Source: an uncultured Calditrichaceae bacterium (GTDB taxonomy: Bacteria > Calditrichota > Calditrichia > RBG-13-44-9 > J075). From it: 64,000 nt of DNA. The stretch is taken from positions 23,394-87,393 of the forward strand of contig CAZFVV010000001.1 of NCBI GenBank assembly GCA_964522165.1, given 5' to 3'. Made by a program: the position numbers and the translations under genes. The notes under the pieces were generated by a model, which saw nothing but the letters and a program-made list of their open reading frames with translations, made no database searches and was not told the DNA's origin. This document shows positions 1 through 64,000 of this stretch, piece after piece. Positions within the stretch are counted from its first letter, which is position 1. The number at the start of each line of letters is the position of its first letter.

Positions 1-1
1 G

Positions 2-736
2 AATACCCGGGTTTTTCTGGAAGGAGCCTACCTGGGACACGACACCATGCGTACGACCCTGGCTGATAACGGGTGGCTGCCGATGGAACAGCCGTTTAAC
101 ACCGCTCCCTGGCATTACCCGGGAAACGAAGCGGTCGAAAGCCCACCGGAAGAGGTGGTCGATTGGGTTCTCCTGGCGTTGCGAACCTCTCCCGAAGGCC
201 CCAATGAAACCTTTCGCGCTGCTCTCCTCAAAAACGACGGAACGGTGGCGGATATAGGCGGGGCTGCCCCGGTCAGCTTTGTTGACCAGGCCCCGGGAGA
301 ATACTACATCGTGGTGTATCATCGCAATCACCTGACCATCATGAGCAGCTCTGCGGTGGCATTGGATGGCAATTCTCCCCTGTATGATTTTACAGCCGAC
401 CCGGCCATGGCGTATGGAACAGACGCTTTGAAAGAATTGGAACGGGAGATATATGGAATGTATTGCGGCGACGCGAACGCCGACGGGCGGGTAACCCTAG
501 AGGATAAAGAGCTTTCCTGGCGGCCGCAAAACGGGACCGCCTGGGAGTATGGTAAATACGGGGACCTTAACCTGGACGGCGGGATTGATGTAAAAGACCT
601 CAACCTGTGCTGGCGCCATAATATCGATCAAATCTCGCAGGTTCCCGAAGCAGCCGCCGCTGCAAAACCCGCCCGGCTTCCGGCGGCTCCCCGGCAAGGC
701 GAAGGCCGCGCCCGGGGCGGCAGACAGGAGCAGTGA
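2..736 (+). CDS. Dockerin-repeat protein, 3' part. The reading frame is open from the window edge, so the gene probably starts upstream.
   Basis: Frame is open from nt 2 with no stop before the first ATG at 47. Two dockerin type I-like Ca-binding repeats are present (GDANADGRVTLED and GDLNLDGGIDVKDL). Stop codon at 734-736. Confidence 0.55.
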   Translation, partial: NTRVFLEGAYLGHDTMRTTLADNGWLPMEQPFNTAPWHYPGNEAVESPPEEVVDWVLLALRTSPEGPNETFRAALLKNDGTVADIGGAAPVSFVDQAPGEYYIVVYHRNHLTIMSSSAVALDGNSPLYDFTADPAMAYGTDALKELEREIYGMYCGDANADGRVTLEDKELSWRPQNGTAWEYGKYGDLNLDGGIDVKDLNLCWRHNIDQISQVPEAAAAAKPARLPAAPRQGEGRARGGRQEQ

Positions 737-886
737 GCAGAAGCGGAAGCAGGGGCAGGAGCAGGTATAGATAGGAGTGCAAATTTTAATTTGCACTAAC
801 CACTCCCGCACTAACTCTGGCTGTCCCCGATCCTGCTCCTGCCCCTGCCGCCTGCAAAACTGAAGTTTTGCACTCCTGCCCCTGTT
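727..886. repeat. Composite intergenic repeat: GCAGG-rich tandem units, then the palindromes GTGCAAATTTTAATTTGCAC (777-796) and TGCAAAACTGAAGTTTTGCA (853-872), then a C-rich complement
   Basis: Perfect inverted repeats are readable in the sequence. The same motif recurs at 8815-8885, 21615-21665, 30482-30505, 54182-54532 and 57325-57385. Confidence 0.6.
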
Positions 887-1951
887 TCACGGGGCGCTCT
901 CTCCCGGTTTATGCTCGAACAGGCCCAGGTAAAATTCCTTCATCGCCTCCTCCATTTGGCGCACTAAGTTGTTGGCAATGGATTTTTCCGCCAATAGCAC
1001 TGCATTCATAATCGCCTTGGCTTTGGAGCGCCCGTGCGCTTTGATGATCAGCTTTTGGAAGCCCAGGATCGGCGCGCCGCCGTACTCGGAATAGTCCAGG
1101 CGCTTTTTGAGCTTTTTGAGCTTGGGCGCCAGCATCATGATGCCCACTTTGGAGAGAATGCCCCGTTTCCAGATTTGCTTGCCGGTTTGCAGGGTCAATT
1201 CCGCCATGCCTTCTAAGCTCTTCAGCACCGTGTTGCCGGTGTAGCCTTCGGTCACGATCACGTCGGCGATGCCGCGCAGCACGTCCTTCCCCTCCACGTT
1301 GCCGATGAAATTTACCTGCGGCGTGCGCCGTAAAGTCTGATGGGTTTCCACTAACACGCTGTGCCCCTTGGTCTCCTCCTCCCCGATGTTCAGCAAGCCC
1401 ACCCGGGGATTCTCGATGCCCAGCACTCCCCTGGCATAGTGCAAACCCATAATCGCAAAACTGACCAGTTGGTTGACGGTTCCGTGCAGGGTCGCCCCAA
1501 CGTCGAGCATCACCGTCTTGCCGGGGTCGCCGAGTTTATGCCTGACCGCCGGGAGCACCGCCGCCAGCACCGCCCGCTCGATGCTGCCGATGCGGGAAAT
1601 CGCGTTGGAGCAGGCCAGCAGGGTGGCCCCGGTGCTGCCCGCGCTCACCAGGGCCTCGCCGTAGCCGTCGCGCAGCAGCCGCGCCGCCACGTTGATGGAA
1701 GCGTTGGGTTTGCTTAGAATCGCATCTTTAGGCGGGTCTTCCATGGAGATCACCTCCGGGGCGTGGATGATCTCCCAGCGGCTCTCGCGCAGCTTCTCCT
1801 TCTTCAGCAGGCTGCGCACGCCTAATTCATCACCCACAAAAATGCAATGGATGGTGGAACTCTTCCGGCACGCCTCCGCCGCGCCTTTCACGATTTCCTC
1901 GGGAGCGTGGTCGCCGCCCATGGCGTCTATCACGATGCGATTCCATTTCAT
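887..1951 (-). CDS. plsX: Phosphate acyltransferase PlsX
   Basis: 354 aa ORF. N-terminal IVIDAMGGDHAPEEIVKGA and the overall PlsX architecture match (established family knowledge). Confidence 0.88.
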   Translation of the reverse strand: MKWNRIVIDAMGGDHAPEEIVKGAAEACRKSSTIHCIFVGDELGVRSLLKKEKLRESRWEIIHAPEVISMEDPPKDAILSKPNASINVAARLLRDGYGEALVSAGSTGATLLACSNAISRIGSIERAVLAAVLPAVRHKLGDPGKTVMLDVGATLHGTVNQLVSFAIMGLHYARGVLGIENPRVGLLNIGEEETKGHSVLVETHQTLRRTPQVNFIGNVEGKDVLRGIADVIVTEGYTGNTVLKSLEGMAELTLQTGKQIWKRGILSKVGIMMLAPKLKKLKKRLDYSEYGGAPILGFQKLIIKAHGRSKAKAIMNAVLLAEKSIANNLVRQMEEAMKEFYLGLFEHKPGESAP

Positions 1952-2332
1952 ACTCGGTTCCCCAGTTTTTTCTAAGCAATATACGATTGGTAAACTGATA
2001 TTTCAAGAGTAGCAGAAACCGAACCTAAAACACAGTAACTGAGGTAAGTCGGACAATAATCTAACTGCTATACTCGTTAAAGGTTAGTTTGTAGCACTCT
2101 GATATTACAAAAAATGCTTTAAAATATGGGTTTTATCAAAAGTGAGGTGTTACAAAATCACCCTTTTCTGGTATATTACAACTCTACTATTCACCACTCT
2201 ACCACTCACCGCTCTTCAATCATCCACCCACTACCGCTGTTTTTTATGACAAAAATCATATTTTAAGCTGATAAAAGTCATTGAAATTAGGGAGAAGGAT
2301 TAGTTACGCTTAATCGAAATCAGGAGAACAAA

Positions 2333-4420
2333 ATGCAATTCCTTCGCTTTATCTCATTTTTATTGGGTTTAATGCTGTTGATTGGTTGGAGTAATATATT
2401 GAAAGGCAATTGGGGAAAAGGAAATCATAGTAATCAGTATGTTGATATAGATCCGAGTTCTTGTTCAGTTTTATTTAAAGATGGGAGAGTTCATATAATA
2501 GAGAACAGATTATCTAACTCTCTGCATAAATCCGTTCATAATTCGACCAACGCTTTTACCATTGACTTATTCCCGTTGAAAATCATGTCTGATTTTATAA
2601 TGAGTTATCTCTGGTTTTATGATGAATTAGGAAACGGGAACGATACCCTCATCTTTTTGGAAGATTCAGTAGCAAGTGTATTACGGCCTGCTGGCCGGTA
2701 CAGTCTCTTTGCGGGATATTGGCCTGATCAATATCAACACACCCTCATCGTAAAAGATCATATTCATTTAAGTGCCCCATCACAAGTTCAGATAACGGAA
2801 GAAGAAGCGGATCAGGCGCTGAATTTCAATTTACGTAAAGAGACTGGTAACCCTTTGGGAATTAGTGTTATCTCGTTTTATTTTTACAGCAAAATGAATG
2901 ATTCTAAGTTCAGGATTACCAGCTTCAATGATGGTTATAATACTTTTAGGTTAAAATACAATTTTATGCCTCAGTCATTTGAAAAAGAATGGGCAGTTAA
3001 GGGTAAACAACTCCATAATGGAGGGAATTTATACTTGTTAAGTGGTGAAATAACGGATGACCTACCGCCGACTACTAATATTACTAACAACCCGGCTAAT
3101 TTAGTTCATGCCGATTTTTATTATCATTTTCCAGATTCCCTAACCAATGGAAGCTATTTTCAAATATCCACTTTATTTCCTGATTTCCATTGGGCGGGAG
3201 CCGGCGATCCAATTTACACCCATCCGATTCAGTTAAGAGTATACCAGGATACTACTCTTAGTATTGCATTTCGAGCTTCTACGTTCATTCAATTTGTCTC
3301 AAGTAATGCCCTTTTTTACATTACAACTCATGAAGTTCGAATTGATAATCAAATGGTTACAGGATATTTCCTTTCCGATAGAAATGCTAGTTCATTCATT
3401 ATTTCAAATAAATTGGAAAAAACAAATTTGGGGTTGACACCGACTTACTGGTTTGGAAAATTTATGAATCAAGCAGACACTATTAAGATTCGTTCACCTC
3501 ACGGGAAATTTCAACATCTTTTTCTATCTCAGAGTAACGATATACTACTGCATTACAACGTAGATTTCCAAATTTTTAGTAATGGAGTAATCATTAAGGA
3601 AGGGAAGTTTCCCTATGCTGCTGGGAGTCCTATTATGTTTCTCGGATTTAATCCAGATAGCCTTACCATCCCGGTTTCACCAGGAACTTACGAGATGGTG
3701 ATCACCGATAACGATTATGAACTCAACGCACAGCCAGGCATTTCCCGCGTCAAAGCGAGATTTAATCTTAATCAATTAGATAGAAACCCGCCCAACATAA
3801 CACTTTTCCAAATTCTGGCTGAAGATGAATTAACTTATGCTTTGAATCCTTTCAATAACAATAGAGTGCGATTTACTTTGGAAGAAGAGGGAGTCGTAAA
3901 TGGCATTCAACTATTCTATGGAGCATGGAATGATAGCATTTGGCATGAAATCCCTCTCAACCATAATGCACCCTTTTGGGATGGTTCAATTCCTTATTTA
4001 AGCGAGGGTTTATATTCGTTAAGATTACTCGCCTGTGATGGTTTTCAAAATTATATTGATTGTATAATGTCGCCTGCATTTGTGATGGAAGAGAGCACCG
4101 CTATAAAGAATAATTCTCTTGGGATAAATTCTTTACAACAAATTCAGCTTTATCCGAATTATCCTAATCCTTTTAATGAACAGACATTAATCTCTTACGT
4201 AATTCCCAATAACTTTTCCAGTGAAATACAAATTGCTATTTACAACCTGCTTGGGCAAAAAGTGGCGATTTTATATGAAGGAAGGACAACGTCGGGGCAT
4301 CATCAACTTTATTGGAACGGAACAGACAGTGATGATAAGCAAACTGCGTCAGGTATTTATTATTTAGTATTGAAAGGAGGTGATCTAATCATTAAACAAA
4401 AATTGATAGTGATTCATTGA
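2333..4420 (+). CDS. Secreted hypothetical protein with a T9SS (Por) C-terminal sorting domain
   Basis: RBS AGGAGA 8 nt upstream and an N-terminal signal peptide. C-terminus reads YPNYPNPFNEQTLISY...IYNLLGQKVAIL...SGIYYLVLK, typical of a T9SS CTD. The gene is clearly AT-rich relative to its flanks. Confidence 0.8.
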   Translation: MQFLRFISFLLGLMLLIGWSNILKGNWGKGNHSNQYVDIDPSSCSVLFKDGRVHIIENRLSNSLHKSVHNSTNAFTIDLFPLKIMSDFIMSYLWFYDELGNGNDTLIFLEDSVASVLRPAGRYSLFAGYWPDQYQHTLIVKDHIHLSAPSQVQITEEEADQALNFNLRKETGNPLGISVISFYFYSKMNDSKFRITSFNDGYNTFRLKYNFMPQSFEKEWAVKGKQLHNGGNLYLLSGEITDDLPPTTNITNNPANLVHADFYYHFPDSLTNGSYFQISTLFPDFHWAGAGDPIYTHPIQLRVYQDTTLSIAFRASTFIQFVSSNALFYITTHEVRIDNQMVTGYFLSDRNASSFIISNKLEKTNLGLTPTYWFGKFMNQADTIKIRSPHGKFQHLFLSQSNDILLHYNVDFQIFSNGVIIKEGKFPYAAGSPIMFLGFNPDSLTIPVSPGTYEMVITDNDYELNAQPGISRVKARFNLNQLDRNPPNITLFQILAEDELTYALNPFNNNRVRFTLEEEGVVNGIQLFYGAWNDSIWHEIPLNHNAPFWDGSIPYLSEGLYSLRLLACDGFQNYIDCIMSPAFVMEESTAIKNNSLGINSLQQIQLYPNYPNPFNEQTLISYVIPNNFSSEIQIAIYNLLGQKVAILYEGRTTSGHHQLYWNGTDSDDKQTASGIYYLVLKGGDLIIKQKLIVIH

Positions 4421-4514
4421 TTTACATTTTGGAGGTCAAACAAGAGAGGGGGAGAAAAAGCTTTTAGTCAGAAGCAGGGAAGATTCATTTAAAAGCGAAG
4501 TATCCAACACACAA

Positions 4515-4811
4515 ATGAATTCAAGAGAGATTACAATGAAAACTTTGTATTTTCAACTGATGGCTCTATTATGCATCTACCTTTCAGGTTACGCTCAAGG
4601 CACCATTACATCTGTGGTTCATCATGGCCCTTATAATGACTTTGATGCTGTAGTGGTTGATCTTACTCAAACGCAAATTATAATTTTTTTATCTATGTTT
4701 TTTATCGACCCCAAAAATGGGAGTCAGGGCAATGGAATGACTTATATGCGTGGGATTATTTTGGGCCTTTTTATACAGCGGGTTCCTGGAGTGTGGTCAA
4801 TAAACCAATAA
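4515..4811 (+). CDS. 5' fragment of a T9SS cargo gene carrying the signal peptide (MKTLYFQLMALLCIYLSGYAQG); likely the same gene as 4793-5611 after a frameshift
   Basis: Signal-peptide ORF in frame 0. Frame 2 opens at 4661 and continues into the next ORF. A T7 homopolymer lies at 4684-4690. Confidence 0.45.
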   Translation: MNSREITMKTLYFQLMALLCIYLSGYAQGTITSVVHHGPYNDFDAVVVDLTQTQIIIFLSMFFIDPKNGSQGNGMTYMRGIILGLFIQRVPGVWSINQ

Positions 4812-5611
4812 ACATCTTTCGGGGTGAAGATTATTCGGGAAATTTTGCTCCATTGTACATTAACCCTGCCGGAAATGGAACATATCGAATTCAGGTTGCT
4901 CTGTATGTAGATTTTGAGCCCGATATCACTGAATATTCCGGTTCGTTTACCGTGACCGATGTAGTCGCCCCTTCTGCTCCAACTGGCATCACTAGATCTA
5001 TTGTGGGTTCGCAGAACAATCCCCGTATTGACTGGAATCAGAACCCTGAAGGAGATATTCAAAACTATGAAATCTATAAAAGAGTGGGCAGTGATCCCTG
5101 GGGAACTTCTCCAATCGCTACTGTAAGTAACACTACAAAATATTACGTGGATCAGACAGTGACAGGGGCCAGTTTTTACCAATATAGCAATAATGTGGAG
5201 ATTCCCTACCGGGTAAAAGCAGTTGATTTTAACGCCAATAAATCGGCTCATTCCAGTTCAGTTAGTTTTAATGTGCAGGGCGGGGATCAGAGCAAAATTG
5301 TGGGTCCGAATCTGGTTGAACAAGTCATTCCGGACAATTATGTCCTAATGCAAAACTACCCAAATCCTTTTAACCCGGTTACAACCATTCAATTCGGGCT
5401 GAAAGAAGCCGGGCCGGCAGAAGTAGCGATCTATTCCATAGACGGGCGGAAAATCGCAACCCTGGTGAATGAATTCATGGAAGCGGGGACGTATCAAGTG
5501 CATTGGGATGGGACGGATCAACAAGGCAACCCGGCCAGCTCTGGCGTGTACCTCTATCAACTAAAAGCAGGGAATCAAAGGCTGGTGAAGAAGATGATGC
5601 TCGTCAGATAA
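4793..5611 (+). CDS. T9SS C-terminal-domain protein (3' part, or a separate ORF with a GTG start)
   Basis: C-terminus YPNPFNPVTTIQFGL...VAIYSIDGRKIATL...SGVYLYQLKAGN is a canonical T9SS CTD. The reading frame is open upstream back to 4661. Confidence 0.75.
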   Translation: MVNKPINIFRGEDYSGNFAPLYINPAGNGTYRIQVALYVDFEPDITEYSGSFTVTDVVAPSAPTGITRSIVGSQNNPRIDWNQNPEGDIQNYEIYKRVGSDPWGTSPIATVSNTTKYYVDQTVTGASFYQYSNNVEIPYRVKAVDFNANKSAHSSSVSFNVQGGDQSKIVGPNLVEQVIPDNYVLMQNYPNPFNPVTTIQFGLKEAGPAEVAIYSIDGRKIATLVNEFMEAGTYQVHWDGTDQQGNPASSGVYLYQLKAGNQRLVKKMMLVR

Positions 5612-5706
5612 ACTGCCAGTGATGCAGGCCGCTCCTTTAGAGCCGCTTTTTACGGACCCCACATAATCGGCCAACTTAGGAAAAGCTTCCGGCAGTCGGT
5701 TCGATC

Positions 5707-5758
5707 AATAAACTCCGCTCATCCCGGTTTCCGCCAGGGGGAGCGGAGTTTATTTCTT
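5707..5758 (+). terminator. Rho-independent terminator-like hairpin after the T9SS gene
   Basis: AATAAACTCCGCTC...GAGCGGAGTTTATT forms a 14 bp stem, followed by TCTT. Confidence 0.55.
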
Positions 5759-6055
5759 ATAAGCATTTATAAGCAGCTTATATTCGGCGTTTTGCTCGAA
5801 ACGTCATCCCGAATAAGTCGGGATGGCGGAAAAGCTGCTTCTTTCCGTAGAAATATTTCTCGAAGGAATCTAAGATCGGAGCACTCCCCGAAGCCTTGCA
5901 TTTTTTTATTTTTTTGCAAAGGGTAGGGGTAAGCATTAAATTTCTCACTTGTTTAAAAAAAAATCGAATTTTGATTCATCTATCACGGTTTTTTTGCTTG
6001 AATTATGCGTAATTGTTAATATTCAGATGCGAACGCGGTAAAAAAAGGAGATTCG

Positions 6056-8833
6056 ATGGCTAAGAAGTACGTCTATTATTTCGGTTCCAACGGCGCAGAT
6101 GGCCGCGCAGACATGAAAGAATTGTTGGGAGGCAAGGGCGCCAACCTGGCGGAGATGGTTAACTTAGGTATGCCGGTGCCTTCCGGTTTTACCATTTCTA
6201 CCGAAGTGTGTACTTACTACTACAAAAACAACCGCACCTACCCCAAGGAGCTTTCCGGCCAGGTGCTGCAAGCGCTGCGGAAAATGGAAAAAGAGATGGG
6301 CGCCAAATTCGGCGACAAAAACAATCCCCTGCTGATATCGGTTCGTTCCGGGGCGCGCAGCTCCATGCCCGGGATGATGGAAACGGTTCTGAACGTGGGA
6401 TTGAACGATACCACCCGCGAGGGATTGATCAAAAAGTCCAAAAATCCCCGCTTCGTGTACGATTCCCAGCGCCGCCTGATCCAGATGTATTCCGACGTGG
6501 TGATGGAAAAGGCCGCCGGCGTCGAGCCGAAAGAGGGCAAAGGTATTCGCCAGCAGTTGGAACACGAGTTGGAAAAGATGAAACACGCCAAAGGCTGCAA
6601 AAGCGACACGGACCTGACCGCCGATGATTTGCAAGAATTGATCGAAATTTACAAGCGGAAAGTGCGGGAAGTGCTCGGCAAACCCTTCCCGGAAGACGCC
6701 CTGGAGCAGTTATGGGGCGGGATCGGGGCGGTTTTCCAAAGTTGGAACGGCAAACGCGCCGTGGCCTACCGGCGGATCGAGGGCATCCCGGATTGGTGGG
6801 GCACCGCGGTCAACGTGCAGGCCATGGTGTTCGGAAACATGGGCGACTCCTCAGCCACCGGGGTGGGATTTACCCGCAACCCGGCCACCGGCGAGAACTA
6901 TTTCTACGGCGAATGGCTGCCCAACGCCCAGGGCGAAGACGTTGTCGCCGGCATTCGCACCCCCAACCCGGTCAACGAGGTGGGAAAATCCGAGCATACC
7001 CACCACCTGCCCTCCCTGGAAACCGCCATGCCCAAAGCGTATAAACAACTTCACCGGATTCAGAAGCAGTTGGAAAAGCATTACAAGGATATGCTCGACA
7101 TCGAATTCACCATCCAGGACGGCACGCTGTACATGCTGCAGTGCCGGGTGGGGAAACGGAACGGCCCCGCGGCGCTGAAAATGGCGTTGGACATGATGCA
7201 CGAAAAACTGATCGACGCAAAAACCGCGGTTGCCCGGGTGAAGCCGGAGCAATTGGATGAATTACTGCACCCGATTTTAGACCCCAAGGCGGAAAAAGCG
7301 GCTACCTCCATCGCCAAAGGTTTGCCTGCCGGCCCCGGCGGCGGAACCGGCAGGGTGGTGTTCAGCGCTAATGAGGCCGTGGAATGGGCTAAAAAAGGCG
7401 AAAAGGTCATTTTGGTGCGCGAAGAGACCAACCCGGAAGACATCGAAGGGATGCGCGCGGCGCAAGCCATCCTCACCGCCCGCGGGGGGATGACCAGCCA
7501 CGCCGCGCTGGTGGCGCGCGGCTGGGGAAAATGCTGCATCGTCGGCGCGAGCAGCATCAAGGTAAATTTCAAAGAGAAATATTTGATGGCCGGGGAGCAT
7601 AAGGTTAAAGAAGGCGACTGGATTTCCCTGAACGGCAGCAAGGGCGTGGTCTATCTCGGCCAGCTGGGCATGGTGAAGACCACCGAGGACAACCCCCTGT
7701 TCCAGGAGTTGATGAAACTGTGCGATAAATTCCGTCGCCTGAAAGTTCGCACCAACGCCGATACCCCGGAAGACGCCCGGAAGGCGCGGGCCTTCGGGGC
7801 GGAAGGAATCGGGCTGTTCAGAACCGAGCACATGTTCTACGGCAAAGGCTCCGAAGCTCCCTTGTTCAAGCTTCGCAAAATGATCATCTCCAAGACCGAA
7901 GCCGAACGCCGGGCGGCGTTGGAGGAGTTGTTTTCCCACGTGAAGAGCGACATCAAAGGCACCCTGGAAGCGATGGACGGCTTCCCGGTGACCATCCGCA
8001 CCCTGGATCCGCCTTTGCATGAATTTGTGCCCAATCACCACGAAGAGCAGGAAAAGCTCGCCAAAAGCCTCAATATCAGCCTGGAAGAATTCGAGAAACG
8101 CGCCAATGCGCTGCATGAAAACAACCCCATGATGGGGCATCGCGGGGTGCGGCTGGGCGTGACCTACCCGGAAGTGACCGAGATGCAAATCCGGGCGATC
8201 TTCGAGGCCACTGCGGAATTGCTGCAAAAAGGAAAAAAACCTTATCCCGAAATCATGATTCCGGTTACCTGCACCAGCGCTGAATTGAAGCACCAGTTCG
8301 ATCTGATTGCCCAGGTACACCAGGAGGTATGCGCGAAGTTCAAGATGAAAGCGATTCCCCACCTGGTGGGAACCATGATCGAAATTCCCCGCGCGGCGCT
8401 GACCGCGGATAAAATGGCCGAATATGCGCAGTTCTTCTCGTTCGGAACGAATGATTTGACCCAAATGACCTTCGGCTTCTCGCGGGACGACATCGGCGGG
8501 TTTTTACCCGATTACCTGGAGAAGCGCATCCTGCCGGGGGACCCGTTCCAACAGGTTGATCGCGATGCGGTGGGCGAGCTGATGAAGGTCGCCTGCGAAA
8601 AAGGGCGCAGCGCCCGGCCGGATATTAAACTGGGCATCTGCGGGGAGCACGGCGGCGACCCGGCTTCCGTGGAGTTTTGCCACCAATTAGGATTGTCGTA
8701 TGTCAGTTGCTCCCCCTTCCGGGTGCCGATTGCCCGGCTGGCCGCGGCGCAGGCGGCGCTGCGCGACTCCGCGCCGGCGCCCAAAAAGCAGAAAAAGGGG
8801 GCAGCGAGAGCCAGCCGGAGTGCAAAACTTTAG
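6056..8833 (+). CDS. ppdK: Pyruvate, phosphate dikinase
   Basis: 925 aa. RBS AGGAGA upstream. N-terminal KYVYYFGSNGADG...GGKGANLAEM, a central phosphohistidine region and the PEP-utilising C-terminal domain. Ends in a Lys/Arg-rich tail. Confidence 0.93.
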   Translation: MAKKYVYYFGSNGADGRADMKELLGGKGANLAEMVNLGMPVPSGFTISTEVCTYYYKNNRTYPKELSGQVLQALRKMEKEMGAKFGDKNNPLLISVRSGARSSMPGMMETVLNVGLNDTTREGLIKKSKNPRFVYDSQRRLIQMYSDVVMEKAAGVEPKEGKGIRQQLEHELEKMKHAKGCKSDTDLTADDLQELIEIYKRKVREVLGKPFPEDALEQLWGGIGAVFQSWNGKRAVAYRRIEGIPDWWGTAVNVQAMVFGNMGDSSATGVGFTRNPATGENYFYGEWLPNAQGEDVVAGIRTPNPVNEVGKSEHTHHLPSLETAMPKAYKQLHRIQKQLEKHYKDMLDIEFTIQDGTLYMLQCRVGKRNGPAALKMALDMMHEKLIDAKTAVARVKPEQLDELLHPILDPKAEKAATSIAKGLPAGPGGGTGRVVFSANEAVEWAKKGEKVILVREETNPEDIEGMRAAQAILTARGGMTSHAALVARGWGKCCIVGASSIKVNFKEKYLMAGEHKVKEGDWISLNGSKGVVYLGQLGMVKTTEDNPLFQELMKLCDKFRRLKVRTNADTPEDARKARAFGAEGIGLFRTEHMFYGKGSEAPLFKLRKMIISKTEAERRAALEELFSHVKSDIKGTLEAMDGFPVTIRTLDPPLHEFVPNHHEEQEKLAKSLNISLEEFEKRANALHENNPMMGHRGVRLGVTYPEVTEMQIRAIFEATAELLQKGKKPYPEIMIPVTCTSAELKHQFDLIAQVHQEVCAKFKMKAIPHLVGTMIEIPRAALTADKMAEYAQFFSFGTNDLTQMTFGFSRDDIGGFLPDYLEKRILPGDPFQQVDRDAVGELMKVACEKGRSARPDIKLGICGEHGGDPASVEFCHQLGLSYVSCSPFRVPIARLAAAQAALRDSAPAPKKQKKGAARASRSAKL

Positions 8834-8885
8834 TTTTGCCACTCACGTTGCCTGCCGACAGTGCAAAGCTGAAGCTTTGCACTCC
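8815..8885. repeat. Palindromic intergenic repeat GAGTGCAAAACTTTAGTTTTGCCACTC plus AGTGCAAAGCTGAAGCTTTGCACTCC
   Basis: Two imperfect palindromes of the TGCAAAAC-NNN-GTTTTGCA family sit immediately after the ppdK stop. Confidence 0.6.
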
Positions 8886-9038
8886 GGCGTACTTCATTTT
8901 CGGTTAGCGGTTCGTTGATCTTTATCAATTCAATTGCCGGTGATGGGAATAACTTGCGTGGCCGGTTTTTCTGTCGCCAGCACCGATTAAACCAGGGAAG
9001 TTATCGGCACTTTTCATCAATCTAACAAGGAGAGCAAG

Positions 9039-9494
9039 ATGGCGAAGAAGAAGGAACGTCAATTTGCCATTAAGCAGATCGTTCAAGAGGAACAGATTTC
9101 GAACCAATCCGAACTGCTATCCAGGCTGCAAGGCAAAGGTTACAACACCACCCAGGCCACATTGTCGCGGGACCTCCACGAGATGGGAATCATCCGGGTT
9201 CCAACCCCGGAGGGATACCGCTATGTTATTTCCGAGCAGGAGAGCAGCCACTCGTTTGTGAAGTTAGTGGGAATGGAAATTTTAGGAATTTACAATAACG
9301 AATCGGTTCTGGTGGTCAGAACCATCACCGGGCGAGCGACCGGGGTGGCCCTGTTTATCGATCAGATCAAACACCGCAACATCCTCGGCACCGTCGCGGG
9401 AGAAAATTCGATTATTGTAGTTCCGGATTCCGTGGCCAACCTGCCCAAGATTAAAACCGATCTGGAGAACATCGCCTGTCAGAAATGGAGCTAA
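9039..9494 (+). CDS. argR: Arginine repressor ArgR
   Basis: 151 aa. RBS AAGGAGAG upstream. The TQATLSRDL DNA-binding motif and the C-terminal oligomerisation domain with GTVAGENSIIVV are present. Confidence 0.85.
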   Translation: MAKKKERQFAIKQIVQEEQISNQSELLSRLQGKGYNTTQATLSRDLHEMGIIRVPTPEGYRYVISEQESSHSFVKLVGMEILGIYNNESVLVVRTITGRATGVALFIDQIKHRNILGTVAGENSIIVVPDSVANLPKIKTDLENIACQKWS

Positions 9495-12121
9495 AGGCCA
9501 GGATCGATACGGAATTCTTGCCCTTTGTCAGCAAGCCTGCGCGATACCTGGGAAACGAGTATAACGCCGTTCTGAAATCCCCCCGGCCGGGGGAACTGCG
9601 CGTGGCCCTGTGTTTTTCCGATTTGTACGAAGCGGGAATTCGCAATACTGCATTTGAGACGTTATACCACTGTTTGAACAGCCAGCCGAAAATTTCCGCG
9701 GAACGGGTTTATACTCCCTGGACCGACGCGGAAACGGTTCTGCACGCTGCCGCTATCCCACTGTTTTCGCTGGAATCCAAATTCCCCCTGAACAAGTTTG
9801 ATCTGCTCGTTTTCTACCTCCCGGATGTATTATCATTTACCAACCTCTTAACCATGTTGCATCTCGGCGGCGTTCCGCTTCGCTCCCGGGAGCGGAACGC
9901 CGGGGAACCGCCGGTGATTGGCGTCGGCCCCGCGCTCATCAATCCCGAACCGCCGGCTGTTTTCCTGGATGCGGCCGTTCCCGGGGACCCCGTAGCCGCC
10001 CTGTGGGAAATTGCCGCGGCGGCGGAACGCGCAAAGAGCGAGCGCCGAGACAGGCAGGAGTTCCTCCGGGCTATCGCGGCAATCCCCGGGGTGTATGTTC
10101 CTTCATTTTATGAGCCGTTGTATAACGATTTTAAGGAATTCCAGGGAATTACCCGCTTAGAGACTACCGCGCCGGAGCGTATCCGCAGCGCTGCCGCCGG
10201 GTCCGGCGCTAAGGATGAAAAAATCTGCCCGCTGAAACCGCTGCAGCCCCCGGGAGATTTGCCCAACAATCGCCCCGCGGCCGGCCAGTACGAACGCTTT
10301 ACGGGGGAAAATAACCGTTTCGCTCCCGGGCGGGTATTTCCCCCGGCGGTGCAGCAATCCGCGGAAAATTTGTACCGGGAATTGCAAAAATGCTTGCAGG
10401 GAAGCGGCGCGGAGCCGGCGGCGCGGTTATTATCCAATGATTCGCTTTTCCGGGAAACCGGTTGGGGATTCGCCAAGGAGAAATGCCTTGCAGAAGAGCA
10501 CCTGATAAGCGTCTCCGTTCCTTCTGCGGAATTAGCGCTGCGCCTGCCGGCAACCGGGGAGCTGGCCAACGCGCTGAAGGAGAATGGGTTCGCCCTCTCG
10601 CCCCTGGCTGGCAGCCCGCGCCTGCGCAGCGTGTTGAACCTGAACCTGCGCGACCAGGATATTTTAGACGCGGTCAAATTGGCGCTGGAGAGCGGCTGGC
10701 AAACCATCCGGCTGAATTTTATGCTCGGCCTGCCCGCCGAAAAGCCGGAAGATGCCGAGGCCATCGCCGCCCTGGCCAAAAAATGCCTGGATCTCGCCAA
10801 ATCCTATCCGGAAGCGCAGCTGCTGGTCTCGGCGCAGGGGTTTTCGCCGAAAGCTCATACGCCTTTCCAGTGGGAAAAACAGGAATCCGCGGCGCTGCTG
10901 GAAGAGAAATTCGAGCAGCTCCGGCAAAGCTTAGCCGACCTCCCGGTAAAAACCGTTTTTCAAAATCCCCGCCTGGCCAGCTTAGAAACCGCCCTCTCCC
11001 GGGGCGACCGCAGGATGGGCGAGGTGATCGAGAGCGCCTGGCAGCGGGGAGCGCGCCTCGACGCCTACAAGGAAACTTTTCGCGGGGAGGCCTGGGAGCG
11101 GGCGTTCCGGGAAAAGGAGATCGACTGGGAGGCCTGCCTCTCGCCCATCTCCGTTACCGTGGCGCTGCCCTGGGACCACATCGACCTGGGCGTCTCCAAA
11201 GCGGATCTCAAAGAAGAAAAGTTGCGGGCTTACCAGGGGCAGTTGCACCCCCGGAACAAGGATATGGTTTCGTTAGGCTACGGGGGATTGCCGCGAACGG
11301 AGTTCGAGGCGCTGCTGTGGAGCAATCTACCGGCGGAGCGGGGAAATAGCGCGGGGACGGTTTCCCGGCCCCGGCTCGAGGCGATGGCTGATTCGCAGGG
11401 GGAGGCCATCCAGTACGGCCGCCGGGAACGCAAGCGCCAGGCCCCAGTGCAGGTGATCAAGCGAAAAATCCGCATCCGCTATTCCAAATCCGGCCCGGCG
11501 CGGTTCCTTTCGCACCTGGACATCGTGCGGGTGTTCGACTTTTCCGCGCGGCTGGCGAAAATTCCCTTAGTATATTCACAAGGACTGCGCCCGAATCCCA
11601 AAATTTCGTACGCGCTTCCCCTAAGCCCCGGGGTCGCTTCCACTGCGGAGTACCTGGATATGGAAGTGGAAATCGGGCGGGAGACCGATATCCAGGGGCG
11701 TTTCAACCGGTTTTTGCCCGGCGGCATCCAGATTCTGCAATACCAGGGCATTTTCGCCAAAGTGCCGGCCCTGGCCGCGGTGATCAACCGCTCCACTTAT
11801 GAAACGCTGCTAACGGATTTCAGCCTGCCGGAAGAATGGGTTGCGGAGTGGCTGGCCCAACCGGAAGCGCCGGTTCGCCGGGAGACCAAGGAGGGGATGA
11901 AGGAGGTCGATATTCGCCCCTACGTACGCCAAATGAAGCGCACGCAGAGCAATTTAAATGTAACGATTGACATCATCGAAGGAAGAACTGCTAAAATAAC
12001 CGAAGTATTGGAATCGCTGCTTTCCCCCCGAGGGATCGAGTATCGAAAATTCCAGGTTCAGCGAACGGGACAATATATCGTCGAGAACGATTCGATTTTA
12101 ACACCTTTTGATATTATTTAG
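9485..12121 (+). CDS. Fusion protein: TIGR03960-like radical-SAM-family protein (N-terminal B12-binding-like domain) joined to a DUF2344/TIGR03936 'radical SAM-linked' domain. The canonical CX3CX2C motif is not detectable.
   Basis: N-terminus FVSKPARYLGNEYN...LRVALCFSDLYEAG matches TIGR03960. The C-terminal RIRYSKSGPARFLSHLDIVRVFDFSARLAKIPLVYSQGLRPNPKISYALPLSPGV matches DUF2344. The start overlaps the argR stop by 10 nt. Confidence 0.75.
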   Translation: MELKARIDTEFLPFVSKPARYLGNEYNAVLKSPRPGELRVALCFSDLYEAGIRNTAFETLYHCLNSQPKISAERVYTPWTDAETVLHAAAIPLFSLESKFPLNKFDLLVFYLPDVLSFTNLLTMLHLGGVPLRSRERNAGEPPVIGVGPALINPEPPAVFLDAAVPGDPVAALWEIAAAAERAKSERRDRQEFLRAIAAIPGVYVPSFYEPLYNDFKEFQGITRLETTAPERIRSAAAGSGAKDEKICPLKPLQPPGDLPNNRPAAGQYERFTGENNRFAPGRVFPPAVQQSAENLYRELQKCLQGSGAEPAARLLSNDSLFRETGWGFAKEKCLAEEHLISVSVPSAELALRLPATGELANALKENGFALSPLAGSPRLRSVLNLNLRDQDILDAVKLALESGWQTIRLNFMLGLPAEKPEDAEAIAALAKKCLDLAKSYPEAQLLVSAQGFSPKAHTPFQWEKQESAALLEEKFEQLRQSLADLPVKTVFQNPRLASLETALSRGDRRMGEVIESAWQRGARLDAYKETFRGEAWERAFREKEIDWEACLSPISVTVALPWDHIDLGVSKADLKEEKLRAYQGQLHPRNKDMVSLGYGGLPRTEFEALLWSNLPAERGNSAGTVSRPRLEAMADSQGEAIQYGRRERKRQAPVQVIKRKIRIRYSKSGPARFLSHLDIVRVFDFSARLAKIPLVYSQGLRPNPKISYALPLSPGVASTAEYLDMEVEIGRETDIQGRFNRFLPGGIQILQYQGIFAKVPALAAVINRSTYETLLTDFSLPEEWVAEWLAQPEAPVRRETKEGMKEVDIRPYVRQMKRTQSNLNVTIDIIEGRTAKITEVLESLLSPRGIEYRKFQVQRTGQYIVENDSILTPFDII

Positions 12122-12196
12122 TGTTCGAGTGTTATAGTGTTCTGGTGTTATAGTGCTTTAGTTTCTTCGCACTAAAACACTAAAACACCTGAACAC
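12121..12196. repeat. Long imperfect palindrome made of 8-nt periodic units: GTGTTCGA GTGTTATA GTGTTCTG ... AACACTAAAACACCTGAACAC
   Basis: Tandem GTGTTNNN units are mirrored by NNNAACAC units. Related copies lie at 13797-14052, 19648-19745, 35513-35595 and 62625-62660. Confidence 0.6.
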
Positions 12197-12261
12197 TTTT
12201 CCCCCGTTCTGTACCGTGATACAGCGACATCCGACGCCGCGGTTACCGCAATGAGGATACC

Positions 12262-13794
12262 ATGGCTATACGAAAAGAAATTGTTATCAATTCGACCAAT
12301 GAAGATACACGAATTGCGCTCCTGGAGGACGGGAAGTTAGTGGAGTTGTTTGTAGAACGCCCGGATAACGAACGCATGGTGGGGGACATTTATAAAGGGC
12401 GGGTAAGGAAAGTAGTGAAAGGAATGCAGGCGGCTTTTATAGATATCGGTTTTCAGCAGGACGGATTTCTGCACTTCTCGGACATGGGGAGTAACGTTAA
12501 CCAGCTCTTTGCCGATATCGAGGAAGAGGAAACCGAGGGAGGCGGCAAATCCCGCCCCGACATGGAACCTTCGGAGCTGCTGCGCAACGGGCAGGAAGTT
12601 TCCGTTCAAATCATCAAAGAACCGATCAGCAGCAAGGGTCCCCGGGTCACCACGGAATTGACCCTGCCGGGGCGCTTTTTGGTGCTGGTACCTAACCAGC
12701 ACCGGGTGGGGGTTTCCCGCAAGATCAGCACCAGCCAGGAACGGCGGCGGTTGCGCCAACTGGTGCGCAAAATGCTGCCGAAGAATTTCGGGTTGATCGT
12801 GCGCACCGTGGCGGAGGGAAAATCCGATGACGTGCTCAAGCAGGATTTGAACAGGCTGCTGAAAGAGTGGCAGGTCATCGAAGAAAAAATGCGCACCGCC
12901 AAACCGCCCATGCTGCTGTTCAAGGACTTAGGAATGGCCTCCAGCGTTATCCGCGACCTGTTTACCAGCGACGTTAAACGGGTGGTGGTAGATTCCCGGA
13001 AAATGCACCGCGAGATTACCCGCTACCTCAAGGAAGCCGGTTCGGAACTGCTGGAGCGGGTGGAATATTTCAAATCCAGGCGCCCGATTTTCGACGTCTT
13101 CAACGTCGAAGAAGAAATTCAAAAGAGCTTGCAGAAAAAAGTGTGGATGAAAAACGGCGGGTACGTCATTATCGAGCATACCGAGGCGCTTACCGTGGTG
13201 GACGTAAACAGCGGGCGGTATTTCGGAAGGAAAGACCACGAGAAGAATTCCCTGAAGATCAACCTGGAGGCGGCGCGGGAGATAGCCCGGCAATTGCGCC
13301 TGCGTGACGTCGGGGGATTGATCGTCATCGATTTCATCGACATGGAAGAAGAGGGAAACAAGCGCCGGTTATTTATGGAACTATTGAAAGAATTCAGCCG
13401 CGACCGCGCCGCCAGCAACATCCAGGAATTGAGCAAATTCAGCATCGTGGAAATGACCCGGGAGCGCATCCGCCCCAGCCTGATCTACAATATTACCGAG
13501 CCTTGCGCGGTGTGCGAAGGCACCGGGCTGGTGCCGACCCGGGGAACCGTGCTGGCGCACATCGAGCGCGCCCTTCGCCGCTACGTGGCTACCCGTTTGG
13601 ACCGGCGGGTGATTCTGCAAGTTCACCCGAGCATGGCGGAGTTCCTGAACAACAAGCCCTTCGGGCGGCGCTTCCGCTTGATGTGGAAATACTGGGTAAA
13701 GATCATTTTAGAACAAGATACAACCCTGGCGCCGCACCAGTTCCGGCTGCTGGTGAAGCGCAACCGCGAAGACGTGACCGGGAAATTCTCATAA
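12262..13794 (+). CDS. rng: Ribonuclease G (RNase E/G family)
   Basis: 510 aa. The S1 domain with GDIYKGRV...AAFIDIG, a DNase-I-like catalytic core and a C-terminal Zn-link CAVCEGTG are present. Confidence 0.88.
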   Translation: MAIRKEIVINSTNEDTRIALLEDGKLVELFVERPDNERMVGDIYKGRVRKVVKGMQAAFIDIGFQQDGFLHFSDMGSNVNQLFADIEEEETEGGGKSRPDMEPSELLRNGQEVSVQIIKEPISSKGPRVTTELTLPGRFLVLVPNQHRVGVSRKISTSQERRRLRQLVRKMLPKNFGLIVRTVAEGKSDDVLKQDLNRLLKEWQVIEEKMRTAKPPMLLFKDLGMASSVIRDLFTSDVKRVVVDSRKMHREITRYLKEAGSELLERVEYFKSRRPIFDVFNVEEEIQKSLQKKVWMKNGGYVIIEHTEALTVVDVNSGRYFGRKDHEKNSLKINLEAAREIARQLRLRDVGGLIVIDFIDMEEEGNKRRLFMELLKEFSRDRAASNIQELSKFSIVEMTRERIRPSLIYNITEPCAVCEGTGLVPTRGTVLAHIERALRRYVATRLDRRVILQVHPSMAEFLNNKPFGRRFRLMWKYWVKIILEQDTTLAPHQFRLLVKRNREDVTGKFS

Positions 13795-13796
13795 AA

Positions 13797-14052
13797 CTGT
13801 GTTCGGGTGTCATGGTGTTCGGGCGTTATAGTGTTCGAGTGTTTTAGTTTCGGGTTTTACGTTTTAAGTTTTGGTTCTCTATCATAATTTTACGTGAATT
13901 AAGGGTTGAAATATCTGATTGGATTCGGAGGGGACAGGGGGGAGGTCATAAACCGATTTTACGATAAGTTCTATACCGTGCTTCCAACCCTTAATTGGCA
14001 TTAAAACACCAAAACACTTGAACACTAAAACACTAAAACACCATAGCACCGC
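13797..14052. repeat. Nested composite repeat: a GTGTTNNN-type left arm (13797-13860), an inner element bounded by GAATTAAGGGTTG...CAACCCTTAATTGG (13888-14000) containing GGGGACAGGGGGGAGGTCATAA, and an NNNAACAC right arm (14000-14052)
   Basis: Read directly from the sequence. The inner element recurs at 62650-62800 attached to only a left arm. Confidence 0.6.
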
Positions 14053-14092
14053 AACACTTTTTATCAACCTTTTATCGAAGGAGATTTTTTTA

Positions 14093-15253
14093 ATGGATTA
14101 CTATCGTTTCGGAAGAGTGTTAGTGCCGGAAGGCGGCATATTCGATGATATTCAGAGCGCGCTCCAGTTTGCCGACCGGGTGGAGGCGGAGCCGCTTGCG
14201 GAGCAAATTCAGCAGCTGAGCTTCACCACCGACGAAGAGGGGCTTCTCACCGTGCTGATCAACAACAAACGCTATTTCATTACCCTCTCGGCCCTGAAGG
14301 AGTTGTGCAAACTGTTGAAAGTTCCGGCCAGTTACATCAACAAGTTCCCGGGGCGGAGCCTGGTGCTGGAAAATTTGAATAATAATCCCTATCTGAAAGA
14401 GAACGCCGATCCCATCAAACTGGTGATCTGGAACCATGAAGAGCAGCCGGTCATTGCCGGGGTGCTGCCGGGGAACGACCCGGGCATGTCATTGAAAGCG
14501 TATTTCGAGCTGCTGCACGATGAGAAAGTGTTCGAGCGGGAGAGCACCCAGCTCGACCAGATCGTCATCACCGGGGAAGAAGCGGCGCTCTACTTTTATT
14601 TGACCGATGAGATCACCCGGGAGGGTTTCGGGTTCAACCTCGGCTACGCTTTCCACTATTCGCCTACCCTCTCCGCGGATTTTGTGGTGCAGCCGTTTTG
14701 CAAAATGTCCGTGGTGGCGCCCAGTGGGGAGCCGTTCGATTTCGATTTCGAGAGCACGAAGAAACTGCACGCGGCCAAACGCAAAAAAGAGGATTTTTTG
14801 CAGAAAACCCTGGAGCTGAGCCAGACCTACCAGGGGCAGGACCTGGGCATGTACGCAGAAGAAGTGCTCAAATTCGGCACCGTGTCGCGCAACCTCGACA
14901 CCGTTAAATACGCCCTGCTGAAATATTTCAAATCCCGCGCCCTTTCCATCTACAATTACGGCGGGGTAAAGGTGGACGGCAACGAGGTGGCCCAGGAAGT
15001 GATCCCGGAGTACAAACAGTTCTACAGCGCCAACCAGGAGGACCTCAAGCAGATGGAAACCTACGCGGCCAACAACTTGCCGGTAAGTTTCTACCTGCCG
15101 GTCTATTTGAACCGCATTTTCACCTTCCAGGCCAATATCGAAAACCCCAATTTTCTGATTCGCTACCGCAAAGCCATCGGGGCGACCCTGAACAAGGTTT
15201 TAGATGAAGTGGGAGACGTGATGGTGGACGTGGAGAGAGACGAGGATAAATAA
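14093..15253 (+). CDS. Hypothetical protein (386 aa). The start is taken at MDYYRFGR with an AAGGAG RBS; the upstream ATG at 14018 lies inside the repeat.
   Basis: Long ORF with a good RBS (GAAGGAGATTTTTTTAATG). No recognisable motif. Confidence 0.65.
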   Translation: MDYYRFGRVLVPEGGIFDDIQSALQFADRVEAEPLAEQIQQLSFTTDEEGLLTVLINNKRYFITLSALKELCKLLKVPASYINKFPGRSLVLENLNNNPYLKENADPIKLVIWNHEEQPVIAGVLPGNDPGMSLKAYFELLHDEKVFERESTQLDQIVITGEEAALYFYLTDEITREGFGFNLGYAFHYSPTLSADFVVQPFCKMSVVAPSGEPFDFDFESTKKLHAAKRKKEDFLQKTLELSQTYQGQDLGMYAEEVLKFGTVSRNLDTVKYALLKYFKSRALSIYNYGGVKVDGNEVAQEVIPEYKQFYSANQEDLKQMETYAANNLPVSFYLPVYLNRIFTFQANIENPNFLIRYRKAIGATLNKVLDEVGDVMVDVERDEDK

Positions 15254-15332
15254 GTTGACCAACGATGTTTGAATTTTTCATCGGCGTGATTAATTGCCAA
15301 TTGGCAATTGGCAATTATGTCCTGGCCGGTTT

Positions 15333-15806
15333 TCAGGGCAGTTGGGCGGGGAAATTGGGGAATAACCGGGAACGGTCTGACTCTCCTCCCGGGCCAAAAA
15401 AGCGTAATTGGCCGGATTCATCGCACAGCCAGACCTCTTTTGCCCCGGCCTTGAAATACAATTGCATTTTGTGCTGCATTTCTTCAGGGGTGTTGGAAGG
15501 AGAGAGAATTTCGATGCAGAGTTCCGGGGCCTGCATGTATGGTGTATGATAGCCATGCGCCTTTAAAAATTGATCCGATACCCAGGCAGCATCCGCCACT
15601 TTAACGCCTTCAGGGGTTTGTACAGAGCATTCTGCAATAAGATCCCCTGCCGATATTTTCTGTCCTAGATAGCGGATAATCTTCGATTGGTAATGCCCGT
15701 GTTTATTGGACGCCGGCGTCATAACGATTTGCCCCCACTCGTTAAGCTCGATCTTGAAGGGGAGATCCTTCAAAAGCGGATTGTCGCACACTTCCTGCCA
15801 GTTCAT
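15333..15806 (-). CDS. Uma2-family (DUF820) putative restriction-endonuclease-fold protein
   Basis: 157 aa. The conserved block ELCIEILSPSNTPEEMQHKMQLYFKAGAKEVWLCD and the family's N-terminal layout match. Confidence 0.78.
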   Translation of the reverse strand: MNWQEVCDNPLLKDLPFKIELNEWGQIVMTPASNKHGHYQSKIIRYLGQKISAGDLIAECSVQTPEGVKVADAAWVSDQFLKAHGYHTPYMQAPELCIEILSPSNTPEEMQHKMQLYFKAGAKEVWLCDESGQLRFFGPGGESDRSRLFPNFPAQLP

Positions 15807-15933
15807 CTTTCCATTCCTTCCGAATTGATTCGCTTAAAGATAACCGCCCTGCCGGGCTTTTGCAATTCAAAAAACCGCTCCGCCGGAAATCTTCCGGAGA
15901 AAAAATTCCCGCTCAAAACTTAACGGCATATCT

Positions 15934-17010
15934 TCACTCCTCTTCCTCTTCTTCCCCCGCCTCGCCGGTTAACTCCGCATATTCTTCCCGGCACTCTTCG
16001 ATGCGCTCCAATACCGGCTCCGCCGCTTCCAGATATCCCATTTCCCTTGCAAACGTGAAAAAACCGGCGAAGGAATCCGGCAGGATCGCCTCGCCTTCCG
16101 GACGGTGCTCTACCTTGCGGAGGTAGTAATCTAACAGGTATTCCTCCACATGGTCGGCGGTGCAGTTCAACAGGGTGGCGCGGTGGGATTCTTTCAAGAA
16201 GGGATCGAGAAAAGGCTGTAAATTGCCCCGGTGCGCGGCAATCTCTTCCTCCGGCAGTTGGAGATATTCCAGGTAGCGCCGGAAGAGGTCTAACACCCGG
16301 TTTTGGAAATCCAGCGCTTTGGGCAGCACCGGGTTATCCGGGGCGATGAAGTCGATCTGCGAATAGTTGGCTTTCAAATAATCCTGCAACGCCGCCAGGT
16401 TCGCCTGTTCTTCCGGGCTGAGCAGGGAGCGCGCTGCTTCCGGATCCGGGGCGGGGATGGCGGTTGCGGCGCCGATTTCCCACTCCTGCGGAAATTCTCC
16501 TTCCGGCAAAAAGGTTGCAAGCTCCATGGCCGCCTTGAATTCCTCCGCGGTATAGCGGCTGCGCTCTTCCGGGTCGTGGGCCATGGGAAAAACCTGAATA
16601 TGGCGCTTGAGCAGCAACTCCGCCAACTCCTCGAAATCTTGTTCCGCGCGGGCCAGTTGGGAATAGGCTTCCCGCACCGGCAGCAGCAGGGATGCCCGCT
16701 TTTGCAGGTCCTTTTCGGAAAAGGCTTTATGGAAGCCCTGAACCACGAACGCGGTTCGCTCGGCCTGGGAGACGTCATTGGGGTCGCCGGCTAAAAACAG
16801 CGGCTGGGCAAAATCAAAAATTTTCTGCATTTGTCCCTGCATGGCCGGGGGAATACTGCCGGGCAGCCCTCCCGGCATACCGGGCATTCCCGGGAATTGC
16901 GGGGCTGCTTGCTTTGGCCGGAGTTTGCGCCACTCCTTTTTCTCGCTGCGCCGTTTCAGCGATTTGGCCTGGCGGCGTTTCTGGCTCTGCTTTTTGTTCT
17001 TCTTGCCCAT
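15934..17010 (-). CDS. Hypothetical protein with a Lys/Arg-rich N-terminus, a PGMPGMPGG repeat and a poly-Glu C-terminus
   Basis: 358 aa ORF with coding-like composition. No family recognised. Confidence 0.6.
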   Translation of the reverse strand: MGKKNKKQSQKRRQAKSLKRRSEKKEWRKLRPKQAAPQFPGMPGMPGGLPGSIPPAMQGQMQKIFDFAQPLFLAGDPNDVSQAERTAFVVQGFHKAFSEKDLQKRASLLLPVREAYSQLARAEQDFEELAELLLKRHIQVFPMAHDPEERSRYTAEEFKAAMELATFLPEGEFPQEWEIGAATAIPAPDPEAARSLLSPEEQANLAALQDYLKANYSQIDFIAPDNPVLPKALDFQNRVLDLFRRYLEYLQLPEEEIAAHRGNLQPFLDPFLKESHRATLLNCTADHVEEYLLDYYLRKVEHRPEGEAILPDSFAGFFTFAREMGYLEAAEPVLERIEECREEYAELTGEAGEEEEEE

Positions 17011-17088
17011 GTTCGCTCCTCTTTCGTCACTTTCGTAGCTGGCGAAGCCACCACTTTGTAGCCGGTTTAACCCCCCTGCCCCCCTCTT

Positions 17089-17793
17089 TCACCTTACCCG
17101 CCCGGTCATCTCTCTCATCCAATGGTGCAGGGGCGATAAATCTTTGAATTTAGCAAAGCAAAAATCCGCAAAAGCGGGAGAGTGCAGCTCCGCGGGGTGG
17201 CCGCCTTCCCAGTAGGCGTACAGCCCTTTGTAGAGCAGCCAATCTGCCAGGGGATGGCCGGCGTCGTAACCGCGGGGCGTTTTTTTATATTTGTCGCCGC
17301 CGATTTTGCAAGCGGGATGTTTGGCAACCGCCTGGGCCGCTTTTGCCAGCGCCGGGCCGTGAACGGGATGCACCACGGACTGGCGGTAGGTTTCCATGAT
17401 GTAAGGCGGAAACATGTACAGCCCCGCGCCTAAGAAAATTCCCGAACCGTCCAATTGAAAGTAGTACCCCGAATTTTCCATCTTTTTATGCGGCCCCTCC
17501 CAGAATAAGATGCCCAGGTGGGTTTTGAAAGGCGCTTTATCCTTGCTGAAGCGAACGTCGCGGTAGAGGCGGAAGATCGACTGGTCGATGCGGGGGTCGG
17601 CCACCACTTTCGGGGAGATGGCGGCCAGGCGCTTGCCCAGCGCAATCACGAACGCCTGCGCGGGAGCCAGCACCTGGGTTTCATACACTTTCCGGTGCGC
17701 CTCGAACCATTGTTTATCATTATTGCCGGAGAGGTCCCGGAAAAACTGCGCCGCTGCTTTCGGGAAGCCGGTGAATTCGGAAGATAGCGCCAT
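17089..17793 (-). CDS. DUF2461 / TIGR02453 family protein
   Basis: Start taken at MALSSEFTGF. Conserved FFRDLSGNNDKQWFEAHR and YRDVRFSKDKAPFKTHLGI blocks are present. The longer upstream ORF is a translation of the tandem repeat. Confidence 0.75.
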   Translation of the reverse strand: MALSSEFTGFPKAAAQFFRDLSGNNDKQWFEAHRKVYETQVLAPAQAFVIALGKRLAAISPKVVADPRIDQSIFRLYRDVRFSKDKAPFKTHLGILFWEGPHKKMENSGYYFQLDGSGIFLGAGLYMFPPYIMETYRQSVVHPVHGPALAKAAQAVAKHPACKIGGDKYKKTPRGYDAGHPLADWLLYKGLYAYWEGGHPAELHSPAFADFCFAKFKDLSPLHHWMREMTGRVR

Positions 17794-17810
17794 GGCAGGT
17801 TCCTCTTTAA

Positions 17811-17874
17811 TAGTTTCGAGTTTTGAGTTTTGAGTTTTGAGTTTTGGGTTTTGGGTTTTGGGTTTTGGGTTGGG
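17811..17874. repeat. Tandem 8-nt repeat (GTTTTGAG x3 then GTTTTGGG x4) immediately upstream of the DUF2461 gene
   Basis: Direct tandem array readable in the sequence. Confidence 0.75.
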
Positions 17875-17895
17875 AAACACCCCAATACTTTGAAT

Positions 17896-18606
17896 TCAGG
17901 CTCTAAAAACCTTCAAAACCGCTTCGGTGTCGGCAAAGTTCGGCAGCGCGGCGTCGGGGGAATGTTCCATTAAGTCGGCGACGCTCCAGGCGCTGGTGGC
18001 CACGGCCAGGCTGCGCAGCCGGTTCACTTTGGCGCACTCCACGTCTTTGGGCGTGTCGCCGATGATCCAGACGTTCTGCGGGGGAAAACTTTCTCCGCAG
18101 AGCGTTTCCGCCCGCCGCAGGGCAAACCCGGGCAGTTGATTGCGGTCGGCGTGGTCGTCTCCATAAGCGCCGAAAGAGAAAAAGGAATTCAATCCCGCCG
18201 CTTCCAATTTGATCCGCGCTCCCTGCTCGATATTGCCGGTGAGCAGCGCCGGCACGAATTCTCCGTTGTGCGAGACCGTTTCCAACAGGGTTTTTACCCC
18301 GGGCAGAATTTCCACGGTGTCGGGAGAGCTCATCAGCGGTTGCAGCTTTTCCAGGTAGCGCGCCAGCACCCGCTTCAGGGCAGTTTCCGGTTCCTCCACC
18401 TCGATGCCGTTTTTCGCCAGCATTTCGGCGATGATCCGGCGGTCGGTAGAGCCGGCAAAATCTTTGAACTCCATCCGGATCGAGCGCCCGAACTCCGCCT
18501 CCGCCGCGGCGACCATGGCCTGGCGCCCCCGCCCGCGGGTCAAAATCAGGGTTCCGTCAACATCGAACAGCAGCAACTTGCGCTGAGAGCGGTAAGAATT
18601 CATCAA
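17896..18606 (-). CDS. HAD-family hydrolase (phosphoglycolate phosphatase-like)
   Basis: LLLFDVDGTLI (motif I) and IIGDTPKDVECAKVNRL (motif IV) are present. Confidence 0.8.
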   Translation of the reverse strand: MMNSYRSQRKLLLFDVDGTLILTRGRGRQAMVAAAEAEFGRSIRMEFKDFAGSTDRRIIAEMLAKNGIEVEEPETALKRVLARYLEKLQPLMSSPDTVEILPGVKTLLETVSHNGEFVPALLTGNIEQGARIKLEAAGLNSFFSFGAYGDDHADRNQLPGFALRRAETLCGESFPPQNVWIIGDTPKDVECAKVNRLRSLAVATSAWSVADLMEHSPDAALPNFADTEAVLKVFRA

Positions 18607-18621
18607 ACTCCTTTCAGAAGT

Positions 18622-18712
18622 GAGACGTGATGCGTGAAGCGTAATGCATAAAAAACGGAATACGCAATACGGAATACTTATTACGAGTTACGCATCACGT
18701 TTCACGCTTCGG
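18622..18712. repeat. Hairpin repeat of the CGTGAAGCG/CGTAATGC family
   Basis: GTGATGCGTGAAGCGTAATGCAT...ACGAGTTACGCATCACGTTTCACGCTTC forms an inverted repeat. A related copy is at 49143-49240. Confidence 0.55.
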
Positions 18713-18717
18713 CTCCA

Positions 18718-19644
18718 TCAATACCCCATTCGCCGGAGCAGGCCCTCTTTGCGCCGCCAGTCCTCCGCCACTTTTACGAACAGTTCCAGGAAGACCGGCC
18801 GCCCCAAAAAGGTTTCGATCTCCTGGCGCGCCAGCGAACCCACTTTTTTCAACGCCTGGCCCTTCCTGCCGATCAGGATGCCCTTTTGGGAGGGCTTTTC
18901 CACCAGGATCAGCGCCCGGATGTAGTCTTTGCCCCCTTCCGGTTCCTCCGGCGAAGCGTCGGCTTCCCGGAATTCCTCGATCTCCACGTGGCAGGAATAG
19001 GGAATCTCCTCCCCGTAGAGCCTGAAAATTTTCTCCCGTACGATCTCCGCCACAAAAAAGCGCTCCTGCTGGTCGCTGATATAATCGCTGGGATAGAAGG
19101 GGTGGCCGGCCGGCAGGTATTTGGCAATTTCTTCAAGAAGCCGGCCTAAACCGTCGCTCTTCTCTGCGGAGATGGGAATGATAGCCTTGAAGGGGTGAAT
19201 TTTGGAGTACTGCTCAATGAGCGGCAAAAGCTGCCGTTTTTCGAGCAGGTCGATCTTGTTCAGCGCCAGGATTACTGCTTTGTTCTGGGTTAGCGCCATT
19301 TGCTTTTGCACTTCCTGCGGCGCTTGCCGCCGCTCCGCGACGTCCACCATGTACACTAACACATCCGCATCCGCTATAGCGGATTTAACGCTTTTGAGCA
19401 TCTTCTCCTGCAAAGTATAGCGCGGCTCCAGGATTCCCGGGGTGTCGATGAACACCATCTGGTAATGCGGAGCGTTGAGAATGCCCAGTACGTTTTTCCG
19501 GGTGGTTTGCGGCTTGGGGGTAACGATGGAAATCTTGAAATGCAGCAACCGGTTCAACAAAGTCGATTTGCCCACGTTGGGCAGGCCCACCACGGCAATG
19601 TAACCGGCGCGAAAATTTTCAACAGGGTTCATGGTTCTCAACAA
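18718..19644 (-). CDS. era: GTPase Era
   Basis: G1 motif GLPNVGKSTL, G3 DTPG, G4 NKID and a C-terminal KH domain are present. Confidence 0.88.
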   Translation of the reverse strand: MLRTMNPVENFRAGYIAVVGLPNVGKSTLLNRLLHFKISIVTPKPQTTRKNVLGILNAPHYQMVFIDTPGILEPRYTLQEKMLKSVKSAIADADVLVYMVDVAERRQAPQEVQKQMALTQNKAVILALNKIDLLEKRQLLPLIEQYSKIHPFKAIIPISAEKSDGLGRLLEEIAKYLPAGHPFYPSDYISDQQERFFVAEIVREKIFRLYGEEIPYSCHVEIEEFREADASPEEPEGGKDYIRALILVEKPSQKGILIGRKGQALKKVGSLARQEIETFLGRPVFLELFVKVAEDWRRKEGLLRRMGY

Positions 19645-19647
19645 TTT

Positions 19648-19745
19648 GCGTGTTCATGTGTTCGAGTGTTATAGTGTTCTTGTGTTTTAGTATTTGGGTA
19701 GGATTCGCAGGTGCTAAAACACTAAAACACTTGAACACCATCGCA
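19648..19745. repeat. GTGTTNNN/NNNAACAC 8-nt periodic palindrome
   Basis: GTGTTCATGTGTTCGAGTGTTATAGTGTTCTTGTGTTTTAG...CTAAAACACTAAAACACTTGAACAC. Confidence 0.6.
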
Positions 19746-20336
19746 CTATTCCAACGCCGCTTTCAATTGATACATCCCCTCGAATACCGGGCGCATGGCC
19801 TCTAATTTGGTATCATCCAAAATCCGCTGGGAGATGCGCTCTAATAGCATCCGGCTGTTGCCGATCAAAATGTAGGCAAAGGGAGGCAAATTGGCGACTA
19901 ACTTCTCGAAAATTGCCAGATCGACCTTTTTTAAGTCCGCGGAGCTTCTCGCTTCCAGCAAATATTGCCCGTTCAGGATCGAAAGGGTGCGCTCTTTCTG
20001 ATCTTCGGCCACTTCCTTTTTCCCCAGCCAATCGGTTGACTTGATAAAAAAGTTGAGCCGGGATGCGGCTTCCATGGAAACGGCGATATAGTAGCGGCGC
20101 TCCCCTTCAGTTTTCTCGGTGCTGATCGACACCACGATATCCTGCCCTTTGAACCTGCCGGCATAGCGGGGCCGCACCGCAAACCCGCCCCGGATTACCT
20201 GCCCGCCATAGGCGTCTTCCAAATCCAAAAAGTTCTGATGAATGGCGTCAAACTGGGCTTTGCGCAGGAAAAGCAGCATCAGGAGCACTAAAAAAATGGC
20301 CGTCATGGCCAGGGCGATGGCCCATAAAATCGTCAC
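19746..20336 (-). CDS. Hypothetical membrane-anchored protein (single N-terminal TM helix)
   Basis: 196 aa ORF. N-terminus ILWAIALAMTAIFLVLLMLLFL is hydrophobic. Confidence 0.6.
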   Translation of the reverse strand: MTILWAIALAMTAIFLVLLMLLFLRKAQFDAIHQNFLDLEDAYGGQVIRGGFAVRPRYAGRFKGQDIVVSISTEKTEGERRYYIAVSMEAASRLNFFIKSTDWLGKKEVAEDQKERTLSILNGQYLLEARSSADLKKVDLAIFEKLVANLPPFAYILIGNSRMLLERISQRILDDTKLEAMRPVFEGMYQLKAALE

Positions 20337-20352
20337 GAAAAGTCCTCCCCGG

Positions 20353-21351
20353 TTAAAAGTAGATCGGGAGCGGGATGAAACTGATCACAAAAATGAACAG
20401 GCACAGCCAGCCCAGGGAACGGCGGTCGGGGGTCAGCTCGATCTCGTCATTGTGGGTGGGGGGATGGCGGAAACCGATCAGGCTGAGGATGATCATCCAG
20501 GGCAGCCAGATCGTCCCGGCCGGCCCGCGCTGTAGGTAGAGGAAAATGGTCAACCCGGCCAGCCCGGCAAATACCGTCCAGCTCATCAGGCTGGCCCGGC
20601 GTCCCAACAGGGCATACATAATGTGCCCCCCGTCCAACTGCCCGATGGGCAGCAAATTGATGGCCGTGACCAGCAGCCCCACCCACCCGGCAAAGATGAA
20701 CGGAAAGTGGTACACCTCGCTCATGGGCAGCCGCCCCCCCCCGGCCAGGTCGTTGAAAAAATAGAACAGCAGCGATTTTCCCAGGATGAGCGTGGCCACG
20801 TCCTCCCCCGGGGAGGTGTCCCAGGGGTGAATGGTCTCCACGTGGGCGATGATGCCGTTCAAGCCCGGGAGGGTGAGGTATCCGTAAGCCAGAAATATCA
20901 AACTGACTGCGAATCCCGCCAGGGGGCCGCCCACGGCCACGTCCATCAACGCCCGGCGGTCCGGAATGGGCGATTTGATGCGGATGAATGCCCCCATGGT
21001 GCCGAAATGAAAGGCGTAGGGAATGGGCAGGGGAATGTAAAACGGCAGGGTCACGTTGATTTTATGCCAGCGCGCCGCCAGGTAATGCCCCATTTCGTGG
21101 CAGGTGAGGATCAGCAGCACGGCAAAGGAATATTGCCAACCCTTGAGCAGCAGGGAATAATCGCGCAGGATCGCGTCGATCTGGTAGCCCAACAGGCTGG
21201 CGCCCATCATCATGGTAGTTAGAATGGTTACGAGGAACAACAGCGCGTTCAGCCAGGGACGCTTATGCCGCACGGTCTCCCAGCGCGGCGGCGGAAGGGG
21301 AGGCAGGGCGGTGAGGTTGCCGTTATCATCGAATGAAGGATTTTTTTCCAT
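20353..21351 (-). CDS. Site-2 protease-like M50 family metallopeptidase
   Basis: HEMGHYLAARWH (HExxH) lies inside a polytopic membrane protein with M50-like topology. Confidence 0.8.
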   Translation of the reverse strand: MEKNPSFDDNGNLTALPPLPPPRWETVRHKRPWLNALLFLVTILTTMMMGASLLGYQIDAILRDYSLLLKGWQYSFAVLLILTCHEMGHYLAARWHKINVTLPFYIPLPIPYAFHFGTMGAFIRIKSPIPDRRALMDVAVGGPLAGFAVSLIFLAYGYLTLPGLNGIIAHVETIHPWDTSPGEDVATLILGKSLLFYFFNDLAGGGRLPMSEVYHFPFIFAGWVGLLVTAINLLPIGQLDGGHIMYALLGRRASLMSWTVFAGLAGLTIFLYLQRGPAGTIWLPWMIILSLIGFRHPPTHNDEIELTPDRRSLGWLCLFIFVISFIPLPIYF

Positions 21352-21435
21352 GCAAAAGCCTCAATGTAAGCGTCAATAATACAAAATGATTCCGCCGTTC
21401 TCAACCGCAAAAAGCGCGGGGAGCAGTGGAAGCCG

Positions 21436-21660
21436 GGGTGCCACGGACGCAGCACAAATTGCACTGGAGGCAGAGCCTCCAAGAGTGCGTTACACAGCAG
21501 AGCTGTGTAACGAGTAATTTGATATATCTCGTTCCAGTGCTCTGCACGGAACGGATTCTTTCGAGGTTCCGCCTCGAATTTGTGCAATTTGTGCTGCGCC
21601 CAGTGCCACGAAGTGGCTCCTTTGAAGCAAAACTTCAGTTTTGCCCCTGCCCCCGCTCCC
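21436..21660. repeat. Structured intergenic element flanked by CACAAATTGCACTG ... GTGCAATTTGTG inverted repeats; contains the perfect palindrome GTTACACAGCAGAGCTGTGTAAC and ends in the GCAAAACTTCAGTTTTGC palindrome
   Basis: Inverted repeats are readable. A second copy with the same ends is at 24690-24830. Confidence 0.5.
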
Positions 21661-21664
21661 GGCG

Positions 21665-23170
21665 TTACGCGCCATAGAGGTAATACACGCTCTCGCGCGG
21701 GACAATGGCGTCGAAAATCTCTTCGTTGTGAGAGATCATCAAAATCGCCTTTCCTTCCCGCTGCTTTTCCTGCAGGGCGGCGATCACTTTTTGAATGCTC
21801 AGGAAATCCAGCCCGTTGAGCGGCTCATCGAAGATCAGCAGGTCGGTGTCGAGCACCAGGGTGCGCAGCAGGTTGAGGCGCTGCTTCTGGCCCCCGCTGA
21901 GGTGGGCGACTTTTTTGTTCAAAAAAGCGCCGTCGATCTCCATGTCGAACAATTCCCGCAAGCGCATGCGAATGTAGGCGTCGTTCAGTTCTACCCGCGA
22001 GGGCAGCCCGCCGAATACCTCTTTGACCTTCGCTTTCAAGTTCAGGGCTTCGTCCGCGTGTTGAAAGGCCATCCCGGCCAGTTTTCCCCACACCAGCTTG
22101 CGCCAGGCGGCCCCGGGAGTTCGCTCGCTGAATTTCCAGCGCCCGATGACCATTTCCAGGTTTTTACACTCCTGCAATCCCATGATAATCTTCGCCAGGG
22201 TGGTTTTGCCCACCCCGCTGGCGGCTTTTAAATAGATGATTTCTCCCGGTAGAACGTGTAACATCCCGTAATCCTTGCGGCTGCCGTCGTTGGAGATGAT
22301 CATCTTTTTCCCGAAAACCTCGTAGCCGCCGCGGATTTGCAGCAGCGGCTTTGCTGCCGGATTTTGGGGCGCAGCGACCGGTTTTTCCGCCCGCAGCCAC
22401 TCTAAGTAGGCCCGGGGGGCGAAATCGCGCAGCGCCAGCCCGCCCCCCCGAAGGGATAATTCTTTATAAGCGATTTGTTCCCGCAGACCGGCATATTTTT
22501 CGTACACTTCGCTGATAATCGAATAATCGTGGGTGATCAGCAGGGCGGTAAACGGGAACCGCTGGAATTGTTCGAATAATAATTTCAGGAAGAGGTTGCG
22601 GAAATTGTTGTCGAGACTGCCGGTAGGCTCGTCGAAGATGAATAAATTGGTTTCACCGCCGCCGGAAGGCTGCGGATTGGACTGCGCCAGGCCGATCTTT
22701 TTGAAGGCCATGGCCAGCAGGATGCGCTGTTTTTCTCCCCCGCTGGGGCGGTACGGTTTGGGATAGACGTTCAGGATATTTTGAATGGGTTCATCGCGCC
22801 CGGTATTCCAGAGGCGGCGCAGGATTTCCTGCTCCCCGGGGGCGGTTTTCAGGCTGCCCTCTTTCAGTTGCTCGCTGAGCCGGAGCAGGGGATTCAGATG
22901 GGTGGAAGGCTCCTGGAACACGAAAAACCCGTTTTGCTGAATGCGCCGGGTGGATTCCTGCTCCAGGTAGGCGGGGTAATCCATGCCGTTGATCTGCACC
23001 TCTAAGAGCGCGGGATCCAGCAGTCCGAAAACCGCTTTGGAGAGGATGGTTTTGCCAATGCCGGATTCTCCGAACAAAAAGGTGATTTTATGATCGGGAA
23101 TATCGAACCGGTCGATGGAAACGATGGTCTTGTTCAGCCGGGCGATGTGAATTCGGAATTCCAGGGGCAT
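21665..23170 (-). CDS. ABC transporter ATP-binding protein with duplicated ATPase domains (YejF/OppDF-like)
   Basis: Two Walker A boxes (GESGIGKT and AASGVGKT) and two signature motifs (SGGEKQR and LSGGQKQR). Confidence 0.85.
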   Translation of the reverse strand: MPLEFRIHIARLNKTIVSIDRFDIPDHKITFLFGESGIGKTILSKAVFGLLDPALLEVQINGMDYPAYLEQESTRRIQQNGFFVFQEPSTHLNPLLRLSEQLKEGSLKTAPGEQEILRRLWNTGRDEPIQNILNVYPKPYRPSGGEKQRILLAMAFKKIGLAQSNPQPSGGGETNLFIFDEPTGSLDNNFRNLFLKLLFEQFQRFPFTALLITHDYSIISEVYEKYAGLREQIAYKELSLRGGGLALRDFAPRAYLEWLRAEKPVAAPQNPAAKPLLQIRGGYEVFGKKMIISNDGSRKDYGMLHVLPGEIIYLKAASGVGKTTLAKIIMGLQECKNLEMVIGRWKFSERTPGAAWRKLVWGKLAGMAFQHADEALNLKAKVKEVFGGLPSRVELNDAYIRMRLRELFDMEIDGAFLNKKVAHLSGGQKQRLNLLRTLVLDTDLLIFDEPLNGLDFLSIQKVIAALQEKQREGKAILMISHNEEIFDAIVPRESVYYLYGA

Positions 23171-23188
23171 ATTGGGATATGGTATTTT

Positions 23189-23959
23189 CTATTTCCCGGC
23201 CGCCTCTCTCAGGGCGTCGCACATGGAAAATTCGATCTCGAGGTTTTGGCTCTCCATCCACACGGTGATGTAAACCCGGTTTAAACATCCCCAGCCGGTA
23301 TAAGTAAAACGGAAACCGGTGGAAGGGTCTGTTGCGTCATTCTCTTTCCGGGCAAAACTGGGGTGGTTGAAGAAGTAGGTCACTTTTTGAACTTTGCCTT
23401 GAAGCTCCCGGGGAATATCTAACCAGAGGGAAAAATTATAGCGTTTGTCGCCGATTTTGGCATATTCCGTGTTGGGAACCACCCGGTAAACCGCGCCTAA
23501 CACGATCGGGGGGATTTCCCCCGGCGCGGAAATTTCCTGCTGCCAGACCTGCTGCCGCCAATCCCGCCCGGCCAGGTACACGCGCAGCAGATGCCGGCCT
23601 TCTTGCAACCCCTGGAAAGCATAACGCCCGTAAGCGTCGCTGATGCTGGGGCCGAGCCATTTTTTCGATTCCGAATGATAGAGATAGACCTCGTACCCCG
23701 CCAGGGGAATGGGAGCCTTTCCGGAGGCGTTATAGAGGTACAGCGAGCCGGTAACACTCAACGATTCGGATTGGGCCGTTAGCACCCCGCTGCACAGCAG
23801 TAAAAAGCTCACCCAGGCGGCAAGGAAAAAGCGCCCCGGGCGCCGGGTTTCTTTTTGGCGTTCAAATCCGCAGCCGCGCTTGCCTTCCCGGGACATCCCC
23901 CATCCCCGATCAGAAATCATAAATCCTCCATCCGCAATCTTAATCGTGCGTCTCATCAT
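23189..23959 (-). CDS. Secreted hypothetical protein with a carboxypeptidase-regulatory-like (Cna B-type) beta-sandwich
   Basis: A signal peptide comes after a charged N-region. GYEVYLYHSESKKWLGPSISDAYGRYAF resembles a CarbopepD_reg-like fold. The start codon is uncertain. Confidence 0.55.
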   Translation of the reverse strand: MMRRTIKIADGGFMISDRGWGMSREGKRGCGFERQKETRRPGRFFLAAWVSFLLLCSGVLTAQSESLSVTGSLYLYNASGKAPIPLAGYEVYLYHSESKKWLGPSISDAYGRYAFQGLQEGRHLLRVYLAGRDWRQQVWQQEISAPGEIPPIVLGAVYRVVPNTEYAKIGDKRYNFSLWLDIPRELQGKVQKVTYFFNHPSFARKENDATDPSTGFRFTYTGWGCLNRVYITVWMESQNLEIEFSMCDALREAAGK

Positions 23960-23961
23960 GT

Positions 23962-24666
23962 TTACCTCCCCTCCGGCGCTGAGAGCATGGCAGCTTCTTC
24001 CGGCGCGCCCGGCGAGGCCGGCTCTTCCATCTCCGCGCTGAGGCCGGGGGCTTCCGAGGGCCGGTTGGCCACGGTTTCCCCGGCCGGCGGCGCGATGGGC
24101 ATCAAGGTGATCCTCTGTTTCAGGGGGTAATTCCAGCGCCCCGGCTCCAATTTAATGGTTTCTTCTCCCAATTCGGCGTTGGAGAAGGTGACCGTCATCT
24201 GGTTGTTCTGCTTGTCCAGGGAGATGCTGATGGTCAAGGGCGCGTAGTAGAGGCTCTCGAAATTGATGGTCTGGCGCCGCCCGGTATAATTGACCGGCAG
24301 CTCGAACAGCCCGCTCTCTTCGATGCCCATCTCCTTGGGCGCCACGTACACTTTTTTATCCGGGTCTTTTTGAACCTGTCCGGAGAGGGAGATGATTTGA
24401 ACCTCCTGCTGAAGCTGCCAGAAAGAGAATACCGGCAAACCGATGGCCACGATGGCCGCCACCACGTATAATCCCACGATCGGGATGGTGGAGCTGAGCT
24501 TGACCTTGTCGAAGATCTCCAGCCGGATGGCCTCGGCATTCTCGAATTTCTGGGATTTCAGGATATCGCTGATAGTATTTCCCCGCCGGGTGGACAGCCA
24601 GGCCGCGATGCCGGCAAAGAGAATCCCGCTGGCCAGGCAGGAGACTAAAATCCATATAAAATTCAT
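23962..24666 (-). CDS. Hypothetical membrane protein (two TM helices; Pro/Ala/Glu-rich tail)
   Basis: 234 aa ORF, 3 nt upstream of the next gene. Confidence 0.6.
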   Translation of the reverse strand: MNFIWILVSCLASGILFAGIAAWLSTRRGNTISDILKSQKFENAEAIRLEIFDKVKLSSTIPIVGLYVVAAIVAIGLPVFSFWQLQQEVQIISLSGQVQKDPDKKVYVAPKEMGIEESGLFELPVNYTGRRQTINFESLYYAPLTISISLDKQNNQMTVTFSNAELGEETIKLEPGRWNYPLKQRITLMPIAPPAGETVANRPSEAPGLSAEMEEPASPGAPEEAAMLSAPEGR

Positions 24667-24689
24667 AATAAACCTCCGTGAAGGAGGGG

Positions 24690-24830
24690 CACGACAAATT
24701 GCACTGAATTGACTGATTTAATCAACACGCTGAAGCGTGGCAATCTATAATTATTTCGCTTCAGATTGCCTCACTTCAGTGAGCAGTACTCCAAAAATAT
24801 GCAATTTGTCATGCGCCCTGTGAAGGCTCT
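24690..24830. repeat. Second copy of the element flanked by GACAAATTGCACTG ... TGCAATTTGTC; has internal hairpins CTGAAGCG..CGCTTCAG and CTCACTTCAGTGAG
   Basis: Read directly from the sequence; see 21436-21660. Confidence 0.45.
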
Positions 24831-24835
24831 GATGG

Positions 24836-25363
24836 TTAAGAGTAAATTGCCATCCCTTCTTTTATCAAATGCTTATTCTCTTCCGTATTGAATGTTGCCA
24901 CCGGTTTTCCGTTCCGGAGGCAGTCCTGCACCAGCTTTTCAACGTTGCCCCCGGCGGCGGCATGGGCGACAAATACCCGGTCGGCCAAATCCGCCATCAA
25001 GCGGTTGCGCTTCAGCGCCCTTCCCGCGCTGACTCGCCTGACTGTTTCATCAAAAGGGGTAACAATCAGCAGCCGGTTTTCCCGGAGCGCCTGTTTTATT
25101 TCCGGCTCGATGCGCTGCTTTATTCCCCTGGCCAGGGCTAATATAATCGGCTGCCGGCCCTTGAGCAGGTAATGCAGCACGTCTCTCTCGATTTGGGAAT
25201 GAAAACCGGAGATAACGCAATGGCCCTTATCGCGCTGCTCGCTAGCCCAGTCGTAAGCTTTCAGGATAATGTGCGCCGGGCAGGCGCGGGAGCACAGGAA
25301 GGCAATTTTATGGTGCTTCAAAATTTCGGAATTGCCGTAGCTGTAGAAGTGGAAGGGTTTCAT
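24836..25363 (-). CDS. DprA/Smf-like Rossmann-fold (SLOG-type) protein, stand-alone, 175 aa
   Basis: KIAFLCSRACP...VISGFHSQIERDVLHYLL...LALARGI...KRNRLMADLADRVFV follows the DprA core layout (SG...ARGID...RNR). Its start overlaps the upstream PIN-like gene's stop by 4 nt. Confidence 0.65.
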   Translation of the reverse strand: MKPFHFYSYGNSEILKHHKIAFLCSRACPAHIILKAYDWASEQRDKGHCVISGFHSQIERDVLHYLLKGRQPIILALARGIKQRIEPEIKQALRENRLLIVTPFDETVRRVSAGRALKRNRLMADLADRVFVAHAAAGGNVEKLVQDCLRNGKPVATFNTEENKHLIKEGMAIYS

Positions 25364-25695
25364 TCATAAATTTCCATGCACGCTGTTTCTGGATCTGAAA
25401 TAAACTCTTCTATTTCAAGCGAGTGTTTTCGAAGCAATTCTGCAATGACCTCAGTGGGTTGGTTCCCGCATCGCAACCAGATGATCTTTGGGGGCGCGCC
25501 TCTCAGCAGGCTGAGTTCATAGAAATCGGCATCCAGGGTAACGATCACAAAATCGGTTTGGCGGGCGTATTCCCAAATTTGTAAATCTTCCGCGCGCGCC
25601 ATGTTTAACAATCGCACTTGCTGCGATCTGGGAAACATATCTTTCAATGCTGTACAGAGCCGGAAGCTTAGATTTTGGTCAAATAACAACTTCAT
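25360..25695 (-). CDS. DUF5615-family PIN-like protein (usual partner of DUF433)
   Basis: 111 aa. The MKLLFDQNLS start and acidic residues at D6, D48 and D66 match DUF5615. It overlaps the DUF433 gene by 4 nt. Confidence 0.72.
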   Translation of the reverse strand: MKLLFDQNLSFRLCTALKDMFPRSQQVRLLNMARAEDLQIWEYARQTDFVIVTLDADFYELSLLRGAPPKIIWLRCGNQPTEVIAELLRKHSLEIEEFISDPETACMEIYE

Positions 25696-25919
25696 CCAGC
25701 CACAACCCGGGCTTTGTTATGCCGATCCGCGGCAAACGCTAAACAGGCCAGGATGTCGTCTATAGTTAATTCCGGGAAATCCGCTAAAATTTCCTCATAG
25801 GTCATACCGGCGGAAAGCCAGCCTAACACGTCCCCCACGGTGATGCGCATCCCCCGGATACAGGGCTTGCCCCCCCGCTTGCCCGGCTCGATGGTAATAA
25901 TATCTTGATAGCGATTCAT
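25692..25919 (-). CDS. DUF433 domain protein (antitoxin-like)
   Basis: 75 aa. EPGKRGGKPCIRGMRITVGDVLGWLSAGMTYEEILADFPELTIDDILACLAFA is the canonical DUF433. Confidence 0.8.
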   Translation of the reverse strand: MNRYQDIITIEPGKRGGKPCIRGMRITVGDVLGWLSAGMTYEEILADFPELTIDDILACLAFAADRHNKARVVAG

Positions 25920-25948
25920 TTATATTGTCCTCATGCTTTTCAAATTTC

Positions 25949-26149
25949 CTAAACAACTTCAAATTGCAGCTTCTTCAAATTGTTTAATGGGACACGCGCA
26001 GTCACTTTTAAAATTTCGATGCCAACCACATGTTCCTTACCATCAAAATCGAAAATGATACCGTGTTTGATCTCCTCTGACTCGATTATTTTCGATTCAT
26101 CAAAGCAGATGTAGATTGCGTCGGCTTTTTCATCAAACATGACTTTCAT
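25949..26149 (-). CDS. DUF2283 domain protein
   Basis: MKVMFDEKADAIYICF...GKEHVVGIEIL matches DUF2283. Start chosen at the MKV with a GAAGGA RBS. Confidence 0.7.
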   Translation of the reverse strand: MKVMFDEKADAIYICFDESKIIESEEIKHGIIFDFDGKEHVVGIEILKVTARVPLNNLKKLQFEVV

Positions 26150-26386
26150 AGTATATCCTTCATTCATGAAGGGGCTTTCTGTCTTTGGCGGTGTAAATAT
26201 CTTTCTTTTAAAAAATTGACCGGCTAAAAGTTAGCCCGTAACCGGGGAGAATTGCAAGAAGTTTATTACCGCAGATTGGCGATGGGTTTCTGCGGCGTTT
26301 GCATACTAATCAAACAAACTCAACTGGCCGTGATCGTCCAGGGGAAGGTAGCGATAGCGCCTTTTGTTCCAGGCTCCCTCCCCGCC

Positions 26387-27250
26387 TCACAACTCATACC
26401 GCCGGGCAAATCCATTGGAAATTTTGTAAATGCACAAGAGGGTGAATACGATCAAAAACGCCGCGGTAACCCCCTGCAAGTGGGTAAAAAACAGGCGGCT
26501 GACGTAGCCGGGGTGGGTGAGGGTATGCCCGATGGCTAAGATATCCTGCTTGCTGTCGATTTTAGCCAGCAGGCTTCCCAGGGTTACCGGCAGGTTTACC
26601 GCGCTGACCTCGGTGGACAACCCCACGGAGACGATGAAATCGATACTGCACAATAGAAAAATGGTAATCCCGAAAACCGCAATCAGTTTGTTGACGATAT
26701 GCGCCAGACTGTTTTTCCAGAGAATTTCCCGGTTGATGATACGGCTTTCCCGGATGCCGCACACCAGCATGGCGTTGTAGAAATCCAGTTTTTTATAATA
26801 GTCGATCCGTTCCCGCACCAGGTCGGCGATTTCCAGGAAGATGAATACGCTGATGGTGAAGGCGATGAGCAGGATGATCGCCGCGGTGCTGCGCAACACC
26901 CCGCCCTGGATACCCAGGGTGATCAGCACGTACCCCAACAGGATGCCCACGATCTGGGGAACGGAGCGAATCAGGTTGAGCAAAAACGCAGCGGTGAGAT
27001 AGGGCGCGGGAGTGCGCAGCTTCTCCAGAAAGTACATTCCCAGCGCGGTTGACCAGCCTAACAACAGGGAGAAGACGATCCCGAACAGGGCGATTACCAG
27101 GGTATAGAAAAATCCCGCTTCGATCTTTTCCAACGCCGGGCGGTTGAGATGGAGGATGTTCCATAGCCACGCCAATCCCACCCCGGCCAGCCAGATCAGC
27201 AGCCAAAGCTTGTCTTTATCGCGATAAATGGTGGTTGCCAATGCTTTCAT
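26387..27250 (-). CDS. ABC transporter permease (Opp/Dpp/Yej-type inner membrane component)
   Basis: Six predicted TM helices and a permease-like conserved loop region. Start taken at MKALATT; the upstream extension is a translation of the repeat. Confidence 0.72.
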   Translation of the reverse strand: MKALATTIYRDKDKLWLLIWLAGVGLAWLWNILHLNRPALEKIEAGFFYTLVIALFGIVFSLLLGWSTALGMYFLEKLRTPAPYLTAAFLLNLIRSVPQIVGILLGYVLITLGIQGGVLRSTAAIILLIAFTISVFIFLEIADLVRERIDYYKKLDFYNAMLVCGIRESRIINREILWKNSLAHIVNKLIAVFGITIFLLCSIDFIVSVGLSTEVSAVNLPVTLGSLLAKIDSKQDILAIGHTLTHPGYVSRLFFTHLQGVTAAFLIVFTLLCIYKISNGFARRYEL

Positions 27251-27261
27251 TTTTGCCTCGG

Positions 27262-27354
27262 AAGGCGCATGGCGCAGAGCGCGGAGGGCAGAGCGCAAAA
27301 GGTAATGCGTACGGGGCGTGAAAAGCTTTCTCTATGCGCCATGCGCCATGCGCC
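27262..27354. repeat. GCGCATGGCGCAGAGCGC-family hairpin repeat
   Basis: GGCGCATGGCGCAGAGCGCGGAGGGCAGAGCGC ... TGCGCCATGCGCCATGCGCC; copies also at 29581-29752 and 32370-32485. Confidence 0.6.
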
Positions 27355-28554
27355 TCAACGGTTTTCATACTTCCGCGTTTCCGCCTCCAGCCAATAATCG
27401 GCGGCGATTTCCGTGGCCTTGACCACCCAGAAAATGCCTAACCCGATGGCGAACACCACGTCGAACTGCTTATAAAGGATATTTTGCAGCATTTCGTAGC
27501 ACAAGTGCCCCTGGATATTCAGCGCCATCTCGATGATCACCAGCCCGGTGATCAAAAAGGAGGCTTGCTCCTTGAGCGTGGATAGATATTGATAACGGGC
27601 GTTCAGGTAAATGTGCTGGAACACGTGCCCGGGGAACCGCTTTTCCCAGCGCAATATGGAGAGGGTAGAAATGCCCTCCGTGGCGCCGGGCAAGTAATTG
27701 TTGTTCAATCCCTTGACGATGGCGGTTTCTACGTACCCCTTGCGGCTTTCCGCCACTAAGAAGGTGTAAAATTTCTGGGCGTAGGTGATCAATAATCCGT
27801 TGGAAATAACGCCCAACAGCACCAGGAAGAAAAATGTATCGGTATTGAACCCGGTGCGGAAGGAATACGCGATCACGTACGCGGGGGAGAACAATACCAG
27901 GTAAGCGATGCCTTTCCCCGCGGCTTTGGCCAGCAGGCCGGCGGAACGGGCCAGGTCGCGGAGAATTTGCGGAAGGTCTTTTTGCCGGGGAATTCCGGCC
28001 AGGCAGGCCGCTAATTCCGCCAGGTAAGACGTACGGTTTTGCTTCATGCGCACGAAGCGCAGAACCGCCAGGGTTTGCACGCCGTAGTAGGTCAGCAGCA
28101 TCACCACCAGGTAGGCGAGGATGAATTTGAAATACATTCCGGTAAGCTGCCAGAGCTTGCCGCCGCTCAGCCCCTGGTACAATCCCGCTTTCCGGGCGAT
28201 TTCCTTCGCACGCCCGGCGCGATAGCGGTCGATGGCCCGCAGCAGGGAATCCGCTCGCCCGGGATGATCGGGATAGTACACATTCAGGGTCTCGCGCAGG
28301 AGCGCCCGGTGCAGGGGGTTGGTGATATCGAGGGACTCCAGCCTCAGCAGGGCCTCGATCTCCGCGTTTCCGGCGGGATTCCCAGGTTTATTCTCCGCTT
28401 CAACGCTGAAGATCAGCGCCAGAAAAATAAGCGAGACGAAAGCGATGCTGAGGAGGTGCTCGGTTAATTTGCGTTTCATGGAAAAGCCATTTGCTTGCGC
28501 GGCAATAGTGGTCATTTGCCCCTGCCGGGGCGTCAATTGCGCTGCGCGCGTCAT
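27355..28554 (-). CDS. ABC transporter permease (DppB/YejB-like)
   Basis: Polytopic membrane ORF with a C-terminal permease core. The start is ambiguous between 28554, 28515 and 28479. Confidence 0.7.
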   Translation of the reverse strand: MTRAAQLTPRQGQMTTIAAQANGFSMKRKLTEHLLSIAFVSLIFLALIFSVEAENKPGNPAGNAEIEALLRLESLDITNPLHRALLRETLNVYYPDHPGRADSLLRAIDRYRAGRAKEIARKAGLYQGLSGGKLWQLTGMYFKFILAYLVVMLLTYYGVQTLAVLRFVRMKQNRTSYLAELAACLAGIPRQKDLPQILRDLARSAGLLAKAAGKGIAYLVLFSPAYVIAYSFRTGFNTDTFFFLVLLGVISNGLLITYAQKFYTFLVAESRKGYVETAIVKGLNNNYLPGATEGISTLSILRWEKRFPGHVFQHIYLNARYQYLSTLKEQASFLITGLVIIEMALNIQGHLCYEMLQNILYKQFDVVFAIGLGIFWVVKATEIAADYWLEAETRKYENR

Positions 28555-28559
28555 TTATA

Positions 28560-28735
28560 GTCATTTTTACCCGGCATTACCGGGAAAAACTGTCTCACTT
28601 TTCACTGTTCACCCTTCGACCTGCTCGATTCGTCGTTCAGGCGGGCAAGCTCGGGGCATGTTTTTCACTTCCCATTTTTCACTTTTCATCCCCGCATTCG
28701 CGGGGACAAGCTTTGCACTTTCCACTTCCCTCACT
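28560..28735. repeat. TTTTCACTT-unit repeat region with two C-rich hairpins (CCCGGCATTACCGGG and CCCCGCATTCGCGGGG)
   Basis: Read directly; this is the only copy in the window. Confidence 0.45.
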
Positions 28736-29750
28736 CCTTCCCGCGCACTTCGATGGCGCCCTGGCGCCGGGAGACCCGGTAGGGCGCGCCGAGCAATGCG
28801 TTCTCCAAATGATCCACGAGTTGCCCGGCGCTTTCCGGGAAGACCTGGGGAGAGGGCGCGCCTTCCAAAACACAGTGAACCCGGTTCGCCTCTACCTCTA
28901 CGATCCAGCGGGGCGGGGTGCGGCGCTGGCCGGTTTGCGCGTTGAGATACGCAAAAAGCTCCGCCAGCACCCGGTTTGTTTCCGCAATCCGGCTTTCGAC
29001 CCTTTGCACGATTTCGGGGGGAATGCTCTCCGCGACCGCCGCAGTTCTGCGGTAGATGCGCCAGGAGCGCTCCCGGGATTCATTCGCCAGGTTCGACCAG
29101 CCATAGCGCGGTTCTCCGCCCGGATTTTTGACATACACCCGGCCGCGGTAAGCAAATAAGCGCAGCAGCCGCTCCCCCTTTTCCAGGTAGAATCGCTGCG
29201 CGCGCGGGGTGGATTCGGGCGCAGGATTTTGCGTGATAAACAACGCCTGGTTCGCCAACACCTCTACCGTATCCCGCAGCAGGGTGCAATTATCGAAAAC
29301 CCGGTGGAAACCGATGCGATCCGCGTGCATAAGCTGCCGGCGCTCGTCGGCGAGGAGGAAATAGAGCGAATGGTCGGCCTGCACCTTTATACAGGGAGTG
29401 AATCCGTCGCTCAAATACCCATCGGCGTCTATGATTTGCAAGGGCTGATAGGGTGCCAGGGGGGTTTCCTGCCGGGCATCGATGCGCTGCTGGAATTTGT
29501 CATAAATGACCAGCTCGCGGGGATTTTCAACGGTCAGGAAGTCTGCGGTCTGGGCGGGGAGAAGGCCGCTAAGCGCAAAGAGCAGGGCGCAGAGCGCAGA
29601 GCGCAGAGTGCATGGCGCATAGCGCATGGAGCAAGGAGCAGAACGCAGAGTGCATGGTGCAAAGGGGGAATCGGAGAGCCGGCAGCACGTACGCCCCACG
29701 CTCTGCGCCATGCGCCATACGCTCTGCGTCATGCGCTTTGCTCCCCTCAC
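28731..29750 (-). CDS. Hypothetical secreted protein. The first roughly 40 codons, including a plausible signal peptide (LCALLFALSGLLPAQTADF), are encoded by the GCGCATGG repeat.
   Basis: Long ORF. A believable start is the ATG near 29624 (MRYAPCTLRSALCALLFAL...). Confidence 0.5.
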   Translation of the reverse strand: MRGAKRMTQSVWRMAQSVGRTCCRLSDSPFAPCTLRSAPCSMRYAPCTLRSALCALLFALSGLLPAQTADFLTVENPRELVIYDKFQQRIDARQETPLAPYQPLQIIDADGYLSDGFTPCIKVQADHSLYFLLADERRQLMHADRIGFHRVFDNCTLLRDTVEVLANQALFITQNPAPESTPRAQRFYLEKGERLLRLFAYRGRVYVKNPGGEPRYGWSNLANESRERSWRIYRRTAAVAESIPPEIVQRVESRIAETNRVLAELFAYLNAQTGQRRTPPRWIVEVEANRVHCVLEGAPSPQVFPESAGQLVDHLENALLGAPYRVSRRQGAIEVRGKE

Positions 29751-29752
29751 TT
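29581..29752. repeat. GCGCATGGCGCAGAGCGC-family repeat, largest copy
   Basis: GCGCAGAGCGCAGAGCGCAGAGTGCATGGCGCATAGCGCATGG ... CGCTCTGCGCCATGCGCCATACGCTCTGCGTCATGCGC. Confidence 0.6.
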
Positions 29753-30403
29753 CAACATCCTCTTTAGAAAGTTCAGGTTTTCCTCGGGGCTGAAAATCGC
29801 CGGGATGGGAATCTCGAACCCGTCGATTACCAGGCTTTTCACCGTTCCCGATCCGGATTTGCTGAGCAGTTGGTACTCCTCGCCTTTCAGAACGTATTGC
29901 TCTAAGATTTGCTGATCCGGGTCGATGATCCAGTACTCGCCGACGCCGTGGGCGGCGTAATCCTCGAATTTGATCTCGCGGTCGAAATGCTCAGTGCCGG
30001 GGGACAATACTTCCGCGATAAAATCCGGCGCCGGGAACTTAACCTGGTTTGGCTGGAAGAATTTAGATTTCTCGCGCTTAAAAAAGCAGATATCCGGTTC
30101 GTAATCATTGCGAGTAAATGAAACCATGATTTTTTCGATTCCTACGTAACCGAGATCGTTGATTCGAGCGTAGTTGTCAAGGAGAATTGCCAGTAGTTTT
30201 ACTGCGTTATTGTGGCTCAACCTTACCGGGGTATGATAGACAATTTCCCCGTTGATAAATTCAGCCTTATCATCTTCCTTGATTTGCCGGTAAAACTGTT
30301 TCCGCTTTTCCTGCTCCGCGGAAAGAATCTCCTGGATTTCCTCCAGGTAGAGTTTCAGCTTTGGAGAGTTGCGCAGTTTTTCTAACAAAGCGGTTTCCAT
30401 CAT
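29747..30403 (-). CDS. Uma2-family (DUF820) endonuclease-fold protein, second copy
   Basis: 218 aa. AEFINGEIVYHTP...PDICFF...PDFIAEVLSPGTEHFDREIKFEDYAAHGVGEYWIIDP is the Uma2 core. Confidence 0.8.
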   Translation of the reverse strand: MMETALLEKLRNSPKLKLYLEEIQEILSAEQEKRKQFYRQIKEDDKAEFINGEIVYHTPVRLSHNNAVKLLAILLDNYARINDLGYVGIEKIMVSFTRNDYEPDICFFKREKSKFFQPNQVKFPAPDFIAEVLSPGTEHFDREIKFEDYAAHGVGEYWIIDPDQQILEQYVLKGEEYQLLSKSGSGTVKSLVIDGFEIPIPAIFSPEENLNFLKRMLK

Positions 30404-30481
30404 TCAACTCCCTGGCTTATGTATGCTGATGTAACAGAAATCCTTCGCCGAAGACGAAATCTGCCTCCCGGCCCCTGCCCC

Positions 30482-30505
30482 GGCAAAACTGAAGTTTTGC
30501 ACTCC
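30482..30505. repeat. Palindrome GGCAAAACTGAAGTTTTGCACTCC
   Basis: Same family as 853-872 and 54184-54204. Confidence 0.6.
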
Positions 30506-30599
30506 TAATCCACCCGCTCACGCCATTTGAGTCTGGAAGACGAAATCCCGACATGCGGCCAGGGAAGGCCGCGTCTTTGTCGGGATTCTCACCCAGCCC

Positions 30600-32339
30600 C
30601 TAATCCACCCGCTCTCTCCATTTCTCAATCGTAGAAAGCTGCGAGGCCACCCCGTAGAGATCGATGCTGCCGGCCTCGAACTGGGTGCGAAAATAGGCCA
30701 GTGAGGGCAGGGAGAATAACCACGCGCCCAGGGCCAGCTCCTGTTCGACCTGGTCCACGTACTGGGCGTACACCTGTTTGTCGCCGATATGGTTGGTGTG
30801 CATAAATCCGTACGTGTATTCCAAGAATTTCAGGGTCGCTTCCTGTTCGGGGCCGCCGCGGGCGGCGTCGAGGCGGCAGAAATTGTTGTTCGCCTGTAAC
30901 GATTGGGGAGCGGCGACGGAAGCGCCTTTAGCGTCCATCTGGGTCGCCAGGCTGATTTTGTAGGTTTCCAAATCCGGTTCCCGCAAAAAGATATTGTAGA
31001 GATCGAACAAAAAGGTGCTGCGATAGCCGTCGATGGCGATCAGCAGGGCGTCGTAATCGCCCTGTTTGACGGCGTCGTTGGTCACCGCCAGGGCGCGAAC
31101 CCGTCCACGGGTCAGGGCCGGGTCGTTCAGGATATCGAGCAAATCCGCGTATTCCTCGCGGTGGCCGTAATTCAGGCATCCCACGATACGCAAAGTGTCC
31201 GGCAGCAGGGAGAAGTCCGGCGAGGAGGTATCCTGTGGCGGCGGCAATACGATTTCTTCTTCCACGTAATAGGTGGTGGAGGGGAAAACGCTGCGGTTCA
31301 GATAGTCGGAATAATTATCGGAGTTGCCTTTATAGTCGGTGATATGGCGCTGCTGGGGCGTGTTCACCTTGTAGAAGCGCTCCACAATAGCGCGGTTGTT
31401 GAAGAGCTTTCGCGCTTCTTTCCGTTGCGCCTGGTTCAGGCGCTGGGTGTTGAACAGCAGGGCGAAAAAAGTGGTGCTGATATTGGATTTATAGAAATAC
31501 TTCTCGGGATTTTCCAGAATCGGGGAAAGGCTACCGAAGGGAGTGCTCAACAGCACGTTGAAGTTATTGTTTTTGAATTCCGTGGTATAGGTGCTGTTGT
31601 CGATATAGGGTTTCAGGTTTACCCGGGTGATGGTGGCGCTGCCGGCGGGGCTGCGGTAGTAATTGGAGGTTTCGGCCAGTGGCGTGAGGGCCAGGTACGG
31701 GCCGCTGCCGTTATAGAAATTCAGGGCGTTCAGATCGGAGTTGGCCGGGATGATTTTAAAAGAGAGCACTTCCATGATGTCCGCGTCGGTCCAAATCCGG
31801 TCGCTCTTGAATTGGAAGCGAATCTCCCCATTGGCGTCCGGCCCCTCGAAATCCCAGGATTGTAGCGCCTGGGAAACCAGGATGTAATCCGGCGACAGGC
31901 TTCCTAAGTCACGGATACGCCGCAGGGTAAAGCGCAAATCTTCCGCGGAAAAATAACGATCCTGCGCATCGGTGATCGTCACCTCATCATCTTTCACCTG
32001 CACGTTAAAACTGCTGTGCCATTTTTTCTTGATATTCAGACGTACGGTAACGACGTTGTTCGCGTCAATGCCGATGAATTCTCCTAAGCCGTCCTCGTAA
32101 ATGATGCCGCTGGGGTTGGCGGAAATATTGAACAGCCCGTCGAAGAGCACCTCATCTAACTTGTCGGAGAGGTCCACCGCATGGGGCAGGTGCGGATCGA
32201 TGACCGGTTTCTGGTGCGAAATGTAAGGAATGGCGATCTGGTCCGATAAATCCTTGCGCAATACCAGCCAGAGAACCAACACTAACAATGCCACCCCCAG
32301 TACGGTCCCCCCGATGATGAAAATGTTCTTTTTCTGCAT
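30600..32339 (-). CDS. ABC transporter substrate-binding protein, family 5 (peptide/oligopeptide-binding), membrane-anchored
   Basis: 579 aa, N-terminal TM anchor, size and layout of SBP_bac_5. Permeases lie downstream on the same strand. Confidence 0.72.
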   Translation of the reverse strand: MQKKNIFIIGGTVLGVALLVLVLWLVLRKDLSDQIAIPYISHQKPVIDPHLPHAVDLSDKLDEVLFDGLFNISANPSGIIYEDGLGEFIGIDANNVVTVRLNIKKKWHSSFNVQVKDDEVTITDAQDRYFSAEDLRFTLRRIRDLGSLSPDYILVSQALQSWDFEGPDANGEIRFQFKSDRIWTDADIMEVLSFKIIPANSDLNALNFYNGSGPYLALTPLAETSNYYRSPAGSATITRVNLKPYIDNSTYTTEFKNNNFNVLLSTPFGSLSPILENPEKYFYKSNISTTFFALLFNTQRLNQAQRKEARKLFNNRAIVERFYKVNTPQQRHITDYKGNSDNYSDYLNRSVFPSTTYYVEEEIVLPPPQDTSSPDFSLLPDTLRIVGCLNYGHREEYADLLDILNDPALTRGRVRALAVTNDAVKQGDYDALLIAIDGYRSTFLFDLYNIFLREPDLETYKISLATQMDAKGASVAAPQSLQANNNFCRLDAARGGPEQEATLKFLEYTYGFMHTNHIGDKQVYAQYVDQVEQELALGAWLFSLPSLAYFRTQFEAGSIDLYGVASQLSTIEKWRERVD

Positions 32340-32369
32340 ATTTTTCCTTTCTATCGCTCAGTTTTTTTT

Positions 32370-32485
32370 CGCATGGCGCATGGCGCAGAGTGCATAGCGC
32401 ATAGTGTAGAATTTTCATACGCCACAAGCCCTGCCCCATGCGCTCTGCTGTATGCTCTATGCGCCACGCGCTTTGCGCTATGCTA
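32370..32485. repeat. GCGCATGGCGCAGAG-family hairpin repeat
   Basis: GCATGGCGCATGGCGCAGAGTGCATAGCGCATAG ... CATGCGCTCTGCTGTATGCTCTATGCGCCACGCGC. Confidence 0.6.
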
Positions 32486-34843
32486 ATTTTTCTTGATCAA
32501 CGGGCGCTGGCACATCACGCTCACTTCCAACACCTTGAACGCGGAGTGCTTGAAGCGCACTTCCAGAATGTTGTCGCGGTTTTTGACCATTTGCACCGGG
32601 GTAAGCTGGCACTCATAGTCGTTGTCCGGGGTGGGGGAGGTGATGGTAAAGCGCCCTTCGTTTTTCAGCACGTTGCCGTTCATGGTGATGCGTTCGTACC
32701 ACTGCTCCTGCCCGGCCCGGCTTGCAACCTCCCGGGGCAGTTTGATGTTCACGTCGAAGACCGGGAACTGGGCGTCGGATTCGATCTGGATGTTCAACTT
32801 GAACATGTATTCATTGCCGGCCTGCGAATTGGCGTTCACCGGGAGCACGTAGATTTTGCGGTACTCCGTAGGTTTGGTGATCCACTTGGCGGCCTGGGGA
32901 TCGCATTCCGCCACCAGGTTGCGGATTTTCCGGTCGCTGCCCTTGTAATATTTGCCGTGGGTGACAATCGCCCGCGCCCTTGCAACCCCGTTATCGCCGG
33001 GATTGCGCTCGAATTCCCGGTAGAGGTTTTCAATCGACATTTTCGGGAATTGATCGTACTTGAAGGAGTCTAAGTAATTCTGAATCCGTTTTTTGTTCGC
33101 TTCCAGAACGGAAGCGCCGCCGGAAGAAAAGGTCAATTCATGTACCGGGCTGAACGCCGGGTTTGCATAGAGGGAGTCCACCTTCTGGTACACCGCCTTG
33201 TTGGCCTCGATGAAAACGTTGATGCGCTTGCGGGATTCCTCTTCCACGGTGCTGACCAGGCGCTCCTCGGCGTTTTTCACGGTCTGGTTTTTTCGCGGCA
33301 GCGCGGCGTCATAATCCAGGAAGTTGCGGTCTTCGTATAACGCCCGGATTTTACTCTCCGCGACGCTCCACAACTGGTTCTCCAGGGCGATGTTGATGTC
33401 GCTTTCCTGCTGCTGGAGCGAAAGCTGGTCGATGTTGCCGTACTGCCGGGTTAGAAAATCCAGGCCGGGGTTCAGTTTCAGCAACCGGATAATTTCGCTG
33501 TAATTCGATTGGGCTTTCAGACGGTTGATTTGCGGAACCAGGGCTGCGGCGGTCTGGAAACCGAGCTGCAAAGTGCGAATTTCTTCGCCGGTGGCGCGGG
33601 CGGCCTGGTCTAACCGGGTAACGCAGCGGTAAGCGGCAAATTTCCCGTAGGTGGTTGCGGAAACCCGCGGCAGCGACGCCGCCAGTTTGTCGATTTGCGA
33701 CTGCAAGCGGGGATAAAAGTTGTCCGAAGGCCATTCCCCGGTTCCTTCGAGGCTTGCCTTGATATCCTCCAGGCCGCCGCGGGCGTTTGCCACCGCCTCC
33801 GCGTCGCGGTTAAAAGTTCGGATCGCGCCGGACACGGCTTTAAAACGGGCGTCGGGCTGCTGGTTGCACTCCCGGAAAAGCGCCTCGGCTTTATCTAACG
33901 GGTAATCGACCGGGGAAATGTCGGTTTTCTGTTGCAGCACTTTTTCCAGGTACGGGGCAAGCTCCGGCAGCCGGTTGCCGATATTCTGCCGCGCTTCCTG
34001 CACCACGTTTTCCGCAAACTCATCTTTGCGCTCAAAAAAAGCCATAAAATCCGGCACCGCCAGGGCAAAGGCGTCGGCATCGGAGCGGCTTGCGCTCTCT
34101 TTGTTGAGGGCGTTCAGCATCACCTGGTAATTTTCCTGGAAACGCAGCTCGCTTTCCAGCTCGTTTTTCAGCCCCACGTAATCCAGGTACGCCTTGTCAT
34201 CGGAATTTTTGATTTCCGGGGGAAAGATGGCTTCGATTTTCTGCAATTCGCTTTGCAGCGATTTCAGGGTTTGATTTTTCCGGCGGGTATCGGCCAACTC
34301 CTCATCGAAGCGTAAATCCTGCGCCCGGAGGGTGCTGCCCAGGGCCTCGTAATTTCCCCGGTCCACTTTGTTCCTCGCCAGGGTAAGCTGAAATTCGGCG
34401 CTGCGAGTTTCGAACTGGTAGCGCCAGATCGGCACGTAACGGTAATCCAGGGTGAGTTCCAGGTTTTGCCGAACATCTTCCACCACCCAGTAGTAAGCAG
34501 TGGCCGCCCGCCCGATTTTATACACATTGACATTGTCATCTGCGGCGCTCTCATCGTTTACCGGGATGTCGCCTTTGCCCTTGGTGAATTGTTCCGTCAG
34601 GTGGGAAGTGAGCGAGGGGAGATCATTTCCCCGCAAGACCAGGTACATGTTGTCCGCCTGGGTGCCGGGGAAAATCATGTAATATTTTTTTCCTTTTTTG
34701 AGCTTGAAGCGTTTATCCTTATTGAGTAATTGAATGTATTCGCCTTCCCGGGAAAAAATTTCCGGTTTTGGCGTCAGTTGCTTGTAGGGGCTGCATGAAC
34801 TCAAAAAAATCAGAATAGCCAATAATGCAACGCTCAGTTTCAT
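32483..34843 (-). CDS. Large lipoprotein (787 aa, lipobox LSSC), hypothetical, coiled-coil rich
   Basis: Start taken at MKLSVALLAILIFLSSC. No known domain recognised. Confidence 0.68.
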   Translation of the reverse strand: MKLSVALLAILIFLSSCSPYKQLTPKPEIFSREGEYIQLLNKDKRFKLKKGKKYYMIFPGTQADNMYLVLRGNDLPSLTSHLTEQFTKGKGDIPVNDESAADDNVNVYKIGRAATAYYWVVEDVRQNLELTLDYRYVPIWRYQFETRSAEFQLTLARNKVDRGNYEALGSTLRAQDLRFDEELADTRRKNQTLKSLQSELQKIEAIFPPEIKNSDDKAYLDYVGLKNELESELRFQENYQVMLNALNKESASRSDADAFALAVPDFMAFFERKDEFAENVVQEARQNIGNRLPELAPYLEKVLQQKTDISPVDYPLDKAEALFRECNQQPDARFKAVSGAIRTFNRDAEAVANARGGLEDIKASLEGTGEWPSDNFYPRLQSQIDKLAASLPRVSATTYGKFAAYRCVTRLDQAARATGEEIRTLQLGFQTAAALVPQINRLKAQSNYSEIIRLLKLNPGLDFLTRQYGNIDQLSLQQQESDINIALENQLWSVAESKIRALYEDRNFLDYDAALPRKNQTVKNAEERLVSTVEEESRKRINVFIEANKAVYQKVDSLYANPAFSPVHELTFSSGGASVLEANKKRIQNYLDSFKYDQFPKMSIENLYREFERNPGDNGVARARAIVTHGKYYKGSDRKIRNLVAECDPQAAKWITKPTEYRKIYVLPVNANSQAGNEYMFKLNIQIESDAQFPVFDVNIKLPREVASRAGQEQWYERITMNGNVLKNEGRFTITSPTPDNDYECQLTPVQMVKNRDNILEVRFKHSAFKVLEVSVMCQRPLIKKN

Positions 34844-35084
34844 AATCAACCCTTTCTGTATGTGGTTTACGGGCGCTTCCGGCGCATTTCCGGATGCTTT
34901 GCAATCGTGCTTGTTCCTGGCGCATGTCAAATTGCACGCGGTCTAATAAGAAGCTGTTTACGAGCAAAAAGTTTACCAACTGGCTGAGCTTCTGCAATTT
35001 GGACGACTCCACCCCCGAACCCTACGAAATTCAAATATACTTAATAAATCAAGGGCGGAATAGCAACTTGATAATAAAAATCGA

Positions 35085-35165
35085 GGGTGGGGAGCGTGGG
35101 GCGGGAGGGGTAGGCAGTGGCAATAGGCAGTAGGCAATTACTCCTGCTAACTGCTCCTGCGCCTT
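35085..35165. repeat. Hairpin repeat GGTAGGCAGTGGCAATAGGCAGTAGGCAAT ... CTCCTGCTAACTGCTCCTGC
   Basis: 8-nt periodic units; read directly. Confidence 0.45.
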
Positions 35166-35512
35166 AAAAACGAGGAAAAACATTTTGTCGTTTGCAACAC
35201 AATTGTCAAGTAATAATTCACGTACTTGAATAAAAATTGAACGCGGATTAGGCTTTAGTCAGTTAACCGGGAGAAACCGGGTGAGAACGGGAATGCCGGT
35301 CAGCAAATACAAAATTTCATTGAAAGCTTCTCAAAACCATATCCATCGGAACGTTTTGGAAAGCGCACGGAAGGCGGGAGTTCGGTTCCGTCCCCTGCGG
35401 AGTGGGTTGCTGCGAGATTTTTCGCGTGGCGGAAATCACGTATTGAATTTATAAAAATCAATTTTCATTAACCGAAGCTCCCCGCCTGGCCGGCACGGGA
35501 AATATGCAAAAA

Positions 35513-35595
35513 AGTGTTATGGTGTTTTGGTGTTATAGTGTTTGGGTAATTGAACATCTGTACACCGGAACACCATCGCACTAAAATATTACATC
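35513..35595. repeat. GTGTTNNN/NNNAACAC periodic palindrome
   Basis: GTGTTATGGTGTTTTGGTGTTATAGTGTTTGG ... ACACCGGAACACCATCGCAC. Confidence 0.55.
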
Positions 35596-35669
35596 ACTAT
35601 AACCCGAATTTTCTTCAAAACGTCACATAAGCCATAACGGTATTCTACACAAACAGCGAGGTTCGGATC

Positions 35670-36143
35670 ATGGAGCAGTATCACTCGACGATTGGCAGTG
35701 TTGCCCGGGAAATGTTACAAAATTTCACCCGGAAAGAAACCGGTAACGGGGCGCCGTTCTGGGATTTGCGGGAAAATGTAGCCTGGCAGCATCAATTAGT
35801 GATGGATGCCTGCGGAGAAAGGGTAGCGGGGCCGGCAGTGTATTCCGCGGTGTTCAAAATCTTGCTGGAAATTTACCTTGCGGAAAACAAGGAACAGGCG
35901 GAAGATTTCCTGTATGAGATCGACCCCTGCACCGAGGTTTCCGAATTGACCGCCTGGCTGCACATTTCGGACCGGAATATGGATTATCTCAACCGGGTGC
36001 TCTACCATGGGAAACCGGCAGACGCTCGCAATATGTTGGCGGAAGCGCACAAATTGTATCTCCAGGATATTGGCGCTCGCTTAATCGAAGCGATTGACGG
36101 CTACATCCTTCAATATATCTATAATGGAAGGGCGGCGAATTAG
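35670..36143 (+). CDS. Hypothetical protein (157 aa)
   Basis: ORF with an RBS-like GCGAGG upstream. No recognisable motif. Confidence 0.5.
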   Translation: MEQYHSTIGSVAREMLQNFTRKETGNGAPFWDLRENVAWQHQLVMDACGERVAGPAVYSAVFKILLEIYLAENKEQAEDFLYEIDPCTEVSELTAWLHISDRNMDYLNRVLYHGKPADARNMLAEAHKLYLQDIGARLIEAIDGYILQYIYNGRAAN

Positions 36144-36527
36144 CCGCAGTGGAATGGGTGTTCGAGCGGTGCGGCGAACAATGATGTTCGTCGCACCTCC
36201 ATAAGTTTGACGCTGAATGGCATCTCAATCTTAATCGATTTTAAATTTGCAAATCGTGATCTGGCTGCCATGATAAACTATATCCATTTGTTCTCTTAAA
36301 ATCGCCAGGGGACTTTGATGTCCGAAAAAAATGGCATATTGAGCGCCTTCCCGGTGTTGTTCTAAAAGCAGTTCGGCATCCACATTTTTAGGAAATCGCC
36401 ACCCGAAACGACCCACCCGGTATAATTGGATGGCCGGCAAGGGTCTTCCACCGTCACCCTTGCACTTTGAGGAACATATTGATCAATCAGCTTTCGCGTA
36501 GCGATGAAATCTTTTTCCGAATAATCA

Positions 36528-37070
36528 TCATACCAGGGTCAAAGAGAATATTAAATATTTATTAGATTTTTGCATTTCGGCTTTGATGAAAAAGTATAAA
36601 GCCCAAACCGTGGCGGTTAGAATGATAATATCGGGTTGGATTTTCCGGGTATAGAAAAAGAATAGCGGTGAGCAGGCAGTTAAATAAACGGCTAAAAGTG
36701 CGCCTTTGCCATGGAGGTAGAGTTTAGACAGCTTATAGATACCCCATAGTCCTGATATTCCGATGAACACCGAAAGAAGCCGGGGCACTAAATGGCGAAA
36801 TCCGAATACATGATACAGTAAGCCGGTAATATAGTTGTAAACCGGAAACTCCATCCCGGTAATGCCAATCTTGTCTTTTCGTTGATGGGTTCTCGGCTCA
36901 AAGATGTTCTTGCTTTCTCTATAGAAAGCTTCCGCAACTGCCGCAGTATCGGATTCACGCCAGGTGTGATAACCGTTCGGAGGATCGGTAATTCCATATA
37001 GATGGCTTAGAAGGTGAAAAAATAGCATTCCTGCCAAGATTGGCCTTTCTTTTTGTACGGCACTCGGCAT
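36528..37070 (-). pseudogene. Truncated GT39/ArnT-PMT-like glycosyltransferase: N-terminal 180 aa only
   Basis: The N-terminal TM helices and periplasmic loop (PNGYHTWRESDTAAVAEAF) resemble the GT-C ArnT/PMT family. The ORF ends after about 4 TM helices; full-length members are about 500 aa. The surrounding DNA is AT-rich. Confidence 0.45.
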
Positions 37071-37120
37071 ATGATCAAGACCTCAAACCTGCAGCAAGGG
37101 AAGTAATTAAATCAGTAACC

Positions 37121-38086
37121 TTAAAACACTTCGATCTTCACATAGCGCCCGGGGTTCTTCTTCAAATCTGTGCTCAGGGAGTCCAGGGAGCGGCTCAGGT
37201 TCACCAGGTTTTGATACAACTGCTTGTCGTTCAACAACTGCGCCGCGGTTCCGCCGCCGTACTGCAGCCGGTAGAGCAGGGAATCGGTTTTAGTTGAGAT
37301 CGCCTTGACCCGGGGGAAAAACGCGGTGTCCGCCAGCAATTGCGCGAAGGTTCCTTTGCCGTTGTGCAAACTGTCTAAAATCGCCTGGAAGTTCGCGGAG
37401 CTGCGGTTCAGGCGGGCGTAGAGGGTGGTGTCCTGCAGGATTTTGCCGGCCGTGCCCTCCCCGCGCGCCAGCCGCCCGGAAATTTTGTCCACATTGGCCA
37501 TCAGGTGCATGAAATTGCCTTCCGCCGCCGGGTCCTTGAACAGCTTCCCGATAATCCCCTTTCCTTGCTTCGCTTCCGCGGTCAGGGAATCCACGTTGTA
37601 AAGGGTTCTCTTCAATCCGGTAAGCATTTCCGAGGCGTCATCGAAAAACGCATAGGGATCTACACCGGGATCGCTGGTAATAAAAGTTTCCGGCTGCAGC
37701 GCCGGCTCCTCGGGGTTGCCGATGTCGATATCCACGTATTTGTCGCCTAAAATGCCCATGGTTTTGATCATGGCCACGGAAGAGGCGGTAATGTGATGGG
37801 AATATTCCTGACCGATTTTCAGCTCCGCGATGATTCCCCGCCGCCCCTCTTCCAGGCTGATGTGCATTTTTCCCACCACCCCGATCTTCAAGCCGGAAAG
37901 GGACACGAACGCGCCGCTATTCAGCCCCTGGGCGTTGGGCAAATACATGTACAGGGAATACTTTTTGTCGAGCAATTTCTGGTTCTTGGCAATGATGAAC
38001 ACGATGAACCCGATCAGGAGAAAACCGAGCAGGAACATCAGGAATACGCCAAGGGAAACGTTGCGGTCTTTACGTGCGAAGGCCAT
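37121..38086 (-). CDS. mlaD: MCE/MlaD-family protein
   Basis: N-terminal TM anchor, then an MCE domain (LSGLKIGVVGKMHISLEEG) and a long C-terminal helical region. Confidence 0.78.
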   Translation of the reverse strand: MAFARKDRNVSLGVFLMFLLGFLLIGFIVFIIAKNQKLLDKKYSLYMYLPNAQGLNSGAFVSLSGLKIGVVGKMHISLEEGRRGIIAELKIGQEYSHHITASSVAMIKTMGILGDKYVDIDIGNPEEPALQPETFITSDPGVDPYAFFDDASEMLTGLKRTLYNVDSLTAEAKQGKGIIGKLFKDPAAEGNFMHLMANVDKISGRLARGEGTAGKILQDTTLYARLNRSSANFQAILDSLHNGKGTFAQLLADTAFFPRVKAISTKTDSLLYRLQYGGGTAAQLLNDKQLYQNLVNLSRSLDSLSTDLKKNPGRYVKIEVF

Positions 38087-38107
38087 GGGGACTGCGCTCC
38101 ACTGGTT

Positions 38108-38830
38108 TCAATTTTGGACGTTTTTGAAGTGGGGATCTTCATACCATTCGTGAATATCCGCCACGGGCGCCCCGTCGTACACGATGCGGCCGTCTTTCAA
38201 CATCATCAGCCGCTTCACTTTGTTCAGGAAGAAATGAATTTCATGAGTCACCACCACGGAGGTAATGTTGAGCTGCCGGTGCAGGTCGCTGATCAAATCG
38301 ACCACTCGCTGCGCGGCAATGGGGTCCAGCCCGGCAGTAGGCTCATCGTAAAGCATGATGCGGGGGTTGGCGATGGCCGCCCGCGCCACCGCGACGCGCT
38401 TTTTCATTCCCCCGCTCAACTGGGACGGATAGTAATGCAGAAAGTCCTCTAAGCCTAAGAAAGCCAATTCCTCCACCACCTGTTTGTGCACCTCTTCCTC
38501 CGGCATGTTGAGGTTTTCTTTGAGAAAAAAGCCCACGTTCTCTTCCACGGTGAGGGAGTCGAACAGCGCGCCCTCCTGAAAAACGATCCCGCAATCCCGG
38601 CGCACTTTCAGCAAGTGGCGCTCCCGCATGGAAGCAATTTCCTGCCCGTTGATATAAATTTCCCCCTTTTCCGGCCTTGCCAATCCTAAGATCAGCTTCA
38701 AAATGGTGCTCTTGCCGCTGCCGCTGCCCCCCACCAGGAGGATCAACTCCCCCGTTTCGATGGTAAAGGAGACGTTGTCGAGCACCTTTCGCTCGCCCAG
38801 GGTCAGGGTAACGTCTTTGAACCGGATCAT
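38108..38830 (-). CDS. mlaF: ABC transporter ATP-binding protein (MlaF-like)
   Basis: Walker A GGSGSGKST, signature LSGGMKKR, Walker B MLYDEPTAGLD. Confidence 0.85.
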   Translation of the reverse strand: MIRFKDVTLTLGERKVLDNVSFTIETGELILLVGGSGSGKSTILKLILGLARPEKGEIYINGQEIASMRERHLLKVRRDCGIVFQEGALFDSLTVEENVGFFLKENLNMPEEEVHKQVVEELAFLGLEDFLHYYPSQLSGGMKKRVAVARAAIANPRIMLYDEPTAGLDPIAAQRVVDLISDLHRQLNITSVVVTHEIHFFLNKVKRLMMLKDGRIVYDGAPVADIHEWYEDPHFKNVQN

Positions 38831-38839
38831 CAGGCTATC

Positions 38840-39643
38840 CTAATACAGTGCGATCACCAGTTTGGTCAACACAAAATCCATCAATAATACCGAAAGAGAG
38901 GTAAACATGGCCGTGAGAGTGGCTGCTTTTCCCAATCCTACCGATCCGCCCCTGACGGTGTAGCCCATGTAACAACCCACCAGCCCCACCAGCAATCCGT
39001 AAAAGGGCGGTTTAAGCCCGCCCACAAACAGATCTTTAAAGGTCAATCCGTTGAAGACCGACAACCAGAAAAATTCCGAATCCACCGCCAGGGTGTTTAC
39101 CGCGATGAACCAGCCGGCAATGATGCCCACGGCGTCAGCGAGGGCGGTGAGGGGGGCCATCAGCAGCACCGAGGCGAACACCCGGGGCACGATCAGGCGT
39201 TTGATGGGATCGGTGCCGAAGGCGCGCAGGGCGTCCACCTGCTCGGTAAGCACCATGTTGCCGATCTCCGAGACCAGCTTGGCCCCGCTGCGGGCGGCGA
39301 TCATCAGCCCGGTAATGGTGGGGCCGATCACCCGGATCACCGAGATCGCCACCATTCGCCCGGTCATCAGTTTGGCGCCGAACTGCTCCAGCTTGGTGCC
39401 CCATTCCAGGGTCATCACCATCCCGATGCTGGCCGCGGCGGCGAGCACCAGCGGGAGGGCCTGGTTGCCCATGATGTGCATTTGCGCCAGGGTATCCTGC
39501 CAGTACACGAAGACGTACTTCACGCCCCGGAGGGTGCGGAAAGAGAACCGCATGAAGCGAATGCACTCAATAGCCGCAGTTTTGATTTTTCCCGGAATTG
39601 CCAGTAACATGAATGCTCTTTTTACCCCCAAGTGATTCAGCAA
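38840..39643 (-). CDS. mlaE: ABC transporter permease (MlaE-like)
   Basis: 267 aa MlaE-family permease topology and conserved motifs. Confidence 0.82.
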   Translation of the reverse strand: MLNHLGVKRAFMLLAIPGKIKTAAIECIRFMRFSFRTLRGVKYVFVYWQDTLAQMHIMGNQALPLVLAAAASIGMVMTLEWGTKLEQFGAKLMTGRMVAISVIRVIGPTITGLMIAARSGAKLVSEIGNMVLTEQVDALRAFGTDPIKRLIVPRVFASVLLMAPLTALADAVGIIAGWFIAVNTLAVDSEFFWLSVFNGLTFKDLFVGGLKPPFYGLLVGLVGCYMGYTVRGGSVGLGKAATLTAMFTSLSVLLMDFVLTKLVIALY

Positions 39644-39702
39644 ATCAGCGATAAAGTTAAGAGAAAAGCGGGAATAATCAAAATTGTATTTGGGCGGCGC
39701 GT

Positions 39703-41223
39703 TCAGGGTGTATTCGCGAGCACCCGCCCCTGCCGGGCGGGAATGTTAACCTCGATCTTCCCGCTTTTTCCGGTTTTGAGATGCGCATCTTCTCCCCACA
39801 CGGTCCGGAACACCTCTCCCGCCCCGGAAAAATCGCCCAAAGGCAGGGAGAGTGATTTCGCTTTTTGGCGGGTATTGAAGAGGATGATCATGCGCCGGGC
39901 TTTTAGCTTGCGGCCCAAAGCCAGTATCCCTTCCCCGGCGTGGAGCAGGTGATATTCCCCGCTGCGCAGGCAGGGGTGCTGATGGCGCAGGGCGATTGCT
40001 TCGCGGTAAAATTTCAGCAAATCCTTATCCCAAACGCTCTCGTCCTGCCAGGGGAAAGCCCCGCGGCAGCCGGGATCGTGTCCCCCGCTCATCCCGATCT
40101 CGTCCCCGTAATAGATGCAGGGCGCGCCGGGCATGGTCATTTGGAAGAGGGCGCAGAGGCGCAGGGCGCTTTTATCGCCGCCCAACATCCAGAGGGCCCG
40201 GGCGGTGTCGTGGCTGTCGAGCAGGTTGAGCTGCGCCTGGCTGGCTTCCCAATCGTAGGCGGCGTGGGTGGCTTCGATCCGCCGGGAAAACCGCCCCGCG
40301 TCCAGGGCGCGCAGCTTTTTGCCCCCGGCGCGGTAGTGTTTGGCCAGGGTTTTCGCGCCGAAGAACCCTAACGCGGCAAATCCTAACGGGTAATTCATCA
40401 GCGCGTCGAAGCGGTCGCCTTGCAGCCATTTGGGAGCTAATTTCCAGATTTCCCCGCACAAGTAGGCCTCCGGATTTGCCTCCTTCACGGTGCGGCGGAA
40501 TTCCTGCCAGAAGGTTTTATCTTTGATCTCTTCCGCCACGTCCAACCGCCAGCCGTCGATGCCGAACTCGATCCAGTGCCGGGCAGCTCTCAGCAAATAT
40601 TCCCGCACTCCGGGATTTTTAATGTTGAATTTTGGCAGCGCCGGCAACCCCCACCAGCAGGCGTAATTAGGAGGATTCGCCTTGTCGCTGTGATAAGCGC
40701 GCAGGGGCCAGTCCCGGACGAGAAACCAGTCTAAGTAGGGAGAGTTCCCTTTGGTTTCCAATATGTGGTGAAATGCCCAGAAGCCCCGGCTGGCGTGGTT
40801 GAACACCCCGTCCAATATGATGCGGATGTTCCGGGCGTGCGCCACATCCAACAGCTCCCGCAGCGCCTCGTTGCCGCCCAACAGCGGGTCCACCTGGAAA
40901 TAATCGTAAGTGTGGTAGCGGTGGTTGGAAGCGGAAGCGAAGATGGGATTGAGATAAATGGCGTTGATGCCTAACGCCTGCAAGTAATCAAGTTTTTCAA
41001 TGATTCCCCACAAATCGCCGCCCTGGAAGCCCTGCTCCTCCGGGGGCGTTCCCCAGGGTTTCAGGGTGAGGCCCGGGGGAAGATGGCTGCGGGCGCCGCG
41101 GGCGAAGCGGTCCGGGAAAATCTGGTAAAAAACGGCGTGTTTGGCCCAGTCGGGGGTGTGGATTGGCAAGGGGAGCCTCCTGTATGCTGGTATATATAGT
41201 GGTGTATGGACGGTCGGCAGCAA
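39703..41223 (-). CDS. Glycoside hydrolase family 13 alpha-amylase-family enzyme
   Basis: FYQIFPDRFA, GGDLWGIIEKLDYLQALGINAIYLNPIF, ILDGVFNHAS and GWRLDVA are GH13 conserved regions. Confidence 0.85.
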   Translation of the reverse strand: MLPTVHTPLYIPAYRRLPLPIHTPDWAKHAVFYQIFPDRFARGARSHLPPGLTLKPWGTPPEEQGFQGGDLWGIIEKLDYLQALGINAIYLNPIFASASNHRYHTYDYFQVDPLLGGNEALRELLDVAHARNIRIILDGVFNHASRGFWAFHHILETKGNSPYLDWFLVRDWPLRAYHSDKANPPNYACWWGLPALPKFNIKNPGVREYLLRAARHWIEFGIDGWRLDVAEEIKDKTFWQEFRRTVKEANPEAYLCGEIWKLAPKWLQGDRFDALMNYPLGFAALGFFGAKTLAKHYRAGGKKLRALDAGRFSRRIEATHAAYDWEASQAQLNLLDSHDTARALWMLGGDKSALRLCALFQMTMPGAPCIYYGDEIGMSGGHDPGCRGAFPWQDESVWDKDLLKFYREAIALRHQHPCLRSGEYHLLHAGEGILALGRKLKARRMIILFNTRQKAKSLSLPLGDFSGAGEVFRTVWGEDAHLKTGKSGKIEVNIPARQGRVLANTP

Positions 41224-41264
41224 CCTCCCGGAGGTTCCGAACCTCCGGGAGGGTTTAAATCAAT

Positions 41265-44200
41265 TCATCGCATCAACAGCATTTTGCGGGTCTCCACAAA
41301 ACCCTGCCCTGGGCCGCTCGAAGGGGCCGCCGTGAGCCGGTAGAAATACACTCCTGAAGCCGCACCGCTGCCATCCCACTGTACGCTGTGGTAGCCCGCT
41401 GCTTTGCGCTCGTCAACTAACAGGGCTACCCCCTGGCCGAGGATGTTGAAGATTTCCAGTTTCACCTGCGCTGTTTTAGGCAGGCCGAAGCGGATGGTGG
41501 TGGCCGGGTTGAAGGGGTTGGGGTAGTTCTCGACTGTAAAGCTCTGCGGCACGTTTTCCATGGCCGGGACAGAACCTTGGTCGGATAGTTTTAGATAAGG
41601 CAACAAGTCCGTAAATGTACCCGCCGCAGCCATGGCGCTGAAGCTGAGAGAAACCGGCTTGTCGGGAAGCGACGGGGCGTTGCCCAGTATCTTGAACTTC
41701 AGGTTCAAGATGTTCACCACTCCAACGGCGCCGTGCGGATAGGCGTGGGCGGCCGCCAGCCGACCTTCTTTCACTTTCAAGTCATTGATCATTGGTGCGG
41801 CAAAACCTTCGGTGGTGCCGCTGCTGTAACCGGTGAGTTGCAGCAGAGAGGGGTCCCAACTCAGGGCGACGGTATAGCTGCCCAGCTTTTCGCCGGTTTT
41901 GGTCATGTCGATCATCACCGGAACTTCTAGTACCTGCCCGGTAAGGTTCGGAGCCGCGTAAGCCTGTACTTCATTTCCTTTCGCTGGCGGGGCAACGGTT
42001 GACTTACCGGGAGCAACCGGCGCGGGCAGGCATACCACCGTTCCAATCGGGAAGGGTACCGGGAGTCCGACTTCCCAGGTCAGGGTCACCAGTGCATCGG
42101 TAGAGTTGGTCAAACCGTCATCGTTCACGTCGCCAAATCCGATGGCAATACGATCCAGAAACGGCTGGGGAAGCGGTAAGCCAGCGTCGTAGGATAGGAG
42201 CACTAGGGCGTCGATGGAGTTGGTTGCGCCGTCACCGGTAACGTCGCCCAGCACGCCGCTCAGTTGGTCAGCACCGCAAACCAGCATATGCGCAGTGACC
42301 ACATCGGAGGGATTATTCGGATCGTTGCCGCTCACCATAATGTCAGTGGAGTAATCGCCTGGCAGGGTGTCGGCGTTGAAGGTTACCGTCACATCCATGC
42401 TGCCGCCTGCGGGAACCGTGCCGGCCGTAGAGGCTACCTCCAACCACTCAACCATCGGAACCACGCTGATGCTCCAGATCAGCTCGCCTCCCCCGGAATT
42501 GAAGATGGTGATGGTCTCATCCCCGGTTTGGCCCTGCGAGAGAGCAACATTCAGCATTTGCGGGCTCACCACCATCACCCCAGCGGACTGTAACGCGCTG
42601 ATCCCGGCAATTCCGGCATGGGGCAAATTACCTATGCGGATAAACGCTCCCCCGGCATATACCGTGGAACCGCTCACCGCCAGGGCATCTACCCCGGGGT
42701 AGGCATTGGGATCCCAGGCGGTAGCGCTGCCGGTAGCGGCATTCAGCGCGGCAATGTAGTTGCGCTCCTGCCCGCCGATGCTGCCAAAAGATCCCCCGGC
42801 ATAGACCGTAGAGCCGCTCACCGCCAGGGCAGATACCCAGTTGTTGGCATTGGGATTCCAGGCCGTGGCGCTGCCGGTCGTGGCATCCAGCGCGGCAATG
42901 TAGTTTCGCGCCTGCCCGCCAATGCTGGTAAACCCTCCCCCGGCATAGACCGTGGAGCCGCTCACCGCCAGGGTCACTACTTCGCCATTGGCATCAGGAT
43001 TCCAGGCGGTGGCGCTGCCAGTAGCGGCATCCAGCGCAGCGATGTAGTCTCGCGGCTGCCCGCCGATGTGGTGAAAGTTTCCCCCGGTATAGACCGTGGA
43101 GCCGCTCACCGCCAGGGCAAGAACCGGACCGAAGATGGAGTTGGGATTCCAGGCGGTTGCGCTGCCGGTAGCGGAATCCAGTGCCGCAATGCGGCTGCGC
43201 TGCTGCCCGCCAATATTGAAAAAGTCTCCCCCGGCATAGACTGTGGAGCCGCTCACCGCCAGAGCGGTTACTAGTTCATCGGCATCTGGATTCCAGGCGG
43301 TGACGCTGCCGCTAACGGCATCCAGCGCGGCAATGCGGTTGCGCTCCTGCCCGCCAATGCTGGTAAACCCTCCCCCGGCATAGACCGTGGAGCCACTCAC
43401 CGCCAGGGCCAATACCCCGATATTGGCATTGGGATTCCAGGCGGTGGCGCTGCCAGTAGCGGCATCTAACGCGGCAATGCGGTTACGTGCCTGCCCGTCG
43501 ATGCTGGTAAATTCTCCCCCGGCATAGACCGTGGAGCCGCTCAGCGCCAGGGCCCATACCACGCTGTTGGCATTGGGATTCCAGGGGGTAGCGCTGCCGG
43601 TAGCAGCATCCAGCGCGGCAATGCGGTTTCGCGGCTGCCCGCCAATATTAGTAAAATACCCCCCGGCATAGGCCGTGGAGCTGCTTACTGCCAGGGCACT
43701 TACAGGGTTGTTGGCATTAGGATTCCAGGGGGTAGCGCTGCCGGTAGCGGCATCCAGCGCGGTGATGTAGTTTCGCGCTTGCCCCCCGATGCTGGTAAAA
43801 AATCCCCCGGCATAGATGGTGGAGCCGCTCACTGCCAGGGCATTTACAGGGTTGTTGGCATTAGGATTCCAGGGGGTAGCGCTGCCGCTAACAGCATCCA
43901 GCGCGGTGATGTAGTTTCGCGGCTGCCCGCCGATGCTGGTAAACCCTCCCCCGGCATAGACCGTGGAGCCGCTCACCACCAGGGTCCATACTCCGTCGTT
44001 AGCATCGGGATTCCAGGTTGTGGCGCTGCCGGTAGCGGCATCCAGTGCGGCAATGTAGTTTCGCGCCTGCCCGCCAATGCTGATAAAGGCTCCCCCGGCA
44101 TAGATGGTGGAGCCGCTCACCGCAAGGGTTGCTACCGGACCGTTGGCATCAGGATCCCAGGGAGAGAGGGTATGGTCCGCCTGAATATGGGCGATGTTAT

Positions 44201-44528
44201 TGCGCGGTACCCCGTTTACATGGGTAAATATTCCTCCGATATACCAACCGCCCATCCCGTCTGGAACCACCGCATTCACAGTTCCTAGCACCTTCGGCAG
44301 AGAAATATCTGGCGCGCCGGTAACAACGTCGATGGCCGCCCCGCCGCCCGTGGCGGGACCCACTTCGGTAAAGTCTCCCCCAATGTAGATGGTGCTTCCC
44401 GAAACCACCAATGCTCTCACCGGAGCATTGGTGATCCACAAATTGGGGTCAATGGTCTGCGCCGCTCCCGGCAGGCTGCCCAGGAGCAATGCGCCCAGCG
44501 TGAACCAGAGCCGGATTATGCGTTTCAT
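41265..44528 (-). CDS. Large secreted protein (1087 aa): about 17 tandem delta-60-type repeats, two dockerin-like modules and a T9SS C-terminal sorting domain
   Basis: Repeated SGSTVYAGGxFTSIGGQxRNYIAALDAATGSATxWNPNAN blocks. Dockerin-like modules GDVTGDGATNSIDALVLLSYDAG and GDVNDDGLTNSTDAL. C-terminal YPNPFNPATTIRFGLP...ILGQGVALL...SGVYFYRL. Confidence 0.8.
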   Translation of the reverse strand: MKRIIRLWFTLGALLLGSLPGAAQTIDPNLWITNAPVRALVVSGSTIYIGGDFTEVGPATGGGAAIDVVTGAPDISLPKVLGTVNAVVPDGMGGWYIGGIFTHVNGVPRNNIAHIQADHTLSPWDPDANGPVATLAVSGSTIYAGGAFISIGGQARNYIAALDAATGSATTWNPDANDGVWTLVVSGSTVYAGGGFTSIGGQPRNYITALDAVSGSATPWNPNANNPVNALAVSGSTIYAGGFFTSIGGQARNYITALDAATGSATPWNPNANNPVSALAVSSSTAYAGGYFTNIGGQPRNRIAALDAATGSATPWNPNANSVVWALALSGSTVYAGGEFTSIDGQARNRIAALDAATGSATAWNPNANIGVLALAVSGSTVYAGGGFTSIGGQERNRIAALDAVSGSVTAWNPDADELVTALAVSGSTVYAGGDFFNIGGQQRSRIAALDSATGSATAWNPNSIFGPVLALAVSGSTVYTGGNFHHIGGQPRDYIAALDAATGSATAWNPDANGEVVTLAVSGSTVYAGGGFTSIGGQARNYIAALDATTGSATAWNPNANNWVSALAVSGSTVYAGGSFGSIGGQERNYIAALNAATGSATAWDPNAYPGVDALAVSGSTVYAGGAFIRIGNLPHAGIAGISALQSAGVMVVSPQMLNVALSQGQTGDETITIFNSGGGELIWSISVVPMVEWLEVASTAGTVPAGGSMDVTVTFNADTLPGDYSTDIMVSGNDPNNPSDVVTAHMLVCGADQLSGVLGDVTGDGATNSIDALVLLSYDAGLPLPQPFLDRIAIGFGDVNDDGLTNSTDALVTLTWEVGLPVPFPIGTVVCLPAPVAPGKSTVAPPAKGNEVQAYAAPNLTGQVLEVPVMIDMTKTGEKLGSYTVALSWDPSLLQLTGYSSGTTEGFAAPMINDLKVKEGRLAAAHAYPHGAVGVVNILNLKFKILGNAPSLPDKPVSLSFSAMAAAGTFTDLLPYLKLSDQGSVPAMENVPQSFTVENYPNPFNPATTIRFGLPKTAQVKLEIFNILGQGVALLVDERKAAGYHSVQWDGSGAASGVYFYRLTAAPSSGPGQGFVETRKMLLMR

Positions 44529-44941
44529 GGCTTTCCTCCGTTTTGTTTGTTTCTTCTGACAATGGTTGTTGCTGCAAACTTACGGAAAGCAAAGGGAGGG
44601 TTCAAGGGGAATTTGTGGCATAATAATACCGCCGGGGGGGATTCCAATTAAACTGATCGATAACGAAGTTGCATCCAGGCGCAGCTATACTTAGATTTGC
44701 ACCGGCATCTCAATTTCAGCAAATGGAGGATTCGATGTATATCGCCATCAGAGGGCTTTTTAGATAAAATGACTTGAAATTTGCCAGGAAACTCCGGACC
44801 CAATGGGAAAGAGACCATGAAAGATAAAGTCAGGAGCATTGTTTGGTAAATATTATTACGGTTGTAGAATTGTACTGTGGATAGGTTTTCCCTCCTTGAT
44901 TTCCCTGGATATTTGAAATATTTTACCAACGGGCGAAAATT

Positions 44942-45331
44942 ATGAAACTTCAAGAACATATCGATTATTGGCTGAAATCAGCCGCCCATGACCTGGAGAG
45001 TGCTGAGACGCTGTTTGAGCACGGACGCTACGATTGGTGTCTGTTCCTGGGGCACCTGGTAATTGAAAAAATGCTGAAAGCCTTTTTTGTGCGAGACACT
45101 CAGAATCAAACCCCACCCTTTACCCACAATCTTTCCATGATAGCCGCCCACACCAGCCTGAACCTCACATTACAACAAGAAAATTTACTGCTTGAGCTAA
45201 ACCAGTTTAACCTGCGAACCCGTTATCCAGACTATAAGTTAGAATTCTACCAAAAGTGTACCCGGCAGTTTGCCGAACCATATTTTGCCAAAATCAAGGA
45301 GCTATACCAATGGCTGTTGCAACAGATATAG
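44942..45331 (+). CDS. HEPN domain protein (PF05168 type)
   Basis: WLKSAAHDLESAETLFEHGRYDWCLFLGHLVIEKMLKAF...THNLSMI...RTRYPDY matches the HEPN layout of HEPN/MNT pairs. Confidence 0.78.
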   Translation: MKLQEHIDYWLKSAAHDLESAETLFEHGRYDWCLFLGHLVIEKMLKAFFVRDTQNQTPPFTHNLSMIAAHTSLNLTLQQENLLLELNQFNLRTRYPDYKLEFYQKCTRQFAEPYFAKIKELYQWLLQQI

Positions 45332-45621
45332 ACAACAAGGTTCACTTGTTTCTCGATCTCATCTCCAAAAAAATCGAGATTGTTCAGGCATATCTTTTTG
45401 GTTCATCCGTAAAAGGCAAATCGCACGAATGGAGCGACATCGACTTGGCCATCGTGTCGCCAGATTTTTCCGGCGATAGTTTTGAAGACAGCAAAATGCT
45501 GTTCCCTTTTATCCTGCAAATAGATCGCTCCATCGAAGTGCATCCTTTCCGCCCGGGCGATTTTTCCCTTGACAATCCTTTCATCAAAGAAATTGTTGAA
45601 ACCGGCCTGAGAATTGTTTAG
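45310..45621 (+). CDS. Nucleotidyltransferase (MNT) domain protein, partner of the HEPN gene
   Basis: AYLFGSSVKGKSHEWSDIDLAIV (GS...DxD) is a minimal nucleotidyltransferase. The start overlaps the HEPN gene's end by 22 nt. Confidence 0.78.
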   Translation: MAVATDIDNKVHLFLDLISKKIEIVQAYLFGSSVKGKSHEWSDIDLAIVSPDFSGDSFEDSKMLFPFILQIDRSIEVHPFRPGDFSLDNPFIKEIVETGLRIV

Positions 45622-45739
45622 CGCAGAAAAAACCTTCCCTGGCATGCCGAGGTCATCCGGGATTCGGAAGGTTTACTTGAACATTTGCGCACCTTAACAC
45701 CCTGCCTGCCTGAAATCCGGCAGTCAGGCAGGCAAAATC

Positions 45740-47713
45740 CTACAGTCTTTCCTTCACCCAATTCTCCAACCCCCCGGCCAGCACCAGCTCCTGCGCGGCA
45801 ATTCCCACCGGATCGATGGGGTAGCTTTTACCGCCCGCCTCTACCACGGATTTGCGGAAATTCACCTTCGCGGGGATGCCGCTGCGCACGGTCAGTTTTT
45901 CTTTTCCGAAGCGCTGTTTGAGATCGTTCACCAGATCCGGCGCTTCCACGGCCAGGTAGCCGTTGTTCAGGGCGTTGCGCTTGTAGGTTTCGTTGAAAGA
46001 ACCGGCCAGCACCAATTGCAATCCGCGGTATTTCAGGGCCGTGGCGGCCTGCTCCCGGGAGCTGCCGGTACCGAAGTTGAAACCGCCTACTAAAATATCC
46101 CCTTCCCTGGCGATTTTGCCGAATTCGGGATCGTAGTTCTCCATCACCACCTGCGCCTGCTGCTGCGGGGTGAAATCGTCGATGTAAGTGTATTTGCCGG
46201 GGAAGATGCCGTCGGTGTTGAGATTATCCTGGTGGCAGAAGATCAACTCTCCTTCCAGCGTTTCCGGGAACCCCTTCAGGATGCGCACTTCCCCGCCCGC
46301 CGCGGTTTTTTTGAGATTCACCCGGATTTCTCCCCGGGGCATTTCCGAAGCCCATTCCCCGGGAAAGTCGATCTTTCCGGCGATGGCGGAGGCGGCCACC
46401 ACCGCGGGAGATGCCAAATAGGCCTGCGCGTTGGGAGAGCCCATGCGCCCCTTGAAATTGCGGTTAGTGGCGGAGATGCCCACCTCGCCATCCTGCAGCA
46501 GCCCCCGCCCTAACCCGATGCAAGGCCCGCAGCCGGGCGGCAGGGGAATTGCCCTCGCCGCTAACAGTTTTTGCCAGTCGCCCCGTCTTTCGCTCTCCGC
46601 CTGCACCTCGCTGGAGGCCGCGGCGATGTAGAATTCCACTCCCTCCGCCACCTTTTTTCCGGCCACCACCCGCGCCGCTTCCGCGAGGTCTTCCACCCGG
46701 CTGTTGACGCAGGAAACCAGGTAGGCTTTGTGGATTTTGAGATTCTTCCGGCGCAGCTCTCCCACCCCGGCCATCACCTTGACCCCGTTGGGGCCGGAGA
46801 CGAACGGCTGCACCGCGGAGAGATCCAATGCCAATTCCTTCGCGTAATAGGCATCTTTGTCCGCCCGCAGCTCCGGCAGCCGTTTTTCCAGCTCCACGAT
46901 GCGTTTCTCGTTCAGGCGGGGGTGAATTCCGTTTCCGTCGGCGTCCGAGGGCGCGCCCGCCAGCCCGCGCCGGGCGATGAACGCGGCGCGCTCCCGCAGC
47001 CAGGCCAGGGTGATTTCATCCACCGGGAAAACCCCGGCCAGCGCGCCCCATTCCGTGCTCATGTTGGCGATGGTCAGGCGCTCGTCGATGCTCAGGCTCT
47101 TCACGCCCTCGCCCACGAATTCCACCGCGTGGTTGAGCACTTCATCTTTGTTGAACACCCCGCACAGGGCGATGATCACGTCTTTTCCGGTTACGCCGGC
47201 GCGCAGTTTTCCCTGCAATTCCACCTTTGCCGCCGGGGGAACCTGCCACCAGGTGCGCCCGGTGGCCCAGAGGGCCGCGGCGTCGGTGCGCACGATGGGC
47301 GTGCCTAAGCAGCCCAGCCCGCCGTACATGTTGGAGTGGCTGTCCGAGGCCACCACCAGGGTTCCTGGCCAGGCGTAGCCTTCCTCGCACATGATCTGGT
47401 GCCCGATGCCCCTTCCGGCGGGATAGAAATCCACGCCCATCTGTTTGGCAAACGCTTCGATCTTTCCATATTTTTGCAGGTTCTGCTCGCTGGTATCCTG
47501 CACATTATGATCGAGGGTAAAAACCGGCTGGCGGGGATTGGCGATTTTGCTTGCCCCGATGCTGCGGAATTTGGGGATCACCGCGCCGGTGTTGTCGTGA
47601 GTCATCACGTAAGCGGGCTGGATGGACAGGTAGTCGCCGCTGCGCACGGTGTGGCCTTCTTCCAATCCCACCGCGAAGGCCCGGGCGATTTTCTCGACAA
47701 AGTTTTGCGACAT
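45740..47713 (-). CDS. Aconitase-family hydro-lyase with fused large and small subunits (3-isopropylmalate dehydratase / homoaconitase-like)
   Basis: 657 aa. Aconitase catalytic-domain motifs (VASDSHSNMYGGLGCLGT, cluster Cys in CVNSR and GCGPCIGLG) plus a C-terminal swivel domain. Confidence 0.82.
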   Translation of the reverse strand: MSQNFVEKIARAFAVGLEEGHTVRSGDYLSIQPAYVMTHDNTGAVIPKFRSIGASKIANPRQPVFTLDHNVQDTSEQNLQKYGKIEAFAKQMGVDFYPAGRGIGHQIMCEEGYAWPGTLVVASDSHSNMYGGLGCLGTPIVRTDAAALWATGRTWWQVPPAAKVELQGKLRAGVTGKDVIIALCGVFNKDEVLNHAVEFVGEGVKSLSIDERLTIANMSTEWGALAGVFPVDEITLAWLRERAAFIARRGLAGAPSDADGNGIHPRLNEKRIVELEKRLPELRADKDAYYAKELALDLSAVQPFVSGPNGVKVMAGVGELRRKNLKIHKAYLVSCVNSRVEDLAEAARVVAGKKVAEGVEFYIAAASSEVQAESERRGDWQKLLAARAIPLPPGCGPCIGLGRGLLQDGEVGISATNRNFKGRMGSPNAQAYLASPAVVAASAIAGKIDFPGEWASEMPRGEIRVNLKKTAAGGEVRILKGFPETLEGELIFCHQDNLNTDGIFPGKYTYIDDFTPQQQAQVVMENYDPEFGKIAREGDILVGGFNFGTGSSREQAATALKYRGLQLVLAGSFNETYKRNALNNGYLAVEAPDLVNDLKQRFGKEKLTVRSGIPAKVNFRKSVVEAGGKSYPIDPVGIAAQELVLAGGLENWVKERL

Positions 47714-47739
47714 GAAACTCTCCTTTGGTTGCGATAATG

Positions 47740-47815
47740 GATGCGGGTATAGGGTATAAGGCGTTGCTCTCCTTATACCCTATACCTCTATACCCTATAC
47801 CTTATACCTAAACCT
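47740..47815. repeat. GGTATAGGGTATAAGG-family hairpin repeat
   Basis: GGGTATAGGGTATAAGGCG...CCTTATACCCTATACCTCTATACCCTATACCTTATACC; a related copy is at 60210-60335. Confidence 0.6.
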
Positions 47816-47816
47816 C

Positions 47817-49094
47817 TCACCCCGCAAAGCGGTTCAGTTTTTTCAAGAACAGTAGCACTAACAGCGAGGCGGCGAAGAGCAGCCCCGCCAGGAGCATGAA
47901 ATATTCATGGTGCGCCAGGGAGCTGTAAAACCGCCCTAACAGCCCCGAGGAATAAGCGCCCAGGGCGGTAGCGCCAAACCAGCAGCCCATCATCAGCCCG
48001 CCCATGCGCGGGGGGGCGACTTTGGAAACGTAAGAAAGCCCCATGGGGCTGACCAGGATTTCCGCTACCGTGATCACCAGGTACGAGCTGATCAGCCAGG
48101 CGGGGGACATGATGTTTTGATCCAGGTTCCCGCCCATCAAAGAGGCGAATACCATCACGATCAGCGAGGCCCCGGCGATAAAAATACCCAGGAAAATCTT
48201 GCTCGCGCTGGAAGGCTCCTTCCCGCGCTTGCGCAAGGCGTTGAAAATCGAGACGATCACCGGGGTCAGGATCACGATGAAAAAGGGGCCGAAAAACTGG
48301 TAGGTTTCCGGGCGCAGAAAGGAGTATTCAACCGTGGAGCGCTGGGCGAAGAGGGTCAGGGCGAAACCGTTCTGGTAAAAAGCCATCCAGAAGAAAATCG
48401 CGATCAAAAACAGGATGCCCAGGGAGGCCAGCCGCTCCCACTCTTCCTTTTTGCTCATGGCCGCCTGCTGCTGGGGGTTGGAAACGGTCGCAGCAGGGGA
48501 TTCCGGCGCTTCGCTGACCTGGTAGGTTCCCCGTCCCAGTTGAAAAATGGCCATGGAAACGATCATACCCAGGGAAGCCGTCCCGAAAGAGACATTGTAG
48601 TTTTCGAACCGGTTGTGCAGCGCGGTGGCGGCCAGGGGCGCGATGAACGCGCCGATATTGATCCCCATGTAGAAAATATTATATCCCACGTCCTTCAGTT
48701 TGCTGCCCGGCGGGTAGAGCTTGCCCACCAGCACGGAGATGTTGGCCTTGAACAGCCCGTTGCCAAAGGCGATCATTACCAGCCCGCCGTAAAACAGCGC
48801 CAGGCGGTTCAGGGCCGAAAAAGCCAGCAGCGCGTAACCGCACATCATAATCACCGCTCCCACCCGGATGGTATTGCGATAACCGAGGAACTTATCGGCG
48901 ATCCACCCGCCTAAGATGGGGAAGAAATATACCGCCCCTAAAAACAGGCCGTACACGTCCGCCTTGTCCGCGTCGCTCCATTTGAAACTCTCGTCCATGT
49001 ACAGCGTGAACACCGCCATCATGGTATAAAATCCGAACCGCTCCCACATCTCGGTAAAGAACAGGGTGGTCAATCCCCGGGGGTGATTTTTGAA
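47817..49094 (-). CDS. POT/PTR2-family di-/tripeptide:proton symporter (MFS)
   Basis: TLFFTEMWERFGFYTMMAVFTLYM is the POT signature. Start taken at MFKNHPRG with an AAGGAG RBS; the upstream extension crosses the repeat. Confidence 0.85.
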   Translation of the reverse strand, partial: FKNHPRGLTTLFFTEMWERFGFYTMMAVFTLYMDESFKWSDADKADVYGLFLGAVYFFPILGGWIADKFLGYRNTIRVGAVIMMCGYALLAFSALNRLALFYGGLVMIAFGNGLFKANISVLVGKLYPPGSKLKDVGYNIFYMGINIGAFIAPLAATALHNRFENYNVSFGTASLGMIVSMAIFQLGRGTYQVSEAPESPAATVSNPQQQAAMSKKEEWERLASLGILFLIAIFFWMAFYQNGFALTLFAQRSTVEYSFLRPETYQFFGPFFIVILTPVIVSIFNALRKRGKEPSSASKIFLGIFIAGASLIVMVFASLMGGNLDQNIMSPAWLISSYLVITVAEILVSPMGLSYVSKVAPPRMGGLMMGCWFGATALGAYSSGLLGRFYSSLAHHEYFMLLAGLLFAASLLVLLFLKKLNRFAG

Positions 49095-49142
49095 CATAGG
49101 GTCTCCTTCTGAGAGTTCATCGCCGACTGTTTTTAGTGTGTA

Positions 49143-49240
49143 ATTCGTTAAAGCGTAATGCATGAAACGTGAAGCGGGGAGCGGGAAGCGTAAAAGCCTT
49201 ACCCCAAAGACATCACGCATTACGCAACGCGCTTCACGCC
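49143..49240. repeat. CGTGAAGCG/CGTAATGC-family hairpin repeat
   Basis: GCGTAATGCATGAAACGTGAAGCG...CACGCATTACGCAACGCGCTTCACGC. Confidence 0.55.
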
Positions 49241-50622
49241 CCCGCCAGCCCCTCCACTTCTTCAATGGTTTTAGGAATGGGCTTGCCTAACACCCGGTTT
49301 CCGGTATCGGTGATCAGGATGTTGTCTTCTACCCGGATGCCCCCGAAGCTGCGGTATTTTTCCACTGCTTCATAATTGATGAATTGGGGAAACTTGTTCT
49401 CCGCTTTCCAGCGGTCGATCAGTTGCGGGATGAAATACAGCCCCGGCTCCACGGTGAGTACGAAGCCGGGCTCCAGGGCCCTGGCTAAGCGCAGGGAGCG
49501 GATGCCGAATTGAGGATTGCGTTGGATGGTCTCCGTGTAACCGACGTATTCCTCTCCCAGCCCCTCCATGTCGTGCACGTCTAACCCTAACATGTGGCCC
49601 AGCCCGCACTGGAAAAACAGCGCGTGCGCCCCGGCGGGAACCGCTTCTTCCGGGTCGCCTTTCATCAATCCTAACGCTTTTAAGCCGCTGGCGAGGCGCT
49701 TGCAGGCGAGCAGGTGCACGCTGCGGAACTCCACCCCCGGCTTGCAGGCTTCGATGGCCTTTTGCTGGGCGTCGAGCACGATTTCATACACCTCCCGCTG
49801 GCGCGGATCGAATTTGCCGCCGATGGGAATGGTGCGGGTGATGTCCCCCGCGTAATGGCGAGCGGATTCCGCGCCGGAATCGTTTACCGCCATGTCCCCT
49901 GCTTTCATGCGGTTGCCGTGGTAGTGGTTGTGCAGGGTCTCCCCGTGAATGGAAAAAATGATCGGAAAGGAGAGCCGCCCGCCTAAGGCATAGGCGATTC
50001 CTTCCATCAACCCGGCGACCTCGCGCTCGTACACCCCCGGGCGAGCCTGTTTCATGGCCAGCAGGTGCATTTCCCGGGTAATCTCCAGCGCGGCTTCGAT
50101 CTCGGCCACTTCTTCCGCGGATTTGCGGGAGCGCTGCGCCACCATCGCCTTGATGAAGGGAGCGGAAGCCTGTTGATCGGCCGCGTCCGGGTGCAGCCCC
50201 AATAGTTTTTGCAGCTTGATAACGTTCTCCGCGCGATACTGGGGCAGAAAATGGATCTTCTTCCCGGCCTGAAGCGCTTTTTTCAGGGCATCTTCCAATT
50301 GGCGCATCGGGGCGCTCTCTTTCACCCCCGCCTGGCGGCTTTTTTCCGCGATGGTGGGCTGCGGCCCCATCCAGACGATCTCTTCCACGGTCAGGTCGTT
50401 TCCGAAGACGATCTCCCGGTCTTCCTCCACGTCGATCAGCGCTGCCAGGCCCGGTGCATCGATGCCCCAGAAGTAGAGGAAGGAGCTGTCCTGCCGGAAA
50501 TGAAAGGCGTTGTCGGCGTAATTCATGGGGCTTTCCTCATTGCCGAGGAACAAGAGCACCCCGGAACCAAGCTGCTGTTTCAGGCGGTTTCTGCGTTCGA
50601 TATAGGTTTGGGCGGGGAACAT
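49234..50622 (-). CDS. pepP: Xaa-Pro aminopeptidase (M24B)
   Basis: N-terminal AMP_N-like domain, then an M24 core with HGLGHMLGLDVHD and other metal-ligand blocks. Confidence 0.82.
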   Translation of the reverse strand: MFPAQTYIERRNRLKQQLGSGVLLFLGNEESPMNYADNAFHFRQDSSFLYFWGIDAPGLAALIDVEEDREIVFGNDLTVEEIVWMGPQPTIAEKSRQAGVKESAPMRQLEDALKKALQAGKKIHFLPQYRAENVIKLQKLLGLHPDAADQQASAPFIKAMVAQRSRKSAEEVAEIEAALEITREMHLLAMKQARPGVYEREVAGLMEGIAYALGGRLSFPIIFSIHGETLHNHYHGNRMKAGDMAVNDSGAESARHYAGDITRTIPIGGKFDPRQREVYEIVLDAQQKAIEACKPGVEFRSVHLLACKRLASGLKALGLMKGDPEEAVPAGAHALFFQCGLGHMLGLDVHDMEGLGEEYVGYTETIQRNPQFGIRSLRLARALEPGFVLTVEPGLYFIPQLIDRWKAENKFPQFINYEAVEKYRSFGGIRVEDNILITDTGNRVLGKPIPKTIEEVEGLAGA

Positions 50623-50665
50623 GCGCGTCTCCTGGTTGGGATTTTAGAGAATATGAGCAGAGTGA

Positions 50666-51256
50666 TTATTTTTTGAGAGGAAACGCCTTCTGCACCGTGT
50701 AAATCGCGCCCCGGGGGGTGAGGTCGCTTTTCATCACCAATACGTTGCCGGCGGCGAATTCGACCTCCGGGAAGGGGTATTCCATAAAGGTTTTGGAAAC
50801 CGTTTCGATGTTTTTCATCCCCTTCACCCTCCCGACCGTTAAATGGGGTTTGAAGCCGCGTTCCTCCTTGGGGAAGCCGGCGAGGTGCAACTCTTCCTCG
50901 ATTTTTCGTTGCAGGGCCGTTAAATGATCGCCGCCCGGTTCCGCCAGTCCCACCCAGAATACCCGCGGGCGCTGCAAAGAGGGGAACGCGCCTTTGCTTG
51001 CGGCTTTCAGGGAAAAGGGGGGGATTCCGTTTGCCGCCCGCTCCACGGCGGCAAATACTTCCCGCGCCTGTGCCGGGGTAATCTCTCCCAAAAATTTCAA
51101 GGTAAGGTGAATGGATTTAGGGTCCACCCAGCGCACCTCCCCGGGAAGTTTGCGCATTGCGCGCGCCAGCGCTTCGAAGGCGGTTTCTAATTCGGGAGAA
51201 ATTTTGATGGCGACGAAGGTTCTGATGGCGGGCATGGTTGAAGGGCCTTTGGTCAA
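50666..51256 (-). CDS. thpR: RNA 2',3'-cyclic phosphodiesterase (2H family, ThpR/LigT-like)
   Basis: Two H-x-T-x motifs (HLTLKFLG and HLTVGRV). Confidence 0.8.
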   Translation of the reverse strand: MTKGPSTMPAIRTFVAIKISPELETAFEALARAMRKLPGEVRWVDPKSIHLTLKFLGEITPAQAREVFAAVERAANGIPPFSLKAASKGAFPSLQRPRVFWVGLAEPGGDHLTALQRKIEEELHLAGFPKEERGFKPHLTVGRVKGMKNIETVSKTFMEYPFPEVEFAAGNVLVMKSDLTPRGAIYTVQKAFPLKK

Positions 51257-51266
51257 AATTCATTAA

Positions 51267-52457
51267 TTATGTCTCAATTGTATCAAAATCTATTTCGAGC
51301 TTTTTACATAAATCACTCAATATTTTAAGCCCTCTCTCTCGACCATAATGACTTTCCATGGTATATCCTTCATACTTCACAGGATAAAAAAATTCTCTGC
51401 CATTTGGATGAACGGGCGGAATTTCATTTGTTACGATATATCTGTGCTTGCTGCTTCCCCAGGGAAGTGGAAGTTTCAAGATATATTTTTTTTCAACGAT
51501 ATACTTCAGAATATCTCCGAAAAGTAGGCGTAAAGTTTCATTAGAAAAAACTTTGTTATCAAGCTTAACAGCTATTCTTCCAGTGGTTCGCCCCTTAGTA
51601 TCTGCAACATCCGAAGTACTATAATCGATGGTTCCTGTTGCTACTAAGACATCATAAATCGAATCAAACACATCATTGTATTTCTCGTAAAGAGCAATAG
51701 CCATTTTCTTTTCTTCATTCGTAATTGCCATTTTGATTCCCTTATATCTAATCTTCAGGTTTTTAATATATTGAATAATGAAAGGTTTAACTTTATCATT
51801 TAGATTGGGGTGGTCGAGCAATGGCATTAATAGTTTATCATTCAACAATTGATAATCCAAACAGTACCATCTCATATCCCCAACCGTAGATTTAGAATCC
51901 AATGAAAGATTTGGCGTTAAATATATTAACAAGTTTACATCATTGGGGTGACTTTTATAGAGCCAATCTGCATACTTTTTTGACTGTTTCCCATCAGGTT
52001 TTGAATCAATTTTTAATTCAAATACAATGTTTAGCTTACCTTTATTGCCCAAACTGTCTTCAAAATTTGCTGTGAGAAAGATGTCAAATCTACCTACGCC
52101 AATAATACTGGTCTCATTTGGAGTATTCTCATTCGGTGTAACTTCCACGTCATAAAACTCAACAGTTGGAAGTATCGTTAATAAAAACTGCTTTGAATGA
52201 TCACTCGCTTTAAGACATCGTTCGTCAAAGAGCAACAACAAAAACCTTTTTAGAGAATAATCTGAAAGTAAATGTGAACCACTGGGATCCAATAACCACC
52301 CGAAAAAACATGAATGCCATCTTTCATAATGAGTTCTGCCGACTATTTTAAAAAAATTCGGTTCGCTAAGGATGTTTTCAAACTTTATGAACGCTGGTTC
52401 TGAGATTAAACTCAATAGTCTTTGTGTAAAGCTGGCTTTCGTTTTTTCCCTTGGCAC
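51267..52457 (-). CDS. PD-(D/E)xK nuclease-superfamily protein (396 aa), stand-alone, in an AT-rich islet
   Basis: N-terminal E..HS..FGWLLDP..SH block, then GRFDIF...VFELKIDSK (D...E-x-K). GC is far below the flanks. Confidence 0.65.
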   Translation of the reverse strand: MPREKTKASFTQRLLSLISEPAFIKFENILSEPNFFKIVGRTHYERWHSCFFGWLLDPSGSHLLSDYSLKRFLLLLFDERCLKASDHSKQFLLTILPTVEFYDVEVTPNENTPNETSIIGVGRFDIFLTANFEDSLGNKGKLNIVFELKIDSKPDGKQSKKYADWLYKSHPNDVNLLIYLTPNLSLDSKSTVGDMRWYCLDYQLLNDKLLMPLLDHPNLNDKVKPFIIQYIKNLKIRYKGIKMAITNEEKKMAIALYEKYNDVFDSIYDVLVATGTIDYSTSDVADTKGRTTGRIAVKLDNKVFSNETLRLLFGDILKYIVEKKYILKLPLPWGSSKHRYIVTNEIPPVHPNGREFFYPVKYEGYTMESHYGRERGLKILSDLCKKLEIDFDTIET

Positions 52458-52692
52458 TCTTCACCTTCAGTGATCAGGATTCTACTTGAAAAAACTATGG
52501 ACTCCAATGTATCAACTTTTCAATTTCCCTACAATTGAGGAAAAATTTAATCCAATTTCTCTTTGATGACAATTCAAAGATTCATAATGATTTATTTTGT
52601 AGCGTGTCGTTAATCAGGTTGATTTTCACAGCGAAGACTGATATATTTCTTACGTTTTACGTAATACGTGGCAAAAACATCCAGAGAAGGCT

Positions 52693-54171
52693 ATGCCCTC
52701 ACAAAATCCCTACCAGGCGCTTTTATCCATCAGCGAGCAAATCAACGCCGTGCACGACACCTCCACGCTGTTCGACCGCATCATGGACCTCGCCATGGAG
52801 GCGCTAAAGGCGGAGCGGGGGTTTATCCTTCTGAAATCTCCCGCCGGCAAGAAAGAGTTTGAGGCGGTCACCGCCCGGAATATCAGCAAGGAGACCATCT
52901 CCTCCATCCGGGAGCTGTCCAGCAGCGTGGTGAACCAGGTGCTGGAGAAAGGGGAGCCGGTGCTGACCATGGATGCCCGGGCGGATGAGCGCTTTTCCGG
53001 GGCGGAGAGCGTGCTGCTGCAAAATATCCGCTCCGTGGTATGCACCCCGCTGCTGCGCCAGGATGAGCTGATCGGGGCGATTTATATGGATAACCGCGCC
53101 GGCGCCGGGCATTTCGATGAAGAGAGCCTGCGCTTTCTGCAAGCCTTTGCCGGACAGGCCGCCATCGCCATCGAGAACGCCCGGCTATTCGAGAAATTGC
53201 AATCGGAAAACCAGCGTTTGAAGCAGCAGATTTCGCTCAACACTATCTTCCCGGAGATCATCGGGACAAGCGCCCCCATCGTACACATCCTGGAAATGGT
53301 GCGCGACGTGGCCGGTTCCACGGCCACGGTGCTGATCGAAGGGGAAAGCGGCACCGGCAAGGAGTTGGTCGCCAGGGCGCTGCACTATCACTCTCCCCGA
53401 AAGGAGAATCTCTTCATCCCGATTTTCTGCGGCAGCCTCTCGGAAAATTTGTTAGAGAGCGAGCTTTTCGGCCACAAAAAAGGCGCTTTTACCGGGGCCA
53501 TCGAAAACAAGGCCGGCCTCTTCGAGCAGGCGCACCAGGGCACCCTGTTTCTCGATGAAATCGCGGACATCAACAAGAACATCCAAACCAAGCTGCTGCG
53601 GGTGCTGCAGGAAGGGGAGATCAAGCGGGTGGGCGAGACCGCCATCCGCAACGTGGACGTACGGATTATCTCCGCGGCCAATAAGGATCTCTGGCAGGAA
53701 GTGCAGGCGGGAAATTTCCGGGAAGACCTCTATTACCGCCTGAACGTCATCAATATCAAAATGCCCCCGCTGCGGGAACGGAAGGATGACATTCCCCTGC
53801 TGGCGGAGCATTTTTTGCAAAAATTCGCCTTGCAGAACAAGAAAAAAATCAGCGGGTTCACCATGGAGGCGCTGGAATTGCTCAAAAGTTATCACTGGCC
53901 GGGGAACATCCGGGAGCTGGAAAATTCCATCGAGCGGGCGGTGATCCTGGCCCGGGAGCCGAAAATTCCCGCCGGCCTGTTCAATTTGCACCGCCCCCGC
54001 CCGGAATCCGACCTGGCCGGCAAACCGCTGCAGGAAATCGAGAAATACGCCATCCTGAAAACCTTAGAGCTGACCGGGAATAATCGCACCAAAACCGCCC
54101 AGATGCTGGACGTTTCCCGTCGCTGGCTGCAATACCGCCTGAAAGAGTGGGGGATTGGGGAGGATCTATAG
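52693..54171 (+). CDS. Sigma-54-dependent transcriptional activator with an N-terminal GAF sensor domain
   Basis: GAF region, then AAA+ with GESGTGKELVARALH and the GAFTGA loop, then a C-terminal Fis-type HTH. Confidence 0.88.
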   Translation: MPSQNPYQALLSISEQINAVHDTSTLFDRIMDLAMEALKAERGFILLKSPAGKKEFEAVTARNISKETISSIRELSSSVVNQVLEKGEPVLTMDARADERFSGAESVLLQNIRSVVCTPLLRQDELIGAIYMDNRAGAGHFDEESLRFLQAFAGQAAIAIENARLFEKLQSENQRLKQQISLNTIFPEIIGTSAPIVHILEMVRDVAGSTATVLIEGESGTGKELVARALHYHSPRKENLFIPIFCGSLSENLLESELFGHKKGAFTGAIENKAGLFEQAHQGTLFLDEIADINKNIQTKLLRVLQEGEIKRVGETAIRNVDVRIISAANKDLWQEVQAGNFREDLYYRLNVINIKMPPLRERKDDIPLLAEHFLQKFALQNKKKISGFTMEALELLKSYHWPGNIRELENSIERAVILAREPKIPAGLFNLHRPRPESDLAGKPLQEIEKYAILKTLELTGNNRTKTAQMLDVSRRWLQYRLKEWGIGEDL

Positions 54172-54181
54172 GCAGAAGCAG

Positions 54182-54532
54182 GAGTGCAAAACTTCAGTTT
54201 TGCAGGGGCAGGAGCAGTGGGCAGGGACAAGAGCAGGAGGCAGGGGCAGGGGCGGCAGGAGCAGGAGGCAGGGGCAGGAGCAGGAGGCAGGGGCAGGGGC
54301 AGGAGTAGGGGCAGGGGCAGGAGTAGGGGCAGGAGTAGGGGCAGGGGCAGGAGTAGGGGCAGGGGCAGGAGTAGGGGCAGGAGCAGGGGCAGGAGCAGGG
54401 GCAGCCGCGTTAGCGGTGGTTTACCCCTTTTCCAAAGGAAGCACTTTGTGCCGGGGCTTCGCCATAGGCAATATTTGTGCTCCTTCCCTGCCACCTGCCT
54501 CCGCTCCTGCCCCTGCCTACTGCTCCCTTTTC
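54182..54532. repeat. Palindrome GAGTGCAAAACTTCAGTTTTGCA, then about 200 bp of GGGGCAGGAG(C/T)A tandem repeats (54205-54410), then a complementary C-rich copy (54478-54530)
   Basis: Tandem 12-mers are readable. Many GGGG runs lie on the + strand between the activator and kinase genes. Confidence 0.7.
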
Positions 54533-54552
54533 GCCATTAGAATTAGAAACCG

Positions 54553-56280
54553 ATGAAGATCGAAGGCTACGAAATCCTCAAAGAGATCAGCCGGGGGCCG
54601 ATTACCACGGTATTCCTGGGGAAGCAGTTGGCGTTGGAACGCCTGGTGCTCATCAAGCTGCTGAACGCCCAGTGGCAGCGAGAGGCGGACCTGATCGAGC
54701 GTTTTCGCCGCGAAGCAATTATATGCGCCCGCCTGAAGCATCCCAATATCGTCAGCATCTATGATGTCGGTACCCATTCCGACAACCTCTACCTGGTAAT
54801 CGAATATATCGAAGGGGAGGATTTAGGGCAGTTTCTGAAACGGCATCATCCCCTGCCGGTTGAGCTGGCGCTGTTCATCAGCAGAGAGCTGATCGCCGGG
54901 CTGGCTTACGCCCATTCCCAGGGAATCATCCACCGCGACATCAAGCCGGGCAATATTATGGTGAGCCGGGAGGGCGCGGTCAAAATCACCGATTTCGGGC
55001 TGGCGCGCACGGAGGATTTGCCTTCGATCACCGCGCAGGGGGGAACGGTGGGCACCCCGGCGTATATGTCGCCGGAGCAAACCCGGGGGGAGAAGCTGGA
55101 TCAGCGTTCGGATATTTTCAGCTTAGGCGCTACCCTCTACGCGCTGGCCAGCGGGGAATCGCCTTTCCGGGGAGAAAATTTCGCCGATTCCATCCAAAAA
55201 GTATTGAGAAACAATCCCCCGCCTCTCCGGCAAATCCGGCCGGACATTCCCGACTGGTTCTCCGGCCTGGCGGCGGGAATGCTGCACAAAGATCCCCGGA
55301 AGCGCCCCGCTTCCGCCAAAGAGGTTCTCAGCCATTTCGGTTTTCATAACCTGCCGGCCAATCGCGACCGCCTGGCGGCTTTCATCATTGATCCCGCGGG
55401 TTTCCGGCCGCGCGAAAAAGCTGCTGACAAAACGGGCAGGAGTTCCTTTCTGCGCCCCTCTTACCGGCTGCCGGCAGTGATTTTGGGAGCAATGATCATA
55501 GCGCTGGTCATCCTGTTCAGCCGCAATGGAGGGCAAGAACCGTCCGCCGGGAAGCAACCCCTGGGGAATCCGGCGGCGCCCGCCCGGCTTCCCGACTCGT
55601 TGAATTCAAGTGATACTTTTTTCTCCTCGCTGGAACAAGATAGCACAGGCCAACCCTCATCAATCGCCCGTAATTCTGCTGCGAAAAATCGCCGTGGCGA
55701 TATACCGGCGCAAACGCTTTCTCGCGGCGCTGCCGGGAGCGACCATCAAGAGGCTCGACCGGGGACGACATCCCCCGCGGGAAATTTATCCCCGGAAAGC
55801 GATAGCGCAGAGCGCCCGCCAGCGTTGCGGGATTCTCTGGCGGAAAGCGCCTCCGCTGGCCCGGGCGGGCTTTTTATCGTCTGCGCTCCCTGGGCGGATA
55901 TATTTATCGACGGGCAGAAAAAGGATACTACCCCGCTGCGCCAGCCGCTGTTGTTGCCGCCCGCAGTATATAACCTGGAATTGAAGAATCCCGGCTTCGA
56001 GACCTACCGCCGCCAGGTGGCCGTTGAACCCGGTAAAACCGATTCCCTGGTGGTCAATCTCCGGCCCCGGGCCGGTTACCTGGCCCTGCGGGTAACTCCC
56101 TGGGCGGAGGTGTACCTCAACGGAGAATATTACGACACCACTCCCCTGAAACACCCCATTTCCCTGCCCTCCGGAAAGTACGAAATCAAACTGGTCAACC
56201 CCAATTTCTCCGCCTGGGCCGACAGCGTGGTAATTACCGCCGGAGAAACGGCCTCCCGCCAGGTAACGTTGAGCAAATGA
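54553..56280 (+). CDS. Serine/threonine protein kinase with a TM segment and C-terminal PEGA domains
   Basis: Kinase subdomains (HRDIKPGNIM, DFGLA, GTPAYMSPE), a TM helix near residue 300 and two PEGA-like repeats. Confidence 0.88.
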   Translation: MKIEGYEILKEISRGPITTVFLGKQLALERLVLIKLLNAQWQREADLIERFRREAIICARLKHPNIVSIYDVGTHSDNLYLVIEYIEGEDLGQFLKRHHPLPVELALFISRELIAGLAYAHSQGIIHRDIKPGNIMVSREGAVKITDFGLARTEDLPSITAQGGTVGTPAYMSPEQTRGEKLDQRSDIFSLGATLYALASGESPFRGENFADSIQKVLRNNPPPLRQIRPDIPDWFSGLAAGMLHKDPRKRPASAKEVLSHFGFHNLPANRDRLAAFIIDPAGFRPREKAADKTGRSSFLRPSYRLPAVILGAMIIALVILFSRNGGQEPSAGKQPLGNPAAPARLPDSLNSSDTFFSSLEQDSTGQPSSIARNSAAKNRRGDIPAQTLSRGAAGSDHQEARPGTTSPAGNLSPESDSAERPPALRDSLAESASAGPGGLFIVCAPWADIFIDGQKKDTTPLRQPLLLPPAVYNLELKNPGFETYRRQVAVEPGKTDSLVVNLRPRAGYLALRVTPWAEVYLNGEYYDTTPLKHPISLPSGKYEIKLVNPNFSAWADSVVITAGETASRQVTLSK

Positions 56281-56300
56281 CATTTACTGGGGTAAATCAA

Positions 56301-56340
56301 AGACCTCAAAGGTTTTCAAAACCTTTGAGGTCTTTTTTTA
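56301..56340 (+). terminator. Rho-independent terminator
   Basis: AGACCTCAAAGGTTTT-C-AAAACCTTTGAGGTCT forms a 16 bp stem, followed by TTTTTTT. Confidence 0.8.
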
Positions 56341-56415
56341 TTGGCCGTATCTCGTCCAACCGTTGTTTATAATCCCATAATTGCTTAGATTCCCGCTCAT
56401 CGAAATAAACTACGA

Positions 56416-57258
56416 ATGATACCGATGCGAATGAATTTAGCCCGATCCCATGGCCCATTTCGATCTGCCGGCTTGCTTTCCACTTTCCTCCTGGCTTTTG
56501 CCTTTTACCTTTTTCCTTTTTCCTTCCTCGCGCTTCAAGCCCAATCTTCTACCGCGGATATTTTGCAGGTAAAATTCTATTACGATGCGGTGGAGTTTGA
56601 AAAAGCAATCTCTACCGGCAAGGAAATACTAACCTCCGGCCAACCATTCGCCCCTGACGAATTGTTGTTTTTGCACCGTTACGTCGCGCTCTCCTATTAC
56701 AACGTCGGGCAGGTGGATTCCGCGCGAACCCATTTCCTGAGCCTGCTCTCGGTCGATCCCGGTTACGAGTTGGACCCGGTGACGGTATCTCCTAAAATCA
56801 TCGATTTCTTCAACGACATCAAAAAAGATTACCAGGCGCTGGCCGGTTCGGGGCCGGGGGCGGCTTATACCCGCTACGTTTTTGTGGAGGACCTGCGCCC
56901 CGGCGCGGCCTGGCGCTCCATGATCCTCCCCGGCTGGGGGCAGTTTTACAAACATCAGAAAACTAAGGGATATTTATTGGGAGGGGCGTTTTGGGGCAGT
57001 TTGCTGGCCACGGGAATTTCACTGCTTCAAGAGAATGCCGCTCGTGAGAAATACCTGGACAGCAACACCCCGGAAGATATCGAGCGCACTTATTCCGATT
57101 ACGACCAATGGCACAAAACCCGCCAGGTATTCACCATCGCCAGTGCGGCGCTCTGGGCGGTGGCGGTGGGCGACGCGCTGTGGAGCCCTTATTCCCGGGC
57201 CTCCCTGGCCGCCCGCCCGGAAGGCGGCGTACTGATGACCCTGCAAATTCAGTTTTGA
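56416..57258 (+). CDS. DUF5683-like membrane protein
   Basis: N-terminal signal/TM, then ILPGWGQFYKHQKTKGYLLGGAFWGSLLATGI and a second TM, resembling DUF5683. Confidence 0.6.
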   Translation: MIPMRMNLARSHGPFRSAGLLSTFLLAFAFYLFPFSFLALQAQSSTADILQVKFYYDAVEFEKAISTGKEILTSGQPFAPDELLFLHRYVALSYYNVGQVDSARTHFLSLLSVDPGYELDPVTVSPKIIDFFNDIKKDYQALAGSGPGAAYTRYVFVEDLRPGAAWRSMILPGWGQFYKHQKTKGYLLGGAFWGSLLATGISLLQENAAREKYLDSNTPEDIERTYSDYDQWHKTRQVFTIASAALWAVAVGDALWSPYSRASLAARPEGGVLMTLQIQF

Positions 57259-57324
57259 GAAACGATCGCCTGGGCTATGGCCGCAATTTATTTAGCCGGG
57301 TAATGCCGGCTTGCAGGCAGAAAA

Positions 57325-57385
57325 CAGGAGTGCAAAATTTATTTTGCACCCCCAGCGCCAGTGCAGAATCAATTCTGCACTCCTG
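57325..57385. repeat. Two palindromes: GGAGTGCAAAATTTATTTTGCAC and GTGCAGAATCAATTCTGCACTCC
   Basis: Same family as 777-796 and 853-872. Confidence 0.6.
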
Positions 57386-57440
57386 ATTTTGTACTCGCGC
57401 AGTATTTTGGCAACTTCGCAACCCGCAACTTCAACCCTTC

Positions 57441-58808
57441 CTACTTCACGTACACCGTTTTGATGTTCACGAATTCCTTGATGCCGTAATGGGAGAGCTC
57501 CCGGCCGTAGCCGCTTTCTTTGACGCCCCCGAAGGGCAGGCGCGGGTCGGATTTGATAAAGGCGTTGACGAAGCAGCTGCCCGCCTCCAGTTCTTCCGCC
57601 GCGATGCGCTCGCCCCTCTCAACGTCGCGGGTGAAGATGGCCGCCCCCAACCCGAAAACGGAATTATTCGCCGTGCGGATCGCCTCCGCCTCATCCTTCA
57701 CCCGGATGATCGCCGCGGCCGGGCCGAAAAGCTCCTCGTCGAACGCGGGCATCCCCTCGCGCACCGCGCTGAGCACCGTGGGGGGATAAAACGCGCCGTC
57801 CCCCGGGGGAATTTCCCCGCCTAAAAGGCATTTAGCGCCCAACTTGATGCTTTCCGCCACCTGGCGGTGCAAATCGTCGCGCAAATCGCGGCGCGCCTGG
57901 GGGCCGACCTCGGTATCCTCTTCTAAAGGATCGCCCATCTTTTTAACGCGCATTTTTTCCACGTAAAGACGCTCGAATTCATCGGCGATGGATTGGGGAA
58001 CGATGAAGCGCTTGGCGGCGATGCAGCTTTGCCCGGAATTGATCAAGCGGCTGTTTACGCAGGCGCTCACCGCCGCCTCCAGGTCCGCGTCTTCCAGCAC
58101 GATGTAGGGATCGCTGCCGCCCAATTCCAAAACCGACTTTTTGAGCATTTCCCCGGCTTTTTTCGCAACCGCCCTGCCCGCGGGGGTGCTGCCGGTGAGG
58201 GTAACCGCCGCCACCAGGGGATTTTCGATAATCGCGGAAACCTGCCCGCTGCCCACCGGCAGTGTGGTAAAGCAATGTTCGGGGAAACCGGCCTCGCGGA
58301 AAACCGCCTCGATGGCCAGGGCGCAGCCGGTCACGTTGGAAGAGTGCTTCAGCAGACCTACGTTGCCGGCCATCAGCCCCGGGGCGGCAAAGCGGAACAC
58401 CTGCCAGAAAGGGAAATTCCAGGGCATCACCGCCAGCACCACTCCCAACGGCTGGAAGGTGACGAAACTTTTGCGGGCGTCGGTCGCGATGATTTCCGGC
58501 TGCAAGAATTTCTCCCCGTTTTCCGCGTAGTACTCGCACACCCAGGCGCATTTTTCCGCCTCGGCGCGCCCTTCCCGCACCGGCTTGCCCATCTCCTCGG
58601 CCATCAGGCGGGCGTACTCCGCGCTTTTGTGGCGCAGCAGCAGGGCTGATTTTTTCAGCAGCAACGCACGATCGGAAAAGCCGCTTCGCCTCCATTCCAA
58701 AAAGGTGCGATGGGCTTGCCGGATATTTTTTTCCACTGCCTGCGGCGACATTTCTTCGTAGGTTTTAATGGTTTTTCCCGTTGCCGGGTTGATGGACATG
58801 AGCGCCAT
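57441..58808 (-). CDS. NAD(P)-dependent aldehyde dehydrogenase (succinate-semialdehyde dehydrogenase-like)
   Basis: Start taken at MALMSINPATGK. ALDH glutamate (LELGGSDP) and catalytic Cys (GQSCIAA) regions are present. Confidence 0.85.
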   Translation of the reverse strand: MALMSINPATGKTIKTYEEMSPQAVEKNIRQAHRTFLEWRRSGFSDRALLLKKSALLLRHKSAEYARLMAEEMGKPVREGRAEAEKCAWVCEYYAENGEKFLQPEIIATDARKSFVTFQPLGVVLAVMPWNFPFWQVFRFAAPGLMAGNVGLLKHSSNVTGCALAIEAVFREAGFPEHCFTTLPVGSGQVSAIIENPLVAAVTLTGSTPAGRAVAKKAGEMLKKSVLELGGSDPYIVLEDADLEAAVSACVNSRLINSGQSCIAAKRFIVPQSIADEFERLYVEKMRVKKMGDPLEEDTEVGPQARRDLRDDLHRQVAESIKLGAKCLLGGEIPPGDGAFYPPTVLSAVREGMPAFDEELFGPAAAIIRVKDEAEAIRTANNSVFGLGAAIFTRDVERGERIAAEELEAGSCFVNAFIKSDPRLPFGGVKESGYGRELSHYGIKEFVNIKTVYVK

Positions 58809-59112
58809 AGCTCCTCCGCGTGTTTTGGGGTGTTTGAAAAATCTCCTGCATAAAAACCTTCGACTCCTGATTGGCATTTAAGATAAAAAGGAACGTTGCG
58901 GCAGATAAAGGAGATAAAAATTTTGCATAACGGTTCGGGTTGTTTTTCGGGTTGTGGTTAAGTTTTGATTGATGAAAGAGTGATTGCCACATCTCCGTCG
59001 GATAAGACGGATCAAGCGGCCGATTAAATTTCCGATAATGGGGAAGTGCAGAGTATCACAGTAAAAACGGCATTTAACGCCGATTATTGCGTTTCGTAAA
59101 TAAGGAAGGAAT

Positions 59113-60207
59113 ATGAAACGAATTTTGAACGTGGTGGGCGCGCGGCCCAATTTTATGAAGATCGCCCCGATCCAGCGCGCCATGCAGCAATATCCCCGGG
59201 AGTTCGAGCCGCTGCTGGTGCATACCGGCCAGCATTACGACGAGCGCATGAGCAAGCTGTTCTTCGAAGATTTGCAGCTTCCTCAGCCGGATATTTATTT
59301 GGGGGTAGGCTCCGGTTCCCACGCGGAACAGACCGCCCGGATTATGATCGATTTTGAAAAAATCTGCTTAGAACGGAAGCCGGACCTGGTGCTGGTGGTG
59401 GGCGACGTGAATTCCACGGTGGCGTGCAGCCTGGTGGCCTCCAAATTGTGGATTCCGGTGGCGCACGTGGAAGCGGGCCTGCGCAGCTACGACCGGAAAA
59501 TGCCCGAGGAGATCAACCGGCTGATGACCGACGCGGTCTCGGATTATCTGTTCGTCACTGAACAGAGCGGGATCGACAACCTGCTGAAAGAGGGCATCGA
59601 CCGGGGCAAAATCCATTTCGTGGGCAACGTGATGATCGATTCCCTGGCCTATTTCTTAGAAAAGGCCAACGGCTCCCCGGTGCTGAAGCACTTAGAATTG
59701 CAGCCCCGCGGCTACGCCCTGGTGACCCTGCACCGCCCCTCCAACGTGGATGAACCGGGGAACTTCCTGAAAATTATCTCTGCTTTCGAGGAAATTCAGC
59801 GCCATTTGCCGATCATCTTTCCCATCCATCCCCGCACCGAGAAAAATATCAAGCTGTTCGGGCTGGAAGAGAAAGTCAAATCCCTGAAGAATTTGAAACT
59901 GCTGCCCCCGGTCGGCTACCTGGACTTCATGCAGTTGACCCAGAAGTGCAAATTCGTGATGACCGATTCCGGCGGCATCCAGGAGGAAACCACTTACTTA
60001 GGCATTCCTTGCCTCACCCTGCGGGAAAACACCGAGCGCCCGGTTACCGTGGAGGTGGGCACTAACGAGATCGTGGGCACGGATACGGAGAAAATCATCG
60101 CGTTGGGCGAGCGGATTCTCGCCGGCAAATGGAAAGCCGGACGCGTGCCGGAGTTGTGGGACGGCCGGGCCGCGGAGCGGATTGTGGAAGTGTTGCGGAA
60201 GGGGTAG
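59113..60207 (+). CDS. wecB: UDP-N-acetylglucosamine 2-epimerase (non-hydrolysing)
   Basis: RBS AAGGAAGGA upstream. ILNVVGARPNFMKIAPI...HTGQHYDERMS...HVEAGLRSYD are conserved WecB blocks. Confidence 0.9.
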   Translation: MKRILNVVGARPNFMKIAPIQRAMQQYPREFEPLLVHTGQHYDERMSKLFFEDLQLPQPDIYLGVGSGSHAEQTARIMIDFEKICLERKPDLVLVVGDVNSTVACSLVASKLWIPVAHVEAGLRSYDRKMPEEINRLMTDAVSDYLFVTEQSGIDNLLKEGIDRGKIHFVGNVMIDSLAYFLEKANGSPVLKHLELQPRGYALVTLHRPSNVDEPGNFLKIISAFEEIQRHLPIIFPIHPRTEKNIKLFGLEEKVKSLKNLKLLPPVGYLDFMQLTQKCKFVMTDSGGIQEETTYLGIPCLTLRENTERPVTVEVGTNEIVGTDTEKIIALGERILAGKWKAGRVPELWDGRAAERIVEVLRKG

Positions 60208-60209
60208 AT

Positions 60210-60335
60210 GAGGGGGAAAGGTAAAAGGTATATGGCATAAGGTATAGGGGTTGGGGTCAGAGAAATTACCCTGCACCCCACTCCCCACTCCCTACTCCCT
60301 TAATACCCTATACCTTATACCCTCCATCCCCCCAT
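60210..60335. repeat. GGTATAGGGTATAAGG-family repeat
   Basis: GGTAAAAGGTATATGGCATAAGGTATAGGGG...CCCTTAATACCCTATACCTTATACCC. Confidence 0.55.
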
Positions 60336-60371
60336 GCTTATTTAAGTCAACCATACTAACCCAAACTAACC

Positions 60372-62621
60372 ATGTCGGTATTGAAATACGCCAGCAAATT
60401 GCGCAAAATGTCCTCTGCGGAGATCTCTTTCCGGCTGCGCCAGCAGGCCCGCAACCGCGCGGAGACTTTGAAGTGGAAGAAAAACGGCAATAATCGCGAG
60501 GCCTTCGTTCCCGCGCACATCCGGGGTTGGGATTTGCGCCAGCATCCTTTCCCGGCCCCGGGGGTGCGCTTTTTCGGGCTGGCAGAGGACGCCGAAGGTT
60601 TGCGGAATGAATTTTCCCGGCTTTTCCCCGGGAAGCTTGCCTCCCTGCAACAGCAGGCCGATCAATTGCTGGGGAACCGTTTCCGTTTTTTAGGCCTGGC
60701 GGTGGAATTGCCCGACCCCATCCCCTGGAACCGCAATCCCCAGACCAGAGCCGAGTATCCGCGCCAGCATCACGCTTTGATGGATACCTTCAATACTGAA
60801 AAATATGGCGACGTGAAATACGCCTGGGAGCTAAACCGCCAGCAGTTTTTCATCGAAGTTGCGAAAGCTTACTTTTTGACCGGGGAAGAAAAATACGCCG
60901 CGAAAATCTGGGCGTGGTTAGAAAGCTGGATTCGCGATAATCCCCACAAGATCGGGATCAACCACACCTCGGTGCTGGAGCACGCGGTGCGGATTTTTTC
61001 CTGGCTGTGGGCCTATTTTTTCACCCGGGAATCCGCGGTATGGACCCCGGAGCGCGTGGAAGTTTTGGCCCGCAACCTGCTGTTGCAGGGAGAGATGATC
61101 GAGGAAAATCTCTCGTATTATTACAGTCCCTACAACCACCTGATCGGGGAATTGGCCGCGCTGGCCTTCCTGGGCACGGTGTACGGCAATTCCCCCAAAA
61201 CCCAAACCTGGCGCGACCGTTACTGGCAGAAGTTGGAGGCGCAGGCCGAAAAACAGTTCCACTCCGACGGGTTCACGGTGGAGCAGGCCGGCTATTACCA
61301 CCATTTTACCCTGGGGTTTTATCTGATGGTAGCCGTGCTGCGGGAGCAAAACGGCCTGCCGGTCTCCGCCCGCTTGTGGGAGATACTGGAACGCGCCATC
61401 GAATTGCCCATGCACCTCACCCGCCCGGACGGGCAATTGCCCATGTCGGGCGACATCGACAGCGCCCGCTCGCTCTATTTTTATGATCCTGAGCCGAAGT
61501 GGGATTTGCGGGCCTTTTTGGCGCTGGGCGCGGCCATTTTTCGCCGCGGCGACATGAAATTCGTGGCCGGGAGCGCCGGGGAAGAGATTCTCTGGCTTTC
61601 CGGTAGCGCGGGTGTGCAGGCATTCGAGCGGTTGAAAGCGGAGAAACCGGCGCAGTTTTCGCGCCAATTTCCCGGCAGCGGCTACGCCGTCATGCGCGAC
61701 GGCTGGGAGAGCGGCAGCAATTACTGCTGCTTCGATTGCGGCGAGATCGCCCATGGAGTTTTCCGCGACGAAACCCCCTCCGCCGCCCACGGCCACGCCG
61801 ACATCCTCTCCTTTGAACTCTGTATCGAGGGCCGACCGCTGGTGATCGATCCCGGTTTTTACACCTATTTCGGGCCCCTGGAGTGGCACCGCTATTTCCG
61901 CTCCACCCGCGGCCACAACGCCATCGAAGTAAACGGGGCCGGGCAGGCGCAGCACCAGGGGCGGCTGGGCTGGTCGAACGTCTCCCTGCCCAAAACGGAA
62001 ATCTTCAAAACTTCCCCGGAGTGGGAATTCGCCGGGGGAGCCATCGACCGCTTTGCCGGGCTGGGGGAGAAGGTTTTCCATCGCCGTTATATCCTGTTCC
62101 GCAAGGGAAAGTATTTCCTGGTAATGGATGAAGTGGCCGGGGAAGGGGGTAAGCCCTTCCGGGTGGAATCCTCGCTGCACTTTTCGCCCGGCAACCTGAT
62201 GTTCCGCAACGACCGCCTGGTGCGCAACGGGCAGGAAGCGGCCCTGCTGGCGCTTCCCGATACCGCGAAAGTGAGCATCGCCGCCGGGGGAGCCGCGCCC
62301 GACCAGGGCTGGATGGCGCAGGGCTACGGCGAAAGAGCGCCGGCCCCGGTCGTGAGAATCACCCTGCAAAAACCCCTCCCGGTGCGGTTGGGAATGCTCT
62401 TTCCCCTGCCGGCGCTGCGCAACCGGGTCAGCCGCCTGCACATCGAGCATGGTGGGGAGAATATTACCGTGTACCGGGTCGCTACAGAGGAGGGGGAAGA
62501 GCGGGTGCATTTGAACCCCCGCCGTAAAAAATTCTGGATCGGCTCCGAAGAAACCGACGCGGTTTGCGTGATCGAAACCAGCGGCCCGGGCAAAGAAAAA
62601 CGCATGATGCTGATTCGATAG
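60372..62621 (+). CDS. Heparinase II/III-family protein (alginate-lyase-superfamily N-domain plus Hepar_II_III C-domain)
   Basis: 749 aa. The central NHTSVLEHAVRIFSWLW region and later HGHADILSFEL are typical of heparinase II/III-like proteins in polysaccharide clusters. Confidence 0.72.
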   Translation: MSVLKYASKLRKMSSAEISFRLRQQARNRAETLKWKKNGNNREAFVPAHIRGWDLRQHPFPAPGVRFFGLAEDAEGLRNEFSRLFPGKLASLQQQADQLLGNRFRFLGLAVELPDPIPWNRNPQTRAEYPRQHHALMDTFNTEKYGDVKYAWELNRQQFFIEVAKAYFLTGEEKYAAKIWAWLESWIRDNPHKIGINHTSVLEHAVRIFSWLWAYFFTRESAVWTPERVEVLARNLLLQGEMIEENLSYYYSPYNHLIGELAALAFLGTVYGNSPKTQTWRDRYWQKLEAQAEKQFHSDGFTVEQAGYYHHFTLGFYLMVAVLREQNGLPVSARLWEILERAIELPMHLTRPDGQLPMSGDIDSARSLYFYDPEPKWDLRAFLALGAAIFRRGDMKFVAGSAGEEILWLSGSAGVQAFERLKAEKPAQFSRQFPGSGYAVMRDGWESGSNYCCFDCGEIAHGVFRDETPSAAHGHADILSFELCIEGRPLVIDPGFYTYFGPLEWHRYFRSTRGHNAIEVNGAGQAQHQGRLGWSNVSLPKTEIFKTSPEWEFAGGAIDRFAGLGEKVFHRRYILFRKGKYFLVMDEVAGEGGKPFRVESSLHFSPGNLMFRNDRLVRNGQEAALLALPDTAKVSIAAGGAAPDQGWMAQGYGERAPAPVVRITLQKPLPVRLGMLFPLPALRNRVSRLHIEHGGENITVYRVATEEGEERVHLNPRRKKFWIGSEETDAVCVIETSGPGKEKRMMLIR

Positions 62622-62624
62622 GTA

Positions 62625-62810
62625 ATGCGGTGTTCAGGTGTTCGTGTGTTTAAGTGAATTAAGGGTTGGAGCCATAGTATTGAATTCGGAGAGAACTCAG
62701 GGTTTAACATCCCCCCTGTCCCCCCCTTCAAAGGGGGGAACTACCCATTCGCCCTTGACTTTCCCCCCTTTGAAGGGGGGACAGGGGGGATGTCATAAGC
62801 CGCTCTTAAA
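62625..62810. repeat. GTGTTNNN left arm, then an AATTAAGGGTTGG inner element containing CCCCCCTTCAAAGGGGGG / CCCCCCTTTGAAGGGGGG hairpins and GACAGGGGGGATGTCATAAGCC
   Basis: Shares both the arm and the inner element with 13797-14052. Confidence 0.6.
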
Positions 62811-62824
62811 ATAAATCCGATTTT

Positions 62825-63901
62825 ATGAACCCTAAAAAGCGCGTCAAAATATTAGAAATCAGTTCCTACCCGCCCCCGCGGGCCGGATGGGGGGTGCGGG
62901 TGGCGTTTGTCAAAGAGGCGCTCATCGAAGCGGGGCACGTTTGCGAGGTGCTCAACATCGCCCCGGAGAGCCGGAAAATCCCCAGCCCGGAGTATTTGAC
63001 GTCGTTGAACGGGCTGGATTACGCCTGGAAGGTGTTCAGCCGCTGCCTGCGCGGCTACCGGGTACACATGCACCTGAACGGCAACTCTCCGAAAGGATTC
63101 GTGCTTACCATTTTAGCGGAAGCGCTCAGCCTGCTCACCTTCAAGCGCCCGGCGCTGACCCTGCACGCCGGGCCGGAGCAGTTGTATTTTCCCAAAACCC
63201 GCGCCCCGCGCTTGATTCCCATGTTCAAATTCATCTTTGGGGTTGCCGGGAAAATTATCTGCAACAACGAGGCGGTGAAGGAGAAGATCGTGGAGTACGG
63301 CGTCAACCCGGAAAAAATCGTACCCATCCAGGCTTTCAGCCGCCAATACCTGCGTTTCGAGCCGGCGCGGTTGAACGGTGCTTTGGCGGGGTTCATGGCG
63401 CAGCGCAAACCCCTGATTAGCTCTTACGTGTTCTTCCGCCCGGAATTTTTCATCGACCGGATGGTGAAAGGCATTGCGGAGCTGGCCAAAACCCACCCCG
63501 AAGTGGGCCTGCTGATCTTAGGTTCGGATGACGGGTCGGAAGAAATCCGCAAGCTGGTGAAAGAGCTAGGAATCTCCGCCAACGTCTATTTTGCCGGCGA
63601 TTTGGAGCACGACGCTTTCCTGACCGCGCTCTCCCGCTCGGATATTTTCCTGCGCACCCCCATCCGCGACGGGGTCAGCTCCTCGGTATTAGAGGCGCTG
63701 GCGCTGCAAGTGCCGGTGGTGGCCAGCGAGAATCGCCGCCGCCCGGAGAGCGTGATCACTTACGACCACGAAGATATTTCCGATATGGTGCAGGCGTTGA
63801 ATACCACCATTGCGAATTTGGCGGCGGTCAAAGCGCAGGTGGTCAAACCGCTCATTAAGGATACCGTGGCGGAAGAAGTTAGAGTGCTGACGGAAAAATA
63901 A
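62825..63901 (+). CDS. Glycosyltransferase family 4 (GT-B, group 1)
   Basis: The C-terminal GT4 motif with ...SSSVLEALALQVPVVASE... and two Rossmann halves. Confidence 0.83.
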   Translation: MNPKKRVKILEISSYPPPRAGWGVRVAFVKEALIEAGHVCEVLNIAPESRKIPSPEYLTSLNGLDYAWKVFSRCLRGYRVHMHLNGNSPKGFVLTILAEALSLLTFKRPALTLHAGPEQLYFPKTRAPRLIPMFKFIFGVAGKIICNNEAVKEKIVEYGVNPEKIVPIQAFSRQYLRFEPARLNGALAGFMAQRKPLISSYVFFRPEFFIDRMVKGIAELAKTHPEVGLLILGSDDGSEEIRKLVKELGISANVYFAGDLEHDAFLTALSRSDIFLRTPIRDGVSSSVLEALALQVPVVASENRRRPESVITYDHEDISDMVQALNTTIANLAAVKAQVVKPLIKDTVAEEVRVLTEK

Positions 63902-63960
63902 TGTAAAACCAGACCTCAAAGGTTTTAGAAACCGAGGTCTTATGCCGCGAAAGAAGATAA

Positions 63961-64000
63961 ATGGCTACGAAACCCTTGAAAGTCTTATTCCTGTCGCAGC
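63961..64000 (+). CDS. 5' end of a further gene (MATKPLKVLFLSQ...); continues beyond the window
   Basis: ATG with an upstream AAGAAG and an open frame to the window end. Only 13 codons are visible. Confidence 0.3.
   Translation, partial: MATKPLKVLFLSQ

Follow-up and report, generated by a model that had tools for sequence, protein, structure and literature searches.

A probable mosaic of toxin-antitoxin modules and a displaced DprA-like gene at a variable site of a Calditrichaceae-type chromosome

Results

Gene content and surroundings of the block

The window analyzed here, a stretch of 64,000 nucleotides from an uncultured Calditrichaceae bacterium, contains in its ORF listing four small, tightly packed ORFs on the minus strand, between positions 24836 and 26167. 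Two Calditrichaceae-type relatives, designated L002 and L003, carry the block at the same place. The features of the locus are as follows.

24667-24835, intergenic spacer 3' of the DprA-like gene (43.8% GC; part of an 18-nt inverted repeat)
24836-25363, minus strand, DprA-like ORF (175 aa)
25360-25695, minus strand, DUF5615 ORF (111 aa)
25692-25919, minus strand, DUF433 ORF (75 aa)
25949-26167 as called mechanically (72 aa), probably 25949-26149 (66 aa, with the ATG at 26149 as start), minus strand, DUF2283 ORF
26150-26167, minus strand, deletion scar of a lost DUF4258 gene (putative toxin)
25300-26165, DUF2283, DUF433, DUF5615 and the 5'-most ~60 nt of the DprA-like gene, a segment that underwent recent exchange with the L003 lineage

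Read from the sequence, the four genes are joined by two 4-nt ATGA overlaps and separated by one 29-nt gap. All four ORFs match their Pfam families above the gathering score. Both the packing and the four domain calls (DUF2283, DUF433, DUF5615 and DprA) of an earlier, sequence-only reading of this DNA were thus confirmed. The arms of the inverted repeat, found by a repeat search, lie at 24686-24703 and 24800-24817 and are 89% complementary. An identical block of 1563 nt is also present in an independent Logan read assembly.

It had been proposed that the block is lower in GC than its flanks and interrupts a peptide ABC transporter operon, between permease and ATPase genes. Both statements stood in part. 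Relative to the window mean of 54.3%, GC content is low in DUF2283 (37%) and DUF5615 (45.5%), but not in DUF433 (54%) or the DprA-like gene (53.6%). Third-position GC forms a gradient across the four genes, from 0.46 in DUF2283 through 0.50 in DUF5615 and 0.62 in DUF433 to 0.665 in the DprA-like gene, the flanks being at 0.72 to 0.81. As to the site, the double ABC ATPase is a solid assignment, but the two 'permeases' had no Pfam match, the Pfam match to SBP_bac_5 was below threshold (E = 0.0028), and the block is separated from the ATPase by two further non-transporter genes, one for a 234-aa protein and one for a pYEATS protein.

The boundary of a mobile element could not be defined, since no tRNA was found in the whole window, no Rfam match between 23000 and 28000 (spacer 24667-24835 included), no direct repeats flanking the block, and no promoter or terminator signal above shuffled expectation. 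Carriage by plasmids or phages is likewise unsupported, as no homologue of the 175-aa protein was found in plasmid and phage collections.

The DUF433-DUF5615 pair

DUF433 (COG2442) and DUF5615 (COG4634) are both well recognized: DUF433 matches its Pfam model over the full length (E = 7.8e-26, 90.1 bits for a cut-off of 23.6), and DUF5615 over profile positions 1 to 109 of 110 (E = 7.6e-36, 122.8 bits for a cut-off of 23.8). The DUF5615 protein of the window keeps all the positions that are conserved in 90% or more of 77 homologues, including D6, D37, D55, D57 and E108, which are the likely catalytic residues, and the toxin gene is apparently intact. The two genes lie on the same strand, antitoxin gene first, and the stop of DUF433 overlaps the start of DUF5615 in the ATGA at 25692-25695.

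A survey centered on DUF5615 was carried out on 80 metagenome loci of its relatives. Of 73 loci, 67 had DUF433 directly upstream; together with the full-length domains and the overlap, this bears out the prediction that the two genes form a toxin-antitoxin (TA)-like pair. A DprA-like gene was found downstream of DUF5615 in none of 52 relatives among these metagenome loci. DUF2283 was detected at none of the 80 loci, a weak figure because the local DUF2283 model was built on four near-identical sequences.

Pairs of the PIN-COG2442 kind have been predicted to be TA modules (PMC2701414). As in the window, an upstream DUF433 gene of ~75 codons overlaps a PIN-like gene of ~110 codons in these VapBC-like modules; full-length domains, conserved acidic residues and pairing in relatives all match as well, and nothing distinctive was found in the window pair. 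Related examples are VapBC10 of Synechocystis, a validated PIN-COG2442 pair (PMC3834315), and VapBC45 of M. tuberculosis, placed in the related PIN_10 cluster (PMC5499597), the comparison being drawn at the level of PIN-COG2442. COG4634 has been described as a PIN-like toxin of the Mut7-C group, and restriction-modification operons can contain embedded TA pairs (PMC5499597). A literature search for DUF5615 jointly with DUF433 returned no paper. We conclude that DUF433-DUF5615 is an ordinary two-gene VapBC-like type II TA module of a known kind. DUF5615, a PIN-like nuclease of the Mut7-C group, would be the toxin; DUF433, a three-helix DNA-binding protein, would neutralize it and presumably autoregulate the operon.

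A putative orphan antitoxin

DUF4258 and DUF2283 are regarded, from family annotation, as the toxin and the antitoxin of a TA pair; no paper describing them as such was found in a literature search. In the window, DUF2283 is recognized by Pfam (E = 1.5e-14, 54.3 bits for a cut-off of 23), and no DUF4258 gene lies beside it. In L002, by contrast, DUF4258 is present: a gene for 89 aa (Pfam E = 1.2e-17) overlaps the DUF2283 start by 4 nt. Bases 2773-3005 of L002 are without counterpart in the window, the junction being at window positions 26165/26164, so that the loss of DUF4258 corresponds to a 233-nt deletion relative to L002. The DUF2283 orthologues of L002 and L003 are 66 aa long and start with MKVLFDE; the additional 'MNEGYT' at the 5' end of the mechanical ORF is accounted for by the deletion scar at 26150-26167. 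The absence of the usual DUF4258 partner, already remarked upon from the sequence, was thus corroborated, and DUF2283 is a putative orphan antitoxin, from the DUF4258-DUF2283 pair. It would be the survivor of a second module whose toxin gene was removed by the 233-nt deletion.

Decay and divergence in the two relatives

The TA genes are in different states in the two relatives. In L002, DUF4258 is intact, DUF433 has a 1-nt frameshift and DUF5615 is deleted (313 nt, window positions 25378-25690). In L003, DUF5615 is frameshifted by a 2-nt deletion at 25598-25599, and a HicB-like remnant is also present. The DprA-like gene is intact in both. Both genomes were assembled from metagenomes, and the two single-gene frameshifts may be artefacts of assembly; this is less likely for the 313-nt and 233-nt deletions.

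Divergence from L003 is unequal along the block. The three TA genes are approximately 99% identical (dS 0 to 0.04), while dS is 0.34 for the DprA-like gene and 0.23 to 0.41 for the flanks. Identity is 97 to 100% in each 60-column bin fully inside 25300-26165, compared to 82 to 92% in what remains of the DprA-like gene and 85 to 90% in the flanks; the breakpoint falls close to 25300, some 60 nt into the DprA-like gene. We conclude, from this one pairwise comparison, that DUF2283, DUF433, DUF5615 and the 5' end of the DprA-like gene were recently exchanged with the L003 lineage, and that the DprA-like gene is under purifying selection (dN/dS = 0.21 against L003).

A short DprA-like protein

The 175-aa protein matches Pfam PF02481 (DNA_processg_A; E = 6.6e-12), and its best PADLOC matches are the antitoxins PsyrA (E = 1.2e-18) and ShosA (E = 1.1e-6), in the central domain only (positions 117 to 291 of the 398 of the PsyrA profile). 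A fold search was required, as sequence searches of the PDB gave spurious MST4 matches alone and no DprA chain with the family profile, and marginal ShosA matches alone (E = 1.5) with the single sequence. With the AlphaFold model (pLDDT 94.6) as query, the PDB entries ranking highest were H. pylori DprA, ShosA and S. pneumoniae DprA; LOG, MCP and YpsA came next. The Foldseek E-value was 2e-11 to 4ljr, and TM scores were 0.75 to 0.80 to DprA and ShosA (0.80 to ShosA 8zva, normalized to the 175-aa query model). The protein is thus a stand-alone Rossmann domain of the DprA/SLOG type, as had been called from the sequence.

The DprA-type fold is common to this protein and to the antitoxins of ShosTA and PsyrTA, but the window protein covers only their central domain, its sequence similarity to the solved ShosA is marginal, and no PRTase or RecQ-like partner gene accompanies it: neither of the two neighboring gene products, DUF5615 and the 234-aa protein, matched ShosT (PRTase) or PsyrT (RecQ-like helicase). 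Membership of either system was rejected for want of this partner. Members of the family share an invariant pattern of their own (C24, S25, Y37-D38-W39, S52-G53, H55-S56, E59 and D61). Judging from DprA and ShosA, the protein would probably function as a dimer and bind single-stranded (ss) DNA, possibly RecA as well.

The family at the end of restriction operons

A homology search recovered more than 2400 short DprA-like homologues of the 175-aa protein. The window protein scores 250.6 bits against a family HMM built from 80 loci, and is 87 to 97% identical to its two syntenic relatives and 55 to 71% identical to non-syntenic members. Among the 46 loci having at least 3 kb of upstream sequence, 30 had an SNF2 and a IIG gene upstream of the DprA-like gene on the same strand; at other loci HsdR, ResIII or other nuclease-helicases were found there. 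When loci were chosen through the IIG gene, a DprA-like gene of the same family was downstream in five of six. Of the two operon genes, one encodes an Eco57I/MmeI-like type IIG methyltransferase (PADLOC REase_MTase_IIG, PDLC03628) and the other a PLD/SNF2 helicase that resembles the models 'HKD+Snf2' and DrmD. Cultured isolates with a complete operon of this type include Thermaurantimonas aggregans, Pedobacter changchengzhani and Desulfonema magnum. A literature search on DprA-like proteins beside type IIG or SNF2 genes gave nothing specific, and the three-gene arrangement was not found. The window protein belongs to a family that usually closes PLD/SNF2 and type IIG operons, but the window itself differs: tblastn with SNF2 and IIG proteins found neither gene in the 64 kb, so that its DprA-like gene appears as a displaced member.

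The position just upstream of the DprA-like gene holds variable cargo, including Fic, RhuM, Schlafen-like and AbiEi/AbiEii genes. These families match the PADLOC candidate-defence models PDC-S04 and PDC-S05, or form complete TA pairs, as do AbiEi/AbiEii. The cargo is often joined to the DprA-like gene by an ATGA overlap, and the DprA-like start overlaps or abuts upstream genes of at least seven sequence clusters and ten unclustered neighbors. The overlap with the PIN-like gene, which had been taken as translational coupling of these two genes, is thus not special to them; members of the DprA-like family tend to be coupled in this way to any gene that happens to precede them. Exceptions to the arrangement are two solitary DprA-like copies (L162 and L165) and one locus (L171) where further accessory genes, HSP70-like and UvrD-like, sit after the DprA-like gene and not before it.

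In the nearest relatives with IIG context (L004 and L163), AbiEi/AbiEii immediately precede the DprA-like gene; the AbiEii stop of L004 shares an ATGA overlap with the DprA-like start. A TA pair directly upstream of closely related DprA-like genes therefore recurs: AbiE in these two loci, DUF433/PIN in the window. This recurrence could reflect functional coupling and not a passive slot.

Discussion

The separate gene neighborhoods, the decay of toxin genes in relatives, the unequal divergence from L003 and the family context of the DprA-like gene lead us to propose, with a probability of roughly 80%, that the block is composed, mosaic-like, of three independent units and occupies a variable site in a Calditrichaceae-type chromosome. 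In this proposal, the DprA-like family gene is normally the last of a PLD/SNF2 helicase-nuclease and type IIG operon, and the slot just upstream of it accumulates unrelated accessory or defence genes, TA pairs included. In the window lineage the DprA-like gene would be an old resident held by purifying selection, the restriction genes having been lost or never present, and the TA cargo upstream would have been replaced recently by recombination, with one breakpoint in the 5' end of the DprA-like gene. Shown by the data are the genes present, their states of decay, their histories and the contexts of the families; that the toxins are toxic and how the DprA-like protein acts biochemically are inferred.

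A different role for the DprA-like protein can be imagined, although we hold it to be unlikely: the short DprA-like proteins may be a conserved third component of PLD/SNF2 and IIG operons, acting in the manner of ShosA as a general safety device or sensor tied to ssDNA and RecA, and serving whichever toxic effector lies upstream (the type IIG enzyme, AbiEii, Fic or the PIN-like protein). The link to DUF5615 in the window would then be functional though unconserved. The many gene families that the DprA-like start overlaps or abuts, and the resemblance to PsyrA in sequence and to ShosA in sequence and fold, are in keeping with such a role. ShosA neutralizes its toxin by way of ssDNA and RecA and does not bind it (PMC12961424), which makes a partner-independent antidote conceivable. 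Yet the DprA-like gene persists without an upstream effector in L002 and in the solitary copies, the further accessory genes of L171 follow it, the cargo consists of families that match candidate-defence models or of complete TA pairs, and DUF5615 already has an antitoxin of its own, DUF433.

Less probable still is the sequence-only proposal that the four genes are one undescribed TA or defence cassette. The DprA-like protein would then be a sensor or second antitoxin, translationally coupled to the toxin of the PIN-like type, with DUF2283 as a supplementary regulator. The tight packing with ATGA overlaps, the PsyrA and ShosA models as best defence-database matches, and a gene order shared by two relatives speak for it. 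Against it, the parts differ in age (dS 0 to 0.04 for the TA genes, 0.34 for the DprA-like gene), and DUF2283 had a partner of its own, DUF4258. The DprA-like gene does not appear to work with the PIN-like gene, since the latter is deleted or frameshifted in L002 and L003 while the former is intact and under purifying selection. Conservation of DUF5615 and the DprA-like gene as neighbors had been set in advance as a check; among 80 genome loci, adjacency was limited to the window, the Logan contig identical to it, and L003. The combination did not extend beyond one syntenic locus in a single narrow clade, that of the window and its two close relatives, and the metagenome survey placed no DprA-like gene behind DUF5615. 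Synteny of the block in relatives, which that proposal had counted against itself when joined to host-like GC and codon usage, is observed in L002 and L003. The neighborhood and divergence data thus largely refute the cassette.

That the 175-aa protein might be a housekeeping DprA paralogue, merely beside TA genes, is scarcely credible. Canonical DprA/Smf is a recombination mediator in natural transformation; the Rossmann core, the PF02481 match and the top structural matches to H. pylori and S. pneumoniae DprA are shared with it, but the protein reaches 38.7 bits with the TIGR00732 equivalog model, whose cut-off is 191.15, lacks the SAM and C-terminal flanking domains, has its own invariant pattern, retrieved no DprA chain from the PDB by family profile, and belongs to a family found in restriction and defence islands and not in competence loci, so that its assignment as a canonical DprA was rejected.

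Had the cassette been borne out, a new defence or TA system of several genes would have come to light. As a probable mosaic, the locus is a patchwork of ordinary TA modules at different stages of decay beside a displaced accessory gene. It would provide a worked example of toxin-first decay, with two toxins each lost or inactivated in a different lineage, and would also illustrate how recombination with its anchor in a conserved neighboring gene replaces cargo. The DprA-like family as the near-constant last gene of PLD/SNF2 and type IIG operons is a by-product of the analysis that may outweigh the original finding: this restriction-linked family offers a concrete handle on the roles of DprA-like domains in restriction and defence.

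Identity of the four genes

The ORF list, two ATGA stop/start overlaps and one 29-nt gap, the latter features read from the sequence, confirm four consecutive, tightly packed genes on the minus strand:

24836-25363, minus strand: DprA-like ORF, 175 aa (Pfam DNA_processg_A, E 6.6e-12)
25360-25695, minus strand: DUF5615 ORF, 111 aa (Pfam E 7.6e-36)
25692-25919, minus strand: DUF433 ORF, 75 aa (Pfam E 7.8e-26)
25949-26167, minus strand: DUF2283 ORF, 72 aa (Pfam E 1.5e-14)

An identical 1563-nt copy of this block, with the same four called genes, is present in a Logan read assembly of a different data set. All four proteins belong to known families. The 175-aa protein has a confident predicted fold (pLDDT 94.6), for which a fold search gave H. 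pylori DprA, ShosA and S. pneumoniae DprA as top solved-structure matches, followed by LOG, the Moco carrier protein and YpsA, of the SLOG superfamily. The domain assignments of the sequence-only reading (DUF2283, DUF433, DUF5615, DprA/SLOG) were therefore correct, as the four Pfam matches exceed the gathering score and the fold matches are of the DprA/SLOG type. A housekeeping competence DprA was excluded: the protein scores 38.7 bits against an equivalog cut-off of 191, is without the flanking domains and lies in the wrong context.

Decay and divergence in relatives

Two metagenome-assembled genomes align collinearly with the window: L002 (WYBG01000138, labelled Deltaproteobacteria) at about 90-97% nucleotide identity and L003 (JABWBP010000043, Calditrichaceae MAG_33) at about 85-93%. 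The block lies at the same position in both. L002 holds an intact DUF4258/DUF2283 pair, in which an 89-aa DUF4258 gene (Pfam E 1.2e-17) overlaps the DUF2283 start by 4 nt. The window is without exactly the 233-nt stretch of L002 holding this gene, and the odd 'MNEGYT' 5' extension of its DUF2283 ORF is the scar of that loss. In L002, DUF433 has a 1-nt deletion and a clean 313-nt deletion (window 25378-25690) takes out the DUF5615 gene; in L003, DUF5615 is split into two ORFs by an internal 2-nt deletion. Upstream of DUF2283, L003 has a third toxin-antitoxin (TA) remnant at the same spot:

L003:4805-5062: HicB-like ORF, 85 aa; its N-terminus resembles a HicB antitoxin, and a short part of its C-terminus resembles HicA

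Both relatives keep an intact DprA-like gene. The differences in content indicate two TA modules next to a stable DprA-like gene; each module has lost its toxin, or had it inactivated, in a different lineage. L003 also carries a 143-nt insertion between DUF2283 and DUF433 (L003:5275-5425), which the window does not have; judged by eye, it looks palindromic and MITE-like, with CCACAGAG-type repeats.

The four genes do not share a common history. Against L003, dS was 0.23-0.41 for flanking genes and 0.34 for the DprA-like gene (dN/dS 0.21), but 0-0.04 for DUF2283, DUF433 and DUF5615, with about 99% nucleotide identity. In a binned alignment, this high-identity stretch spans window 26165 to about 25300, and hence stops about 60 nt inside the DprA-like gene. 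The pattern was reversed against L002, where dS was 0.20 for DUF2283 and 0.08-0.10 for the flanks. From these contrasts, we conclude that the TA genes are exchangeable cargo of recent date; the DprA-like gene has long been resident and is under purifying selection.

Base composition and surroundings

The low GC content ascribed to the block holds for DUF2283 (37%) and DUF5615 (45.5%, window mean 54.3%), but not for DUF433 and the DprA-like gene, which are not clearly under that mean. GC3 is below that of the flanks (0.72-0.81) in all four genes, and its gradient, from the TA genes (0.46-0.62) through the DprA-like gene (0.665) to the flanks, agrees with the split between recent cargo and old resident.

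Of the peptide ABC transporter operon proposed as the insertion site, the double ABC ATPase is solid, whereas the SBP_bac_5 match is sub-threshold and the Pfam search gave no match for the two supposed permeases. Two unrelated genes, also carried by L003 and without a match in PADLOC, separate the block from the ATPase:

23189-23959, minus strand: pYEATS-domain (prokaryotic YEATS) protein, 256 aa (pYEATS E 1.6e-12)
23962-24666, minus strand: 234-aa protein with a hydrophobic N-terminal stretch

Two more genes separate the weak SBP_bac_5 gene from the genes for membrane proteins, so that the supposed operon is interrupted at two places:

28731-29750, minus strand: hypothetical protein, 339 aa
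29747-30403, minus strand: Uma2-family putative endonuclease (Pfam E 2.8e-33; PADLOC candidate PDC-S03, E 3.3e-31; GC 47.5%)

An 18-nt sequence recurs exactly at window 27264-27281, 29699-29716 and 32370-32390, near the 5' ends of the genes for a 303-aa membrane protein, the 339-aa protein and the SBP-like protein, which may thereby have a regulatory or repeat element in common. An 18-nt inverted repeat (24686-24703 and 24800-24817, 89% complementary, 96 nt apart), without a match in Rfam, has one arm in the spacer just 3' of the DprA-like gene and the other at the spacer's far end, at the next gene's start.

Partners of DUF5615

Seen from either side, DUF5615 and the DprA-like gene are not conserved neighbours. 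Among 80 genome loci fetched with the family alignment of the DprA-like protein, the only ones in which local HMMs detected an adjacent DUF5615 gene were the window, its Logan twin and L003. Conversely, among 80 metagenome loci of the closest DUF5615 relatives (49-65% identity), no DprA-like gene lay downstream in the 52 whose downstream sequence reached 600 nt or more; DUF433 was directly upstream in 67 of 73, and DUF2283, whose model is weak, was near DUF5615 in none of the 80. The window DUF5615 has lost none of the highly conserved residues, five acidic ones among them, and the DUF433/DUF5615 module appears to be functional and to need no further partner. Published work agrees: PIN-COG2442 has been predicted to be a TA (PMC2701414), with VapBC10 as a validated pair (PMC3834315), and COG4634 is a PIN-like toxin family of the Mut7-C group, TA pairs being at times embedded in RM operons (PMC5499597). 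DUF433 also recurs without DUF5615 in islands of the DprA-like family, as a 120-aa protein (L163:8967-9329) just 3' of the DprA-like gene that ends an SNF2-IIG-GmrSD-AbiEi-AbiEii series, and as an ORF in the cargo region of L020.

A restriction-linked DprA-like family

More than 2400 homologues of the DprA-like protein, 150-185 aa long, were found; the 120 with the highest scores span many phyla and share 56-97% identity with it. When neighbours were clustered in the 80 genome loci and representatives annotated, a recurrent order emerged: first an SNF2 helicase, whose full-length copies carry a PLD nuclease domain; next an Eco57I/MmeI-like type IIG methyltransferase (IIG) of about 1100 aa (PADLOC PDLC03628, E values as low as 0); then variable genes, from none to several; and the DprA-like gene closing the operon on the same strand. 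Examples among L004-L081, L163 and L166-L171 are:

L053:27-6465: operon of this type
L167:3644-12921: operon of this type

IIG/SNF2 genes were upstream in 30 of the 46 loci with at least 3 kb of upstream sequence; some of the others had HsdR, ResIII helicases, helicase-MTES_1575 nuclease or SMC-like ATPases instead. The variable genes included KilA-N, Schlafen/AlbA_2, Fic-Bro (PDC-S04), RhuM (PDC-S05), YhcG/DUF1016, PDDEXK_3, DUF3800, GmrSD and AbiEi/AbiEii. As an unbiased check, six long contigs were examined from a search begun with the IIG protein: all six had PLD-SNF2 and IIG, and in five a DprA-like gene of the same family followed downstream, with 0-3 cargo genes in between.

Across the family, the upstream gene is on the same strand in 59 cases, and in 28 of these the DprA-like ORF start overlaps or directly adjoins it; the neighbours concerned belong to the IIG/SNF2, Fic-Bro, RhuM and YhcG groups and to three other clusters, and ten are unclustered. 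Among the IIG-context relatives, those closest to the window protein (L163, 68%; L004, 70%) have the AbiEi/AbiEii TA pair directly upstream, and L004 shows an ATGA overlap between the AbiEii stop and the start of the DprA-like gene. The ATGA coupling of DUF5615 to the DprA-like gene in the window is thus a habit of the slot upstream of such genes and does not speak for a specific partnership. The window contains no SNF2 or IIG gene, and solitary DprA-like copies also occur elsewhere (L162, L165).

Interpretation

Beyond the gene content, decay states, histories and contexts observed, we infer that DUF5615 would be a PIN-like nuclease toxin checked by DUF433, which would also repress its operon, that DUF2283 would be a harmless leftover antitoxin, and that the DprA-like protein would work independently of the TA genes. 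By analogy with DprA and ShosA, the latter is probably a dimeric ssDNA-binding protein and possibly interacts with RecA. Within SNF2-IIG operons, its candidate roles include moderating self-restriction and acting on ssDNA.

A modular reading, in which the DprA-like protein would serve as a general safeguard or sensor for any upstream effector, DUF5615 included, is weaker and has a low probability. It draws on the recurring coupling and on ShosA, which as an antitoxin depends on dimerisation, on binding ssDNA and on contact with RecA, but does not have to bind its toxin (PMC12961424). However, the DprA-like gene persists without any upstream effector, DUF5615 possesses its own antitoxin, and the cargo families match PADLOC candidate-defence models (PDC-S04, PDC-S05) or are complete TA pairs such as AbiEi/AbiEii. 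That the four genes form a single system, as first proposed, is essentially refuted by the synteny and decay in relatives, the dS split, the pairing counts and the DprA-like family context.

What the four genes form is a mosaic particular to this lineage rather than a system. No description of a restriction-linked short DprA-like family with a cargo slot, the variable position directly upstream of its gene, was found in the literature searched, which leaves its novelty unproven; this family and its slot are the notable by-product of the analysis.

Follow-up and report, generated by a model that had tools for sequence, protein, structure and literature searches.

Convergent heptamer arrays form hairpins at gene junctions of a Calditrichaceae genome and appear to overprint the start of a secreted-protein gene

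In a 64,000-nt stretch of DNA from an uncultured Calditrichaceae bacterium (GCA_964522165.1, contig CAZFVV010000001.1, 23,394-87,393; hereafter the window), hairpins at gene junctions are microsatellite palindromes in which one degenerate tandem array of a 7-nt unit precedes another built from the complementary unit. The best overall explanation, to which we give a probability of roughly 0.6, is that these palindromes grew by slippage, would form stem-loops in mRNA, and at one junction overprinted the start of a gene for a secreted protein (the focal gene) lying downstream of a Uma2-family gene.

Heptamer palindromes in the window

Three unit families were counted across the window with up to two mismatches allowed and compared with the mean in shuffled sequence. 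The pattern GCGCAKRGCGCAKR (GCGCAKR family) has 46 matches against a shuffle mean of 8.3, CGTRAWGCGTRAWG (CGTRAWG family) has 15 against 3.8, and GGTATARGGTATAR (GGTATAR family) has nine against 0.46. Three GCGCAKR sites (27262-27354, 29572-29752, and 32369-32485) hold 31 of the 46 matches; inspection of the sequence there finds G-rich 7-nt units followed by their complement, and in every hairpin TRF detects arrays of period 7 on the two arms. CGTRAWG matches are located at 18626-18706 and 49147-49238, and GGTATAR matches at 47746-47808 and 60220-60321. Thus, the original prediction of three hairpin-forming families at gene junctions is confirmed, with counts far over shuffle expectation and recurrence in sister lineages. 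At all sites of all three families the left arm consists of plus-strand matches and the right arm of minus-strand matches, and the G-rich arm comes first in each hairpin on either strand. The same polarity prevails among 99 metagenomic GCGCAKR arrays, at least three complementary units lying downstream in 28 and upstream in five.

The arrays are usually paired as imperfect palindromes starting 0-30 nt after the upstream stop codon and, as read from the sequences, every window hairpin between co-directional genes starts within about 30 nt of that stop. One GCGCAKR hairpin (32369-32483; left arm ~32369-32410, loop 32411-32429, right arm 32430-32483) sits between the gene for an 815-aa lipoprotein and an SBP-like gene. 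On the mRNA strand it starts straight after the TAG stop at 32483-32485 and reaches to within 29 nt of ATG 32339, with an A8 run and AAGGA staying outside it. Another (27262-27354; left arm 27265-27299, right arm 27333-27353) sits between two permease-like genes, starting straight after TGA 27355-27357 and stopping 11 nt before ATG 27250, with GAGG left free. Both are delimited by sequence, TRF, and pattern matches, and with the Uma2/focal hairpin, which begins at a TGA, all three GCGCAKR hairpins of the operon start directly at stop codons. The hairpin arms are unequal (about 6 versus 13 units) and mismatched. Elsewhere, a CGTRAWG hairpin (18620-18705; pattern matches and 85% complementarity by an inverted-repeat finder) separates era from a HAD hydrolase gene. 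Pattern matches place a CGTRAWG/GCGGGRA hairpin (49143-49240) between M24 peptidase and POT transporter genes, a GGTATAR hairpin (47744-47815) between the POT transporter gene and an aconitase gene, and a GGTATAR/GGGGAGT hairpin (60213-60331) between genes 59113-60207 and 60372-62621.

The lineage as a whole has an excess of 6-8-nt tandem arrays, and these hairpins are one form that it takes. The window holds 37 arrays of period 6-8 where 20 shuffles gave 1-9, and 31 of the 37 lie in non-CDS DNA, which makes up 14% of the window. The count of five repeat families therein stands, but their description as unrelated is not clear-cut, as the orthologous hairpin in L013 has inner arms of another unit type. 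For ORFs 26387-27298, 47817-49265, and 14018-15253, the proposed N-terminal extensions are an artefact that arises because the repeats are poor in stops; the real starts, each preceded by an SD, lie at 27250, 49097, and 14094.

The start of the secreted-protein gene

The Uma2-family (PD-(D/E)XK-like) gene (29747-30403, minus strand; Pfam E = 2.8e-33) is an insertion separating the SBP-like gene from the focal gene (28731-29732, minus strand), whose secreted product has about 440 homologue clusters and no Pfam match. In L004, a Calditrichaceae orthologue whose locus is almost array-free, Uma2 is absent from this place. The GCGCAKR hairpin of the junction (29553-29752, minus strand) is supported by sequence, TRF, the inverted-repeat finder, pattern matches, and predicted fold, and it lies inside the most likely focal CDS. 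An element had been predicted at 29581-29752; it is real, but that boundary falls short, since a degenerate 7-nt register runs down to about 29553. Read along the mRNA, SD and ATG lie in the 5′ arm (29695-29746), which is followed by the loop core (29657-29694) and then by the 3′ arm (29553-29656), where the signal-peptide n- and h-regions are encoded. According to the inverted-repeat finder, 29578-29626 is 78% complementary to 29704-29752 over 49 nt, and the MFE of the predicted 254-nt fold is -113 kcal/mol.

The SD motif GGGGAG (29741-29746, minus strand) immediately follows the TGA stop of Uma2 (29747-29749); it is kept in four of five lineages and is paired in the predicted MFE stem. Eight nucleotides further on is the first ATG past that stop (29730-29732, minus strand), giving a product of 333 aa identical to P0005. 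Each of the five lineages has an ATG at this position, and the distances from it to the mature protein (201, 177, 138, 222, and 195 nt) are all multiples of 3, which keeps the two in frame. Stops are absent from this frame in every lineage, compared with 0-3 stops in the other sense frames. Judged by these features, ATG 29732 is most likely the start of the focal gene. The claim that the only plausible start is repeat-encoded holds insofar as all candidates (ATG 29732, 29711, and 29627, and the GTGs) lie in repeat units; however, the best of them is ATG 29732 and not the GTG at 29750, which overlaps the Uma2 stop codon.

It is also possible, though we do not favor it, that translation begins at an internal codon, namely ATG 29627 in the window (29625-29627, minus strand; MRYAPCTLRSALC...) and an ATG giving MRSALYALLFAL or MRYALYALLFAL in orthologues. 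In that case the intercistronic leader, made up of the 5′ arm and loop, would be untranslated, and the last units alone would encode a signal peptide of 22-28 residues. Such an ATG exists in four of five lineages, and JGI and NCBI annotations use internal starts (P0006, the JGI call at ATG 29627, P0007, and P0008). The resulting length fits the family, in which DFLIVE lies at residue 16-64 among the homologues listed, mostly in the 20s-40s, while the n-region from ATG 29732 comes to 46 residues, long for a signal peptide. Furthermore, spacer length differences in multiples of 3 also occur at apparently non-coding junctions, and thus in-frame length alone is weak evidence that the hairpin is translated. 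However, the internal ATGs, including 29627, all lack a preceding SD and their position is not conserved, with CTG in the window at 29604-29606 but ATG in three orthologues. L013 lacks internal ATGs altogether, none lying nearer the hydrophobic core than its first ATG. The stop-free upstream frame in five of five lineages and the canonical GGGGAG-N8-ATG kept at the Uma2 stop also speak against an internal start.

With either start, the hydrophobic core of the signal peptide, ALCALLFALSGLL (29559-29597, minus strand; followed by PAQTA, 29544-29558), is repeat-encoded. Its segment ALCALLFAL is encoded by 3′-arm units matching YMTGCGC at 6-7 of 7 positions in array register, so this part of the original prediction is upheld. 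The most hydrophobic 12-residue stretch has a mean hydropathy of 2.1-2.7 in the four clade proteins scored; the window protein contains the same stretch, although the scoring script found no motif in it. The stretch ends 5 residues before DFL(T/I)VE, within the range of the family, as the signal peptides of the roughly 440 homologue clusters are ordinary N-terminal ones whose ends lie 5-16 residues ahead of the conserved DFLIVE motif. L004 has a non-repeat signal peptide that aligns with that of the window (LRHTVMGWMVVLCLSLPAVHA versus LRSALCALLFALSGLLPAQTA). Because ordinary signal peptides occur at the equivalent position in these clusters, near-array-free L004 included, the 5′ end appears to have been overprinted, not created. 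The proposal that the repeat created the gene 5′ end is therefore not borne out, and an independent signal peptide of the L004 kind is what the original prediction itself had named as evidence against it. The evidence fits a pre-existing start and signal peptide that the array overprinted in a clade also bearing the upstream Uma2 insertion.

Array turnover and possible roles

The same junctions are occupied in L003, L005, L009, L011, and L013, but the number of units and their sequences vary. The Uma2/focal arrays are very different among five lineages, and the loop is inverted in two of them, L005 matching the reverse complement of the loop core at 38 of 43 nt. Indels of whole units are seen, including one of 21 nt (three units) with the flanks CGCAGAGCGT and one of 42 nt (six units) between L003 and L009. 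The spacer at the permease-like junction is 104 nt in the window, L003, and L009, though the arms differ by one unit each way. The 98-nt hairpin between the 815-aa lipoprotein and SBP-like genes is the reverse complement of its L003 copy (91% identity; score 151 versus 44 in direct orientation). These between-lineage changes suggest that arrays grow and shrink by slippage of whole units or unit blocks, and that recombination or template switching between arms may flip whole hairpins or loops. Arrays would thereby fill sequence that selection leaves free, typically the stretch that opens at the upstream stop codon and closes shortly before the next RBS. At the Uma2/focal junction, the array would have spread over the 5′ end of a gene with an existing ordinary signal peptide, such that the hairpin now takes in the SD and ATG 29732 together with the codons of the hydrophobic core and of what would be a basic N-terminal extension encoded by the repeat. 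Only in-frame changes (21-nt blocks, inversions, and small in-frame indels) would survive there.

Between the window and L003, hairpin columns, and loops most of all, have fewer substitutions than third codon positions (77-86% identity). By our own reading of the alignments the loops are about 95-98% identical, with for example one mismatch in 46 nt, which points to some constraint on the loops. In the polycistronic mRNA, the hairpins are predicted to fold into long imperfect stem-loops, the most plausible effects of which would be protection or processing of mRNA segments between cistrons and control of access to the downstream start. Since the SD and ATG are buried in a predicted stem that starts at the Uma2 stop, translation of the focal gene is probably coupled to the end of Uma2 translation.

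A more doubtful reading is that the hairpins are neutral or selfish by-products of a lineage-specific bias in slippage and template switching, tolerated where harmless and contributing nothing to RNA stability or translation. In L004 the same operon does without such hairpins, which indicates that they are dispensable, and the space from stop codon to SD gets filled. A check of the two GCGCAKR arms found no mirroring of unit order, and no sense/antisense G-U bias was found in the hairpins. Given free orientation flips, uncompensated unit order, and the lack of a strand-specific G-U signal, neutral or selfish DNA fits these features equally well. However, the junctions are still occupied in all sampled lineages despite unit turnover, loops are better conserved than third codon positions, length polymorphism within species has not been seen, and the polarity is strict (28 downstream versus 5 upstream).

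Related repeat systems and less probable identities

This kind of repeat has already been described in Xanthomonas and cyanobacteria (PMC4692102; PMC2670836), and by comparison the Xanthomonas convergent GGGAATC heptamer arrays and the cyanobacterial STRR hairpins appear to be the closest known kinds. Rehm et al. (2015) described convergent heptameric SSR arrays, with GGGAATC in Xanthomonas and GGGGAYT in Nostoc (PMC4692102). Each Xanthomonas genome has 70-75 cases of two convergent arrays able to form stem-loops; these are overwhelmingly intergenic, lie nearer the upstream ORF (about 28 nt on average), and occupy the same junction across related species with extensive length and sequence variation (PMC4692102). 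The present hairpins likewise consist of degenerate, convergent 7-nt tandem units, intergenic in position, and keep their junction while the array varies. In contrast, they occur in another phylum, several unit families share one genome, and GCGCAKR, CGTRAWG, and GGTATAR lack the GGG tracts underlying the G-quadruplex interpretation; in addition, one array lies inside a CDS and in-situ inversions are documented.

STRR are 7-bp tandem repeats forming intergenic hairpins, such as at hupS-hupL and upstream of hoxW, for which stabilization of transcripts or coupling of translation has been proposed, as a proposal only (PMC2670836). They share with the present arrays heptamer tandem repeats able to form hairpins between operon cistrons. 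Their units (CCCCAGT, TTGGTCA, and CAACAGT) differ from the present ones, and the present host is not a cyanobacterium. The coding overprint of the focal gene has no counterpart described for STRR in the literature compared (PMC2670836). TAACTGA heptamer repeats of Beggiatoaceae, cyanobacteria, and Bacteroidetes are direct, with a single inverted case reported in the genome studied (PMC4679880). They too form intergenic arrays, many just 5′ of start codons, whereas theirs are direct repeats of one specific unit. Similar direct heptamer arrays also occur in the window at 17812-17871 and 28589-28688.

That the hairpins are miniature mobile elements (MITE or REP/REPIN-like) copied to several junctions is improbable. 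There are several copies per unit family, three within 5 kb, L003 has an extra GCGCATA hairpin outside the operon (14990-15064), and the window contains a separate REP-like palindrome family (GCAAAAYTNNARTTTTGC). REP/BIME elements of enterobacteria and the REP-like palindrome of Caldithrix abyssi (PMC5317091) are also intergenic, mostly 3′ of genes and within operons, and REPs stabilize upstream mRNA segments, according to work cited in PMC5317091. However, REPs have a fixed 20-40 nt consensus in many near-identical copies, whereas the present copies have only the 7-nt unit in common, their unit order, loops, and arm lengths all being different. Neither terminal repeats nor target duplications were seen, nor was a fixed consensus; orthologous copies change in place by unit-scale indels, and the 40 ORFs scanned include no Y1/RAYT transposase.

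A contingency switch, in which gain or loss of a 7-nt unit shifts the frame and turns the secreted protein on or off, is very unlikely. The CTCTT coding repeat in the signal-peptide region of Neisseria opa is such an on/off switch, perfect and highly variable, and there too a translated short tandem repeat supplies the hydrophobic core. In both, unit length is not a multiple of 3 and frame therefore depends on unit number, and the window holds three perfect GCGCTCT units. However, the present units are degenerate, runs of perfect copies being no longer than three, the array makes up one half of a hairpin, and length is fixed within species and in frame in five of five lineages. P0002 and P0009-P0014 are all 325 aa over at least 36 contigs with point substitutions as the only differences, 15 contigs from several runs share an identical P0001, and the window version is identical in three assemblies. 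With no within-species variation in repeat number seen, the array is not a phase-variation switch.

Intrinsic terminators or attenuators are unlikelier still: the hairpins are GC-rich stem-loops directly 3′ of stop codons, but prediction over 25500-36000 gave 18 sites versus 15.6 in shuffles, none coinciding with a hairpin, the 32369-32483 hairpin is followed on the mRNA strand by A8 instead of a U run, and the others directly precede an SD and start codon or sit inside a CDS. An Rfam RNA identity was also considered and rejected. Assembly artefacts (collapsed or chimeric reads) can be dismissed, as, although breaks in short-read contigs are common near repeats of this kind (in L001 the end falls at window position 28691, beside a heptamer array), three independent assemblies are identical in sequence, two Logan assemblies from different runs match 28691-41250 and 28747-40808 at 100% identity with hairpins included, and homologous diverged hairpins occupy the same junctions in at least five lineages from different studies, NCBI MAGs among them.

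The rich repertoire of repeat families is a reflection of a genome-wide property of this lineage. At one junction, to judge from the sequences compared, the RBS, start codon, and signal-peptide codons of a gene for a secreted protein appear to have been overgrown by a hairpin that leaves the reading frame unbroken.

Heptamer hairpins in the window and their surroundings

The coordinates in the original prediction for three families of hairpin are accurate, as inspection of the sequence reveals G-rich 7-nt units followed further on by complementary units. On the plus strand, each site opens with G-rich 7-nt units in tandem, passes through a short centre free of repeats, and closes with complementary units in tandem. 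GCGCAKR units are found at 27262-27354, ~29553-29752, and 32369-32483, CGTRAWG units at 18620-18705 and 49143-49240, and GGTATAR units at 47744-47815 and 60213-60331. In TRF, each of the three GCGCAKR hairpins, which lie in one operon, has a period-7 array on either arm, and period 7 was also reported at 18626, 49171, 47771, and 60276. An inverted-repeat finder paired 29578-29626 with 29704-29752 (78% complementarity) and 18620-18645 with 18680-18705 (85% complementarity). When two-unit patterns were counted against dinucleotide-preserving shuffles of the window, GCGCAKR gave 46 matches (shuffle mean 8.3), CGTRAWG 15 (3.8), and GGTATAR 9 (0.46). These matches cluster at the predicted sites, and at every site the plus-strand matches form the left arm and the minus-strand matches the right arm. 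The possibility that the repeats are assembly artefacts, raised with the original prediction, was also examined. Window positions 28691-41250 and 28747-40808 are 100% identical in two Logan assemblies from different sequencing runs, and the 333-aa product of the focal gene, a minus-strand secreted-protein gene at 28731-29732, is also recorded on an NCBI contig of 164 kb. Since independent assemblies are identical, the repeats are not artefacts, and the hairpin finding is real.

The window contains 37 distinct arrays of period 6-8, compared with 1-9 in 20 shuffles. Non-CDS sequence makes up 14% of the window, yet it holds 31 of these 37 arrays. Folding of every intergenic spacer identified many as tandem-unit hairpins, 13 in the window when the GTGTTNNN and GCAGGR families are included with the three considered here. 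Such arrays are a genome-wide habit of the lineage; the closest genomes to the window are Calditrichaceae MAGs. Hairpins flank housekeeping genes, including those for RNase E/G, era, aconitase, a POT transporter, and an M24 peptidase. At co-directional junctions, the distance from the upstream stop codon to the hairpin is 0-30 nt, and the hairpin ends just short of the next Shine-Dalgarno (SD) sequence. The GCGCAKR operon runs on the minus strand from an 815-aa lipoprotein gene through SBP_bac_5-like, Uma2, and focal genes to two permease-like genes, and its three hairpins lie directly 3′ of TAG, TGA, and TGA stops. Metagenomic hairpins, whose ORF context is noisy due to spurious ORFs on GC-rich contigs, lend weak support, with 12 of 21 facing stop codons lying within -8 to +25 nt of the hairpin edge. 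The hairpins are degenerate heptamer microsatellites in palindromic arrangement, intergenic and adjacent to stop codons. They also occur outside the junctions of protein-coding genes, as a metagenome contig (L113, GC 0.44) carries a GCGCAGA/CCCTGAG heptamer hairpin between two apparent tRNA genes, a tRNA-like 3′ end (...GGTTCGAGTCCTGTTCTGGGCACCA) and then a Leu-like tRNA. A 133-aa ORF at 54155-54556, between the genes for a sigma-54 activator and a Ser/Thr kinase, consists almost wholly of GCAGGG repeats and is very unlikely to be a gene.

Several other elements were observed in the window. A separate REP-like palindrome family, (GGAGT)GCAAAAYTNNARTTTTGC(AC), has 6 matches versus 0.18 expected (854-871, 8822-8839, 8863-8880, 21627-21644, 30483-30500, and 54186-54203; also 778-800 and 57328-57385) and often abuts the heptamer hairpins. 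Its design, with 8-nt arms and a central GA/TC, resembles that of a REP-like motif in Caldithrix abyssi (PMC5317091). A related unit is present three times, as a 55-nt tandem array, at 5934-6077 of L004, a more distant orthologous locus. Direct, non-inverted heptamer arrays at 17812-17871 and 28589-28688 resemble the TAACTGA-type arrays found upstream of start codons; TAACTGA repeats are direct, not inverted like the hairpins described here (PMC4679880). On the mRNA strand, (CCCAAAA)4(CTCAAAA)4 is located just upstream of the SD of a DUF2461 gene, the spacer between the focal and first permease genes is filled with GTGAAAA-type units, and AGTTTTG is also an arm of the REP-like palindrome. Two GTGTTNNN hairpins (13856-14001 and 62655-62815) contain related inserts in their loops, GTGAATTAAGGGTTG... 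and GGGGACAGGGGGGA(G/T)GTCATAA, resembling a small element set inside heptamer hairpins, and the second loop also has a near-perfect 34-nt palindrome (62707-62793). A palindromic AATTGGC array at 15292-15316 adjoins a second Uma2-family gene (15333-15806; Pfam E = 2.3e-19). In addition, a 144-nt tandem repeat at 42634-44128 (10.4 copies, 81% matches) lies within a 1087-aa gene (41265-44528) matching DUF5122 beta-propeller, dockerin, and T9SS sorting domains. Positions 2000-6000 form a low-GC island (36-41% versus about 55%), with two genes bearing Por_Secre_tail (T9SS) C-terminal domains, that may have been acquired horizontally.

Turnover of the operon hairpins between lineages

The same operon was recovered from four more distinct lineages, represented by the loci L003 (an NCBI MAG, with L009 nearly the same), L005-L008, L011-L012, and L013, giving five with the window. 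Genes of the window and L003 are 86-93% identical, with 77-86% identity at third codon positions. A hairpin is present at every comparable junction in every lineage; the arrays themselves differ. The 5′ arm of the hairpin between Uma2 and the focal gene carries a 21-nt (3-unit) indel bordered by CGCAGAGCGT, and L003 and L009 are separated by a 42-nt (6-unit) indel. Between the two permease-like genes, one arm gains a unit and the other loses one, leaving the total constant at 104 nt, while the inner arms in L013 are built from another unit type, GGAGCGN/GAAGCGT. Inversions are also evident. The whole 98-nt window hairpin between the 815-aa lipoprotein and SBP genes is the reverse complement of the L003 copy (91% identity; score 151 versus 44 direct), and the 43-nt loop core at the Uma2–focal junction is reverse-complemented in L005 (38/43 nt) and direct in L003 and L011. 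In alignments read by eye, the loops of the window and L003 are ~95-98% identical, above third codon positions. Within species, the focal proteins P0002 and P0009-P0014 are all 325 aa and differ by point substitutions only across at least 36 contigs, and P0001 is identical across 15 contigs. In L004 (34% protein identity), short-period tandem arrays are nearly lacking, hairpins of this kind are missing, and Uma2 is absent from this position. The hairpins are heritable in position and turn over through unit-block slippage and inversion.

Lengths of the operon spacers vary from lineage to lineage as 143/128/101, 176/119/77, 104/104/104, and 107/101 nt (window 27251-27354, 28555-28730, 30404-30599, and 32340-32482, with counterparts in L003, L005, and L009). 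Seven of the eight length contrasts are multiples of 3, even in seemingly non-coding spacers (chance probability ~0.003), and a 21-nt higher-order periodicity of the arrays may contribute to this. A 92-nt insertion, judged against L005 and L003, lies in the SBP–Uma2 spacer of the window (30500-30599). It repeats the final bases of the SBP gene (GAGCGGGTGGATTAG) and includes a strong GC hairpin, CCCGACAAAGACGCGGCC...GGCCGCATGTCGGG.

Start codon and signal peptide of the focal gene

Immediately after the Uma2 stop codon (29747-29749), the mRNA strand reads GGGGAG (29741-29746), then 8 nt, then ATG (29730-29732). Folding places this stop-adjacent SD and ATG 29732 within the 5′ arm of the hairpin, which has an MFE of -113 kcal/mol over 254 nt. 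Three annotation pipelines selected three different starts for the focal gene, all within the repeat. ATG 29732 is favored by several features of the five lineages. The first ATG lies 201, 177, 138, 222, and 195 nt from the conserved VEN codons, in each case a multiple of 3, and the frame of the first ATG contains zero stops in 5/5 lineages, versus 0-3 in the other two sense frames. An SD is present in 4/5 lineages, and L013 has no ATG closer to the hydrophobic core. Internal ATGs occur at differing places in the other four lineages, with the window having CTG at a site where three orthologues have ATG. An internal start is the alternative chosen by the JGI and NCBI pipelines, and the 46-residue n-region that follows from ATG 29732 is long for a signal peptide. 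The value of in-frame length as proof of translation is also weakened, since non-coding spacers of the operon likewise differ by multiples of 3. On balance, ATG 29732 is probably, though far from certainly, the start codon. Translation from ATG 29732 would place the whole hairpin within the CDS. Since SD and ATG both take part in a predicted stem rooted at the Uma2 stop, the focal gene would probably depend for its translation on coupling to Uma2 termination.

Regardless of which start is correct, the repeat encodes both the start codon and the hydrophobic core, as originally predicted. The 3′ arm of the hairpin codes for ...TLRSALCALLFALSGLLPAQTADF, and the units beneath ALCALLFAL fit YMTGCGC at 6-7 of 7 positions in the array register, with the fit fading towards PAQTA. 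The encoded segment has the characteristics of a Sec-type signal peptide, namely a basic n-region, a hydrophobic core (10-15 residues by the Sec criterion), small residues near the cleavage site (placed by eye between AQT and A), and a position immediately ahead of the mature domain. Hydropathy over the most hydrophobic 12 residues averages 2.1-2.7 in the scored clade proteins, in which the repeat-encoded stretch ends 5 residues before DFL(T/I)VE; the spacing in the window sequence is equal. (TCTGCGC)n reads as (SALCALR)n, from which the observed changes of CGC to CTC and TCT to TTT eliminate Arg, and the hydrophobic core is tolerant of overprinting by the array.

The suggestion that the repeat may have created the 5′ end of the gene is contradicted by its homologues. 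A full HMMER search with the mature part returned 440 homologue clusters of about 290-300 aa, and the 30 homologues inspected have ordinary N-terminal signal peptides (for example, MKNIWIVFFAFFVFNIAAAQ and MAQIRVLMILIFLLCAVLSVHAQ), in which the hydrophobic stretch ends 5-16 residues ahead of the conserved DFLIVE motif. The L004 signal peptide aligns with that of the window through the LPAxxA region. These ordinary signal peptides indicate that the ancestral gene had its own start and signal peptide, which, judging from sequence comparison, the array now covers in the window's clade. The array thus appears to have taken over the SD, start codon, and signal peptide of the gene, with the frame kept through 21-nt steps and inversions, and it is this apparent overprint with preserved frame that is the new part of the finding.

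A more novel reading is proposed tentatively, at a probability of about 0.3. In this proposal, the hairpin at the Uma2–focal junction would be a translated, invertible microsatellite palindrome that supplies the SD, the start, a basic N-terminal peptide, and the signal-peptide core, with initiation dependent on Uma2. Initiation would require the stem base to be melted by a ribosome that is terminating on the inserted Uma2 gene. Repeated flips of the loop would yield alternative N-termini (MTQSVGRTCC... or MAQRGKRR...) with the frame held by 21-nt steps, and the basic N-terminal peptide would be disposable. An AlphaFold model of the focal protein was unusable (mean pLDDT 41).

Known repeat systems and possible roles of the hairpins

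The hairpin families add a further case to a known kind of repeat. Heptamer microsatellites are over-represented in many bacteria, and Xanthomonas and cyanobacteria are known to carry them as paired hairpins. In Xanthomonas, convergent GGGAATC heptamer arrays form 70-75 inverted pairs per genome, lie about 28 nt from the upstream ORF, and occupy the same junctions in related species with variable length and sequence (PMC4692102). The window arrays are similar to this type in their tandem 7-nt units, which range from near-perfect to degenerate, in their convergent pairing with the G-rich arm first, in their intergenic location nearer the 3′ end of the upstream ORF, and in their junctions, which are shared by relatives while length and sequence vary (PMC4692102). 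However, the GCGCAKR, CGTRAWG, and GGTATAR units lack the regular GGG of the G-quadruplex-capable Xanthomonas G-tracts, which only the GCAGGG family has. The hairpins also resemble the STRR of filamentous cyanobacteria, heptanucleotide tandem repeats able to form intergenic hairpins (PMC2670836), but none of the TRF consensus units is an STRR unit (CCCCACT at 60276 comes closest) and the relatives are Calditrichaceae MAGs rather than cyanobacteria. In comparison with both systems, the present hairpins belong to another phylum, comprise several unit families per genome, and display documented inversions and a coding overprint. A literature search on such repeats in Calditrichota found only the unrelated REP-like palindrome of C. 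abyssi, and Rfam 15 gave no match at the gathering threshold over the whole window.

As a case of a signal peptide encoded by a repeat, the CTCTT repeat of Neisseria opa, which is defined by its variability, comes closest. As in opa, a simple sequence repeat lies inside the signal-peptide coding region, and its unit length is not divisible by 3. In contrast to opa, the focal array is in frame in all lineages, and variability was not seen.

With regard to function, the hairpins are probably mutational products that occupy space left by selection and, in mRNA, would form long, imperfectly paired stem-loops separating cistrons; initiation at the focal gene would be gated by the stem. The continued occupancy of junctions, the conserved loops, the stable length within species, and a rule of polarity argue against pure drift. 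The G-rich arm comes first in 13/13 window hairpins. Of 99 fully flanked metagenomic GCGCAKR arrays, 28 have three or more complementary units downstream and only 5 have them upstream (locus GC 0.40-0.69 for those with a partner array). This 28:5 polarity could possibly reflect selection against exposure of a C-rich, Rho-loading arm before its partner is transcribed. The sole exception seen to the G-rich-arm-first rule is at 13280-13435 of L003, where TCAGCNN units come first and GCTGANN units second.

Fine-tuned RNA pairing is similarly disfavored, as the GCGCAKR unit order is random-like and no sense-strand G-U signature is present. Permutations of unit order in one arm of the GCGCAKR hairpins folded as well or better in 118/200 and 185/200 cases. 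By permutation test, mirrored unit order is restricted to the 13797 and 60205 hairpins, and the proposal that the arms are mirrored copies is rejected for GCGCAKR, in which unit order is no better than random. Across 13 hairpins, neither MFE nor the number of G-U pairs differed consistently between the sense and antisense strands, with sense favored in 6 of the 12 whose sense strand is known, and strand-specific RNA selection is rejected given the lack of a sense-strand G-U signature. An MFE scan of the whole window was dominated by GC content and was not specific.

The remaining candidates were rejected. A phase-variable switch is not consistent with the absence of length variants in at least 36 assembled contigs of one species and 15 of another. 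REP/REPIN elements or MITEs would have many near-identical copies of a fixed full-length consensus (bounded, in MITEs, by terminal repeats and target duplications), and such a consensus is lacking here, as copies of a family share only the unit while loops and arm lengths differ; orthologous copies also alter in place by unit-scale indels, and no RAYT/Y1 transposase was found among 40 window ORFs scanned against Pfam. A terminator scan of 25500-36000 found no site resembling an intrinsic terminator at any hairpin, and the hairpins are followed by A8, an SD plus ATG, or coding sequence, with no U run. Uma2 as a partner nuclease is rejected, as the two Uma2 proteins of the window, searched by tblastn against 635 kb of GCGCAKR-bearing metagenomic contigs, matched 1 of 120 loci.

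In practical terms, the stop-poor repeats also artificially lengthen several neighboring ORFs. The operon provides a compact natural experiment, with one unit family, three hairpins, at least five sister lineages, and an orthologous locus that is nearly array-free. Its comparison reveals unit-block indels, inversions of whole hairpins, and stability within species, and suggests that an array can take over the translation start and signal peptide of a gene with the frame unbroken. If either the translational coupling or the polarity rule holds true, the hairpins would constitute a testable post-transcriptional layer in an uncultured phylum.

Follow-up and report, generated by a model that had tools for sequence, protein, structure and literature searches.

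Several described systems come close to the locus analysed here. Restriction enzymes of the modular kind keep cleavage and recognition in separate modules, and include the type IIS enzymes FokI and BspD6I and the modification-dependent enzymes DpnI and PvuRts1I. Modular free-standing homing enzymes (e.g. I-TevI) are composed of a catalytic domain, a linker and a DNA-binding domain, and homing genes, such as I-TevI and the seg/mob genes of T-even phages, are single small nuclease genes that carry little flanking DNA and sit within or between conserved genes. A nuclease gene can also be lodged in a restriction-modification (R-M) operon, as is the case for PrrC in the EcoprrI type I R-M operon. 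The C-terminal domain of SeqA binds hemimethylated GATC. Lastly, PDC-S26 is a single-gene ‘phage defence candidate’, one of 145 candidates in a set derived from genes that lie within BREX, DISARM and type I R-M operons (Payne et al. bioRxiv 10.1101/2024.01.29.577857).

Here, we describe a nuclease gene, referred to as NUC, from 64,000 nucleotides of Calditrichaceae DNA (this whole stretch is called the window), and compare it and its relatives with these systems. NUC occupies positions 51267-52457 on the minus strand and appears in the ORF list as a protein of 396 aa with a GTG start and a TAA stop. An earlier note on this DNA had pictured it as an AT-rich single-gene islet with thpR on one side and a sigma-54 activator on the other, and both statements were confirmed: a 2',5' RNA ligase/ThpR-type gene (thpR) lies at 50666-51256 and a GAF/sigma-54 activator gene at 52693-54171, and the GC of the NUC ORF is 0.345, compared with 0.55-0.63 alongside and a window mean of 0.543. 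Measured in 300-bp windows, GC is 0.32-0.37 across ~51250-52700 and returns to 0.55-0.63 on either side, and among 1191-bp stretches of the 64 kb the lowest GC falls at NUC (minimum 0.335, z = -3.3). The same picture emerges from GC3, which is 0.31 for NUC, 0.69 for thpR and 0.78 for the sigma-54 activator. The low-GC stretch slightly exceeds the ORF and takes in a 235-bp AT-rich upstream spacer. Other low-GC stretches of the window encode secreted proteins with type IX secretion sorting signals, a PMT_2 fragment and a HEPN/nucleotidyltransferase pair; the latter, ~6 kb off, is the sole other defence-like item near NUC, and no recognisable defence island surrounds the gene. Neither an N6_N4 methylase homologue nor the 66-aa partner described below was found anywhere in the 64-kb window.

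The edges of the islet were placed at ~51258 and ~52640, where homology to two sister contigs, L028 and L114, stops and resumes. The right boundary (51257-51266, no strand) comprises the ~10-12 bp from the NUC stop codon to host-conserved sequence before thpR: homology between the window and L028 resumes ~12 bp past the NUC stop and ~22 nt before the thpR ATG (blastn and inspection), the distance from stop codon to ATG being 31 nt. On the left, an AT-rich non-coding leader (52458-52640, no strand, GC 0.27-0.40) extends to the boundary; it is conserved between the window and the contig with the nearest distinct copy of NUC (L003) and absent from L114. Promoter-like hexamers are present in the leader at 52572-52544 and 52523-52494, with a frequency not above chance, and a scan of the islet for promoters and terminators returned sites no commoner than in shuffled sequence. 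There is no terminator-like site on the minus strand between NUC and thpR.

The motifs on which the gene had been assigned to the PD-(D/E)xK superfamily are all present, YERWHS at aa 44-49, GWLLDP at 53-58, GRFDIF at 122-127 and FELKID at 146-151, and the assignment holds under profile alignment. NUC scores 50.9 bits on the Pfam model PDDEXK_4 (PF14281), above its cut-off of 22.3 (E=2.4e-13), with aa 34-230 aligned to profile positions 2-181 of 183, which places the catalytic domain at 51768-52358 on the minus strand. In an alignment of 30 homologues that share 66-84% identity with the window protein, E45, D125, E147 and K149 (with E147-x-K149 as the motif) are invariant, as are ~90 further positions spread across the full length of the protein. 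The codons of the catalytic triad lie within 52011-52085 on the minus strand (D125 at 52083-52085, E147 at 52017-52019 and K149 at 52011-52013), and the codon for the helix glutamate E45 is found at 52323-52325 on the same strand. The AlphaFold model (mean pLDDT 74.8, cores above 85) contains the alpha-beta-beta-beta-alpha-beta restriction-endonuclease-like core fold. With profile, motif and fold in agreement, NUC is a member of Pfam PDDEXK_4. NCBIfam and PHROGs searches with NUC gave no match, and a PDB sequence search using the family profile returned chance hits only.

Behind the motifs, the earlier note had counted about 250 further residues of unknown function. These residues can now be assigned to three parts: the remainder of the nuclease core, a helical linker and an alpha/beta domain of ~100 aa. 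The linker (aa ~245-275, 51633-51725 on the minus strand) is modelled as two helices (247-259 and 261-273, together aa 247-273) with low-confidence loops on either side, and the compact alpha/beta domain, a putative DNA-binding or recognition module, comprises aa 293-396 (51270-51581, minus strand). This last part is unclassified; its weak likeness to the SeqA DNA-binding fold is a lead only (identity 7-10%, Foldseek E >1, TM 0.32-0.41), and NUC has no match to the Pfam SeqA model. A profile search of 1.84 billion representatives returned 1868 relatives at E<=1e-3, and also showed the NUC-type C-terminal domain in fusion with an HSDR_N nuclease domain and with a divergent PDDEXK_4 domain, as expected of a portable DNA-recognition module. 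The C-terminal domain most likely provides DNA binding and target choice. NUC might, like a type IV (modification-dependent) restriction enzyme, read a methyl mark, which would fit both the weak SeqA likeness and the broken methylases that adjoin its relatives. The predicted layout resembles that of the modular restriction enzymes, with a cleavage module of the FokI/BspD6I type and a domain order of the DpnI or PvuRts1I type. In contrast to these enzymes, to none of which NUC belongs at the sequence level, the C-terminal domain contains no winged helix, SRA domain or FokI-type recognition domain.

The only PADLOC models that match NUC are those of PDC-S26, eight of which were hit, the best with E=3.8e-27 over aa 11-270 on profile positions 8-236 of 397. 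The longest matches end at NUC aa 270-272, corresponding to model positions 236-250 of ~400, and the C-terminal third is unmatched. NUC and PDC-S26 thus share the PDDEXK_4 module in their N-terminal region and both kinds of gene are embedded in defence operons, but the PDC-S26 candidates come from BREX, DISARM and type I R-M operons, whereas the NUC family is found in broken type II operons, and the C-terminal third of the PDC-S26 models has no counterpart in NUC. The suggestion that NUC is an abortive-infection or defence candidate stands as far as a candidate model is matched over the N-terminal two thirds, but nothing found is specific to abortive infection. A relationship to Shedu (SduA, DUF4263), for which a check had been proposed, was not borne out, as NUC has no DUF4263 or SduA match among the Pfam and PADLOC profiles.

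An identical NUC protein is encoded on two short metagenome contigs, where thpR is again the neighbour. The nearest other copy, 94% identical, comes from Calditrichaceae MAG_33 (L003) and shares the flanks on the upstream side (sigma-54 activator and kinase). Between the window and L003, NUC has a dS of 0.33 and a dN/dS of 0.07-0.10, and the flanking genes have a dS of 0.28-0.41. As its dS equals that of the flanking genes, NUC was already present in the common ancestor of the two. It has been inherited vertically since then, constrained as tightly as the sigma-54 activator, and its AT-richness has been retained.

The slightly more distant sister contig L028 encodes a thpR protein that is 84% identical to that of the window (dS 0.43). 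Directly upstream of this thpR lie the 3' end of an N6_N4 methylase gene (with the motif DPFMGSGTT) and, with no gap between them, a 250-aa restriction gene of the EcoO109I family; the methylase-restriction pair is apparently uninterrupted, and NUC is absent from the part assembled beside thpR. A contig from the same sample (L114; SRR32174802) has the sigma-54 activator, ends 117 bp upstream of it and aligns to the window over only the last ~60-95 bp before the activator start codon. The ends of L114 and L028 face each other, and the gap between them is unassembled. No truly empty insertion site was found among the relatives; the more distant thpR orthologues of L029 and L032 and the sigma-54 activator orthologue of L115 differ in synteny. 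Horizontal acquisition, for which the earlier note had argued, is supported by a patchy distribution over ~12 phyla, a GC below that of the flanks in nearly every host and the R-M pair that L028 has beside thpR; the acquisition was not recent, since the dS of NUC equals that of its flanks.

Beyond this lineage, homologues of NUC that are 53-94% identical and nearly constant in length occur in ~12 phyla, as judged by the labels of metagenome-assembled genomes. The hosts include Acidobacteriota, Gammaproteobacteria, Bacillota, Zhuqueibacterota, ‘Deltaproteobacteria’ and Verrucomicrobiota, as well as Chloroflexota, Bacteroidota, Ignavibacteria, Lentisphaerae and Planctomycetota. Some homologues are located on contigs of 1-2 Mb, and most of ~100 loci contain full-length ORFs. 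GC is below that of the flanks in nearly all of 23 genome loci, the low-GC stretch usually measuring 1.4-1.8 kb, and the flanking genes vary from host to host (e.g. the L002 copy lies between gatA and gatB). Between phyla, synonymous sites of NUC are saturated and the transfers are therefore not very recent. No member of the family was found in PLSDB plasmids or IMG/VR, and GenBank phages yielded a single distant partial match with 27.6% identity.

Signs of mobility were not recognised at the borders of the gene. A check for att-like direct repeats, which had been proposed for the islet, gave none above chance: in 20 loci, the 400-500 bp around NUC contained no consistent exact repeat, direct or inverted, the longest ones were nearly all in the shuffled range, and the two lowest results (4 and 6 of 200 shuffles, at L008 and L018) are no more than chance would produce in 20 loci. 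When the upstream regions of 87 loci were aligned at the start codon, a shared end motif was not found; one subgroup carries its own GGTATAAT-type promoter. Positions 40-64 kb of the window contain no tRNA, and no recombinase is adjacent to NUC. An integrase/att or IS-type element was rejected on these grounds, namely the lack of above-chance repeats, of a tRNA target and of an adjacent recombinase.

A pattern was instead found in the genes that adjoin NUC. In 24 of the 56 loci for which both flanks are available, NUC lies between remnants of a type II R-M operon that encodes an N6_N4 methylase and an EcoO109I-like enzyme. The upstream methylase relics are always 5' parts, with at least 12 different end residues (by locus, residue ~215, 186, 180, 163, 157, 122, 105, 78, 71, 42 and 22), and usually end 12-50 bp from the NUC start; a methylase 3' fragment was never found upstream of NUC. 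The downstream EcoO109I-like relics are mostly 3' parts, with at least 15 different start residues (among them 76, 85, 128, 132, 144, 146, 150, 167, 185, 189, 195, 205, 207 and 210). A full-length restriction gene is kept downstream of NUC in three loci, and exceptions of another kind are L066, which retains only restriction residues 97-185, and L009, with an internally deleted ORF of 125 aa. In a second class of loci, NUC is followed by 5'-truncated methylases that have motif I and lack the DPPY N-terminus. Every N6_N4 methylase adjoining NUC is truncated, with either motif I or DPPY missing. Stop codons are mostly missing from the relics, and dN/dS is ~0.07 over residues 1-155 of the methylase fragment, which fits recent inactivation. 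A role for the upstream fragment as a functional shortened protein is unlikely, since its length spans ~22-215 residues.

The identity of NUC and that of the flanking relics are uncorrelated (rho -0.08 for 79 restriction relic pairs and 0.15 for 54 methylase relic pairs), in a comparison of short segments and non-independent pairs over a narrow range of NUC identity. For example, L026 and L038 share 78% identity in NUC and 47% in the restriction enzyme, and for L026 and L073 the values are 62% and 74%, respectively. This incongruence argues against one ancient embedding followed by co-divergence and favours repeated association with members of one R-M family. A single ancestral embedding that then eroded is also unlikely given relics that are anchored at the cassette ends, mostly stop-free and, for the methylase, at a dN/dS of ~0.07. 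The arrangement recalls PrrC, another nuclease gene lodged in an R-M operon. In contrast to NUC, however, PrrC is an anticodon RNase with an ABC ATPase domain and its operon is intact and regulates it, whereas all methylases adjoining NUC are truncated and so are most of the restriction genes, apart from the three of full length.

We consider that NUC may be a self-contained, methylase-independent and restriction-like nuclease that functions in defence or in conflict between elements, a proposal to which we give about an even chance. Its placement among restriction-like or conflict nucleases is based on the partial PDC-S26 match, the restriction-type fold neighbours and the link to one R-M family, including the pair in L028. 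In the proposed model, the N-terminal PD-(D/E)xK core, with E45, D125, E147 and K149, would cut DNA, and the helical linker would tether it to the ~100-aa C-terminal alpha/beta domain, which is thought to provide recognition. The gene would have arrived horizontally in the Calditrichaceae lineage, in the intergenic slot between the sigma-54 activator and thpR, and afterwards been passed on vertically under strong purifying selection. NUC would act against incoming DNA with no need for a cognate methylase. In support of methylase independence, the window has no N6_N4 methylase, NUC stands alone in 13 of the 56 two-flank loci and the adjoining methylases of other loci are all truncated. For the same reason as regards the window, that is, the lack of any methylase homologue in its 64 kb, NUC was rejected as the R subunit of an intact type II system, although a protecting methylase might be encoded elsewhere in the genome, beyond these 64 kb. 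The position of relatives in broken operons of one R-M family may reflect specific antagonism with, or replacement of, that family. The model infers that NUC is an active nuclease, that its C-terminal domain binds DNA, that it serves in defence or conflict and that it can do without a methylase.

The same relics could also have been produced by NUC itself, as a selfish homing-like cassette that cuts intact N6_N4 methylase/EcoO109I-like operons and is copied, with or without its small partner, into the break during repair. In the process, the methylase gene would lose its 3' part and the restriction gene its 5' part, and the window would hold an old insertion whose relics have eroded. This would account for relics that are anchored at the ends of the cassette, with 5' methylase parts upstream and mostly 3' restriction parts downstream, for the second class in which DPPY-less, 5'-truncated methylases follow NUC, for relic frames that are mostly without stop codons and, in the methylase fragment, still at a dN/dS of ~0.07, and for the incongruent identities (rho -0.08 and 0.15), the last of these with the reservation that the pairs are non-independent and the range of NUC identity is narrow. 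It would also suit the uninterrupted methylase-restriction pair beside thpR in L028, as well as a domain layout that matches that of modular free-standing homing enzymes such as I-TevI. NUC further resembles homing genes in that it is one small gene for a nuclease, has little DNA around it and lies within or between conserved genes, and in that what may be uninvaded alleles occur among its relatives and a catalytic domain is joined through a linker to a putative DNA-binding domain. However, NUC belongs to another catalytic family, is chromosomal and not phage-borne, and its junctions are variable and imprecise, with deletions in the target. Many copies are found at unrelated, relic-free sites, e.g. 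between gatA and gatB in L002, and a locus that combines a maximal methylase relic with a full restriction gene was not found. In addition, a pure homing gene should decay once it is fixed, whereas the window copy has been kept under strong host-level purifying selection through vertical descent (dN/dS 0.07-0.10 at a dS of 0.33), without sign of a degeneration cycle. On balance, we view homing, and with it the eroded-insertion account of the window, as unlikely.

A variant of this explanation, which we likewise regard as doubtful, takes the host-level selection into account. NUC, with or without its partner, might be a self-propagating cassette that invades and wrecks one family of type II R-M systems, a "predator of restriction-modification systems". 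The host would then keep NUC because it destroys incoming copies of an addictive R-M element. The window would represent an old, relic-free insertion, and L028 would still have the uninterrupted pair at the matching thpR side. To our knowledge, an element of this kind, preying on R-M systems, has not been described so far.

In many relatives, NUC is accompanied by a conserved 66-aa acidic ORF, here named C1 (pI about 4.9), which directly follows NUC in 30 of the 71 loci whose downstream sequence was long enough and precedes it in 6 of 68. C1 is missing beside the window NUC, and 13 of the 56 two-flank loci, including that of the window, contain NUC alone without a partner. The description of the gene as stand-alone is hence accurate for the window locus but does not extend to the family, which often comes with C1 and is linked to broken operons of type II R-M systems. 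Since C1 is common in relatives and missing here, the window NUC may work differently or be partly disabled. Also considered for the window was a type II toxin-antitoxin pair, which was rejected with C1 absent and the NUC stop codon 31 nt from the thpR ATG.

For the family, the presence of C1 raises the possibility of a toxin or abortive-infection effector that is restrained by C1 and freed on infection, in which case the window copy would be a silenced or attenuated orphan toxin. The tight linkage of C1 in the loci counted above, its acidic nature and the purifying selection on it (dN/dS 0.04-0.17) are compatible with such a role, and expression might be poor for a gene that is AT-rich in a GC-rich host. 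Yet an essential antitoxin could not be lost in the way that is seen in the 13 loci where NUC is intact and constrained without a partner, C1 has no match in Pfam or PADLOC, and the catalytic residues of the window NUC are intact, and we judge this explanation improbable. Last, a housekeeping nuclease for DNA repair or recombination with a merely unusual composition would agree with the strong purifying selection and vertical inheritance in the Calditrichaceae and with a chromosomal location (none in the plasmid and viral collections, bar the distant 27.6% phage match), but is very hard to reconcile with the patchiness across phyla and differing flanks in each host, the L028 methylase that runs straight into the restriction gene with no NUC in the part assembled beside thpR, a GC persistently under that of the host, the lack of an NCBIfam match and the association with R-M relics.

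Taken alone, the window copy of NUC is an ordinary case of an uncharacterised PD-(D/E)xK nuclease that is encoded in a small islet of foreign DNA. The pattern seen across the family is unexpected and directly testable: a conserved gene is spread over ~12 phyla, without recognisable mobility sequences, and is found in amputated R-M operons. New in this family are the C-terminal domain, the small partner C1 and the habit of occupying such operons, and the place of the relatives in them suggests a role in conflict among mobile DNA defence genes. Should NUC prove to target that R-M family, or DNA that its methylase has marked, one defence or selfish element would be seen, in a concrete case, to displace another. 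If true, this would provide a first function for the PDDEXK_4/PDC-S26 group and for a new DNA-binding-like domain.

In about 35 related loci (e.g. L005, 9197-9664 and 11201-11404; L016, 7654-8496; L084, 4089-4808; and L073, L082 and L089), the nuclease cassette, that is, the PD-(D/E)xK nuclease gene with or without a small partner ORF, adjoins truncated restriction-modification genes. It is flanked on one side by an N6_N4 DNA methylase gene reduced to its 5' part and on the other, mostly, by an EcoO109I-like restriction gene reduced to its 3' part. The methylase and restriction relics are truncated at many different points, anchored on the nuclease cassette, and the identities among the nucleases are not congruent with those among the flanking relics. 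In a second class of loci, the cassette is followed by a methylase lacking the DPPY N-terminus. At the thpR slot itself, the sister Calditrichaceae contig L028 (sample SRR32174802) carries an apparently uninterrupted methylase-restriction operon (L028 1-958) immediately upstream of thpR, the place occupied by the nuclease gene in the window, and its EcoO109I-like enzyme gene directly follows the 3' end of the methylase gene. The companion contig L114, which carries the sigma-54 activator, stops 117 bp before the activator gene (L114 1-117), and hence the junction between L114 and L028 is unassembled.

In related loci, the nuclease gene is tightly linked to a conserved acidic ORF of 66 aa (pI about 4.9), which is located directly 3', or sometimes 5', of the nuclease gene (L001, L004, L006-L008, L010-L013, L015, L017, L019, L021-L023 and many of L034-L113). 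This partner ORF, with the consensus ..IIYSINIEDVQ.VA...L.R.LT..EL..VE.K.GD.I.W.EAI.., is under purifying selection, has no match in Pfam or PADLOC and, judged by eye from its residue pattern, looks like a beta-alpha-alpha, ribbon-helix-helix-like protein. It is absent from the gap between the nuclease gene and thpR in the window (51236-51266). In L013 (11187-12506), an insertion of approximately 1.15 kb interrupts the partner ORF, and the nuclease gene of L023 (9063-10903), which adjoins a 297-aa ORF, has become a fragmented pseudogene, indicating that the cassette decays in some hosts. By eye, the L013 insertion carries an ORF resembling an IS3-type OrfA, and the 297-aa ORF of L023 looks transposase-like.

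A second small low-GC islet, at 44942-45621 (+) in the window, belongs to a stretch of low GC that extends over about 44400-45800. The islet encodes a 129-aa HEPN-domain protein and an overlapping 121-aa nucleotidyltransferase, which together look like a HEPN/MNT toxin-antitoxin-type pair, and lies between a 1087-aa gene and a 657-aa gene (45740-47713), the L028 counterpart of which (89% nucleotide identity) matches Pfam Aconitase families. The 4.5-kb stretch at 1562-6240 (GC <0.45), likewise off the window mean in composition, contains genes for two proteins that each bear a sorting domain for type IX secretion (Por_Secre_tail). A strongly GC-skewed tandem array of the hexanucleotide GCAGGG, about 34 copies long (54202-54404), occupies part of the spacer that separates the sigma-54 activator from the Ser/Thr kinase; as this spacer is 382 bp in the window but only about 150 bp in L114, the array appears to be expanded in the window genome. 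In L115, a more distant Calditrichia relative, a ThyX (Thy1) gene (10904-13190) is interrupted by an intein with a weak HNH domain match.

In the window, only 31 nt separate the nuclease stop codon from the ATG of thpR (51236-51269; thpR 50666-51256), both genes are on the same strand and the gap contains no terminator-like site. Transcription may therefore read through from the foreign nuclease gene into thpR and then into the next genes, which encode an aminopeptidase and a POT transporter.
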